Shown: piece after piece, positions 1 through 64,000 of the stretch | How positions within the stretch are numbered: position 1 is the stretch's first letter | Layout of the letters: each line of letters starts with the position of its first letter | Source of the DNA: Nitrospirota bacterium | GTDB taxonomy: Bacteria > Nitrospirota > UBA9217 | DNA: 64,000 bases | Assembly: GCA_963796285.1 (NCBI GenBank) | Contig: CAWCKW010000006.1 | Location: 96,001-160,000, forward strand | Direction: 5' to 3' | Notes under the pieces: model-generated | What the model was told of the DNA's origin: nothing | What the model saw: the letters and a program-made list of their open reading frames with translations, nothing else | The model's database searches: none | Made by a program: the position numbers and the translations under genes

Positions 1-2
1 AC

Positions 3-242
3 ACGATCGTTGTAGCCCTGGATACGGAGTGTGCCATGGTGAAGAAGATGCTCGAGGACATCGCGGTCCTTGACCGGTTCGCCCCGCTCACCGGGTTCCA
101 GAACAATCCCGTGTACCTCTCCGCGGCAAAGCGCCTCAAGCATGTGGCCTGTCCTGTGCCATCAGGCATTTTGAAGACGCTCGAGGTCGAAGCGGGCTTG
201 AATGTTGTGAAGGATGCAACCATCACGTTCGATAAGAAATAG
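3..242 (+). CDS. DUF6951-like small protein, 5' truncated by window edge
   Basis: Open frame TIVVALDTEC...HVACPVPSGILKTLEVEAGL; the CPVP-G-K--EV-AGL motif resembles DUF6951. Confidence 0.55.
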   Translation, partial: TIVVALDTECAMVKKMLEDIAVLDRFAPLTGFQNNPVYLSAAKRLKHVACPVPSGILKTLEVEAGLNVVKDATITFDKK

Positions 243-361
243 ACCTTCTCCAGCTAGTGAAGTTGGGTATTGACCAAAAACCCTTTTATGGTCTGAACAG
301 TACGTCAACGGATCGGTTATTTGCCCGATATGGTACAATAGGACAAGAACAAAGGGCGACC

Positions 362-1042
362 ATGGAAAAACTTCTCATCGTTGCCGTGTATGCAGTGTAC
401 GCGGCATTCTGGCTGCGGTTCTTGGGGCATGCCCTCGTGTGGTGGAAAGCCACGCAGCGGTTCATGGAACCCATTGCTCCCCGGACACGGGCGAAGGCCT
501 GTGCGCTCACGGCCACTGATGTGGTGTTCTTCAACAGGCTCTTCTGGGTGAACCCAGGGCTTTGGTTCGGTGAATGGCTCTTTCACGCCACCTTGACGCT
601 TGTGTTCCTGCGCCACCTCAGGTTTGTCCTGGACCCGGTGCCGGCCTGTATCTGGTGGGTACAGACGCCAGGGCTGATCGCGGGCTATCTTCTGCCCGTG
701 TCACTCGGATACATCCTGATCATCCGGCTGCTCACCAACCAGGAGAAGTATGCTGCTCCTGGGAACGTTTTTCTCCTCGGTCTGGTGCTCGTCATCAGCT
801 GCGTCGGTCTTCTCATGCAGGCGCTGTTCAAACCCGACCTCGTCGGCGTGAAGCTGTTCATTCTCAGCTTTACCGGCTTTACTCCGGCGGCCGTACCTCA
901 TAGCCTTTTGTTCGTACTGCATTTCAGCCTCGTTCTGGTCCTGGTCCCCTTCCTGCCCACGCACATCTTCACGGCCCCGCTGGTGATGATGGAGGCCAGG
1001 AAGCGGGAGCAAGCGCTTCGCCTGGTGATCCATGAAGAATGA
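362..1042 (+). CDS. NarI/HdrE/DsrM-like diheme cytochrome b membrane subunit
   Basis: About 5 TM helices; His pairs WLFH...LRH and VLH...PTH; coupled to downstream Fe-S gene. Confidence 0.7.
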   Translation: MEKLLIVAVYAVYAAFWLRFLGHALVWWKATQRFMEPIAPRTRAKACALTATDVVFFNRLFWVNPGLWFGEWLFHATLTLVFLRHLRFVLDPVPACIWWVQTPGLIAGYLLPVSLGYILIIRLLTNQEKYAAPGNVFLLGLVLVISCVGLLMQALFKPDLVGVKLFILSFTGFTPAAVPHSLLFVLHFSLVLVLVPFLPTHIFTAPLVMMEARKREQALRLVIHEE

Positions 1043-2235
1043 CCGGTCCTTCACTGAAGAGCTTTCATCCAGACAGGTCCTCGAGATCGACGCCTGCACG
1101 CAGTGCGGCGAGTGCCTGAAACACTGCCCGGTGCAGGACGTGACGGGCAACCCCGCGGTCTCGCCGCCCGAAAAGATCCGCATGTTCCGCGAGTTCATCC
1201 GCGCAACCGACGGGCTCAAGGCAAAGCTCTTCGGCCCGGGCGAGGTGGACCGGAAACTGCTCGAGGATTTCACGAAGGCCGTGTATGAATGCACCACCTG
1301 CGGCGCGTGCGGTCAGAACTGCCCGGTCGGCATCTTTACGCAGCGGCTCTGGCCCATGCTCAGAAAAGAGATGGTGAAACGCGGCCTCGGGCCGATCGGC
1401 GTCCAGGCTGACCTGCCGAACGCGATCCGAACATTCCGGCAATCCCTATGACAAACCTGCGGCAAACCGGTATGCGCCCTGGTTCCCGGAGCAGGTGAAG
1501 CTCGTGGAGCGTTCAGCGATCGCCTACTACGCCGGGTGCACGGGCGCCTACGAATCACAGCCCATGGTCAGGGGAGACGTGCTCGTACTGAACGCGATCG
1601 GAGAGCCCTTTACCATGCTGCCGCCGGAAGAAGAGGTGTGCTGCGGATTTCCACTCTTCATCACAGGACAGCACGATCTGCTCAAGGAGCTCGTCACGAG
1701 GCTCGTGGAGGGATATACGGCGCGCGGCGTCAAGATGCTGGTCTGCTCCTGTCCCTGCTGCGTGAACATCATGGCCCGGGACTGGCCCCTGATCTACGGC
1801 GCGGCGCTGCCGTTCAAGATACGGCATATCACGCAGTATGTTTCGGAGGCGATCCAGCAGGGCAGACTGCGCGTGAACAAGGAACTGCATGAGTCCGTGA
1901 TCTACCACGATCCCTGTTACCTCAGCAGGGGTGTGGGCGTGATCGAGGAGCCGCGCAGCGTGCTCAAAAGCATCCCCGGAGTCACGCTCCTGGAGTTCGA
2001 GCGGCATGGCCTGAACTCGCGATGCTGCGGTTCCGGCGGCGCGGCCCGCAAGGTCTTTCACGAGAACGCCATCAAGATGGGCAGACAGACCATTGACGAG
2101 GCCGTGGCAAAAAAGGCCGACCGCCTGATCTTGAGCTGCCCCGCCTGTTATGCCAAGGTGAACGAGGCCATGCAGGGTTATGATAAGCAGATCCGCATCA
2201 CGGACATCATGGAGCTGATGAGCGGGTTGATTTGA
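1032..2235 (+). CDS. HdrD/GlpC-like Fe-S protein (2x 4Fe-4S + 2 CCG domains); +1 frameshift near 1434
   Basis: CTQCGECLKHCP, CTTCGACGQNCP, then YYAGC..CCG..CPCC and YHDPC..CCG..CPAC; removing one T at ~1434 joins the ORFs (RTSGNPYDKP). Confidence 0.8.
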
Positions 2236-2344
2236 TAATGAATGCGTCTCGCGCAAAGCCGCAAAGGGCGCAACGAAAATAAAGACGTGAATTATTAGTT
2301 CTTTCTCTGTGTCTTTGCGCGAAAATTGAATTAAGGACTTAATC

Positions 2345-3605
2345 ATGAGCCATTTTTCCATTCAATGCAAAAAGTGCGGTAAGAACCTCGAGAACACCTT
2401 CTGCGCCTTCTGCGAACACTGCAAGGACGCGCTCCTCGTGACGAATTATCACGGCACCCGTTTTGCGGAACAGGGGACTGAGGGAATCTGGAGGTTCAAT
2501 TGGCTTCCCGTCCATGGTTCGCGATTCTCCCAGCCGGGTCCGCTGGTGTATCGTTCGCAGCGTCTTGCCGAGCATCTTGGCCTGGAGAATCTTTACATTG
2601 CTTTCAACGGGTACTGGCCCGAGAAAGGGGTGTTCCTTGAGACGTGCACGTTCAAGGAGTTCGAGGCCGCCGTGGTGCTTCAGAACGCCCGGGAGAACGG
2701 CATTGAAGGCCTGATCGTCGCATCCGCCGGGAACACGGCGCGGGCCTTCTCGCACCTTTCTTCGGTGACGGGATTTCCCGTCGTCATTGTCGTACCGCGG
2801 ATGTGCCTCACGGAGATGTGGTACCTCGAACAATCGTCCACAGTGCCTACTCTCGCGGTGGGGGACGGCGATTACGCGGACTCTATCGATGTCGCGAAGA
2901 AGATCGCGCTCATCACGGGGTTCCCGTTCGAAGGCGGGGTGAAGAACATTGCCAAGCGAGACGGCCTCGGCATCGTGATGCTCGAAGCGGTTTCGAAGAT
3001 AGGAAAACTGCCGGACCACTACGTTCAGGCCGTGGGAAGCGGCACCGGCGCTATCGGCGCGTGGGAGATGGCCGAGAGGTTCATTAAGGACGGCAGGTTC
3101 GGCTCTCGCTTGCCGATCCTCCATCTCGGACAGAACCTCCCTTTTGCGCCGATGCTTCATGCATGGGACAAGGGCAGCCGCGCGCTGTTCCCCGAAGACC
3201 TGAATCCGGAGCTGATCGCGCAAATCACTACCCGCGTGCTCTCGACCCGCTATCCCGCATATTCGGTTCAAGGGGGATGTGTTCGATGCGCTCGCGGCAA
3301 CCAGCGGAAAGATGTACGGCATTGAGAATGACGCCGTGTATGCCGGGATGGAACTATTTCTGAAGACCGAAGGCATCGACATCGTTCCCGCCTCGGGCGT
3401 GGCCGTTGCCGTGCTCGGCGACGCCGTGCGGAAAGGCGCGATCAAAAAGAACGAGACAGTCCTTTTGAACATCACAGGCGGAGGAGAAGCGCGGCTGAGA
3501 CAGGTTAAGAAGACCTATGCCGTGGAGCCGAAGTTTATCTCTAAAAACGCGACAGACAAGGACATCGAGGAGCTTTTGTGCCACACCCTGAAGAAGATCT
3601 CATAG
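2345..3605 (+). CDS. Cysteate synthase (PLP, threonine-synthase-like); +1 frameshift near 3278
   Basis: LYIAFNGYWPE, TCTFKEFEA, ASAGNTARAF, EGGVKNIAKRDGLG, YVQAVGSGTGAIGAWE, LLNITGGG; removing one base gives QGGVFDAL. Confidence 0.85.
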
Positions 3606-4715
3606 CCATACTCAAGAAGCACTCGGTGGATTTCACCGCTTCCCTTCCCTGCGAGAAGATCAAGACCCTTCTCGAGATGATTGGCCAGCAGTTCACGCAC
3701 CTGCCATTGACCCGCGAAGAGGAAGGGGTGGGCATCTGCGCCGGTGCAGCGCTCTCGGGAAGACGACCGGCCATGTTCGTTCAAAGCTCGGGCATCGGGA
3801 ACATGCTCAACGCGCTCCTGTCCCTCACGCAGTTCTATGAGCTCCCGCTCGCGATCTTCGTGAGCCAGCGGGGCGATCTACAAAGAGAAGATCGAAGCCC
3901 AGTTCCCCATGGGCCAACGGCTCCCCGGCATACTCTCCGGCGCAGGCATCGCCTATACCGAGATAAAAAGCAGCCAGGATATCAGCAAAGTGGACCAGGA
4001 GCTTGCGGAAGTGTTCGGCAAGAATAGAATTCACGCGTTCCTGATGAGCCCTGCGATATGGGAAGGGTCGGAATGCGGAGTTCGGAGCGCAGCATGCGGA
4101 ACAAGGACATCAACTGCAAAGGAACCTGCGTCAAGGCCCATGCCTGGTGTATCAAGGCCGACGTTGACACGATTCGACATCATCAAGATCCTCGCGCCAT
4201 ACCTTGAGGGCAAGGCAGTCGTGAGCAATCTCGGATGGCCTTCCAAGGAACTGTTTGCCATCAAGCATCAACCATCGAACTTCTACATGCTCGGCAGCAT
4301 GGGCATGGCAACGCCCATCGGCCTGGGCATGGCGCTCACCTCATCGAAAGAGATCATCGTCATCGACGGCGACGGAAGCCTGCTCATGAACCCCGGCACG
4401 CTCGCAACAGCAGCTTACGCTGCTCCGCGCAATCTGACCATCATCGCGATCGACAACGGCGCCTACGGCTCCACGGGAAACCAGCCGACGCTTGCGGCAT
4501 CATGCGTTGATCTCGAAGCCGTCGCGCAAGGGTTCGGGTTCAGGAACACGGTGAAGGTTGCGACCGAAGAGCAGATTGTGGAAGTGATGAAGAAACAGCG
4601 GAAGGGGCCGCGTTTTATTCATGTCCTGGCGATTCCGGGGAACAAGGACATCCCGAATATTCCGATCCCTCATATGGAGATCAAACAACGGGTGCAGGAG
4701 TTTCTAAGAACGTGA
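3578..4715 (+). CDS. comDE: Sulfopyruvate decarboxylase, fused alpha/beta; +1 frameshift near 3875
   Basis: Alpha motifs SLPCEK, LTREEEGVGICAGA, QSSGIGN; beta motifs NFYMLGSMG, DGDGSLLMN, DNGAYGSTGNQPT; repaired junction SQRGIYKEKIEAQ. Confidence 0.82.
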
Positions 4716-5230
4716 TCTGCTTACCATTAATACAACGGGGCATTCATCACCGGAAAGAGGATGAGGATACAACTCGAAATATTACTCGCCCTTTTAACTG
4801 GTTTTTGCTTTGTTCACGTACAAGGTTGCACTGCAGGCCTGTCGAAAATGCTGCGAACTTCTTGTTGAAAGGTACATCGAATGCGCAGGTCAAACCATGA
4901 TTTTACTCAGCATGCATCTCACAGGTGAGAGGAAGGTCTTACCTTGGGTTTTGAGTTATCTTGAGGCCGATCCCGATCTCTTTGCCACAGCAGACACTTT
5001 AGGCTACCTTCTCTGATTCTCTTGAAGGCTTGCACACCGTATCTTGCCTAAGGCCGATGAAAACGTGTTACCTCTGCCTCAAAACCCAAGGTAATTCTAT
5101 AAATCTGCAGATGTTTTGTTATAAAGTTCTCAATTATAGCATTGAGGATATTAAATGAAATCATTAATCGCATCAACATCGCTTATTTAAACTGCAAGGT
5201 TGCCTGTCATTTGCAGCCAATTTTTGTTCC

Positions 5231-5547
5231 TTATACCTTCTCTGCAGCAGCCTGCTTATTACGCATAGTAGATGGAACGGAGACTGCAACTCCCGCCACC
5301 GTGCCCGAAGCCCGCCGACCACGAGGCAGACCGCTGCTGCGCAGGCGATCCCGACCACGATCCCCATCACGATTATTGCCCGCGCTATGAGGGTCGGCTC
5401 AACTGTCCCGCCCATCAGTTTCTGGAGCAGGATCAGCGTCCCGAAGCTGCCGAAGTAGAACCCCGGCATGATCCCGAATACCAGAAACACCACCCCCCCT
5501 ATTGATGCTCCGATCTTCATTCCTGTTTTGACTGTCTCGTTCTTCAT
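5231..5547 (-). CDS. Small Gly-rich membrane protein, paralog of 48919..49230; one-base deletion near 5307
   Basis: Same protein as 48919 up to VVGGL; the shifted frame gives the homologous tail GTVAGVAVSVPSTMRNKQAAAEKV*. Confidence 0.7.
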
Positions 5548-5956
5548 GGCGAATCTCCTTTCAGCCGCAGCTGTTATATTTTGTTGAATAGTATCTTGCC
5601 CCTCTGTTTATCTCTGGCCTGCTTTTGCTTCTTCCGGCTCTTTGGCATGCGTGCCCGATTCAAGGGCCTTGCCGACAAGCCAGCCGACCGTTGATGTGGC
5701 CGTTACCATCACGATGCCGGCTACCAGAACTCCGAGGAGCATGGATGCGAGTACGATGACCCTCGATACCAGTCCCGGCTGGAGGGGAAGCCCAAAGAAC
5801 CATCCCGCGATATTGATGCCCATCGCGCCGCCCAGCAGGCTGCCCGGCAGAAGCCCAAAGAGCGCGAAGAGCACCAGTCCTGCGCCTGCCCCGATGTATG
5901 CTGTCTTTCTTGCTATTGTGGTCTTCATTGTCGTTTCCTCCTTTTCGTTCGTCTTG
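5309..5956 (-). repeat. 648-bp near-identical inverted copy of 48510..49157
   Basis: Direct comparison; I found two synonymous mismatches. Confidence 0.92.
5608..5928 (-). CDS. Small Gly-rich membrane protein, identical to 48538..48858
   Basis: AAGGAGG RBS, hydrophobic helices, duplicated. Confidence 0.85.
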   Translation of the reverse strand: MKTTIARKTAYIGAGAGLVLFALFGLLPGSLLGGAMGINIAGWFFGLPLQPGLVSRVIVLASMLLGVLVAGIVMVTATSTVGWLVGKALESGTHAKEPEEAKAGQR

Positions 5957-5966
5957 TCTGGGTAAT

Positions 5967-5982
5967 TGCATCATACGTGCCA
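5967..5982 (-). promoter_or_regulatory. sigma54 -24/-12 promoter
   Basis: TGGCACGTATGATGCA (GG-N10-GC); equivalent site at the second copy. Confidence 0.75.
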
Positions 5983-6024
5983 AAAGGTAAGGTCCTGAAT
6001 TTGCTGGAAGGAGGTACTGATAAC

Positions 6025-6044
6025 GTTTTGCAGAAGTGAGAAAA
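6025..6044 (-). promoter_or_regulatory. Putative upstream activator site
   Basis: TTTTCTCA-N4-TGCAAAAC shared with 48422..48441 at nearly the same distance from the promoter. Confidence 0.5.
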
Positions 6045-6630
6045 GAAGGTTTATTTTAATAGAGATGCAAAAAGCTGTTCCAAGCAGCGCTGGCTACAGA
6101 TTACTCAAGCCGTTATTGCTAAACGTATCTTAATATGGCGGCTTGAAACAGGGATTAAGCCCCTTTAACGTTTGTTCTTTATGGACCGCGTCCATAAGCA
6201 CCTGACCGCTGCTTTCCAACAGGCTAGATGCTGAAAATTGCGCCCAACTTTGCACTTTCATGAGTCTGGCCACCCGATTACCGATCATTTTCCTCGCATC
6301 CGGCGTAACGGTTACACATGATGCGCTTTTGCAACAATATTCCGAATAACAGCAGCTGGTATTGCTACATTTGTCGTTATCCATAGTACCCACCCTTTTG
6401 CTCCCAAAATACTCATTCTGGTTATTGATTCAATAATGAGTGGCTGATTTTATCCCGGACTGTCTATGTTGTAAAGAATATTTTCGGGGTATGCGCCGAT
6501 AATAATTCGTGACGTACTATGCAATTACAAGAATACGCAGTTATTGTGAGATTCCGGAAGGACTCTGCATTCCGTCAATGTATCTTAATATAAAACAGCA
6601 TAAAGTTATGTTAAAATGGTTCGAGTCAAT

Positions 6631-6656
6631 ATTGGCTCCCCATGCTGGACTCGAAC
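6631..6656 (-). other. tRNA 3'-end-like fragment containing the att core
   Basis: GTTCGAGTCCAGCATGGGGAGCCAAT vs tRNA-Asn GTTCGAGTCCTGCTCCGGGAGCCAAT. Confidence 0.5.
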
Positions 6657-6787
6657 TGAACCATCGCAGACGAATTATACGTGAAAGTTGAAGATTCAAA
6701 AGGGTGCGCCACTGCGGCTTTAAGGAAGAATGAATGTACGATGAGGTGTTTCTTAGATGATCATCCCCGCATCGTTACTGCACGTTA

Positions 6788-7390
6788 CTATAATCTGCCC
6801 GTCTTCTGATACTCCTGCACGTAGACCTTGATGGCCCTGAGGATCAACCAGTCCACGGAAACACTATTGTCTAGTGCGATTTGCAGCAATGCATCGACCT
6901 GGTCCTTGTCAATGGCAGGCTGGGCAGGCGACGGCGCTGCGATTGCTTCTTCCGTCGTGCCGGGATCTGATCCGGGTGTCCGCTTGCAGTGTTCTTGTCG
7001 AAGGAGTCCCATCAGGCTTTTTACATCACCACCCTCGATCGCTTTTCTTACTTCCTCTAGAACTTCTGCCGGCGCTTCTGCCGCAGGCAACACCTGCTCC
7101 GTGGGCACGCTTGCTGATGACTGCGGCTGTTGCTCCTCAGGAGATTGTACGGTTGGGACACTTCCCATAGGCATCATGCCGGTCATTCCCATCATCATGC
7201 TGGCCAGTTTCCTTGCATATTCATTGTCAGGCATCTCCTGCTTGATAAAGTCATCAAGCTTTCCCTCAGCCATGGCACCAGCCATGCGGTCCGCCAGCAA
7301 CGCCGCCTGTTCATCCGGCTGTTCAAATCTGTTTTTTCTTCCAAAGGCGGAATTCGGCGGCTTTGGAAGTGGATTATCGTTCTTTGTCAT
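6788..7390 (-). CDS. Hypothetical protein with possible C-terminal ribbon-helix-helix
   Basis: 200-aa ORF; tail IDKDQVDALLQIA...SVDWLILRAIKVYV. Confidence 0.6.
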   Translation of the reverse strand: MTKNDNPLPKPPNSAFGRKNRFEQPDEQAALLADRMAGAMAEGKLDDFIKQEMPDNEYARKLASMMMGMTGMMPMGSVPTVQSPEEQQPQSSASVPTEQVLPAAEAPAEVLEEVRKAIEGGDVKSLMGLLRQEHCKRTPGSDPGTTEEAIAAPSPAQPAIDKDQVDALLQIALDNSVSVDWLILRAIKVYVQEYQKTGRL

Positions 7391-7899
7391 TAGTTCTGCC
7401 TCCCGGGCAGCAAACAAGGTTTCGTTCGTATCCTGACGCGTACTGCAGATCGCTGAAAATTGCCTTCGCTGTTATTGCAGGAGCGCTTCTTTCGACGCGG
7501 CAATCCTGCACCATCTGATTTATCCAACCGTGCGATGGCTTCAGATGGTGCAGGACATTATAGACCCTCGGTGTGATAATGTCTAGACATATGCGGAGAA
7601 CCAGGCCACGGTCTCCCGCAGTGAGTTCTCTGCCGCGAGCGGCACCATCTGGGCGAATATGCAGATATAAGCACTTCCCCTAATAAACAGCCGCGGATAC
7701 GGATGAAATCGGTTTTTTCTTTGGCTTTTAAATCACCCATTCAGTGTCCACATGCTTTTTTAGGCCAATAGGACGAATTTTACAGTTGCAGTCTGCGTTC
7801 AGAAAAGGTACATTGTACCATTCAAGCTAAGGAACAGCGCGCAAACAGGGAAGTGTTTCCCTGGTTTTTTTTTCAACAACAGATCCAAAGGAGAGCACC

Positions 7900-8328
7900 A
7901 TGACACAGGCAAAACAGGGAGATATTGTTAAGTTGCACTACATGGGCAAACTGCCGGACGGGACCATTTTCGATACGTCCCGTGAACGCCATCCTTTGCA
8001 GTTCACCATCGGCAAGGGACAGGTGATCGCCGGCTTCGAACAGGCCGTGATCGGCATGAAGATCGGGGAGTCGAAGACCGCGAGAATCCCGATGGAGCAG
8101 GCCTACGGTCCCCATCGCGAGGACATGGTCGTGACGATGGACCGCAGCAAGCTGCCGCCGGGCTTGAATCCGATGGTCGGCCAACGGCTCGAACTCACCC
8201 AAGTCGATGACCAGACCTCCCTGGTCACGGTAACGAATGTGACCGAATCCACCTTGACACTCGATGCCAACCATCCCCTGGCCGGTAAAGAGCTGACCTT
8301 TGATCTTGAACTGGTCGGGATCCTGTAA
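7900..8328 (+). CDS. slyD: FKBP-type peptidyl-prolyl isomerase (SlyD-like, no His tail)
   Basis: VKLHYMGKL, FDTS, GQVIAGFE, LDANHPLAGKELTFDLEL. Confidence 0.88.
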   Translation: MTQAKQGDIVKLHYMGKLPDGTIFDTSRERHPLQFTIGKGQVIAGFEQAVIGMKIGESKTARIPMEQAYGPHREDMVVTMDRSKLPPGLNPMVGQRLELTQVDDQTSLVTVTNVTESTLTLDANHPLAGKELTFDLELVGIL

Positions 8329-8343
8329 AGAACCGACTGATTT

Positions 8344-8571
8344 ATGCGGAAGATCCCGACCGACAACGTCACCCTGACAGAGCGACTCGCATATGCGACC
8401 ACGCCTGATGGGTACTCGGTCCATGACACAATAGCCATAGACATCAACATGTCGCCGAACTCTCCGGATAAGCACTACAACGCGCTCGTCAAGGTCACTG
8501 ACCAGTGCACCATGAAGAAGACCCTTCTACACCCGCCGAAATTCGCGATCAAGATCATGCTTCAGCAATAA
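8344..8571 (+). pseudogene. Probable C-terminal fragment of an OsmC-family protein
   Basis: DQCTMKKTLLHPPKFAI resembles an OsmC C-terminus; N-terminus absent. Confidence 0.4.
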
Positions 8572-8733
8572 TCCCTTCAAAAGTACATCAAGTCCTGATA
8601 TACTATTACTATATGCTCAACCGCCCGTACTCCTCATTTCCCCTTGGGAAGAATGCCGGAGCAAGGGGGGAGGGCTGAACCTTCCCCAACAAGGGTGAGG
8701 AAGCCCAAGCTAACCGTGAATTACAAAATTACC

Positions 8734-10431
8734 ATGTTAAAAATACCCGGCCTGCAATCCGTTTATCGTGTCGTTCTCTACTACCTCGTGTTCGGCATCG
8801 TCTGGATCGTCCTCTCCGACGGGCTGCTCGCACTGCTCGTCCCGGACCCTCACAGGTTGAACGTTCTCCAGACCTATAAGGGCTGGGCCTTTGTTTTCGT
8901 CAGCTCACTTCTCATCTATTTCACAATTCAGCACGGGCTTCGAGCGCTGGCTCAGACCGAGGCTGACTTGCGCGAGTCAGAAGAAAAGTATCGCACCTTA
9001 ATCGAAACCGATAACGACGCTGTCTTCATCATTGACGCGGAAACAGGGATCATCCTTGATGCCAATAAAAAAGCCGACGACCTCCTCGGAATGACCCATG
9101 AGAAGATCATTGGAATGCACCAGAAGGCGATCCATCCCGAGGAAGACTCGGACCAGTGCGCCCGTATCCTGAAAGATTCGCTCACGAACGGCGGCGTTGT
9201 CGCTGGTGATATCTGCGTGTTCCATAGAAGCGGGAGAAAAATACCCGTTGAGGTCAGCGTGACCATCGTCGAGCGGGGCGGAAAACGGATCATTCAGAGC
9301 TTTTTCCGGGACATCACCAAACGGAAACATGCCGAGGACCTGGCAAAAGAACGGCTCCAGCGTCTCGCTGCCCTTCATGCCATCGACATGATCATCAGTT
9401 CGAGCCTCGATCTCAGGGTCACGCTCTCTGAGTTTCTCGACCTCGTGATCTCACAACTGCGCGTGGACGCCGCTGATGTTCTGCTCCTGAATCCCCATAC
9501 TCAGACCCTTGAATTCGCTGCGGGCCGCGGGTTCCATACGGACGGTATCCAGCGATCACGAGTCCGCCTGGGTGAAGGCATTGCGGGTCTGGCCGCCCTG
9601 GAACACCGGAGCATCAGTATCCCGAACCTCCTTGACCCCGCAAACGGTTTCCTTCGCACGCCTCTGCTCGAGACCGAAAGCTTTATCGCCTATGCCGTGG
9701 TGCCTCTCATGGCAAAAGGCCATATAACTGCTGTGCTTGAGGTCTATCACCGTGCACCCCTGGTCCTGGACACGGAATGGCTGAACTTCCTCGAAGCCCT
9801 CGCTTCCCAGGCCGCCATTGCCATAGACAACGCCACGCTCTTCAATGAGCTCCAGCGGTCAACGATCGAGATCACGGTGGCGTACGATGCCACCCTCGAA
9901 GGCTGGGCCCGCGCCCTCGATCTCCGCAACCAGGCAACCGAGCAACACACCCAGCGGGTGACGGAAATGACGATGCGCCTCGCGCGAACCATGGGGGTCG
10001 GCGAAAAAGAGCTGGTGCACATTCGTCGCGGCGCACTCTTGCACGACGTCGGAAAGCTCGGCATTCCCGACAGTATCCTGCTCAAACCCGGTCCTCTTAC
10101 GGATAACGAGTGGGCCTTGATGCGCAAGCACCCCGAGTACGCCTTCGACATGCTCCAGCCCATAGCGTATCTCCGGCCTGCGCTGGACATCCCGTATGCG
10201 CACCATGAAAAATGGGACGGCAGCGGTTATCCCCGCTCATTAAAGGGAGAGCAGATCCCCCTCGCGGCCAGGATCTTCACAGTCGCGGACGTGTGGGACG
10301 CCATGACCGATGAGAAGCGGCCGTATAGAAGAGCCCTGTCAAAAGATAAAGTTCGAGAATATATTCGCTCCCTAGCAGGGACCCAGCTTGATCCAACAGT
10401 CGTAGATGCGTTTTTGAAGATGGCGTGGTAA
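8734..10431 (+). CDS. Membrane-anchored PAS-GAF-HD-GYP cyclic dinucleotide phosphodiesterase
   Basis: 2 TM, PAS, GAF, LLHDVGK, HHEKWDGSGYP, VADVWDAM. Confidence 0.9.
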   Translation: MLKIPGLQSVYRVVLYYLVFGIVWIVLSDGLLALLVPDPHRLNVLQTYKGWAFVFVSSLLIYFTIQHGLRALAQTEADLRESEEKYRTLIETDNDAVFIIDAETGIILDANKKADDLLGMTHEKIIGMHQKAIHPEEDSDQCARILKDSLTNGGVVAGDICVFHRSGRKIPVEVSVTIVERGGKRIIQSFFRDITKRKHAEDLAKERLQRLAALHAIDMIISSSLDLRVTLSEFLDLVISQLRVDAADVLLLNPHTQTLEFAAGRGFHTDGIQRSRVRLGEGIAGLAALEHRSISIPNLLDPANGFLRTPLLETESFIAYAVVPLMAKGHITAVLEVYHRAPLVLDTEWLNFLEALASQAAIAIDNATLFNELQRSTIEITVAYDATLEGWARALDLRNQATEQHTQRVTEMTMRLARTMGVGEKELVHIRRGALLHDVGKLGIPDSILLKPGPLTDNEWALMRKHPEYAFDMLQPIAYLRPALDIPYAHHEKWDGSGYPRSLKGEQIPLAARIFTVADVWDAMTDEKRPYRRALSKDKVREYIRSLAGTQLDPTVVDAFLKMAW

Positions 10432-10450
10432 GTCCAATGAAAGAACGGGC

Positions 10451-10704
10451 ATGCCAGGGGTTGATGCTCTTGATAAGAACATGTCGCAATACGAAGCGTG
10501 GTTTGGTGATCATCCCTTCGCATACCTTTCGGCACTCCCTGCCGTGCAGGAACTGCTTCCGATGCACGGGAGCGGGATCGAGACCGGTATAGGAACCGGC
10601 CGGTTTGCATTGCCGCTCGTGATCAAGCAGGGGATCGAACCGTCGCGATCCATGGCGGAGATTATGGTGAAGGTTCTTTTGTGGTGATCAAGGCGGACAA
10701 ATAA
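10451..10704 (+). pseudogene. Class I SAM methyltransferase remnant with internal deletion
   Basis: N-terminal YEAWF..ETGIGTGRFA..GIEPS joined out of frame to the C-terminal YGEGSFVVIKADK*. Confidence 0.55.
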
Positions 10705-11059
10705 TCCCGGACAACGGGGAGGCCACCCCTGACAGGAAAAACGATCGTCTCTCTCGTCAAGACATCCGACTGGGAACTCGTCATACCGCGGCTGAAAAAA
10801 AGTGCGCTCGTGACGGGCGATGAAATAAGCAAAATATCAATTACCGATTGATGAGTATTCTGCGGGATAAAAAAGGCGGGTGTTCTTCCCGCTCCTGCTT
10901 GGATAGAACATCCCGCCGATGAAAACGTGCGTTACAACACCTGCCTTCATGACAGCCAACCACAAAGATTTCTAGTCTATCGTCGTGTCATGCATATTCG
11001 TTAGTAAAGAATAAAATAGGTACATATGCACCCAGCTGCCGTTGTTGGATTTATCCGGT

Positions 11060-12757
11060 TCAGGATGCAACCACAGACGAACTCGATGACGCTCCGATGA
11101 GCTTCCGCACGTAGAGCTGCTGAACGATCGAGAGTGCGTTGCTCAGGGTGATGTAGAGCAAGAGGCCCGCCGGGAGCCAGGCGAACATGAAGATCATGGC
11201 AATGTTCACATACATCATGATCTTTGCCTGCTGCGGGTCGGGTGTGGTGGACGTCATCTTCATTGTCAGGATCATGCTCACACCCATCAGGACCGGCAGG
11301 ATATAGAACGGATCGTAGACCGACAGGTCTTTGATCCAGATCGGGATAAAAGGGGCCTGACGCAGTTCGATGGACACGGACAGGACATTGTAGAGCGCCA
11401 CAAAGAACGGAAGCTGCAGGAGCATCGGCAGGCATCCGCCCACCGGATTCACCTTGTGTTCCTTATAGAGCTTCATCATCTCCGTGTTCATCTTCGAGGG
11501 GTCCTTTTTATACTTCTCCCGGAGCGCCATGATCTGAGGCTGGATCTTCTTCATCTCCTCCATGGATGTCGCGCTTTTCAGCGACGGATAGAACAGGAGC
11601 AGCCGCACCACGATAGTGAGCAGGATGATCGCGATGCCGTAATTTCTCGTGAGGGCGTAGAATTGTTTCATGAGCCAGAACATGGGCTTGGCGAGGACGC
11701 CGAACCAGCCATAGTCCACCATCTGCTCCAAACCGCGTCCGAAAGCTTGCAGGAGCGTAAAACTCTTTGGCCCCGCATAGAGCGTGAACGTGCGCGCTTC
11801 GGGTTTCTCTTTTACCGTCAACGCGGAAGTGAGGAGATCGCCGATTTCTTTGGGTGCCGCGGTCAGCTTGCCCGTCACGAGTCCCGGGTTCCCGGAGATG
11901 AACGTAGCGGTAAAATATTTATCCGACTGGCCGAACCAGTCGATGACGCCGGCGTATTGCACTTCACCCTTGATACTCTCTAGTTTCTCAAACACTGATT
12001 TACCGTCTGTCTGGGCAACCAGGCCCACGCGGCCCTTTGCAGCCGTGCTGGTCTTGTCCTCGAGACCGAAATCCGTTCCCAGGGATAACGTATAGCCGTC
12101 CAGTTTGCTCGTATTGACCTCGATGTCGACCTTGTACGCGTCGTTGTGAAAGGTCAACCGTTTTTCGATCGAGATGCCCGCGGGGCCGCTGTACGTAAGT
12201 ACCAGCGTTTCCGACGGCCTGTCCTTGCCGAGGTGTATTGCGTCGACGTTTGCCCGATACTCCACCCGGGAAAGATTGTACAGGTCCTTATCAAGGGGTG
12301 CCAGGGTCAGGGGCATCACCATGTCCCTGCGGTCCATCCCCTCGTAAACAGGCAGGAGCTGCACATTGCCAAACACCTTCTTCGGCTTCTCTTCCTTCGG
12401 CGCCTGTCCCATGAGCTTCTTGATCATGACGCCAACTCCGACCGGGGTCTTGTCCGACTCCCGATAGTGCTTGAGCTCCCAACCCGTGAGCACTCCTCCG
12501 GCCGTGTTCACCGTGGCCCGCACCAGATCGGTCTCGATAATGATGTCATGTCCCACGGCTGCCGGCTCGATCCTCGCAGCCACAACCGAGGCGCGAACCG
12601 GTTTCTGCGTCTGCATTGGCGTTTCCTGCGATACTTCCTGTTTCGATGTTTCGGGAATGATCGGTTTTTCCGGCGGCTTCGGCGCAAAGAAGCGCATATA
12701 GCCCACGAACACGAGCAAAGAAAGGGAAAGTGCTAATATGAATCTTCGTGTTTCCAT
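11060..12757 (-). CDS. yidC: Membrane protein insertase YidC
   Basis: VDYGWF, NYGIAIILLT, GGCLPMLLQLP; synteny. Confidence 0.97.
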   Translation of the reverse strand: METRRFILALSLSLLVFVGYMRFFAPKPPEKPIIPETSKQEVSQETPMQTQKPVRASVVAARIEPAAVGHDIIIETDLVRATVNTAGGVLTGWELKHYRESDKTPVGVGVMIKKLMGQAPKEEKPKKVFGNVQLLPVYEGMDRRDMVMPLTLAPLDKDLYNLSRVEYRANVDAIHLGKDRPSETLVLTYSGPAGISIEKRLTFHNDAYKVDIEVNTSKLDGYTLSLGTDFGLEDKTSTAAKGRVGLVAQTDGKSVFEKLESIKGEVQYAGVIDWFGQSDKYFTATFISGNPGLVTGKLTAAPKEIGDLLTSALTVKEKPEARTFTLYAGPKSFTLLQAFGRGLEQMVDYGWFGVLAKPMFWLMKQFYALTRNYGIAIILLTIVVRLLLFYPSLKSATSMEEMKKIQPQIMALREKYKKDPSKMNTEMMKLYKEHKVNPVGGCLPMLLQLPFFVALYNVLSVSIELRQAPFIPIWIKDLSVYDPFYILPVLMGVSMILTMKMTSTTPDPQQAKIMMYVNIAMIFMFAWLPAGLLLYITLSNALSIVQQLYVRKLIGASSSSSVVAS

Positions 12758-12770
12758 GGATCCTCCGAAC

Positions 12771-12986
12771 TTATTTTACGGGGTCGTATCCGCCTGGATG
12801 AAAGGGATGGCATTTTAAAACACGCACGACCGTCATCCAGATGGCTTTGAACATGCCCTTTTTCTGAAAGGCCTCGACAGCATATTCTGAGCACGTCGGT
12901 GTGAACCTGCAGGCTGGCGGCAACATCGGCGAGATAGTGCGTTTGTACAGTCTCAGGAGAGCAATAATAAAAGTATTCACATTCAC
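12771..12986 (-). CDS. yidD: Membrane protein insertion efficiency factor YidD
   Basis: [24 protein letters not shown]. Confidence 0.96.
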
Positions 12987-13351
12987 GTCGCTTTGTTTTC
13001 CTGCGTGCGGTTGCGCAGCGCGGTCCGCTGGAGAATGGTTTCAACGGCCTTCATGATCTTTTCATACTCTGCAGTGATCAGTTCCCGCCGCGCCACGAAC
13101 ACCAGGTCAAATCCGATCGTCTGGTCCCGCAGTGTCTTCATAATGCAGTCCCGTATCTGCCGTCTGACCCGGTTTCTCGTTACTGCGTTCGCCAGTTTTT
13201 TACTAACGGCTATACCGATCCTGAAGTTACCCTTATCGTTCTTGATATAAAAAAGAGAAAGACCGTCAACCGACAGTCTTTTGCCCTTCATGGTAGCTGT
13301 AAACTCTGAATTTTTTCGAATCCGCTCGCTCTTTCGATATGCGTACGGCAT
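12983..13351 (-). CDS. rnpA: Ribonuclease P protein component
   Basis: [18 protein letters not shown]; synteny. Confidence 0.95.
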
Positions 13352-13372
13352 CGCGTCTTTCCCGGCCCGGAA

Positions 13373-13510
13373 TTATACGGAGAGACGCTTTCTTCCCTTG
13401 GCCCTGCGGCGCTTGATAACATTCCTGCCCGTAGCTGTGCTCATCCGCTTCCTGAAGCCCTGTGCCCGTTTTTGCTTAAGATTGCTTTTTTGTGCTGTTG
13501 TTTCCGACAT
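13373..13510 (-). CDS. rpmH: 50S ribosomal protein L34
   Basis: Translated by hand: ...[28 protein letters not shown]. Confidence 0.95.
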
Positions 13511-13548
13511 CGCCTTGCTCCTTCGGTGGTATTTATGAACAGGCGGGT

Positions 13549-13576
13549 ATTATAAGCGAAAAAGTAAATATGTCAA
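13549..13576 (-). promoter_or_regulatory. sigma70 promoter of rpmH operon
   Basis: TTGACA-N16-TATAAT. Confidence 0.7.
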
Positions 13577-13947
13577 GCGAAAAACCATAAGTAAACAGGG
13601 TTTTGACTTAGCACGGCTTTTTTGGTACAGTGCGGTACTCGAAAGATCGCTGTGCTGGAGCTCCTGGATGTCGTGGACCATATCATTCCAGCAAAAAACA
13701 CAACACTGGATATCTCCCACCTTCATCTGCACGGTGAAAAGCAACACGCCCGTGATCCGGGAGCCGCACAAATGCGAAGCAATCGGCTGTCCAACCTCGA
13801 CCGGATGCCGGAGGACCAACTGACGATCGCATCAAGAAAAAAGTTTGGCGCTGTTACGGAAAAAACTCAACCGATGAGGAATGTTGTATGCAGGGACAGG
13901 CTCTATGCTTGTTGTTGCCGTGTCCCCCGATCCTGTATCGACTCAAT

Positions 13948-14625
13948 ATGAAAACACCCTACACATTCCCTGTTGACGCCATTCTCCTGCTCGGCCCGAC
14001 CGGTGTTGGCAAGAGCCCGCTAGGTGATGTCATTGCGCAGAACGGTCTGTTCGGAAGAACGTGCCGGCATCTCGATTTCGGCTCGGAGTTGCGCGGTGCT
14101 ATTTCAGGAGGCCAGCGGTCTGCTGCTTACTCTACAGCGGAGCTTGACTTTATTCACGGCGTTCTTGAGCGCGGTCTCCTGCTCGAGAACGAGCACTTTC
14201 TCCTCGCAAAAAAGATCATCTCTCTGTACTTGGACCGGGTTGGGTTCGCTCAACACGAGGTACTCGTCCTGAACGGGATCCCGCGCCATGCGGGGCAGGC
14301 AATCGATATCGCGACGCTTGCTGCGATCCACACAGTGGTTATTCTTGACTGTTCTGCAGATGATGTTGTTTGCCGCATTCGGGAGAATGTCGGTGGAGAC
14401 AGGACGGACCGGGTCGATGATAACATGGAACTGGTCGATAAAAAACTATCGATATTCCGTGAAAGGACCGAGCCGCTTATCGATCACTACACACAGCGTG
14501 GATGTGCTTTGTATCGGATCAGCGTCTCGGCTGACATGACGCCATCAGAAGCCTATTGCAAGGTATCAGCGCTTGCCGCCGCTTATCCACCAGTCACTCT
14601 TGTCGCTGAACCACCACAACGATGA
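13948..14625 (+). CDS. Adenylate kinase-like NMP kinase
   Basis: GPTGVGKS P-loop, HLDFGSELR, LNGIPR, RTDRVDDN, TEPLIDHY. Confidence 0.75.
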   Translation: MKTPYTFPVDAILLLGPTGVGKSPLGDVIAQNGLFGRTCRHLDFGSELRGAISGGQRSAAYSTAELDFIHGVLERGLLLENEHFLLAKKIISLYLDRVGFAQHEVLVLNGIPRHAGQAIDIATLAAIHTVVILDCSADDVVCRIRENVGGDRTDRVDDNMELVDKKLSIFRERTEPLIDHYTQRGCALYRISVSADMTPSEAYCKVSALAAAYPPVTLVAEPPQR

Positions 14626-15153
14626 GTCGGTTTCCAGGATCGTCTTCGCGAGTTCCCTTGCTGAGTCCGTTTGCAGTCGTTTGAGCGAGAACTCAAGCCA
14701 CTCGTCTGCATACTTGTTTCCGAGGTCTTTGTATTCCTTGAGCGCGAGGATCATCTCCAGCTGGTCTGCATCGCGTGCCAATCGCGCCTCATCGGTCTTT
14801 CCTTCGATGAACTCCTGGATCAACTCCCTTATCTCGCTGCCGAACGGCAATGTCTGCGCCAGATCTTCGACTGCCTTGTTCTCATTTGCCTCGACATACT
14901 TTTTATTCACATAGTTGAGGTCGCCTGTCCGCGCTTCCGGCAGATCGTGGAACAGGCACATCTTGATCATCCGGTCTACATTAACCCCCGTGGCAAGTTT
15001 CCCGAGCGCGTAGCCGATGTAGGTCGTGCGAAATATGTGCTCAGCCACTGACTCAGCACCAGTGCCGAGGAATTGAAATCCGCTCCGGGGCGTGCGCTTC
15101 AGCATGCCTGCTTCGAATAGAAAATTTGCAATATTCTTCATATGGCGTTTCAT
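14566..15153 (-). CDS. HD-domain hydrolase (YfbR/HDDC2-like)
   Basis: LKRTPRSG, ESVAEH, HDLPEARTGD, DADQLE. Confidence 0.88.
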   Translation of the reverse strand: MKRHMKNIANFLFEAGMLKRTPRSGFQFLGTGAESVAEHIFRTTYIGYALGKLATGVNVDRMIKMCLFHDLPEARTGDLNYVNKKYVEANENKAVEDLAQTLPFGSEIRELIQEFIEGKTDEARLARDADQLEMILALKEYKDLGNKYADEWLEFSLKRLQTDSARELAKTILETDSSLWWFSDKSDWWISGGKR

Positions 15154-15239
15154 ATCACGAATTGAGTCATCTGTAAATAGTATCCTGCGGGATGCATGTT
15201 ACCTTTGTGCATAAAGCGCGGCCACAATTAATTCGCTGC

Positions 15240-15449
15240 TCAGATAACATTAATTTTCCGGCCTTGAAATTCAACAATTTGCCCTTTCCGCATCTTACAT
15301 CGCTTACGGAATTCCACACTTCCATTAACCTTAACAGAGCCCGCTGCGATCGCGGTTTTTGCCATACCCCCGCTATCGCACAACCCCATGACTTTCAAGA
15401 GGTCATGCAACTCGATAAACTCTTTGTGCCCCAGTTTAAACTCGTCCAC
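15240..15449 (-). CDS. S4-domain RNA-binding protein (YbcJ/YaaA)
   Basis: IELHDLLKVMGLCDSGGMAK, VKVNG, RKRCK; GTG start with AAGGA RBS. Confidence 0.85.
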   Translation of the reverse strand: MDEFKLGHKEFIELHDLLKVMGLCDSGGMAKTAIAAGSVKVNGSVEFRKRCKMRKGQIVEFQGRKINVI

Positions 15450-15539
15450 TATTATCCTTAAATATTGTTCGGACATATGACAGTCTTGATAGGCCTGCAT
15501 ACCCATTGTTCGGGTTTGCTGGAGAATTAAGAATGACAT

Positions 15540-15656
15540 TTGTACTACTGATCAGATCGAATGCTACCATGTTCGTGGCAAGCCGGAGTGCTGCTGCGGT
15601 ACGTTCAATGGCATCGTAGGAATGGGTGATAACAAACACAATCTCATTATTTTCAT
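15540..15656 (-). pseudogene. Possible DsrE-family N-terminal remnant
   Basis: GGAGG RBS, then IVFVITHSYDAIERTAAALRLATNMVAFD; frameshifted and truncated. Confidence 0.3.
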
Positions 15657-15789
15657 GTTCTCCTCCTGAAGATCACGCGGTGGAGTTATTAACGACTGGA
15701 CATAAAGATACCACGCGAGAGGTACAATTAACAAATGATTTTTGTATTTTGTTGTGTAACGCGAGATGATGTTATTCAGATGGCTTGTT

Positions 15790-16015
15790 TATCTTAATTA
15801 CTATTAATATATATTAAATAAATTAGTAGTAGTAGTAGTAGGGCATGTGGATATGTGAGCAGAGAAGAAAAGGCGTTGAGAAATAAAACAAAGCACGACC
15901 GGATAAAGGAGGTTCAGCGATGTGCGTAGAGGGGGATAGTGGTGTTGATAACTGGATGCGAGGAACTATACACAGGTTATCAAAAATCCATACACAGGCG
16001 AATGTGGGTAGTTTT
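15790..16015. other. oriC: Replication origin unwinding region (AT-rich DUE, DnaA-trios, DnaA boxes)
   Basis: AT tract, (TAG)6 at 15824-15841, GGCA, TGTGGATAT at 15846-15854, further degenerate boxes TGTTGATAA, CTATACACA, TTATCAAAA. Confidence 0.8.
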
Positions 16016-16369
16016 TTAACCCGGCGGCCAGGCAAACCTGCGGCCGGATAATAGATGGAGATGGATGTGGAACACGGACTGTCCTGCATCAAGGCCGTTG
16101 TTGATGACCATCCGATAACCGCCCTTATCGAGACCTTTCTTCGAAGCAATGGTTTTGGCAATAAAGAAGAGATGGCCAATGAGTTCACGATCTGTAATGG
16201 CGATGCTGTGGATGTCAGCGATATGTTTTTTTGGCACAATGAGCGTGTGAACAGGCGCCTGGGGATTGAGGTCCTCGAAGGCGACTGCGTACTCGTCCTC
16301 ATGGAGAATCGTTGCCGGGATTTTTTTCTCGATGATCTTGCAAAAAATACAGTGCGGGTCGGGACTCAT
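16016..16369 (-). CDS. hinT: Histidine triad nucleotide-binding protein
   Basis: [24 protein letters not shown]. Confidence 0.93.
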
Positions 16370-16710
16370 TTTGTATCTCCCGGTAGGTTCTCAGAAAAAC
16401 TTCTAAAAAAACAAGAGCGTTCTCCGGTATGGCAGGCAGGACCGGTCTGTTCGACTTTAATCAGAAGTGTGTCCTGATCACAATCGTATAGAATATCTTT
16501 AACGCGCTGGATATTGCCGGAGGTCTCGCCCTTTTGCCAGAACTTCTGTCGAGAACGGCTCCAGTACCAGGTGAAACCGGATTCGACCGTCCTCTGAAGC
16601 GAGGCAGCGTTCATATACGCGACCATCAATATCTCGTTAGTTTTCCAGTCCTGGATTACCGCGGGGATCAGGCCTTTCTCATCATATTTAAGGTTATCAG
16701 GAATCTGCAT
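16366..16710 (-). CDS. hisI: Phosphoribosyl-AMP cyclohydrolase
   Basis: [27 protein letters not shown]. Confidence 0.95.
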
Positions 16711-16770
16711 GATTGGAAAGGTTTTATCATAAATCAGAAAAAATGTCCAGAGGAGAGGAGCATAGACAAT

Positions 16771-16802
16771 AAGAAACCGGTCCCATGGGAGACCGGTTTC
16801 TT
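16771..16802 (-). terminator. Intrinsic terminator after tusA-dsrE
   Basis: AAGAAACCGGTC...GACCGGTTTCTT hairpin. Confidence 0.65.
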
Positions 16803-16850
16803 AACCTGAAACATGTTCAGGAGCGTCGCGCAGGTGATAAATAAATCCTG

Positions 16851-17324
16851 TTAAACGAAAAGATTGATCTGTGCGTCGATAGCTGAATCCAGCCAGGCAG
16901 CGGCGCCACCGAACTCAACCCCATCGACGATGTCCGACTGCTTCACGCCCATCACGTCCATGGTCATCTGGCAAGCGATGAGCTTTACTCCCGCCTCCTT
17001 GGCAAGATCAAGAAGCTGGCCGATAGAAGCAACACCGTGCTTATTGAAGTTGGATTTCATCATTGCAGTTGCCATGGCCTCCATGCCGGGAAGCGACCCG
17101 ATGAGTGTGGGGATAGGCACCGGCATCGGCATCGCAGGGTTTCCGATGGGCGAGATCTTGAGCTTATCGGCATTGCCCTTTTTTATGATGTCGAGCCCGA
17201 AGAACGTAAAAAATATCGTCACATCAACGTCCATGGATGCGGCCGTAGTAGCGAGGATCAGGGGCGGATAAGCCATGTCCAGTGAGCCCTTGGATGCAAT
17301 GATCGTCATTTTTTTATTTGCCAT
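16851..17324 (-). CDS. DsrE/DsrF/DsrH-like (DsrE2-type) sulfur transfer protein
   Basis: GSLDMAYPPLILA, FFTFFGL, ACQMTMDVMG. Confidence 0.88.
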   Translation of the reverse strand: MANKKMTIIASKGSLDMAYPPLILATTAASMDVDVTIFFTFFGLDIIKKGNADKLKISPIGNPAMPMPVPIPTLIGSLPGMEAMATAMMKSNFNKHGVASIGQLLDLAKEAGVKLIACQMTMDVMGVKQSDIVDGVEFGGAAAWLDSAIDAQINLFV

Positions 17325-17334
17325 GGTATTCTCC

Positions 17335-17577
17335 TTATGCCGTTTTTTTGATGTAGAACGTGAATGTGCCCGAACCTTCTTCGACCTTCACGATTTCATT
17401 GCCCGTTCTTTTTGCCCACGATGCCATATCATTCTTCGAACCGGCGTCGGTGGACTCTACTTTGAGGATCTGATCCTTGGAGAGCGCTTCCACTGCTTTC
17501 TTTGTTTTCAATATCGGCAACGGGCAGCTCATGCCTTTTGCATCCAAAAACTGATCAAACTTTATATCTGCTGACAT
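17335..17577 (-). CDS. tusA: Sulfurtransferase TusA family
   Basis: LDAKGMSCPLP motif. Confidence 0.88.
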   Translation of the reverse strand: MSADIKFDQFLDAKGMSCPLPILKTKKAVEALSKDQILKVESTDAGSKNDMASWAKRTGNEIVKVEEGSGTFTFYIKKTA

Positions 17578-17825
17578 ATCCTTCACCTCCAAAAAAATAA
17601 ACAATAATATCTACCATTGAAACACCTGTTTTATTATACAGCCGGTGGGAGCAAAGTCAAGCGTTTTTTCAATAGTACACACAAGAACTTTGCTGGGAGA
17701 TCGATGTGTTTTTTAACATACCATGCATGCGATCTAGAGTTTTGAGTATGTAGATGATTGGCGGGTATGGTTTGTAGGATTAAATGACTGGAAACGGAAA
17801 GCAGATGTCAATGGTTAAAAATACC

Positions 17826-17854
17826 TTGCCAGAAGACCTGTGTTCTGGTATAGT
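17826..17854 (+). promoter_or_regulatory. Putative sigma70 promoter of dnaA
   Basis: TTGCCA-N17-TATAGT. Confidence 0.45.
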
Positions 17855-18013
17855 CTGCCTCGCTGGTAACCAGCGTCAGAACAGATTAGCAAGATGCATG
17901 CTAAGCCTACTCATGCAGCAATACGTAAAATCTCATAATAATAGGGCAACAAAAAGCGGACAATAAGCCTCCGCGTGATAGCGTAACCTATCGAAAATTA
18001 AACCAAAAACTCA

Positions 18014-18033
18014 TTATCCACACCTGTGGATAA
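18014..18033. promoter_or_regulatory. Two perfect inverted DnaA boxes upstream of dnaA
   Basis: TTATCCACA-CC-TGTGGATAA. Confidence 0.9.
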
Positions 18034-18080
18034 GCATGTTTGTAACCAGAGTTGTTTTTCCAGATATTTTTGGGGTATGT

Positions 18081-19412
18081 ATGGATCAGGAACGCGTTTG
18101 GGAAGAGATACTGTTGCTCATAGAAAACCGTATGTCCAAGCAGGGTTACGACACCTGGTTCAGCCAGTCAAAGCTCCTTTCGATAGACGGCAACAAGATA
18201 CAGATCGAGGTCCCAAGCAAGTTCCATAGGGACTGGATAAAAGAGCATCACTGGAGCACTCTTTCTGATGTCATCAAGGAAGTAACCAAGCGGGAAGATG
18301 TGGAGATCGATTTCTTTGTCCAGCCACAGTTGGCGGCAAAAAAAACCGTTCGCCTGACCAAAGAAGAAAAAAAAGAGGGCCGTGAAGACAAGATAGGGCT
18401 CTTTGAAAAAAAGTATACCTTTGCCAATTTCGTCGTAGGTCCAAGCAATCAATTTGCACACGCTGCGGCCAAGGCCGTGGCGGACGCGCCTGGCCGATCG
18501 TACAATCCCCTCTTTATTTACAGCGGCGTCGGACTGGGCAAGACCCATCTCGTAAACGCCATCGGCCACCACATTCAGAGCAAATCTCCGCGAACAAAAG
18601 TTGCATACCTCTCATCCGAACAATTCACAAACGAACTCATTAACAAAATGAGCCATCAGCGGATGGAGGAGTTCCGGCAGAAGTATCGGAACATGGACGT
18701 CCTGCTCATAGATGATATCCAGTTCATTGCAGGCAAAGAGCGGACCCAGGAGGAGTTCTTTCATACCTTCAATACCCTCTATGAAGCACAGAAGCAGATA
18801 GTGCTCACCAGCGACCGCCAGCCCAAGGAAATTCCCGATATCGAGGAGCGGCTCCGTTCTCGATTCGAGTCCGGACTGATTTCGGACATTCAGCTGCCGG
18901 ACCTCGAGACTCGGATAGCAATCCTGAAGAAAAAGGCGGAGTTCTGGAGCATCCGACTGCCCGATGATGTTGCGGAATTTCTGGCCTCGATGATGAAAAG
19001 CAACATCCGGGAGCTTGAAGGCGGCCTGGTGAAGCTCGGTGCGGTCTCGTCGCTCACGAACACCGAGATAACGCAGGAGCTTGCCAAGAATGAGCTCAAG
19101 TATCTTCTTGACAGCAGGGAACGGGTTATCACCAACGAACTTGTGCAGAAAATCGTGTCCGAAGCGTTCGGCGTGAAAATCTCCGATCTCAAGTCGAAAC
19201 GCCGCACCAGGGCCGTGGTTCTGCCTCGCCAGGTCGCAATGTATCTCTGCAGAACGCTTGCCGGTTCATCGCTGCCTGATATAGGACTTTTCTTTGGCGG
19301 CAAGGACCACAGCACTGTCATTCACGCGTGCAAAGTAATTGAGGAAAAAAAAGAAAAAGACCCCGAGTTAAAAGCCAAGCTGGAGATGTTAATTAAACAG
19401 TTAAGACATTGA
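18081..19412 (+). CDS. dnaA: Chromosomal replication initiator DnaA
   Basis: YNPLFIYSGVGLGKTHL, DDIQF, GGKDHSTVIH. Confidence 0.98.
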   Translation: MDQERVWEEILLLIENRMSKQGYDTWFSQSKLLSIDGNKIQIEVPSKFHRDWIKEHHWSTLSDVIKEVTKREDVEIDFFVQPQLAAKKTVRLTKEEKKEGREDKIGLFEKKYTFANFVVGPSNQFAHAAAKAVADAPGRSYNPLFIYSGVGLGKTHLVNAIGHHIQSKSPRTKVAYLSSEQFTNELINKMSHQRMEEFRQKYRNMDVLLIDDIQFIAGKERTQEEFFHTFNTLYEAQKQIVLTSDRQPKEIPDIEERLRSRFESGLISDIQLPDLETRIAILKKKAEFWSIRLPDDVAEFLASMMKSNIRELEGGLVKLGAVSSLTNTEITQELAKNELKYLLDSRERVITNELVQKIVSEAFGVKISDLKSKRRTRAVVLPRQVAMYLCRTLAGSSLPDIGLFFGGKDHSTVIHACKVIEEKKEKDPELKAKLEMLIKQLRH

Positions 19413-19498
19413 AATATAAAGGCAATAAACCATAAAAAAATATTGCTATTTGCTGGGGATTCTGATAGTATTCGTGGACGTGACAGGAGGCTTCCCTG

Positions 19499-20614
19499 AT
19501 GAAACTGAAAATTAAAAAAGAGGAAATTCTGAAGGGGTTGCAGAGGATCCAGGGTGTCGTGGAAAAGAAGAACACCATGCCTATTCTCTCGAACATGCTC
19601 CTTATTGCAGATGACCGCGGTGTGGAGATAATCGCTACGGACCTTGAGATCGGGCTGCGCGGGCGTTATGAGGCGGCAGTCGATAAGCCCGGCGCCGTCA
19701 CCGTGTCAGCGAAGAAAATGTATGAGATCGTGCGTGAGCTACCAGCCGATGACATACAGATCAACGTCGAAGAAAATAACTGGGTCAGGATACAAACGGG
19801 CCATTCACAGTTCAAGCTCGTCGGGTTGCCAAGGGACGAGTATCCTGCGCTCCCTGATGTCGCGGAAGAAGGTATGATCGTCATCGAAGGCGATACGCTT
19901 CGCGACATGATCAAGAAGACGCTCTATGCCGTGGGCGAAAACGATGCGCGGTATGTGCTGAACGGCCTCTTTGTCCACATGACCCAGACCAAAGGCGGCC
20001 TCAACATCAGGATGGTCGGCACCGACGGACACCGACTTTCGATGATAGATCGTGTGGTTGATGCCAAGCACAAGGAAGAGGGCATCATCATCCCCAAAAA
20101 GGCGATGGTAGAGCTTCGGCGGCTCCTTGAGGAAGATGCTCCCAAGACCGAGCTTAGGCTTGGGTTCAGCAAGAACCACGCGCTGTTTAAGCGTGACGGC
20201 CTGGTCATGGTATCAAAGCTCATCGACGGCAACTATCCCAACTACCTCCAGGTTGTGCCTGCGAAGAGTACGAAGAAGGTCACCGTGTCCAAAGACGCGT
20301 TCACCCATGCGGTGAAGCGCGTTTCGATCCTGTCCAAGGAAAAGACCAACGCCGTAAAACTGCAGCTTGAATCGGGCAGGCTCATTCTTTCCACGAACAA
20401 TCCGGAAGTGGGTGAGGCGAATGAAGAGCTGGTGGTGGATTACAAGGGCGAGGCGATTGCGATCGGGTTCAATTCACGCTATCTCATGGATGTGCTTATG
20501 GCCATGGACCGCGAGACCATCTCTCTTGAGCTGAGCGATGCGCTGAGCCCGTGCCTGATCACGGAAGAGGGCGACGAAAATTATAAGTGCGTTGTGATGC
20601 CGATGAGGGTGTAA
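19499..20614 (+). CDS. dnaN: DNA polymerase III beta clamp
   Basis: ATDLEI, TDGHRL, VVMPMRV. Confidence 0.98.
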   Translation: MKLKIKKEEILKGLQRIQGVVEKKNTMPILSNMLLIADDRGVEIIATDLEIGLRGRYEAAVDKPGAVTVSAKKMYEIVRELPADDIQINVEENNWVRIQTGHSQFKLVGLPRDEYPALPDVAEEGMIVIEGDTLRDMIKKTLYAVGENDARYVLNGLFVHMTQTKGGLNIRMVGTDGHRLSMIDRVVDAKHKEEGIIIPKKAMVELRRLLEEDAPKTELRLGFSKNHALFKRDGLVMVSKLIDGNYPNYLQVVPAKSTKKVTVSKDAFTHAVKRVSILSKEKTNAVKLQLESGRLILSTNNPEVGEANEELVVDYKGEAIAIGFNSRYLMDVLMAMDRETISLELSDALSPCLITEEGDENYKCVVMPMRV

Positions 20615-20721
20615 GAAAAAAGCCCAACGCCAAACCCAAAATAAAATTCTAAAATACCAATAACCGATATCAGCGATGTTTGGCATTCGCGATTGTCTAT
20701 TGGGGCTTATTTGAGATTTGA

Positions 20722-23205
<2,484 letters not shown>

Positions 23206-23326
23206 ACAGAGTCGGGAGTCCAACGTGTGTTGTGCGTCTAAAGAACTCAGGACACAGCGCTCATCACTTGACTTTCAACTCTTTAGACCCCAGAGAACTC
23301 AATAGTTTCGAAAGACTGATACCATC

Positions 23327-25819
23327 ATGGAACCTCAAGAGATAAAATCACAGATCAATATCGAGCAGGAGATGAAGACCTCTTACCTCGATTACTCCAT
23401 GAGCGTCATCGTGGGACGGGCGCTTCCTGATGTGCGCGACGGCCTAAAGCCCGTGCATAGGCGGATTCTCTATGCCATGTTCCGCGAAGGGCTCCTGCAC
23501 AATAAGAAGTATTCAAAGAGCGCCGGTGTTGTGGGCGAGGTCCTGAAGAAGTACCATCCCCACGGCGACAGCGCGGTGTATGACACCATGGTCAGGATGG
23601 CCCAGGACTTCAACATGCGCTATCCGCTTGTGGACGGTCAGGGCAACTTCGGGTCTGTTGACGGCGACCCGGCAGCGGCGTACCGGTATACCGAAGCGCG
23701 GCTTACCAAATTGGCAGAAGAGCTGCTTGCTGACATTGACAAGGAGACGGTTGATTTCACTCCGAACTTTGACGACACGACGGTCGAGCCGTCTGTGCTG
23801 CCCACGCGTGTCCCCAACCTTCTGATCAACGGTTCCGCCGGCATCGCCGTGGGCATGGCCACGAACATCCCTCCGCATAATCTTTCCGAGGTCGTTGGCG
23901 GGCTCATCATGATGATCGACAACCCCGAAGTCACGATCCCCGAACTCATGACCTCGATCAAGGGGCCGGACTTTCCGACTGCCGGCTTTATCCACGGCTA
24001 TGAAGGCATCCGCCAGGCCTATATGACGGGCCGGGGCATCATCCAGATGCGTGCCCGGGCAACGATCGAAGAAGGCAAGGGCGACCGTGAGAGCGTCGTC
24101 GTGACCGAGCTCCCTTATCAGGTGAACAAGGCACGACTACTTGAGCGGATCGCCGAGCTTGTCCAGGAGAAGAAGATCACGGGCATATCCGAGATCCGCG
24201 ATGAGTCGGACCGCGAAGGCATGCGCATCGCGATCGATCTGAAAAAAGGCGAGCTCTCAACAGTGATCCTGAACCAGCTCTTCAAACATACGGCCATGCA
24301 ATCGACCTTTGGTGTGATCATGCTCGCGCTCGTGAACAACCAGCCCCGTGTGTTGAATCTGCGCAAGCTCCTGTCGAACTTTATCCAGCATCGCAGGGAA
24401 GTGGTGGTGCGCAGGACCAAGTTCGACCTGAGAAAAGCTGAGGAGCGCGCACATATCCTGTTGGGGCTCAAAATCGCACTCGATAATCTCGATGCGGTCA
24501 TCGCGCTGATCAAGGCGTCGGCGAACCCGGAGGAGGCCAGGATTGGGCTGGTTCGTGAGTTCACACTCTCGGAGATCCAGGCCCAGGCCATCCTTGAGAT
24601 GCGGCTCCAGCGGCTTACGGGACTTGAGCGAGACAAGATTATTGCGGAATATGAAGAGGTGCTCAAGGAAATCGCTCGATTGACCGAAATACTCGGTTCC
24701 GACGCGCTGGTGATGAAAATCATCAGGGACGAGTTGCTTGCCCTCAAAGCAGAGTACGGCGATGCGCGCCGGACCGAGATTGTGGCACAAACTTCGGAGA
24801 TCGACATCGAGGACCTGATCAAGGACGAGGATATGGTGATCACCATCTCTCATGCGGGCTATATCAAACGCATCCCGCTCACGACCTATCGTGCGCAACG
24901 GCGCGGCGGCAAGGGCAAGATGGGGATGGAGACCAAGGAAACCGATTTTGTCGAACGGCTCTTCACGGCCACCACGCACAGCTATATCCTTTTCTTCACG
25001 AACAAGGGCCGGGTGTACTGGCTTAAGGTGCACCAGATTCCCGAGGCAGGCAGGCAGGCAAAGGGCAAGGCGATCGTGAACCTGCTCCAGATGGGACAGA
25101 ATGAACGGGTCACGGCCGCTCTCCCGATTCGCCATTTTACGCCGGACAAATTCATCCTAATGGCGACGAAAAGGGGCATTATCAAGAAAACAGAGCTTGA
25201 TTCGTACAGTCATCCGCGGCCCTCGGGCATCATCGCGATCACGCTTGAAGAGGGTGACGAGCTCATCGCGGCTGAGGTGACGGACGGCAAATGCGATGTG
25301 TTCCTCGGTACCAAGGATGGTCTCTCGATCAGGTTCTCTGAGACCGATGTGCGGGAGATCGGTCGCACCGGTAAGGGTGTGATCGGGATACGGCTCGATA
25401 AGGGCAACGAGGTCGTCGGTATGGAGATCGTGCGCGACGATTCCACGATCCTGACCGTGACCGAGAACGGCTACGGCAAACGAAGCACGCTCGAAGACTA
25501 CCGAAGCCAGGGCAGGGGCGGCAAGGGCATCATCACAATCAAGATCATGGAAAAGAATGGCCGGGTGGTCGGCATGGCTCAGGTGTCCGCGGAAGACGAG
25601 ATCATTCTCATAACGTCGAACGGCAAGGTAATTCGCATCCGGGCCAAAGACATTTCGGTTCAAGGTAGGAACACGCAGGGCGTGCGACTCTTCGATATCG
25701 AAGAGGGCGATAAAGTGGTCAGCTTTGCTAAGGTGGCAGAACGTGAAGAAGAAAAAGAAACAGCTCCGGAGAAGAGCTCGCCGGAGCCGTCCGATGCCCA
25801 GGATACCAGCGCGTCATGA
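23327..25819 (+). CDS. gyrA: DNA gyrase subunit A
   Basis: [15 protein letters not shown], GyrA box QRRGGKG. Confidence 0.98.
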
Positions 25820-26607
25820 AGAAGCTTGTGATTGTTCTTCTGCTTACGATATTCGTGTTGTCTGGCTGTAATGTTTTTGATAAGGCCGCGCAGAACGAGT
25901 TTGAGGCTGCGACCAAGCTCTGGAATGCAGGTGATTACCAGAGTGCAGTCAGGCTGTATTTTGAGCTCGTTAAGGAGCACCCCTCCAGTTCGCGAGCTGA
26001 TGACGCACTTTACTGGGCAGGGGTGACGCAATTCCTTTACCTCGGCGAGACCGAGAAGGCGCTTCAGACCTTGCGACTGCTCTTGAAACGGTATCCGCAA
26101 AGGGACATGGCGCCCGCTGCCCAGTGGTACATCGCCCAGATCTATGAGCTCGGATACAGTGATTACGAACGCGCTACGGCGGAATACCGAAGGGCTGCGG
26201 AGTATTCGGACCGCGAGGTGAGGGAAAAGAGCCTGTACAGTCTTGCCGATAATCTGTTCCGTCTCGGCAAGCGGGACGAAGCGCGCGATATCTGGATGCT
26301 GCAGGTGGCGGAATTCCCCAACGGGCCGCAGTCACGGATTGCCTATTACCGGCTGGGGACCGCTGCATTTGCAAAGGGCGAGCTGAAAAGCGCAGAGTCG
26401 TATTACCGAAAAACGCTTGAGAATAGCACCGATAAAGAGCTTGCAATCAAGGCCACGTTCGCCCTCGCCGGCTGTTTTGAAGCAGATGATAGTCTGGCAG
26501 AAGCGCTCAAGCTCTACAAGGAGATTGAACCCGTCTATTCGAATCCAGAGGCCATTCAGATCAAGATCCGGGCGCTCGAGACCAGGATCATTAAGAAAAG
26601 TTATTGA
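25816..26607 (+). CDS. TPR-repeat lipoprotein (BamD/CpoB-like)
   Basis: Lipobox LSGC; repeated TPR motifs. Confidence 0.8.
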
Positions 26608-26634
26608 CAACATACAAGGAGAATGTTACCTTAA

Positions 26635-27930
<1,296 letters not shown>

Positions 27931-27966
27931 GTGGTTCACGCGGTTTAAACCGACGTGCAAGTTCAC

Positions 27967-28052
<86 letters not shown>

Positions 28053-28160
28053 AATCTATCGATAGTCTTTAGAATCTAGCGAGTTGCAAGTCTCACGAAT
28101 CGAAGAATTACATTTGTTAGACTCTATAAACCCGATGGATTCAATTGGCAGTAGCAACGC

Positions 28161-28250
28161 GGAGAGGTGGCCGAGCGGCTGAAGGCAGCTGCCTGCTAAG
28201 CAGTTGTGGGGGTGACTCCACCCCGGGTTCGAATCCCGGCCTCTCCGCCA
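28161..28250 (+). tRNA. tRNA-Ser(GCT)
   Basis: Cloverleaf, anticodon GCT, CCA end. Confidence 0.95.
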
Positions 28251-28340
28251 TTTTGAGACTGTGCGTGCAAAGAATACATAAAAGCAGGCGATGTGCCTGC
28301 ATATTGCGTTCAAAAAAAGATTGTGAAGGAGGATGTATCG

Positions 28341-28856
28341 ATGAAGAAGCTTCTAACAGTTATTCTGGTCAGTGGTCTCGTATTTTCATTCGCGGGTTGC
28401 AAGAAAAAAGAGGAGAAACCGCAATTGCCCCCAGGACACCCGAGCATGGAAGGCGGAATACCGACAGGTACGGGTATGCCTGCAGCTATGCCGAAGGTAG
28501 ACCGCACCGTCACGGTTTCTAAAGAAGTATCAACGAAATGGTCCGCAGTAAAGCTTGCGGTCGAGGACAAGGTTGCGAAGTCCAAGAAAGAATATACCAT
28601 AGCGGTAGGGTCTGAGCTGGCAGTACCGAACACGAAGGTCAAAGTTAAGGTTCTCGCATTCCTGCCGGACTTCAAGATGGGCGACAAGGAAATCACGTCA
28701 CTTTCCGACAAGTCGAACAATCCTGCGGTGCAGGTGTTGGTGACTGAGCCGGGTAAAGAAGACTGGAAAGGCTGGCTCTTTTCCCTGAACCCTAGTATTC
28801 ATCCGTTCTCCCATGAGAAGCTCGCAATCACGCTCGTGGGTGGTGTTTCGAAGTAA
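28341..28856 (+). CDS. Lipoprotein, DUF2155-like
   Basis: Lipobox FAGC; FLPDFKM, NNPAV, WKGWLF..P..HPF. Confidence 0.7.
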   Translation: MKKLLTVILVSGLVFSFAGCKKKEEKPQLPPGHPSMEGGIPTGTGMPAAMPKVDRTVTVSKEVSTKWSAVKLAVEDKVAKSKKEYTIAVGSELAVPNTKVKVKVLAFLPDFKMGDKEITSLSDKSNNPAVQVLVTEPGKEDWKGWLFSLNPSIHPFSHEKLAITLVGGVSK

Positions 28857-28921
28857 TCGTGACCGGCGCAATCCTGTCAATCGGTGCACAGATGCATACT
28901 TGCATCTGTGCGCTTTATTTT

Positions 28922-28998
28922 GCGCCCATAGCTCAGCTGGATAGAGCAACGGACTACGAATCCGTAGGCCAGAGGTTCGAATCCTCTTGGGCGCACCA
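28922..28998 (+). tRNA. tRNA-Arg(ACG)
   Basis: Cloverleaf, anticodon ACG. Confidence 0.96.
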
Positions 28999-29012
28999 TT
29001 CTTAAAAAAAAG

Positions 29013-29486
29013 ATGAACCGACCGGGGTGCAGAACGGACAAAGATTTTATGCGCATGGCGCTGGCCGAGGCTGAGAAGGCCGTCGCGTGCGGAGAAATCC
29101 CGGTTGGTGCCGTGCTGGTGATCGCGGGTGAGGTCATCGCAGTTGCGCATAATATGCGCGAGACCTGGCAGGACCCTACAGCACACGCAGAAACACTGGC
29201 GCTCAGGGAGGCGGCTGCGAGGCTTGGCAGGTGGCGGTTACAGGACGCAACTCTCTACGTGACCCTCGAGCCCTGTCTTATGTGTGCGGGCGCGTTGGTG
29301 CTCGCACGGGTCAACAGGCTAGTCTACGGCTGCCGGGACCCCAAAGCTGGCGCACTCGGGTCCGTATATGATGTGGTGCGTGACGGCGGGTTGAATCATG
29401 TGTACCGGATCACGCCGGGAGTGCTCGAGGCTGAATGCCGGCAGATACTCTCAGGGTTTTTTGAAAAACTTCGAGAGAAAGTCTAA
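29013..29486 (+). CDS. tadA: tRNA adenosine(34) deaminase
   Basis: DPTAHAE, TLEPCLMCAGA. Confidence 0.95.
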   Translation: MNRPGCRTDKDFMRMALAEAEKAVACGEIPVGAVLVIAGEVIAVAHNMRETWQDPTAHAETLALREAAARLGRWRLQDATLYVTLEPCLMCAGALVLARVNRLVYGCRDPKAGALGSVYDVVRDGGLNHVYRITPGVLEAECRQILSGFFEKLREKV

Positions 29487-29539
29487 AGAGTGAGTAATAT
29501 CACGAATGAGAGGTAACAATCCGCAGACCATGGTTATCC

Positions 29540-29630
29540 GGAGAGGTGGCCGAGCTGGCTGAAGGCGGCAGTCTCGAAAACTGTTGTGGGGGTAACTCCA
29601 CCGGGGGTTCAAATCCCCCCCTCTCCGCCA
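29540..29630 (+). tRNA. tRNA-Ser(CGA)
   Basis: Cloverleaf, anticodon CGA. Confidence 0.95.
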
Positions 29631-29747
29631 AGTTCACTAATAAGGATCAGATTCAACGCACTGAGTTAAGCAAAGCAAGACGATACGAGCGAGGGATTAG
29701 TTTATTATTTTTAAACTACGAACTCCGGACCGTGAACTGTAGCAAAC

Positions 29748-29835
29748 GGAGAGGTGGCCGAGCGGCTGAAGGCGCACGCTTGGAAAGCGTGTTTAGGGAA
29801 ACTTAACGTGGGTTCGAACCCCACCCTCTCCGCCA
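29748..29835 (+). tRNA. tRNA-Ser(GGA)
   Basis: Cloverleaf, anticodon GGA. Confidence 0.95.
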
Positions 29836-29947
29836 TATTGAAAAACAGACTCAAGAGTCGTGCCGGTTGGGAGACTAAAGAGTTTGATTTAGCACTCTTA
29901 AGACCCTATAAATAAACTCGTTAGAAAGAATAGACTTGCAAAGTAGC

Positions 29948-30059
29948 GCTCATGAGCCCGGGTCCTGCGCAACCATGGTCCGTGAATCCCGTCAGGTCCG
30001 GAAGGAAGCAGCGGTAAACGGGTTCCTGGTGTGCCGCAGGGAAGCCCGGGCTTGTGAGC
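29948..30059 (+). ncRNA. ffs: Signal recognition particle small RNA
   Basis: TCAGGTCCGGAAGGAAGCAGC domain IV in a long hairpin, followed by a T-run, upstream of dnaX. Confidence 0.95.
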
Positions 30060-30151
30060 TTTTTTTTTAACAGGTTGCCCCTCGTCCGATTATATTGTTC
30101 GGGGTCAGTGGTAATCTCAGTATTGGGCTGTCCCGTCATGATGAGGATTTC

Positions 30152-31789
30152 ATGAGCTATCAGGTTTTGGCAAGAAAATGGAGGCCACAGGTATTCGATG
30201 ATGTAGTGGGTCAGGCGCACATCACGCGGACACTTCAGAACGCCATTATTACCGACCGGCTTGCCCATGCATTCCTCTTCTCCGGCCCGCGAGGCGTAGG
30301 CAAGACTACCACCGCGCGTATTCTTGCCAAGGCGCTCAACTGCATAAAAGGGCCTACTCCAACGCCCTGCGGTACGTGCGATTCGTGTCTCGAGACCGCA
30401 GCCGGCACGTCCGTGGACGTCATCGAGATCGACGGAGCATCGAACCGCGGTATAGAGCATATTCGAGAGCTGCGCGAGGCCGTCAAGTATGCGCCCGTGG
30501 TCGGCAAGTACAAGGTCTACGTGATCGACGAGGTCCACATGCTCACGAACGAGGCATTTAATGCCTTGCTCAAGACCCTCGAAGAACCGCCACCCCATGT
30601 CCTCTTTATCTTCGCGACCACCGAACCCCAGAAGATCCCCGCCACGATCCACTCCCGCTGCCAGCGTTATGGCTTTAAGCGGGTCGCGCTCCATGACATT
30701 ATCGAGAGGCTGCGCACGATCGCTGCTGCCGAGGGTATCACCATAACGGACCAGGGTCTGGCCATGATCGCCCGAGCCGCTGAAGGAAGCATGCGGGACT
30801 CGCAGAGCATCCTGGACCAGGCGGTATCGTACAGCGGCATGGAGATCCGGGATGAAGATCTCCAGGCAACCCTCGGCTCCGTTGCTCAGGCCACGCTATT
30901 AACATTCACTGCAGAACTCTTATCACGGGACACCGCTGGCTTGCTCAAACAGGTGGATGCGTTGCTGGAGCAGGGGCAGGACATGCGCCAGTTCCTGGCG
31001 GGCGTTGTTGAACACCTCCGGAACCTTATGGTCGTGAAGATCGCGACAAATCCCGGACGGATCATTGAGCTTCCTGCTGCGGACATAGAGGCGATCAAAC
31101 AACAGGCAGGCGGTGCTGAATCTGAACACCTCCTGATGCTTTTTGACAGCCTGTCAAGGACCCTTGAAGACATGCGATGGTCGCCCTACCAGCGGTTCAC
31201 GATCGAGATCGGTCTCATCAAAGCATGCAATCTAGCACCGCTCAAGCCGCTTGGCGAGGTGCTTGGAATGCTGAACGGGCTTGAAGCGCGGCTCGCCACG
31301 GGCCAGAGGCCGACCGTGCCGGCAGTGTCCGCCGCACACCATATCAGCGAACGGTCTGTGGAATATCGAGCGAAGCCGTTGGCGGTCCCGGCACAGCATG
31401 CTCCACGAGCGGAGGGTGGACAGGATGACTTCTGGGGCAGTATTATGACAGCCCTGAAATCAAAAAAGCCGGGACTGGCATCGGCGCTGGGGCATTGCAG
31501 GCTTATCGAGCTGTCGGAGAACCAGATCGTGGTCGGCGTGCAGGGCAATGCTTTTCAACTGGAGCTTGTTGAAAAACGCGAAAGCCGGGTCCTGATTGAG
31601 GAGATTGCCACAGAAATCCTGAAGAAAAAGGTGAATATAAAGATCCAGCCTCTTGCGGCAACCCCGCAGCCCGGTGCAAAAACGACGCAAAAAAAAGGCA
31701 AGCCTGACGATCAGGATCCAGCAGTGCAGGATGTGCTCAAGGTCTTTACGCAGGGCGAGGTGATCGAGCAGAACCATTCTCATGAGTGA
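30152..31789 (+). CDS. dnaX: DNA polymerase III gamma/tau
   Basis: YQVLARKWRPQ, GPRGVGKTT, DEVHML. Confidence 0.97.
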   Translation: MSYQVLARKWRPQVFDDVVGQAHITRTLQNAIITDRLAHAFLFSGPRGVGKTTTARILAKALNCIKGPTPTPCGTCDSCLETAAGTSVDVIEIDGASNRGIEHIRELREAVKYAPVVGKYKVYVIDEVHMLTNEAFNALLKTLEEPPPHVLFIFATTEPQKIPATIHSRCQRYGFKRVALHDIIERLRTIAAAEGITITDQGLAMIARAAEGSMRDSQSILDQAVSYSGMEIRDEDLQATLGSVAQATLLTFTAELLSRDTAGLLKQVDALLEQGQDMRQFLAGVVEHLRNLMVVKIATNPGRIIELPAADIEAIKQQAGGAESEHLLMLFDSLSRTLEDMRWSPYQRFTIEIGLIKACNLAPLKPLGEVLGMLNGLEARLATGQRPTVPAVSAAHHISERSVEYRAKPLAVPAQHAPRAEGGQDDFWGSIMTALKSKKPGLASALGHCRLIELSENQIVVGVQGNAFQLELVEKRESRVLIEEIATEILKKKVNIKIQPLAATPQPGAKTTQKKGKPDDQDPAVQDVLKVFTQGEVIEQNHSHE

Positions 31790-31862
31790 ACAAAACACGC
31801 GGCAGCGCATCCCGTATTACACATTTGTTTTTTTTATATACCCATAAACCATTCAATTTTAG

Positions 31863-31891
31863 TTGCAAAACCGTAAAAATTCTTTTATTAT
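31863..31891 (+). promoter_or_regulatory. Putative sigma70 promoter upstream of hairpin/ybaB
   Basis: TTGCAA-N17-TATTAT. Confidence 0.45.
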
Positions 31892-31903
31892 ATTATTCCT
31901 TTT

Positions 31904-32012
31904 ACCCCGTTCGAGGATGCGAGAACACTTCTGACCTTTGACGGCGGTTGATATCATACCAGAACGAGTTATTGTACACAGGGTCGCTGGAGTACTCGAC
32001 CTCTAACAGGGT
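31904..32012 (+). ncRNA. Candidate structured RNA or leader
   Basis: Hand-folded ~110-nt imperfect hairpin with several stacked helices. Confidence 0.35.
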
Positions 32013-32051
32013 GTACCCGATATATAATTTCACGAACTCTAAAGGCGCTCA

Positions 32052-32372
32052 ATGTCAAAAAACATGATCGGAAATCTCATGAAGCAGGCCCAGCAGATGC
32101 AGGAGCGGGTAAAGAAGCTCCAGGAAGAGGCTGCAGGCAAGACCGTGGAAGCTTCCTCGGGCGGCGGTATGGTCACGGTGGTCGCGAACGGACGCCAGGA
32201 GGTCCTCTCGATAAAAATCGATCCTTCCGTCGTTGACCCGAAAGACATTGATATGCTCCAGGATCTTGTCACCGCAGCGGTGAACGAAGCGATTCGAAAG
32301 TCGCAGGACCTGATGAAAGATGAGATGGCAAAGCTTACCGCCGGCATGGGACTCCCGCCGGGGCTGATATAG
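32052..32372 (+). CDS. ybaB: YbaB/EbfC nucleoid-associated protein
   Basis: MKQAQQMQ, SGGGMVTV, LQDLVTAAVNEA. Confidence 0.95.
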   Translation: MSKNMIGNLMKQAQQMQERVKKLQEEAAGKTVEASSGGGMVTVVANGRQEVLSIKIDPSVVDPKDIDMLQDLVTAAVNEAIRKSQDLMKDEMAKLTAGMGLPPGLI

Positions 32373-32541
32373 AAATTGCGGTTTTGGATCGTCGATTTCG
32401 CATTATATTCCTTCCGCAATCCGAATTTCGCAGTCCGAAATCGATATGATACAAGGTGAACAAGACAGGACGGTGGTCGAGAAGGAACAGGCATCCCGGG
32501 CCGTCTCGCCCGCGAAGCGACAGGGGAAAGCCGGCGCGCAG

Positions 32542-33144
32542 GTGGCCGAGGTTTCCGGCAAGACACTCGGCAGGATGGTCGAGTCGTTCATGAAGCTCCC
32601 CGGCATTGGTAGAAAGAGCGCAGAGCGCCTCGCGTTCGCTGTGCTCAGCATGCCGCGGGAAGAGGCGGCCGGGATCGCGCAGGCTATCCTGGACCTCAAG
32701 AACAACAGTCGCTATTGCACGGTCTGTCATAATATCACCGAGGATGAGATTTGCGCCGTGTGCCGTGACGAGAGACGGGACAGCTCCCGCATCTGCGTGG
32801 TGGAGGAGCCGAGCAACATCCTGGTCCTTGAAAAGAGCGGTATCTTCCGGGGCCGTTACCATGCACTGATGGGCGCTCTCTCGCCGCTCGACGGGATTGG
32901 TCCGGAAGAGCTCACGATCGACGGTCTGATGGTGCGGCTGAAGAACGACGTGGTCAAGGAAGTCATTATAGCGACGAACCCTACGGTTAAGGGCGAGACC
33001 ACCGCCCTCTACCTGTCTAAGCTGATAAAGCCCCTCGGTATCTGCGTAAGCCGCATCGCCTACGGCCTGCCGGTTGGCGGGGACATAGAGTATGCGGACG
33101 ATAATACGGTCCTGCGGGCACTTGAAGGCCGGCGGGAAATGTAG
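32542..33144 (+). CDS. recR: Recombination mediator RecR (start may be 32446)
   Basis: LPGIGRKSAERLA, C4 zinc finger, IATNPTVKGETTA. Confidence 0.96.
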   Translation: MAEVSGKTLGRMVESFMKLPGIGRKSAERLAFAVLSMPREEAAGIAQAILDLKNNSRYCTVCHNITEDEICAVCRDERRDSSRICVVEEPSNILVLEKSGIFRGRYHALMGALSPLDGIGPEELTIDGLMVRLKNDVVKEVIIATNPTVKGETTALYLSKLIKPLGICVSRIAYGLPVGGDIEYADDNTVLRALEGRREM

Positions 33145-33277
33145 GGGGAACAGCTAATAACAAATACGTTCCAATCACCAATATTAAAAAAGAACGGACA
33201 TTGAACTTGTAAAATTTAAATCCTCATGCAGGTTTTGGTAGCTGGAGCTCAGGATTAAATTTTCGGAGGGCAAGATT

Positions 33278-33853
33278 ATGGCAGAGATGATAGAAATAAG
33301 ATGGCACGGCCGGGGCGGTCAGGGGACCGTGACGGCGGCCAAGGTGCTCGCCGATGCCTGTTTGAGCGGTGGTCGCAACGTGCAGGCGTTCCCGGAATAT
33401 GGACCTGAGCGCGCGGGAGCGCCGCTGCGCGCCTATAATCGGATCAGCGAGAAGATTCTCAGGATGCACTGCCCGGTGTTGAACCCGGGTGTCGTGGCGG
33501 TCGTCGATGCTACGCTCCTGGACGCGATCAACGTGGCCGAGGGCGCGAAGGACGATGCCGTTTTCATCATCAACACGGGCAAGGACCCGAAAGAGGTGCG
33601 GGCGAAGTTAAAGGCAAAGCCTTCCCAGAAGGTCTTCACCGTTGATGCATCCAAGATCGCAAACGAGACCATCGGCAGGAATATGCCGAACTCCTGCATG
33701 CTCGGTGCAGTGAATCGCGCCACGTCGATCGTGACCATGGAAGTGCTGCTCGATGATGTGAAGGGCAGCTTCGGAAAAAAGTTCGCGCAGAAGATCATTG
33801 ACGGGAACCTTGCCGCGGTGAAACGCGGGTACGAGGAGGTACATGAAGGATGA
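33278..33853 (+). CDS. porC: Pyruvate/2-oxoacid:ferredoxin oxidoreductase gamma
   Basis: IRWHGRGGQG, FPEYGPERAGAP. Confidence 0.9.
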   Translation: MAEMIEIRWHGRGGQGTVTAAKVLADACLSGGRNVQAFPEYGPERAGAPLRAYNRISEKILRMHCPVLNPGVVAVVDATLLDAINVAEGAKDDAVFIINTGKDPKEVRAKLKAKPSQKVFTVDASKIANETIGRNMPNSCMLGAVNRATSIVTMEVLLDDVKGSFGKKFAQKIIDGNLAAVKRGYEEVHEG

Positions 33854-34143
33854 AACAGATGAACTGGAAACAGCTGCCCCATGCCGGCACGGTATTGAAG
33901 GCGGGGAATGCGAATGAATATAAGACCGGCTCATGGCGGTCGCTCAAACCACGCTGGATCGAGGAGAACTGCATCCAGTGTCTCTTCTGCTGGATCTACT
34001 GCCCGGATTCCGCGGTCCTGGTGAAGGATGAAAAGATGATCGGATACGATTACGACCACTGCAAGGGCTGCGGTGTTTGCGCTATGGAGTGCCCGGGCAA
34101 AAAGGGCAACAAGGCCATTGTCATGGAAGAGGAGGGCAAGTAA
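33850..34143 (+). CDS. porD: Pyruvate/2-oxoacid:ferredoxin oxidoreductase delta
   Basis: KTGSWR, two 4Fe-4S motifs. Confidence 0.9.
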   Translation: MKQMNWKQLPHAGTVLKAGNANEYKTGSWRSLKPRWIEENCIQCLFCWIYCPDSAVLVKDEKMIGYDYDHCKGCGVCAMECPGKKGNKAIVMEEEGK

Positions 34144-34144
34144 C

Positions 34145-35335
34145 ATGGCTGTGACAACGACAAAGACCGTGGCGGTCACCGGCAACCAGGCTGTTGCAGA
34201 GGCGCTCCGCCAGTTAAACCCCGATGTGATGCCTGCGTATCCTATCACGCCGTCCACCGGCATCATGGAGTCTTTCACCTCATTCGTTTCGAACGGGAAG
34301 GTTGACACCGAGACCATCCTTGTCGAGAGCGAGCACAGCGCTATGAGCGCTTGCATCGGCGCTTCTGCAGCGGGCGGCAGAGTGGCAACGGCCACGAGCG
34401 CTCAAGGCTTGGCCCTCATGTGGGAGATGCTGCACATTGCCTCGGGCTACCGCTTGCCGATCCTGATGGCGCTCGTGAACCGGGCGCTCTCCGCGCCGCT
34501 CAATATTCACGGCGACCATTCCGACGGTATGGGCATGCGCGACTGCGGCTGGATCCAGATCTTTTCCGAGAATGCCCAGGAGGCGTACGACAATACGATC
34601 ATGGCGTATCGCATTGCCGAGCACAAGGATGTGCGCCTGCCGATCGCGGTCAACATGGACGGGTTCATCATCAGCCATTCGATCGAGAGCATGCAGTTCC
34701 TCCCTGATGATGAGGTGAAAAAGTTCGTGGGCGACTATATCGCGATTGATCCGCTCCTGGACCTTGATAATCCCAAGAGCATCGGCGCGCTGGTGCTGCC
34801 GGACTACTACATGGAACACAAGCGCGCCCAGCACGAGGCGATGGTGAACGCGAAAAAAGTCATCCAGGAGGTATCCGCAGAATTCGCCAAGCTCTTCGGC
34901 CGCGAATATGATCTGTTCGAATCTTACCGCCTTGAAGACGCCGAGGTCGTTCTCGTCGCGCTCAACTCCGCCGCGGGAACGATCAAAGACGAGGTCGATC
35001 GCTACCGTGAAAAGGGCGTGAAGGCCGGACTGCTTAAGCCCCGCGTGTTCAGGCCTTTCCCGTATGTGGAAATCGGAGCTGCGCTCAAGAATGCCAAGGC
35101 GGTCTGCGTCATGGACCGGGCGGATTCCTACGGCGGCTACGGCCCGCTCTTTATGGAGATCGCGCCGGCCGTATACCCCTATCGCCAGGGACCGCTCCTG
35201 TTCAACAAGATCTACGGTCTCGGCGGCAGGGATCTGATGCCCCTCGATGTTGACAAGGTGATCGACGAGACCATCGAGGTCGCGAAGACCGGCACGGTCA
35301 AAATGGTGAAGGACTACATGACGGTTCGGAACTGA
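34145..35335 (+). CDS. porA: Pyruvate/2-oxoacid:ferredoxin oxidoreductase alpha
   Basis: AYPITPST, ESEHSA, NRALSAPLNIHGDHSD. Confidence 0.92.
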   Translation: MAVTTTKTVAVTGNQAVAEALRQLNPDVMPAYPITPSTGIMESFTSFVSNGKVDTETILVESEHSAMSACIGASAAGGRVATATSAQGLALMWEMLHIASGYRLPILMALVNRALSAPLNIHGDHSDGMGMRDCGWIQIFSENAQEAYDNTIMAYRIAEHKDVRLPIAVNMDGFIISHSIESMQFLPDDEVKKFVGDYIAIDPLLDLDNPKSIGALVLPDYYMEHKRAQHEAMVNAKKVIQEVSAEFAKLFGREYDLFESYRLEDAEVVLVALNSAAGTIKDEVDRYREKGVKAGLLKPRVFRPFPYVEIGAALKNAKAVCVMDRADSYGGYGPLFMEIAPAVYPYRQGPLLFNKIYGLGGRDLMPLDVDKVIDETIEVAKTGTVKMVKDYMTVRN

Positions 35336-35385
35336 GATCAATTTCCCATTCGGCCTTCACGGAAGGTTGCGTAGAGGAGAACACA

Positions 35386-44240: not shown

Positions 44241-45109
44241 GGCTCAATTTCCAGGGTTCAGTCAACATTTGGTTGCGGCCAATCATGATTGACAAGCATA
44301 CATGACCGATTTCCCCTAACCCTTGCACAATTATTATAGCAGTAACATAATTATATTGTCAAGCATAGAAAATGAAACAGGGGAAACAGTTATGTTTTAG
44401 GTTATATTAAAGCAAGCAGGGCTACGGCATTCTTATGCAGCATGATAACTTGTATCTGCCTTGATTTCTTCAGCTTCACAACGCTGCCGTGTAGTGACAA
44501 CATAGTAGCACAATTAAGATCAGGCTATTTCCTTTGACTGCTGCTATTCGGCACTATTTGCAAATCAGAGAAATCGTTGAAGACTTCTTTTAACTCTTCA
44601 AGAAACAAGTAGGCCCGCTTATTCTGCTCAGTCACACATCTGTACTCGTGCTCTGTGTTAACATGCATCTCACGCTTTGATTTCGAGACTTATTCATGTT
44701 TGTATAGTTGATCCTACAAAAGTTTTCATCGGATCCAGACGCCCGCATAGCGAACCACACCTCGTTGCCTTGCGCGAGCATCTTAGTTCACTCGGGGAGA
44801 TAATAAGGCTTGCGATCCAGCCGGTTATGGCGAGAGCAACTTCTGTTTTGCGCAAGAGCGGTCATTTTTTAATGAAAATGGACTATTGCACACCGTCACA
44901 GATAGTATTGAAGGGAAGGAGCGCAATAAAATCATCAGCGCTGCTTTATGCTCTTCGGATGATAGTGCAATTCGTGTTGAGTTGCAGCGTCCGTTTTTCG
45001 TCGGCCTGCGGTTCGGATTTATCGGAGGAGGCAGATTGTATTCGTCAGAACACTCCCGGCTAGGTTCAAAGAATATAATGAGATGGATATCATCAGAACC
45101 GGAAAACAC

Positions 45110-47268
<2,159 letters not shown>

Positions 47269-47411
47269 GGTTCTTGAATCCCCCTTCGTGTAATTCCTCT
47301 AGAAACGCGCACCGTTAAGGCCGAGATCAAGATGTATTGTCTCGAAGTTCGCCCTAGCCCAATGTTCAGTACGAGTATGCATCGGTGGCCGAAAAGGCCC
47401 GATGCCGTTTT

Positions 47412-48209
47412 TTATGCTTCTTCAGCGGTTGCATCCACATCTTCAGTTAATGGTTCCGCTACTGCCACGGCCTGCGACTCGCCGGCGGCCTTCGCCGCCT
47501 CCATGGCCTCACCAGCCTCCTTAGCAATGGCCTGTCTGCCCTCGATGACGGCATCTGCGACCTTCGAGGCCATCAAGCGGATGGCGCGAATTGCATCATC
47601 ATTGCCTGGAATAACATAGTCGATATTGTCGGGATCACAGTTCGTGTCGACTACGGCGACCACCATTATGCCGAGCTTGTTTGCTTCCTGGACCGCGATC
47701 GCTTCCTTGCGCGGGTCGATGATGAACATCATGGATGGTGGTTGGGACATCGTCTTGATGCCGCAGAGGATCTTTTCAAGCTTGGTGCGTTCTTTCTCGA
47801 GTCCCGCCACTTCCTTCTTCGTGAGCTTATCGTACGTGCCGTCTTCCTTCATCTTTTCGATCTTTTTGAGCCGGTCGATGCTTTTCTTAATGGTGGCGAA
47901 ATTCGTGAGCATGCCGCCGAGCCAGCGGCTTGAGACATAGTACATTCCGCACCGCTTTGCCTCTTCGGTGATGGCGTCCTGGGCCTGCTTTTTGGTTCCG
48001 ACGAACATGATGTCCTTGCCCTGGGACGATGCGGTGCGGACAAATTCGTAAGCTTCCTTGAACAGTTTGAGCGTTTTCTGGAGATCGATGATGTAGATCC
48101 CGTTACGCTCTCCAAAAATGTACTTCTTCATTTTGGGGTTCCATCGTTTTGCCTGGTGGCCGAAGTGTACCCCTGCTTCCAACAACTCTTTCATCGTGAT
48201 CGTGGACAT
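47412..48209 (-). CDS. rpsB: 30S ribosomal protein S2
   Basis: [28 protein letters not shown]. Confidence 0.98.
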
Positions 48210-48307
48210 AATGTCCCTCCTTCAGGTTTTTACCTCCGCGCCGATCATTCCCCGGCAGATCCTGTATTAAAACAGGATACCCTGCCGTAGGTCCTGGCGC
48301 GTGTGTG
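48210..48307 (-). promoter_or_regulatory. rpsB leader (S2 autoregulatory element)
   Basis: CACACAC start, nested hairpin, GGAGG-TAAAA-ACC before the RBS. Confidence 0.55.
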
Positions 48308-48421
48308 ATGAGATATGCCTTTTTAAAAAGGCGACCAATAAAATACCATATATGTACGCACGTTTCAAGGAAAATTTCCTTTATATGTCTTTTTTTCGCA
48401 ATCTTATAATGAACGCATACG

Positions 48422-48441
48422 TTTTCTCAATTATGCAAAAC
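48422..48441 (+). promoter_or_regulatory. Putative upstream activator site
   Basis: TTTTCTCAATTATGCAAAAC, matches 6025..6044. Confidence 0.5.
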
Positions 48442-48482
48442 ACTCGAGACATGAATATTCATAAAATCAATCAGTTGGGTTT

Positions 48483-48498
48483 TGGCACGGTTGATGCA
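48483..48498 (+). promoter_or_regulatory. sigma54 -24/-12 promoter
   Basis: TGGCACGGTTGATGCA. Confidence 0.75.
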
Positions 48499-48509
48499 AT
48501 TTATCTAAG

Positions 48510-49157
48510 CAAGACGAACGAAAAGGAGGAAACGACAATGAAGACCACAATAGCAAGAAAGACAGCATACATCGGGGCAGGCGCAGGACTGGTGCTCTTC
48601 GCGCTCTTTGGGCTTCTGCCGGGCAGCCTGCTGGGCGGCGCGATGGGCATCAATATCGCGGGATGGTTCTTTGGGCTTCCCCTCCAGCCGGGACTGGTAT
48701 CGAGGGTCATCGTACTCGCATCCATGCTCCTCGGAGTTCTGGTAGCCGGCATCGTGATGGTAACGGCCACATCAACGGTCGGCTGGCTTGTCGGCAAGGC
48801 CCTTGAATCGGGCACGCATGCCAAAGAGCCGGAAGAAGCAAAAGCGGGCCAGAGATAAACAGAGGGGCAAGATACTATTCAACAAAATATAACAGCTGCG
48901 GCTGAAAGGAGATTCGCCATGAAGAACGAGACAGTCAAAACAGGAATGAAGATCGGAGCATCAATAGGGGGGGTGGTGTTTCTGGTATTCGGGATCATGC
49001 CGGGGTTCTACTTCGGCAGCTTCGGGACGCTGATCCTGCTCCAGAAGCTGATGGGCGGGACAGTTGAGCCGACCCTCATAGCGCGGGCAATAATCGTGAT
49101 GGGGATCGTGGTCGGGATCGCCTGCGCAGCAGCGGTCTGCCTCGTGGTCGGCGGGCT
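48510..49157 (+). repeat. 648-bp copy of 5309..5956 (inverted)
   Basis: Direct comparison. Confidence 0.92.
48538..48858 (+). CDS. Small Gly-rich membrane protein
   Basis: RBS AAGGAGG; identical protein to 5608..5928. Confidence 0.85.
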   Translation: MKTTIARKTAYIGAGAGLVLFALFGLLPGSLLGGAMGINIAGWFFGLPLQPGLVSRVIVLASMLLGVLVAGIVMVTATSTVGWLVGKALESGTHAKEPEEAKAGQR

Positions 49158-49230
49158 GATCGGCACGGCGATGGGCTACCTCGTATCCGCGCCGAGTGCG
49201 ATGAGAGAGAAGGCAGCAGAGAAGGCGTAG
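48919..49230 (+). CDS. Small Gly-rich membrane protein, paralog of the upstream gene
   Basis: RBS AAGGAG; shared FG-(L/M)PG and P-L--R-I pattern. Confidence 0.85.
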   Translation: MKNETVKTGMKIGASIGGVVFLVFGIMPGFYFGSFGTLILLQKLMGGTVEPTLIARAIIVMGIVVGIACAAAVCLVVGGLIGTAMGYLVSAPSAMREKAAEKA

Positions 49231-49265
49231 TCGAATTTCTGCAAGCTGATCATAAAATTATTTTG

Positions 49266-49293
49266 GAGGGGCAGCCCTGAGCGGCTGCCCCTC
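49266..49293. terminator. Hairpin terminator
   Basis: GAGGGGCAGCC..GGCTGCCCCTC. Confidence 0.6.
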
Positions 49294-49482
49294 GTTGATG
49301 ACCAGGATGATGACACAGGCGGTGAGAAATCACCGCCTGTGTTGTTTTGCGTGCCATAATAATACTGCGTTAAAGAGCAAAAATAGACATCACAACAGAT
49401 TGATATCTAACGATTTGTACGTTGATAACCTTCCTTGGAATCCGGAAACGACCTCGCCGGTTGCTTTTCACTACAAAAACGC

Positions 49483-49511
49483 TTGACAAATCTTATGAAA
49501 TTGTTTATATT
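49483..49511 (+). promoter_or_regulatory. sigma70 promoter of rplM-rpsI
   Basis: TTGACA-N17-TATATT. Confidence 0.65.
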
Positions 49512-49555
49512 CGCTATTCTTAAAAAAAATATTAAGATACAACAAGGCGGGGATT

Positions 49556-49987
49556 ATGGCTACGTATTCAGCAAAAGCAGAAGATATTAACAGAAAGTGG
49601 TTCGTCGTTGATGCCAACGGAAAGACTCTGGGCCGGCTGGCAACGGTTATCGCCGCAGTGCTGAAAGGCAAGACCAAACCTATCTACACGACGCATGTAG
49701 ACACTGGCGATTTTGTGATCGTGGTGAACGCGGACAAGGTCCACCTGACCGGCAAGAAGCTCGACCAGAAGATGTATTACAGTCACTCCGGGTTTCCCGG
49801 CGGCCTCAAGACCGTTAGCGCCGGTACGCTCATGCGGACCAAGCCAGAGGACGTGGTGATGATGGCGGTCGAGGGCATGCTTCCCAAGACACGGCTTGGC
49901 AAGCAGATGCTCACCAAGCTTAAGGTCTATGCCGGTGAAAAACATCCGCACGAGGCGCAGCAGCCGGTGGAAATGAGCATTAAATAG
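49556..49987 (+). CDS. rplM: 50S ribosomal protein L13
   Basis: [31 protein letters not shown]. Confidence 0.98.
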
Positions 49988-50024
49988 TTATAAGAGAAAA
50001 CAGGGACAACCTGAGGAGGTTTGA

Positions 50025-50429
50025 ATGTCAGCGGCAAGTGTATCAACACGATATTATGCAACAGGTAGGAGAAAAAATTCCATCGCCAAGGTGTGGATGA
50101 TGCCCGGCAGCGGCAAGGTCACCATCAACGACAAGACCATGGATCAATATTTCGGCAGGGATGTGCTGAAGATGATCATTCGGCAGCCTTTTGAGGTCAC
50201 CGGAACGGTCGACAAGTTCGATGTGCTCGTGAGCGTGCTGGGCGGCGGAAACTCCGGCCAGGCCGGCGCAATCAGGCACGGGATCTCCAAGGCGCTTCTT
50301 GAAGTGGACGCCGAGTCGCGCGGCAAGCTTCGCAAGGAAGGGCTTCTGACCCGCGACCCCAGGGCAAAAGAGCGCAAGAAGTACGGCCAGAAAGGCGCGC
50401 GCGCGCGGTTCCAGTTCTCGAAGAGATAA
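50025..50429 (+). CDS. rpsI: 30S ribosomal protein S9
   Basis: [25 protein letters not shown]. Confidence 0.98.
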
Positions 50430-50474
50430 GGGATCATATACCTGTCGTTTGTTGAGTTTCATATCCTGTTACGA

Positions 50475-50509
50475 AAAAGGGAAGGTAGAGATGCCTTCCC
50501 TTTTATTTT
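50475..50509 (+). terminator. Intrinsic terminator after rpsI
   Basis: AAAAGGGAAGG..CCTTCCCTTTT. Confidence 0.7.
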
Positions 50510-50551
50510 GCTCAATGCGTGTGTGGCAATGAATGAGCGGAGTGCATCAGT

Positions 50552-51604
50552 ATGAGCAACGAAAAAATGAACATAGCTATCGTGGGATCGAGCGGGTACA
50601 CCGGCGGGGAACTCATGCGGATTCTCCTCAATCATCCGCACGTAACCGTGACCGCGATCACGTCGGAAAAATCCGCGGGCAAGCCCATCACGTCGGTCTT
50701 CCCGCACCTCGCGGGATTGACCTCGCTCGTGTGTGAACACCTCGACCCGGATACCATCTCGAAGAAATCAGACTTTGTGTTCCTCGCGCTTCCCCATGTG
50801 ACCGCGCAGGAGACCGCATTCCGATTTCACAAGCTTGGCAAAAAGGTTGTGGATCTGTCCGCCGACTACCGTCTTTCGGACCCCGCAGTGTATGCAACGT
50901 GGTATGAGCACGCGCACCAATACCCTGAGCTCCTGAAAGATGCGGTTTACGGCCTGCCAGAGCTGCACCGGGACAAGATAGTAAATGCCTCGCTGATCGC
51001 AAATCCGGGGTGTTATCCCACGGGCGCGATACTGGGGCTTGCGCCCCTTCTGCAAAAGAACAAGGTGGAGCTGGGGAGCATCATCGTAGACTCCAAGTCC
51101 GGTGTATCCGGGGCGGGACGAAGCCCTTCGCTTGCACACCACTTCCCGGAAGTGAACGAGGGGTTCATGGCCTATAAGGTCGGTACGCACCGTCACACAC
51201 CGGAGATCGAACAGGAGCTGTCCGCTCTGGCGGGAAAACAGATTACCCTTTCGTTCACGCCGCACCTGGTACCCATGAACCGGGGTATCCTGACCACGAT
51301 CTATGCAAAGCAGTTATCTGCTTCTGATACAGCACAGCTCCATTCCTTGTATGAGGAGTTTTATACAGAGGCACCGTTTGTGAGGATGCTACCGGTTGGT
51401 CAGCTACCAAACGTGCGGAACGTGCGGGGTTCGAACTTCTGCGATATTGGCGTTTATGCGGATCAGCGGACCGGTCGCGCGGTCGTGGTCACCGCCATCG
51501 ACAACCTCGTCAAGGGCGCATCGGGCCAGGCGATCCAGAACATGAACCTGATGATGGGATTTGATGAAGCGGAAGGCCTCAGGTTCGCGGGGGTGTTCCC
51601 CTAA
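50552..51604 (+). CDS. argC: N-acetyl-gamma-glutamyl-phosphate reductase
   Basis: [27 protein letters not shown]. Confidence 0.97.
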
Positions 51605-51641
51605 TCCGATATTTTAATCACGCCGAAACAGGGGTGGAAGA

Positions 51642-52847
51642 ATGAGAACTCTGGATACAAAGAATTTTTCCGTGCCAGGATATAAGGCCTGGGGGATCCA
51701 TTGCGGGGTCAAGAAGACGGATAAAAAAGATCTCGCGATCATCTATTCCGAACGCGAGGCAGCGGTTGCAGGGGTCTTCACGAAGAACCGGGTGAAAGCT
51801 GCATCAATTGTGCTGGACATGGCGAGGGTGAAGTCGGGGAAAGGGCAGGCCATCATTGCGAACAGCGGATGCGCCAATGCCTGCACCGGCAAGCGCGGTC
51901 TCGCTGATGCGCGTGCCACGGCAGAGATTGCGGCCCGGGAGCTCGGTATCATTCCCGAGGCGGTATATGTGGCATCTACCGGTGTGATCGGCGAATTTCT
52001 GCCCATTCCGAAGATGGAAACGGGCATCAGCACCGCGGTCGGTCTTCTGTCAGCCTCGGGCTGGGAGCAGGCAGCCGAAGCCATTATGACCACGGACCTC
52101 TTTCCCAAGCTTTCGATAGTGCAGGAAGAGATCGGCGGCAAGACAATCACGATCGCGGGCATCGCCAAGGGATCGGGTATGATCCACCCGAATATGGCGA
52201 CCATGCTCTGCTTTATTGTGACAGACGCGAATATTTCGGCGCCTATGCTCAAGAAGTCCCTGCTCGCGTCCGCGGAGATCTCTTTTAATAACATCACGGT
52301 GGACGGCGATACGAGCACGAATGACCTGATCCTCTGCATGGCGAACGGCGCGGCGGGCAACAAGCGGCCGGGTGTGGGCAGCAGGGACAGCAGGAAGTTT
52401 CAGGCATGCCTCGACATAGTGGCGCGCTCTCTTGCAAAGCAGGTGGTGAAGGACGGCGAAGGTGCGACGAAGTTCGTGGAGATCGAGGTCAGGAACGCCA
52501 GGAGCCCCATTGAAGCAAAACGCTCCGCCATGGCCGTGGCGAAGTCGAGCCTTGTCAAGACCGCTTTATTCGGTGAAGATGCGAACTGGGGCAGGATCAT
52601 GGCGGCACTGGGATATTCCGGCGTTGAGATGGACGAGGCCAGGACGGATATTTATATTGGCAAAAGCAAGCTCGTCGAAAAAGGTTTGGGGCAGGGCAAG
52701 CTTGCTGAACGCGAGGCAGCGCTTGCACTGAAGCAGCGGGAAGTCCGAATCATCATTGATTTGCACAAAGGCAAAGCAGTCGCAATGGTCTGGACATGCG
52801 ACCTGTCGTACGACTATGTGAAAATAAACGCAGCTTATCGGAGTTGA
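51642..52847 (+). CDS. argJ: Ornithine acetyltransferase / N-acetylglutamate synthase
   Basis: KGSGMIHPNMATML, DGDTSTND, DGEGATK. Confidence 0.97.
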   Translation: MRTLDTKNFSVPGYKAWGIHCGVKKTDKKDLAIIYSEREAAVAGVFTKNRVKAASIVLDMARVKSGKGQAIIANSGCANACTGKRGLADARATAEIAARELGIIPEAVYVASTGVIGEFLPIPKMETGISTAVGLLSASGWEQAAEAIMTTDLFPKLSIVQEEIGGKTITIAGIAKGSGMIHPNMATMLCFIVTDANISAPMLKKSLLASAEISFNNITVDGDTSTNDLILCMANGAAGNKRPGVGSRDSRKFQACLDIVARSLAKQVVKDGEGATKFVEIEVRNARSPIEAKRSAMAVAKSSLVKTALFGEDANWGRIMAALGYSGVEMDEARTDIYIGKSKLVEKGLGQGKLAEREAALALKQREVRIIIDLHKGKAVAMVWTCDLSYDYVKINAAYRS

Positions 52848-53083
52848 CGGACGGGGGTCGGTATATTTGCGCGGGCAGGTAGTTGAAATGTACTGAAAAT
52901 TTAGTAAAAATATGTCTTGACATTCATTAATGGAGTGGTTAATTTTAGTGATTATGCCGCTTTTCTGATAACAGAAGAGCGGTTTAACTGTTTCATGCTT
53001 TATACAGCTCGGCGCTTTTCAGTGAATACCATTAAAAACTATAAATAATAATAAGATATAAGCAGGAGGGGGGTGTAGAGAGG

Positions 53084-53284
53084 GTGCCTAGTATCAAGTT
53101 GCGAGAGAATGAACCTTTTGAGGTTGCGCTCCGGAGGTTCAAGAAAAGCATTGAAAAGGAAGGTGTACTTTCAGAGGTCAAGAAGCGGGAGCATTACGAA
53201 AAACCGAGCGTAAAGAAAAAGAAAAAAGCTATTGCCGCGCGTAAAAAAGCGGCGAAGACGGCAAAAATTTTCCGGCATGGTTAA
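53084..53284 (+). CDS. rpsU: 30S ribosomal protein S21
   Basis: [15 protein letters not shown]. Confidence 0.96.
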
Positions 53285-53380
53285 AGCGGACGAGCGCGGC
53301 TCTCGGGAAGCGGCAGCGACAACAATAAAAAGCCAGAGTGAAAAGGGCGCAGGAATGACAGATTACTAAAGAGGGGCAAA

Positions 53381-53824
53381 ATGGGATTACGAGAGACGAT
53401 TGACGCTGATACTAAGGATGCCCTCAAGTCCGGCGCTAAAGATAAGGTTTCCACCCTCAGGATGCTGAGTGCAGCCCTCAAGAATAAGCAGATCGACTTG
53501 CGGCGGCCGCTCACTGAAGATGAGGTGGTTGAGTCCGTACGCTCTCTCATTAAGCAACGGAGAGATTCGATCGAGCAGTTCGGCAAGGGTGGCCGGCAGG
53601 ATCTTGTTGATAAAGAGACTGCCGAGGTTGCGGTACTTGAAGTATATCTGCCCCAGCAACTATCTCGCGAAGAAATAGAGCTCATCGTCCGGGAGGCGGT
53701 CATCCAGGCCGGCGCGCAGGGAGCCAAGGACATGGGTAAGGTCATGAAGGTGATCATTCCACGGGTGGGCGGGCGAGCTGATGGAAAGCTGGTGAGCGAA
53801 CTTGTCAAACATGCGTTGGGTTAA
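53381..53824 (+). CDS. GatB/YqeY domain protein
   Basis: KQRRDSIEQF, YLPQQLS, KDMGKVM, RADGK. Confidence 0.93.
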   Translation: MGLRETIDADTKDALKSGAKDKVSTLRMLSAALKNKQIDLRRPLTEDEVVESVRSLIKQRRDSIEQFGKGGRQDLVDKETAEVAVLEVYLPQQLSREEIELIVREAVIQAGAQGAKDMGKVMKVIIPRVGGRADGKLVSELVKHALG

Positions 53825-54088
53825 AGAAATGGTTTCAGACGCAGTGGTACGCGATGTATCACTCCAGGGCTGAACAGGGGGCCATGTAGACCGGGGCCCT
53901 CTATTTTTTTTCATAACGTACAGATTCACCTCTTATCAATTCTTAAACAACATCATCTTGAGCTGCACAACGGGATTGACTAACGCGAATACGAGAACCC
54001 CGGGAACTTCCGTTCGTGCTTTTTATGTTATTCGTGCAATTCGGTCGCCTCATGTGGTGCTCCTTCTTTCTCGTCAGGAGTCTGTGTA

Positions 54089-55042
54089 TTGAAACTTCAG
54101 GAGTTCTTTAGACTGGCAATCCAATCCGGCATCGATGCCGATCCGCGCGGCAGAGCCGCCGTGGAACAGGAACTGCTCGAAACGCGCAAGGCTTACGAAG
54201 AGCTCAAGCCTGAGGACAGGGCAACGTTCGATCAGGAAAAGCTTGAGAACCCCTATACCGACAGCAGGATACTGTACGGCAGTCCGGGTCGGCAGGTGAA
54301 GAACATCCTCGCCGGGATCGATATCGAAACTCCGGAGCTTCTGCTTGCCGATCGCTTGATCCAGAAGGGTATGGAAATAGATCTCGTTCTGGCCCACCAC
54401 CCCGAAGGCCGCGCCTACGCGAACTTCTATGAAGTGATGAAGATGCAGGCCGATATTCTCAACCGATTCGGTGTGCCGATCAATGTGGCGGAAGGCCAGC
54501 TGAGCGGCCGGATAAAGGAAGTTGAGCGCAGCCTCATGCCAATGAACCATACGAGGCCGGTGGAAGCCGCGCGTCTCCTCAACCTCCCCTACTTGTGTCT
54601 GCATACACCAGCCGACAACATGGTCGTGAGCTATCTTCAGTCCTTGTTTGACAAGGAGTTGCCTGTCCGTCTGAAGGATGTGGTCAAGCTCCTCAAGCAA
54701 ATTCCGGAATATCAGGAGGCGGCCAGGAACAACGCGGGACCCAGGATACTGATCGGCTCCGATGACCAGCGGACCGGCAAGGTGTTTGTGGACATGACCG
54801 GCGGGACCTCAGGTTCCAAGGACACGCTCGAGAAACTTTCCCAGTCAGGTGTCGGGACGATCGTGGGCATGCATATGTCCGAAGACCACCGGAAAGAGGC
54901 GGAGAAACACCACATCCATGTCGTGATCGCCGGACACATATCGAGCGATACGCTCGGGCTCAACCTCCTTTTCGATGCCATGGAAAAACGCGGACCACTG
55001 AACGTCGTGGACTGTTCAGGCTTCAAACGGATCAGAAGGTAG
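54089..55042 (+). CDS. NIF3-like (NGG1p-interacting factor) metal-binding protein
   Basis: GIDIE, AHHPEG, HTPADN, AGHISSD. Confidence 0.82.
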   Translation: MKLQEFFRLAIQSGIDADPRGRAAVEQELLETRKAYEELKPEDRATFDQEKLENPYTDSRILYGSPGRQVKNILAGIDIETPELLLADRLIQKGMEIDLVLAHHPEGRAYANFYEVMKMQADILNRFGVPINVAEGQLSGRIKEVERSLMPMNHTRPVEAARLLNLPYLCLHTPADNMVVSYLQSLFDKELPVRLKDVVKLLKQIPEYQEAARNNAGPRILIGSDDQRTGKVFVDMTGGTSGSKDTLEKLSQSGVGTIVGMHMSEDHRKEAEKHHIHVVIAGHISSDTLGLNLLFDAMEKRGPLNVVDCSGFKRIRR

Positions 55043-55058
55043 AGCCGATGTTCCCGGT

Positions 55059-57443
55059 ATGAATGACCATTCCCTGAGAGTGCTGGAATATGACAAAGTA
55101 GCCAGTGTCGTATCCGGATTCGCGGCATCGGAGGCAGGGAGGGACGCTGTTCTCGCCCTTCTTCCCTCACCTGATGCCGGGATTGTCGAGACCCGGCTTC
55201 AGGAGACGAGGGAGTTCATGCATCTTCTCCGGAGCAACGAAGTCCCTCCGCTTGACGGTATCCTGAATGTACGAGGGGCGGTCCACAAACTCGGCCCAAC
55301 AGGCAGCATGCTTTCCCCTGTCGAACTCTTGAACCTGGCGACGACCCTTGGTACCGGCAGACGGGCCAAGCAGTTTTTCCAGCGCTTTGAAGGAAAGGGG
55401 GCCGAGGGAAGGCTTCGGACCCCGCTCCTGTGTGCCCGGGCAGGAAAGATACGGCCGCTACAGCATCTTGAGGAAGCGGTCTTTTCCGCGATCGATGATA
55501 AGGCCGAGGTCAAGGATTCGGCCAGCCCGACGCTCCGGAAGGTGCGCAAGCAGATCGTTCGGACTCGCGAGGATATCCTGGGCCGCATGTCCGGCATCCT
55601 GCAGGACAGCGGATTTCAAAAGGTGATCCAGGAGCCGGTGATCACGGTCCGTGATGACCGGTATGTGCTGCCGCTCAAGCCCAATTTCAGGCAGAGCATG
55701 AAAGGCGTTGTGCACGGGCAATCCGGGTCCCGGTCCACGCTCTTTGTCGAGCCCCTCGAGATCCTGGAACAGAACAATCGTCTTGCCGAGCTCCGCATGG
55801 AAGAGCGTGAAGAGGTTGAGCGCATCCTGCGGGAGTTGACCTCTCTCATGACGCAGGAGGCGGAAGCGATCGAGGACACGATCGAGGCCCTAGCCGGGAT
55901 CGACGCGGTGCACGCCAGGGCCCGGTTCGGGATCGAGTATGAGGGGACCGTACCTGCACTCTCTGCAGATCGGACCATCCGGCTCCGGGCATCGCGCCAC
56001 CCGCTCTTGGCGGTCAAGTTCAAGAACGCTGTCGGCAACAAGGTCGTTACGACGAATGACATCGAGCTCAGCTCGACCGAACGGGCGCTGATCCTGAGCG
56101 GTCCGAACGCCGGCGGCAAAACAGTGATCCTGAAGACCGTTGGACTCCTCTCCCTCATGGCGCAGTCCGGCATACCGGTGACAGCGGATGAAGGAAGCGA
56201 GCTTCCGTGCTTCAGTTCGTTATTCGCCGATATCGGCGACGAGCAGAGCCTGGAACAGGACCTGAGCACCTTTTCGTCCCATGTACGCCAGATCGCGGAG
56301 ATCCTTCATCAGGCGGATCGGGATTCCCTCGTGCTGCTGGACGAACTCGGGTCCGGCACGGACCCGAACGAGGGTGCGGGACTCGGCGCGGCAGTGCTCG
56401 AGAGCCTGATTGAGCGCGGCTGCATCGCTCTTGTGACCACGCATCACAACGCGCTGAAGCTTTTTGGTTCGCAGACGAGCGGTGCCGTGAACGCGGCCAT
56501 GGAGTTCGATCCCCAGACGCTCAAGCCCACGTACCAGCTCATACCAGGCAGGCCTGGCAGGAGCTATGGCTTGGATATGGCAACGAGGCTTGGTGTGCCA
56601 GATGAGGTGATCGGTCGCGCACGGGCACGGATCAGCCAGGATGATGCCAGGCTTGAGACGCTGCTCAAACAGGTGGAGGATGATTCCCGTCTGCTCGCGT
56701 CCGAAAGGGAATTTCTCGAAAAAGAGTGTGCAGCAGCAAAACAGGAACGGGTCGAGGCAGCATCCCTGCTCCGGGCAGCGAAGGAAGAGGCCCGTGCGGT
56801 AAAAACAAGGACAAAAGAGGAGGCGCGGGAGGTCCTGTCCGCCCTGCGTCAGAAGCTCCGAGAACTTTCACGTACTGCGGAGCTGGAACAGGCAGATATC
56901 AGGAAAACGGTCTCGGAGGTCGAGGCCCTAGCGAAGGCATTGCAGCCCGGTGAATTGGAACCGCAGGTTGCTTCTGTGCCGCTGACCGACCTGCACCGGG
57001 GTGACCGGATAAAGCTGGTGAGGGTGAACAAAACCGGCATTGTGCTCGGTTCGCACCGGGGCATGCTCGAGATCGAGGTTGACGGCAAGAAGATCAAGCT
57101 CTCCTCGCGCGAGGTTGTGCTGCTCGATCCTGTTCCGCATGGGCAAAAAGCGCACAGTGTACCTGGCTGGGGTACCGAACTCCACGAAGAAGAAGGACCA
57201 TTGGACCGGCTCAACCTCCTCGGTTTTCGCGTGAATGAGGCATTGACAGAAGTGGAACGGTTCATCGACCGCGTCGGGATGAGCGGCCTGACCGTTGTGA
57301 CCATTATCCACGGCTTGGGGACCGGCGCCCTCAAGACAGCAGTAACAGAATATCTCACGAACCATCCGCTTATCGCAGTCATCCGGCCGGGAGAACCGGC
57401 CGAAGGCGGCGCAGGCGTTACCGTGGCGGAGTTGAAAAAATAA
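55059..57443 (+). CDS. mutS2: Endonuclease MutS2
   Basis: GPNAGGKT, DELGSGTDP, C-terminal Smr IIHGLGTG. Confidence 0.95.
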   Translation: MNDHSLRVLEYDKVASVVSGFAASEAGRDAVLALLPSPDAGIVETRLQETREFMHLLRSNEVPPLDGILNVRGAVHKLGPTGSMLSPVELLNLATTLGTGRRAKQFFQRFEGKGAEGRLRTPLLCARAGKIRPLQHLEEAVFSAIDDKAEVKDSASPTLRKVRKQIVRTREDILGRMSGILQDSGFQKVIQEPVITVRDDRYVLPLKPNFRQSMKGVVHGQSGSRSTLFVEPLEILEQNNRLAELRMEEREEVERILRELTSLMTQEAEAIEDTIEALAGIDAVHARARFGIEYEGTVPALSADRTIRLRASRHPLLAVKFKNAVGNKVVTTNDIELSSTERALILSGPNAGGKTVILKTVGLLSLMAQSGIPVTADEGSELPCFSSLFADIGDEQSLEQDLSTFSSHVRQIAEILHQADRDSLVLLDELGSGTDPNEGAGLGAAVLESLIERGCIALVTTHHNALKLFGSQTSGAVNAAMEFDPQTLKPTYQLIPGRPGRSYGLDMATRLGVPDEVIGRARARISQDDARLETLLKQVEDDSRLLASEREFLEKECAAAKQERVEAASLLRAAKEEARAVKTRTKEEAREVLSALRQKLRELSRTAELEQADIRKTVSEVEALAKALQPGELEPQVASVPLTDLHRGDRIKLVRVNKTGIVLGSHRGMLEIEVDGKKIKLSSREVVLLDPVPHGQKAHSVPGWGTELHEEEGPLDRLNLLGFRVNEALTEVERFIDRVGMSGLTVVTIIHGLGTGALKTAVTEYLTNHPLIAVIRPGEPAEGGAGVTVAELKK

Positions 57444-57444
57444 C

Positions 57445-59229
57445 GTGTTCTCCGAAGATATCATAAGCCGGGTCAGGGACAGCATCGACATCGTTGATCT
57501 AATATCCGGATATGTGTCCCTCAAGAAAACGGGCAAGAACCACCTCGGCCTCTGCCCCTTTCATTCTGAGAAGACGCCGTCGTTCAACGTGAACCCGGAA
57601 AAACAGATCTTCCATTGTTTCGGGTGTGGTGTGGGCGGGGACGTGTTCAAGTTTCTCGAGTTGCAGGAGGGGCTGAACTTTCCCGAAGCAGTGAAGCAGT
57701 TGGCGGCCAGGGGGGGGATACCGCTTCCCGCTGACAGTGTGTCGCGCAAAGAGGACAAGAGGACGGAAGATGAGCGCAAAGCCCTCCTCACGATCATCGC
57801 TGATGCAGCGGGCTACTTCCGGCAAGAGCTCGAAGGACCCGCTGGCAGTGCGGCCCGGGCCTATTTGAATAAAAGAGGCGTGACCGACCAGGTTGTACAG
57901 GATTTTGCGCTCGGTTTTGCCAGGCCCGAGTGGGACGGATTGCTCAGGCATCTCAAGCAGAAGGGATACGCTTTCAGCCAGATGGAGAAGGCCGGGCTCA
58001 TCGTTAAGCGCAGCGAGGCCGAGGGTTACTACGACCGGTTCCGGGGCAGGATCATCTTCCCGATCCGCGATATCTCCGGGAACGTGATCGCCTTCGGCGG
58101 CCGGGTGATGGATGACTCACTTCCCAAGTATCTGAACTCTCCGGAGACGCCGCTGTACAGCAAGAGCAACGTTCTCTATTGCCTGGACAAGGCAAAAGAG
58201 CCGGCTCGGAAGCAGAAATATTTTATCATCGTCGAGGGATATCTCGATGCGATCGCGTGCCATCAATACGGGGCGCAGAACACGGTGGCCACGCTCGGCA
58301 CGGCGCTCACCGAGGGGCATCTTCGGCTTATGCGGCGTTTCGCTCAGAACCTCGTGCTTATCTTCGACCCTGATCCGGCGGGGGTGAAGGCAGCCATGCG
58401 GGGCCTCGACCTGTTCGTGTCGAGCGGATTGAAAGTGAATGTCGTCTCGCTTCCCGACAACGACGACCCTGACACGTTCCTGAAGAAGAACGGCTACGAG
58501 GCGTTCGCCGCCTGTCTCAGGAAGTCCGAGAAGTTCATGGACTTTGTGCTCGGCCAGGTGGTGAAGGGAGGTCAGGCGACCTCGATCGACGAGAAGGTGG
58601 AAAAGGCTGGCGAGATGCTCGGATACATCGCCAGGCTTCCGAGCGGCATCGAGCGCGATTACTATCTAAAACGGACTGCGGAGGCGCTGGACCTGGACGA
58701 GGGTGTACTGAGGCAGGAGATGCCAAGGCCGCCAAAGGGCCCTTCCCATCACCCGGCGGAAAATAAAGTCCCTGCAACACACCGGGGGCACAAGCCCAAG
58801 GCCGAAGAGACGCTGATCCATTTGATGCTCAAGGATGCGGCAATCGCTCTCGGCTTGAGGGACCAGGTGAAGCCCGAGGATTTTACCGACCCCCTGTTCC
58901 AGCGCGCGGCGAAGCTCATTTTTGATTCACTCGATGATCAGGGCAGGCTTGATGCCGGTGCATTGCTCCGGGATGGAGACGAGGAGATAAAAAATCTGAT
59001 TTCCCATTATTCCGTGCTCGAAATGGTGTATGATGATCAGGCAAAATCATGCAGCGATTGCATTGATTTGATAAAACAGAAGGACCCGGAAAAAAAGATG
59101 AAGTTGTTGCCGAAGGCGATCGAGGAAGCAGCGGCCAATGAAGACTGGGCGGAACATCGCCGGTTGCTTGAGGAGCAGAACCTGTTAAGCCGAAGAACAG
59201 GCAGAAAGATCCCCGGATTGGGCAGTTAA
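57445..59229 (+). CDS. dnaG: DNA primase
   Basis: CPFHSEKTPSF, FGGR, KYLNSPET, EGYLD. Confidence 0.97.
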   Translation: MFSEDIISRVRDSIDIVDLISGYVSLKKTGKNHLGLCPFHSEKTPSFNVNPEKQIFHCFGCGVGGDVFKFLELQEGLNFPEAVKQLAARGGIPLPADSVSRKEDKRTEDERKALLTIIADAAGYFRQELEGPAGSAARAYLNKRGVTDQVVQDFALGFARPEWDGLLRHLKQKGYAFSQMEKAGLIVKRSEAEGYYDRFRGRIIFPIRDISGNVIAFGGRVMDDSLPKYLNSPETPLYSKSNVLYCLDKAKEPARKQKYFIIVEGYLDAIACHQYGAQNTVATLGTALTEGHLRLMRRFAQNLVLIFDPDPAGVKAAMRGLDLFVSSGLKVNVVSLPDNDDPDTFLKKNGYEAFAACLRKSEKFMDFVLGQVVKGGQATSIDEKVEKAGEMLGYIARLPSGIERDYYLKRTAEALDLDEGVLRQEMPRPPKGPSHHPAENKVPATHRGHKPKAEETLIHLMLKDAAIALGLRDQVKPEDFTDPLFQRAAKLIFDSLDDQGRLDAGALLRDGDEEIKNLISHYSVLEMVYDDQAKSCSDCIDLIKQKDPEKKMKLLPKAIEEAAANEDWAEHRRLLEEQNLLSRRTGRKIPGLGS

Positions 59230-59305
59230 TCAATAGCGCGTTGCGCACGGCATTGAATTCATGAGCGCGGACTGGTGAACATTTAACACAAAGGAGCATC
59301 ACAGT

Positions 59306-61108
<1,803 letters not shown>

Positions 61109-61273
61109 ACAAACCCGGACGCGCCATCCTTGACATTTGTCACGGGTTGTGTCAATATACGCATTCGTCGCGCGGAAGATATCCAATATCAAACAGTAGA
61201 TCTCGAACAAATTGTAATTACCAATGAGTATCGTTGGTGTTTGGGGTTTGAATTTTAAATTTGCAGTAGAGCA

Positions 61274-61349
61274 GGGCCCATAGCTCAGCTGGTAGAGCTA
61301 CCGGCTCATAACCGGTTGGTCCCAGGTTCGAGCCCTGGTGGGCCCACCA
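61274..61349 (+). tRNA. tRNA-Ile2(CAT) (CAT anticodon; Met not excluded)
   Basis: Cloverleaf; GGGCCCA acceptor stem; position after rpoD. Confidence 0.88.
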
Positions 61350-61492
61350 ACCTATCCGTCTGTCCGAATTGAGAGGAATGCCTCAGATGACTGGTATTGT
61401 AAGGCTTCGTATCAAGACGCCGTTGACAACACGCAGAACGTACGGAAAAATCATTAATATGCGCCCATAGGCGCATTTTTTATTTTGGAGGA

Positions 61493-62221
61493 GTGATGGA
61501 CCAACAGCTTAACTTGCTTATTCAGCTTCAGGAAATTGACGGAAAACTTCGCGCTCTCGTCGAAGAGAAAAAAAGGCTGCCCGAGATCCTCGCGGAGTTC
61601 GAGCGAAGGCGTGCGGCAAACAAAGCGAACCTGGAACAGGTCAAGGAAACCCTTCAACTCGCGCAGAAAAACAAGCGGGACCGTGACCAGGACCTTGAGG
61701 TTGAGGTCCAGAAAGTCGGGAAGCTCAAGGCGCACACGTCAGAGATCAAGAACAATAAGGAATACCAGGCGCTGCTCAAGGAGATCGAGGCCGCGGAGCA
61801 GGCAAACAAGGCCATCGAAGACGACATCCTCAGTCTCATGGAGAAGATCGATGCCGCCTCCGCCGGCATCGTTGCAGCGGAAAAACATGCACAGCAAGAA
61901 GAAGAGGCGCTCCAGAACGAGCAGAATAAGATCGAAGCTGAATTTGCGAAAACGGAGACGGATTTGAAGGCCATTGAACAGGCGCGTCAGGACTTCGTCG
62001 TGCGCATCCAGCCGGTTGTGTATGCCAGGTATCAAAAATTGATCGGCACCAAGGCGGGCGTTGCCATTGCCGAGGCGCGCGGTGAATCCTGCTCCGGCTG
62101 CTACATGAGCATCCCGCCCCAGGTGTTCGTGAACGTCAAGAAGAACGAGAACATCATCACCTGTCCGAACTGCGGCCGCATCTTATATTTTAAAGAAACG
62201 ATCGTGCAAAAAGACACCTAA
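61493..62221 (+). CDS. Coiled-coil C4-type zinc ribbon protein (DUF164-like)
   Basis: CSGCYMSIPPQ...CPNCGRIL. Confidence 0.9.
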   Translation: MMDQQLNLLIQLQEIDGKLRALVEEKKRLPEILAEFERRRAANKANLEQVKETLQLAQKNKRDRDQDLEVEVQKVGKLKAHTSEIKNNKEYQALLKEIEAAEQANKAIEDDILSLMEKIDAASAGIVAAEKHAQQEEEALQNEQNKIEAEFAKTETDLKAIEQARQDFVVRIQPVVYARYQKLIGTKAGVAIAEARGESCSGCYMSIPPQVFVNVKKNENIITCPNCGRILYFKETIVQKDT

Positions 62222-62331
62222 CCATGTTTACAATCCATAACATATGCCGATCAACCGCTCTTATCCGTTTTAAAAGATATTGTCCCGGCTGTTCTTAAGC
62301 TCTAGCTCGCCCGGTTTAATAAGGATCATTC

Positions 62332-62757
62332 GTGCATAAAACAGGTGTAGGAGAACTCACTGTCTTCAGCGACGGCGCATCGCGCAACAATCCCGGCGAG
62401 GCCGGGGCGGGCGTGTTCATCATGCGGAACGGCAAGCCTCTGGAAAGGATCGCGCGGTATCTGGGGATGACGACTAACAACATCGCCGAATATACCGCCG
62501 CGATCATCGGGCTTGGAGCGGGCCGTCCAGCTCGGCGCGTCGAGCGTCAAGCTGTTCGCGAACTCTGAGCTGCTCGTCAAGCAGATCAACGGCCTCTACA
62601 AAGTGAAGAATGAAGGACTGAAACCGCTCGCATGCCAGGGCCAAGGAACTGATTGCAAAGATCGGCAGCGTTGAGGTACAATACCGTCCCTAGGGCAATG
62701 AACAAGGAAGCGGACGCCCTGGCGAATAAGGCGATAGATGAGAAAATTGGAAATTGA
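62332..62757 (+). CDS. Ribonuclease HI family; three +1 indels (~62515, 62630, 62685)
   Basis: DGASRNNPG, TNNIAEY, SELLVKQING, NKEADALAN across frames. Confidence 0.78.
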
Positions 62758-62846
62758 AGTCGGAAATTAAAAATGCAAATTGGTTTGAAGGAGAACTTTA
62801 AATTCGAAATTTCCAATCTTCAATCACCAATTTTCAATTGATCTTT

Positions 62847-63229
62847 GAATCAGAGCGGGTGAGGTGATCGCTCTCCGGCAACGGGGGGAGGAAAGTCCGA
62901 GCTCCGCAGGGCAAGGCGGTCCCGAAACGGGACAGGGGGCGACCCCATGGACAGTGCCACAGAAAAGAAGACCGCCCCGTACAGGGGTAAGGGTGAAACG
63001 GTGGGGTAAGAGCCCACCAGGCCCGGCAGCAATGCCGGGTGCTTGGAAAACCCCGCCTGGAGCAAGACCACATAGGGAAGCGTCTCCCGAGCAATCGGGA
63101 GTAAGGACGGCCCGTCCGAGACTTCCGGGTAGGTCGCTCGTGCCTTCGAGCAATCGAGGGCCCAGATAAATGACCACCACTCCCGGGCAACCGGGAGGAC
63201 AGAACTCGGCTTACGACCCGCTCTGATTT
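62847..63229 (+). ncRNA. rnpB: RNase P RNA (class A)
   Basis: GAGGAAAGTCCGAGCTCC ... ACAGAACTCGGCTTAC; terminal P1 helix. Confidence 0.97.
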
Positions 63230-63237
63230 TTTTACCA

Positions 63238-63269
63238 GCCCATGCTGATGATTCGGCATGGGCTTTTTT
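63238..63269 (+). terminator. Terminator after rnpB
   Basis: GCCCATGC..GCATGGGC + T-run. Confidence 0.75.
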
Positions 63270-63466
63270 GTTCGCCTGAACCTCTTTGAATATTCCTTCC
63301 GTATTATAGTTCGCCAGTTCCAAGAAATCCCGCCTTCGTATGCTCATCAAAGACACGCGTTGTTTAAACGAGTCGGTGACAAATTGTAAACGGCTGCACC
63401 GGAAGCCGCCGCCGTGTCGGCGCCTACGCACAAAATTGCCCGCTCACAACAGTGCACAAAAACAGC

Positions 63467-63495
63467 TTGACACGTGTAACCGTAAGGGTTACACT
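63467..63495 (+). promoter_or_regulatory. higBA promoter with palindromic operator
   Basis: TTGACA-N17-TACACT overlapped by GTGTAACC-N5-GGTTACAC. Confidence 0.8.
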
Positions 63496-63503
63496 ATGGA
63501 TAG

Positions 63504-63797
63504 ATGATCAAGACCTTCGCCCATAAGGGACTTGAAGACTTCTTTTTCGACGGCACGAAGAAGGGAATTCAGGCGGTTCACGCGCAGAAGCTTTCGGACA
63601 TTCTGGACAGACTGGATGCCTTGCACATCGTGGAGGACATGAGATACCTCGGCTCAGACCTGCATCAGTTGAAAGGCGCGCTGAAGGGCTTCTGGGCGGC
63701 AAAGGTTTCCGGAAACTGGCGCGTTGTTTTCACCTTCAAAGAAGGCAACGCCTACCAGGTGAACTATCTCGATTATCATAGAGAGGTGAGAACATGA
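63504..63797 (+). CDS. higB: HigB (RelE-like) toxin
   Basis: MIKTFAHKGL, LHQLKG, VSGNWRVVF, YLDYH. Confidence 0.92.
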   Translation: MIKTFAHKGLEDFFFDGTKKGIQAVHAQKLSDILDRLDALHIVEDMRYLGSDLHQLKGALKGFWAAKVSGNWRVVFTFKEGNAYQVNYLDYHREVRT

Positions 63798-64000
63798 GAA
63801 CTGGAAAAAGAACACCCACCCATCCGGGCGGCATTTTGAAAAGGCAGTACATGGAACCTTTGTCTCTGACGGTTTCCGAGCTCGCCGGGACCCTCGGCGT
63901 GTCCCGAAAGACCTTGTCGAAAATCGTGAACGAACGCGGCGATGTGACCCCTGACATGGCGCTGCGTCTCTCCAAGGCGTTTAACACGACCCCGGAACTG
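63794..64000 (+). CDS. higA: HigA antitoxin, 3' truncated by window edge
   Basis: PTHPGGIL, HTH, DMALRLSKAFNTTPEL. Confidence 0.92.
   Translation, partial: MRTGKRTPTHPGGILKRQYMEPLSLTVSELAGTLGVSRKTLSKIVNERGDVTPDMALRLSKAFNTTPEL

Follow-up and report, generated by a model that had tools for sequence, protein, structure and literature searches.

Coenzyme M (CoM) is regarded as a signature of archaeal methane and alkane metabolism; a single bacterial route to it, found in aerobic alkene oxidisers, is unrelated. Cysteate synthase (CS), a PLP enzyme, converts phosphoserine and sulfite to L-cysteate, and ComDE, a TPP enzyme, converts sulfopyruvate to sulfoacetaldehyde and CO2; ComDE homologues also function in bacterial sulfolactate degradation. 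Two papers (PMC11844431, PMC9457059) describe the type II (phosphoserine-dependent) CoM route of the Methanosarcinales and Methanomicrobiales, encoded in M. acetivorans by cs-comDE-MMP16 (MA3297-MA3299), and report that MMP16 is replaceable there by high sulfide (PMC11844431). The Xcb route of alkene oxidisers is a bacterial source of CoM. A literature search found no publication on the Nitrospirota cluster considered here; the nearest work is a preprint by Kountz and Balskus on mlp clusters (PMC10418091). According to it, type 1 mlp clusters combine several SCMT-like His-Cys-Cys methyltransferases with a corrinoid protein and a RACE/RACo protein in non-methanogenic anaerobes, mostly Firmicutes, lack a folate methyltransferase and have a proposed role in methyl-S/Se metabolism; the words Nitrospir-, cysteate, sulfonate and MtrH do not occur in that text.

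Here we analyse a window of 64,000 nucleotides from a Nitrospirota bacterium (GCA_963796285.1, contig CAWCKW010000006.1, positions 96,001 to 160,000), a sulfate reducer whose genome is 96% complete. Window positions 1-4715 carry the 3′ end of a DUF6951 gene followed by genes for a cytochrome b, an HdrD-like protein, CS and a fused ComDE, and a conserved Nitrospirota cluster of about 12 genes ends with these five.

The five genes and their protein families

The open reading frames and profile matches confirm the identity, position and common orientation of the five genes named in an earlier note on this DNA (Table 1).

Table 1. Features at the start of the window, in window coordinates except where a contig position is given
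Feature	Position	Strand	Remarks
DUF6951 gene, 3′ part	1..242 (ORF 3-242)	+	PF22263; full gene 104 aa
DUF6951 gene, start	G000:C6:95928, 72 nt ahead of window	+	
NarI/DsrM/HdrE-type membrane cytochrome b, two-haem type	257/362..1042	+	DsrM best match; conserved His
HdrD-like Fe-S protein	1032..2235 (pieces 1032-1451, 1495-2235)	+	Pfam Fer4_8 + CCG; frame broken
Cysteate synthase	2345..3605 (pieces 2345-3325, 3279-3605)	+	TIGR03844; frame broken
Fused sulfopyruvate decarboxylase ComDE	3578..4715 (pieces 3578-4027, 3909-4715)	+	TIGR03846, TIGR03845; frame broken

By the curated cut-offs of NCBIfam, CS and ComDE genuinely belong to the archaeal families, which bears out the earlier assignment of both to CoM-precursor synthesis. 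The first piece of CS alone scores 368.3 bits against TIGR03844, above the equivalog cut-off of 324.9, and the second piece scores 85.9 bits; the intact orthologue at a related locus (L012) reaches 474.4 bits, and threonine synthase models give at most 89 bits. From this family membership, CS is predicted to form L-cysteate from phosphoserine and sulfite. ComDE of the window lies above the beta cut-off (TIGR03846, 231.3 versus 221.5 bits), and its alpha match (TIGR03845; cut-off, 147.95) is divided by the frame break into 132.9 and 17.8 bits; in the L012 orthologue both the alpha (181.1 bits) and the beta (226.2 bits) parts exceed these cut-offs. The same intact orthologue scores 209.2 bits against the phosphonopyruvate decarboxylase model TIGR03297, below the cut-off of 312.5, which speaks against the assignment to that family raised in the earlier note as a possible objection. 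As in the type II route, the fused ComDE directly follows CS (with an overlap of 28 nt), both proteins exceed the cut-offs of equivalog models derived from archaeal enzymes, and the cluster holds no aminotransferase: the genome has seven class I/II aminotransferase genes (PF00155), candidates for the step from cysteate to sulfopyruvate, all of them located elsewhere. Unlike in the archaea, the Nitrospirota pair closes a methyltransferase and Hdr-like operon.

The cytochrome b has four His residues that are invariant across 58 orthologues and shares 64% identity with its L012 orthologue; its best NCBIfam match, DsrM, scores 50.1 bits, far under the cut-off of 300. Its relatives align from position 347, and the ATG at 362 is therefore its likely start. 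The gene overlaps that of the HdrD-like protein by 11 nt, and the pair is tandemly duplicated in some related loci. The HdrD-like protein contains two 4Fe-4S ferredoxin-type Cys motifs and two complete CCG motifs, in which all the motif Cys residues are invariant (alignments of 37-70 orthologues). These features, together with the translational coupling to a four-His cytochrome b, resemble HdrDE of Methanosarcina, DsrMK of sulfate reducers and TfrB of Methanothermobacter. Unlike those proteins, the HdrD-like protein scores below all curated cut-offs (in the L012 orthologue, best TfrB at 181.9 versus 385 bits, and DsrK at 95.8 versus 400), and no HdrD family model matched it. The pair may recycle a CoM disulfide.

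The DUF6951 part within the window scores 68.5 bits against PF22263 (gathering cut-off, 27) and the whole gene 97.4 bits. Cys11, Cys35, His72 and Cys75 are invariant in an alignment of 53 orthologues. The top Foldseek rows for its AF2 model (pLDDT 95) are IscU, SufU, SufE and CsdE, all weak (E 0.03-0.5; VIA Z ~6, among ties).

Methyl-transfer core and distribution of the cluster

Upstream of its tail of cytochrome b, HdrD, CS and ComDE, the cluster encodes two zinc His-Cys-Cys MtaA-type methyltransferases (MtaA1 and MtaA2), an AhpD-like protein, an MtrH-like methyltransferase, a corrinoid protein, a QueG/RdhA-like Fe-S protein, RACo and DUF6951; the methyltransferases that the earlier note had proposed to look for are therefore present. 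MtaA2 can be aligned over its full length with M. mazei MtaA (4AY7; 162 bits) and exceeds two subfamily cut-offs (TIGR01463, 252.1 versus 235.4; NF004889, 268.2 versus 244) but not that of the MtaA equivalog (244.8 versus 400). MtaA1 lies under both the MtaA/CmuA cut-off (TIGR01463, 191 versus 235.4) and the equivalog cut-off of 400. The H-x-C...C zinc triad known from M. mazei MtaA is retained in both, with HICG and PGCDI aligned to the ligand motifs of 4AY7, and the triad is invariant in 33 MtaA1 and 46 MtaA2 orthologues. Within the UroD family, the mlp preprint treats this triad as a mark of S/Se-methyltransferases and not of O-demethylases (PMC10418091). The core shares with the soluble CoM methyltransferases of methanogens (MtaA/MtbA/MtsA) the UroD fold, the zinc site, an adjacent DxHxxG corrinoid protein and an ATP-dependent activase. 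It differs from them in having an MtrH-like pterin methyltransferase and no substrate-specific MT1 (MtaB/MttB type), in an activase of the bacterial RACo type, and in leaving the MtaA and MtbA equivalog cut-offs unreached. Compared with type 1 mlp clusters, it adds CS, ComDE, the HdrD/cytochrome b pair, MtrH and DUF6951, and the likeness is one of composition.

The arrangement is not due to chance. Where 9.9 kb or more precedes CS (51 related loci), it is accompanied by MtaA1, MtrH, MtaA2, the corrinoid protein, RACo and DUF6951 in 50 and by HdrD in 49-50. The arrangement of the five genes is seen again in 66-67 of the 69 related loci whose upstream flank reaches 2.7 kb, and ComDE follows CS in 69 of the 70 whose downstream flank reaches 1.3 kb. 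Of the 401 Nitrospirota genomes sampled, 72 carry the cluster. The host's class, with the host's own genome counted, comprises 64 genomes, of which 38 carry it; CS and MtaA2 are both present in 36 of the 64 and both absent from 23, and the five discordant genomes are all cut by contig ends or 65-74% complete. Across the phylum sample, CS and DUF6951 occur together in 67 of the 79 genomes having either one. CS is found in five of eight genomes of the host genus, the nearest of which (G049) has CS-ComDE and lacks the HdrD/cytochrome b pair; one further locus (L079) has CS-ComDE alone. In another family of the phylum (f3; loci from G090 and G137), the methyl-transfer core, DUF6951 included, occurs without CS and ComDE (CS in 0 of 12 sampled genomes), and the core is therefore not strictly dependent on a home-made sulfonate.

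Some loci contain additional genes. An SsuA-family binding protein lies within the cluster at L039, L060 and L081 (192-195 bits; cut-off, 163.5), beside permease and ATPase genes at L039 and L081, the two scanned for them; L081 also has a TauE/SafE gene near CS. An ORF of ~300-317 aa separates DUF6951 from cytochrome b at nine loci (L013, L038, L069, L070, L074, L083, L087, L088 and L089), and is FolD in the two that were scanned (L013 and L087). Similarity of the AhpD-like protein to selenoprotein-linked AhpD families is faint (E 1e-4 to 3e-6).

Frame breaks in HdrD, CS and ComDE

Each of these three genes shifts frame once (near 1428, 3272-3279 and 3876), in the manner of a single inserted base, as the earlier note had hinted. 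The breaks are most likely errors of the assembly consensus, because every covering contig of three other, independent DNA runs (X1-X3) lacks the extra base and because dsrA, too, is broken in this assembly. In HdrD, the frame changes between 1427 and 1429, one letter at 1429-1431 is omitted by all covering contigs, and one RNA-library contig also lacks the extra base. No covering contig of X1 or X3 has the extra letter of CS, and none of X1, X2 or X3 has letter 3876 of ComDE. The CS pieces correspond to a single frame in 80 of 80 related loci.

The alternative, which the earlier note had flagged as damaging to its interpretation, is that the frameshifts are real and the three genes are pseudogenes, dead in this strain. 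Three one-base insertions fall within 2.5 kb, and the seven upstream genes and rpoB, rpoC, gyrA, gyrB, mutS2, dnaG and rpoD, long housekeeping genes among them, are intact; the patchy presence of the cluster in the genus points the same way. Apart from the agreement of the other contigs, however, the breaks bring no in-frame stop and no deletion, identity to the L012 proteins stays about as high after them as before (88/87% for HdrD, 88/80% for CS and 75/75% for ComDE), and 29 of 38 coding differences from near-identical contigs are synonymous in the restored frames. Furthermore, dsrA, broken in the same manner, is essential to the host's metabolism, dsrB reads through a TGA, and CS is also split in three further assemblies of 10 to 50 contigs (G007, G047 and G033). 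We consider inactivation of the genes quite unlikely.

Possible functions of the cluster

The genome carries dsrAB and AcsB, and sulfite, sulfide and a methyl branch are therefore available to the cell. A search for MMP16/ComF (TIGR03287) in this genome returned ferredoxin-domain matches only (at most 29.5 bits; cut-off, 364), and no COG1900/PF01837 CoM synthase was found there or in any of the 64 class genomes. McrA (TIGR03256) had no match in the genome, which therefore has no known sink for methyl-CoM. The interpretation in the earlier note is thus supported in part: the identity of CS and ComDE, the upstream methyltransferases, the most likely artefactual nature of the breaks and the sulfonate importers of some relatives speak for it, and the failure to find a thiol-inserting enzyme of the known kind speaks against it.

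We give an even chance to the proposal, taken as a whole, that CoM or a close sulfonate thiol is made, used in methyl transfer and, as its disulfide, tied to quinones. CS, a general cellular aminotransferase and ComDE would convert phosphoserine and sulfite through cysteate and sulfopyruvate to sulfoacetaldehyde, which in these sulfide-producing cells could be reductively thiolated to CoM or a very close sulfonate thiol. As no COG1900 gene was found, thiolation would be left to free sulfide or an unrecognised enzyme; within the cluster, the candidates are DUF6951, with its IscU/SufE likeness, and the HdrD-like protein. The thiol would be the substrate of the two MtaA-type enzymes, which may exchange methyl groups with the corrinoid protein, presumably kept active by RACo, and the MtrH-like enzyme would connect the corrinoid to tetrahydrofolate, hence to FolD and the Wood-Ljungdahl pathway. 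The HdrD-like protein and cytochrome b may connect the quinone pool with the thiol and its disulfide, comparable to HdrDE and DsrMK. Curated family membership, cluster linkage, the co-occurrence of CS with MtaA2, the zinc triad, the SsuA and FolD neighbours, the presence of dsrAB, AcsB and aminotransferases, the replacement of MMP16 by high sulfide in M. acetivorans and the intact frames elsewhere favour this proposal; the lack of COG1900 and McrA, the core without CS in f3, the exceptions G049 and L079, the sub-cut-off scores of HdrD, MtaA1 and, for the equivalog, MtaA2, and the grouping of the three breaks within 2.5 kb weigh against it. With neither COG1900 nor Mcr, a CoM-like thiol as cluster product is therefore likely but unproven, and CoM itself would be the putative end product. 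Unlike the Xcb enzymes, which are unrelated, start from phosphoenolpyruvate and serve epoxide carboxylation in aerobic hosts (PMC9457059), this would be an anaerobic system. A more specific version, which we hold doubtful, is a CoM cycle without methyl-CoM reductase or COG1900 in anaerobic Nitrospirota. Synthesis would start from phosphoserine and sulfite of respiratory origin, new enzymes (candidates, DUF6951 and the HdrD-like protein) would insert the thiol, and CoM would act both as a methyl carrier from methylated sulfur compounds to folate and as an electron shuttle to menaquinone and sulfate respiration through an HdrDE-like complex.

Two other functions account for parts of the same evidence. 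The core might be a methyl-S/Se demethylase system akin to type 1 mlp clusters that works without CoM, passing methyl groups from dimethylsulfide, methanethiol, methylselenides or similar donors to tetrahydrofolate, with CS and ComDE adjoining for shared regulation only and supplying cysteate or sulfoacetaldehyde for taurine, isethionate, sulfoacetate, sulfonolipid or sulfite buffering. According to the preprint, such a role is proposed for His-Cys-Cys Mlps with corrinoid and RACE proteins, one of which is active with selenide (PMC10418091), and the core in f3, the lack of COG1900 in the class and of Mcr in the host genome, the faint AhpD matches and the MtrH-like protein with FolD, a complete folate route independent of CoM, all fit it. 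We nevertheless regard it as rather unlikely: CS-ComDE is linked to the core in 50 of 51 loci and across several families of the phylum, three loci have sulfonate importers within the cluster, and the cluster is accompanied by HdrD/cytochrome b pairs, whose expected substrates are thiols and disulfides, whereas taurine, isethionate and sulfoacetate are non-thiols and offer no substrate to the zinc enzymes or HdrD. Moreover, no sulfoacetaldehyde acetyltransferase (Xsc) in the genome scores above the cut-off (best match, 347.6 versus 676.4 bits). This last result also counts against sulfonate breakdown, in which imported cysteate or sulfolactate would yield sulfopyruvate and, through ComDE, sulfoacetaldehyde, with sulfite passing to dissimilatory reduction and HdrD/cytochrome b as the electron link. 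Such a function would agree with the role of ComDE homologues in bacterial sulfolactate degradation, with dsrAB, and with the SsuA-type importers and the TauE/SafE gene. However, CS is a biosynthetic enzyme and lies above its equivalog cut-off, the cluster contains no desulfonating enzyme, and the methyltransferases would be left unexplained; we rate breakdown as very improbable.

The combination of archaeal CoM-precursor enzymes, CoM-type methyltransferases and an Hdr-like membrane complex in one conserved cluster suggests that the Nitrospirota carrying it produce and employ a cofactor hardly known outside methanogenic archaea. If so, the known range of CoM would be widened, a second, COG1900-independent way to insert the thiol would exist, and sulfate reducers of peat, soil and sediment would have an unrecognised methyl-sulfur metabolism. 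CoM-related marker genes in metagenomes could then no longer be read as methanogen signals.

Gene content and chromosomal setting of the cluster

The five genes described in the earlier note, encoding a DUF6951 protein, a cytochrome b, an HdrD-like protein, cysteate synthase and a fused sulfopyruvate decarboxylase (ComDE), were confirmed by ORF listing and HMM scans to be co-oriented on the plus strand, with overlaps of 11 nt between the cytochrome b and HdrD genes and 28 nt between the cysteate synthase and ComDE genes. The first piece of cysteate synthase alone scores 368.3 bits, above the curated equivalog cut-off of 324.9, and the ComE part of ComDE scores 231.3 against a cut-off of 221.5. 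The intact orthologues in the reference locus L012 exceed all three cut-offs (474.4 bits for cysteate synthase, and 181.1 and 226.2 bits for the ComD and ComE models). The phosphonopyruvate decarboxylase model reaches 209.2 on the L012 ComDE, below its cut-off of 312.5; at the HMM level, the decarboxylase is therefore of the sulfopyruvate type, as the earlier note had assumed, and does not group with phosphonopyruvate decarboxylases.

The window is G000:C6:96001–160000, in its own genome G000, and the 8 kb preceding it encode genes on the same strand as the window cluster. The sequence there, contained in the fetched locus L002 (C6:76001–96000), was inspected for methyltransferases, and it encodes two MtaA-like proteins (MtaA1 and MtaA2) and an MtrH-family methyltransferase, together with a corrinoid protein and the corrinoid activase RACo.

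Genes of the cluster, with positions in the window or in the upstream locus L002
Gene product	Position	Strand	Remarks
MtaA-like 1 (MtaA1)	L002:12366–13397	cluster strand	
AhpD/CMD-like protein	L002:13473–13991	cluster strand	conserved C-S-P-R-C motif
MtrH-family methyltransferase	L002:14206–15156	cluster strand	NF002142, 320 bits versus 287
MtaA-like 2 (MtaA2)	L002:15236–16267	cluster strand	
DxHxxG corrinoid protein	L002:16239–16961	cluster strand	
228-aa Fe-S protein	L002:16958–17644 (G000:C6:92958–93644)	cluster strand	two 4Fe-4S motifs
Corrinoid activase RACo	L002:17742–19763	cluster strand	
DUF6951, 3′ part	window 3–242	+	PF22263; the gene (104 aa) starts at G000:C6:95928, 72 nt before the window, which holds its final 79 codons
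Cytochrome b	window 257/362–1042	+	sole family match DsrM, 50 bits versus cut-off 300
HdrD-like protein	window 1032–2235	+	two ferredoxin-type 4Fe-4S motifs and two CCG domains
Cysteate synthase	window 2345–3605	+	HMM scan
Fused sulfopyruvate decarboxylase ComDE	window 3578–4715	+	HMM scan

MtaA2 scores above the MtaA/CmuA subfamily cut-offs (252.1 versus 235.4 and 268.2 versus 244) and aligns over its whole length with M. mazei MtaA (4AY7; 162 bits). The aligned part covers the HICG and PGC motifs, which are present without exception in 33 MtaA1 and 46 MtaA2 orthologues. According to Kountz and Balskus (PMC10418091), the His-Cys-Cys site is that of S-/Se-methyltransferases of the UroD family, whereas O-demethylases swap a Cys for a carboxylate. 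The 228-aa Fe-S protein, which is conserved inside the methyltransferase core, has the predicted cobalamin-binding fold of reductive dehalogenases (RdhA), QueG and MMACHC (Foldseek E values from 2.5e-8; moderate model pLDDT of 69). A weak match to an SsuA-family binding protein (83.5 bits versus 163.5) lies on the minus strand at L002:4389–5234 (G000:C6:80389–81234), about 7 kb upstream of MtaA1.

Archaeal contamination or mis-binning was ruled out, as the cluster lies on a 216-kb contig, about 13 kb away from yidC, dnaA, dnaN, gyrB and gyrA. This chromosomal origin region occupies window 11063–25816, about 6–13 kb downstream of the cluster. Also downstream, a 595-aa ORF (window 8644–10431), which 7 of the 80 related loci have in the corresponding position, is by our guess, made by eye from its sequence, an HD-GYP or sensor protein. 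A large serine recombinase gene (window 37842–39503, minus strand) is followed by ORFs without a family match, and the region may be an integrated element. An Rfam scan of the fetched loci L001 and L002 gave no matches at E ≤ 0.01, promoter and terminator sites in window 1–5300 were no commoner than in shuffled sequence, and a sigma-54 consensus search returned nothing useful ahead of cysteate synthase. One perfect sigma-54 match (L002:11550–11565, minus strand), between an NtrC-type regulator and the methyltransferases, is directed away from the cluster, and the number of matches does not exceed the chance expectation. Contigs of the metatranscriptome run X19 cover parts of HdrD and cysteate synthase at 93–97% likeness, and derive from a relative and possibly from DNA.

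Frame breaks in HdrD, cysteate synthase and ComDE

A protein-guided comparison with L012 located one frame change in each of HdrD, cysteate synthase and ComDE, near window positions 1428, 3272–3279 and 3876, respectively, each resembling a one-base insertion. We consider it quite probable that all three are assembly errors. Contigs of three DNA runs (X1–X3) and the RNA-library run X19 were aligned to window 1000–4800. In these contigs, which represent populations 93–99% alike and not necessarily the window's strain, all of the depth over each site omits one letter in every run that covers it: 15.4/15.4 (X1), 6.15/6.15 (X2), 27.4/27.4 (X3) and 10.3/10.3 (X19) at 1429–1431; 19.8/19.8 (X1) and 11.9/11.9 (X3) at 3272–3279; and 19.3/19.3 (X1), 11/11 (X2) and 20.3/20.3 (X3) at 3876. 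In the restored frames, the 40 best-supported base differences (196 further exist) comprise 29 synonymous, 9 non-synonymous and 2 intergenic changes, and the identity to L012 is equally high before and after each break. All of these observations argue against a real inactivation in the window's strain, which we regard as rather improbable, even though rpoB, rpoC, gyrA, gyrB and the seven genes upstream of the window are unbroken in G000, so that the breaks crowd together in this one region. Towards its right-hand end the cluster also appears to be a hot spot of recombination, which may have disturbed the consensus. Elsewhere in G000, dsrA is present as two overlapping pieces and the dsrB match runs through a TGA (G000:C13:69167–70310 and 68190–68996), which points to scattered indel or base errors in essential genes of the assembly. 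Three further assemblies, made up of 10 to 50 contigs (G007, G047 and G033), likewise have a split cysteate synthase.

Conservation and modularity across Nitrospirota

A scan of one genome per species yielded 452 stretches encoding a cysteate synthase relative, and the best 80 of these loci were analysed by tblastn with the G000 proteins; being the nearest relatives of the query, they give counts valid for that clade only. Among these best 80 of 452, 77 bear Nitrospirota-type names, the others being Betaproteobacteria, Rokuibacteriota and 'Bacterium BMS3Bbin05'. In 51 loci the sequence extends 9.9 kb or more upstream of cysteate synthase; 50 of these encode MtaA1, MtrH, MtaA2, the corrinoid protein, RACo and DUF6951, 49 the Fe-S protein, 47 cytochrome b and 49–50 HdrD. 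ComDE is present in 69 of the 70 loci that reach 1.3 kb or further downstream. A single frame encodes HdrD in 72/74, cysteate synthase in 80/80 and ComDE in 73/75 loci.

Within the window's class (64 genomes from one family and 19 genera), cysteate synthase occurs in 38 and MtaA2 in 39 genomes; 36 genomes have both genes and 23 have neither. Two genomes, 65–68% complete, have cysteate synthase only, with the gene close to a contig start, and in the three with MtaA2 only the contig ends 1.3–4.3 kb past it. In an even sample of the phylum (401 genomes), cysteate synthase was found in 72 genomes, a close orthologue of HdrD in 73 and DUF6951 in 74. Of the 79 genomes with cysteate synthase or DUF6951, 67 have the two together. 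None of the three was found in the sample's largest family (76 genomes).

Several loci carry additional genes. An ORF of about 300–317 aa separates DUF6951 from cytochrome b in L013, L038, L069, L070, L074, L083, L087, L088 and L089; the two that were scanned (L013 and L087) encode FolD, which ties the cluster to folate-bound C1 units. An SsuA-family binding protein (192–195 bits versus 163.5) is encoded inside the cluster in L039, L060 and L081, beside permease and ATPase genes in the two scanned (L039 and L081); to judge from these family assignments, the SsuA-type genes are a second, independent link of the cluster to aliphatic sulfonate. A second NarI-like/HdrD-like pair lies between DUF6951 and HdrD in L039, L046, L050, L052, L060 and L068, and is fused into one 679-aa protein in L050. 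Two contigs of one MAG (L028 and L029; G028:C16 and C40) bear two full cluster copies, reflecting either a genuine duplication or the presence of two strains in the bin.

The nearest same-genus genome, G049 (L095, G049:C8:93000–111500), has the order RACo-DUF6951-cysteate synthase-ComDE, and its cluster includes neither cytochrome b nor HdrD. Compared with G000, identity is 92–97% for the methyltransferase genes (dS 0.25–0.58) but 63–84% for DUF6951, cysteate synthase and ComDE (dS 0.8–1.9), the divergence leaping directly past RACo from dS 0.3 to more than 0.8. The two halves of the cluster therefore have different histories, and the leap suggests that the right-hand module has recombined or been replaced. 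In family f3, loci from G090 and G137 retain the order regulator-MtaA1-CMD-MtrH-MtaA2-corrinoid protein-Fe-S-RACo-DUF6951, followed by no cysteate synthase or ComDE, and cysteate synthase was found in none of the 12 sampled genomes of this family. As the f3 core ends with DUF6951, this protein belongs to the methyl-transfer core. A NarI/HdrD pair, 44% identical, lies a few kb beyond the regulator in G090, and a 44%-identical HdrD is on the same contig at a comparable distance in G098 and G137; an HdrD-type partner thus seems to be near the methyl-transfer core in all cases. In G090, the genes after DUF6951 (L103:6449–9571, minus strand) encode a radical SAM protein, then a SAM-dependent methyltransferase and a radical SAM protein of the B12-binding kind. 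In L079, cysteate synthase and ComDE stand alone amid housekeeping genes. The cysteate synthase–ComDE pair is a very frequent but non-obligatory addition to the core.

Possible thiol formation and the proposed pathway

A COG1900 domain is shared by MMP16/ComF, the known CoM synthase, and the related L-ASST (PMC11844431). The earlier note had raised the prospect of an MJ1681/ComF-like CoM synthase; none of the known COG1900 kind was found, as PF01837 has no match in G000 (96% complete) or in the 64 class genomes, and the MMP16 model matches G000 proteins through its ferredoxin part only. McrA was not found in G000, nor was sulfoacetaldehyde acetyltransferase at its cut-off. G000 encodes seven class I/II aminotransferases, as well as dsrAB and AcsB, so that sulfite, sulfide and the Wood–Ljungdahl methyl branch are available. 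In M. acetivorans, the effect of losing MMP16 is reported to be hidden when sulfide is high, and the paper that reports this also cites the abiotic formation of CoM from sulfide and sulfoacetaldehyde (PMC11844431); by analogy, a sulfide-producing cell may need no dedicated CoM-forming enzyme. Alternatively, the cluster itself may supply a new thiol-inserting enzyme.

DUF6951 has four invariant residues (Cys11, Cys35, His72 and Cys75; model pLDDT 95). In structure it comes closest, though weakly, to IscU, SufU, SufE and CsdE, which are Fe-S scaffolds and sulfur acceptors; Foldseek gave no neighbour at E ≤ 0.001, leaving the IscU and SufE matches as leads only, and a VIA search placed IscU level with lipoate ligase and xanthine-oxidase domains (Z of about 6). 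No fused DUF6951 forms were found among proteins of 183–2000 aa, which is weak evidence. A complex prediction for the HdrD-like protein with DUF6951 scored 0.00 in both runs (verdict 'no answer') and is uninformative either way. Among 14 control genomes, PF22263 matches Methanosarcina acetivorans only.

Building on the established enzyme identities, the conserved linkage and the zinc–thiol signature, we propose that cysteate synthase, an aminotransferase and ComDE would produce sulfoacetaldehyde, from which thiolation would give CoM or a sulfonate thiol very like it. The corrinoid protein would exchange a methyl group with this thiol, or with a methylated sulfur substrate, through one of the MtaA-type enzymes or both, the MtrH-like enzyme would connect the corrinoid with tetrahydrofolate, and the HdrD/cytochrome b pair would couple thiol/disulfide to the quinone pool. 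We give this scheme, taken as a whole, an even chance of being correct. The idea of the earlier note, that a CoM-type thiol may be made and recycled, is upheld in part: archaeal CoM-precursor enzymes and a methyl-transfer core were identified, but the product and the key chemical step are unproven.

In the main rival explanation, the core would be an mlp-like system that demethylates methyl-S/Se compounds and supplies folate, and the sulfonate would serve some other purpose. The closest description we found is that of the type 1 mlp cluster in a preprint (PMC10418091), in whose main text the words Nitrospir-, cysteate, sulfonate and MtrH do not occur. The rival explanation does not account for the Hdr-type partners, the importers of sulfonate or the near-constant cysteate synthase–ComDE linkage, and we deem it unlikely. 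The mec (dichloromethane) cassette (10.1101/2021.08.30.458270), compared by its published gene content, is similar in composition only. Our literature searches found no paper that connects cysteate synthase, ComDE or the use of CoM with Nitrospirota or Thermodesulfovibrionia, and the two papers found to name both Thermodesulfovibrionia and coenzyme M do so in unrelated contexts. Under the CoM-type thiol scheme, an archaeal CoM-precursor route and an SCMT-type methyl-transfer system, each already known, would here be combined in a bacterial sulfate reducer.
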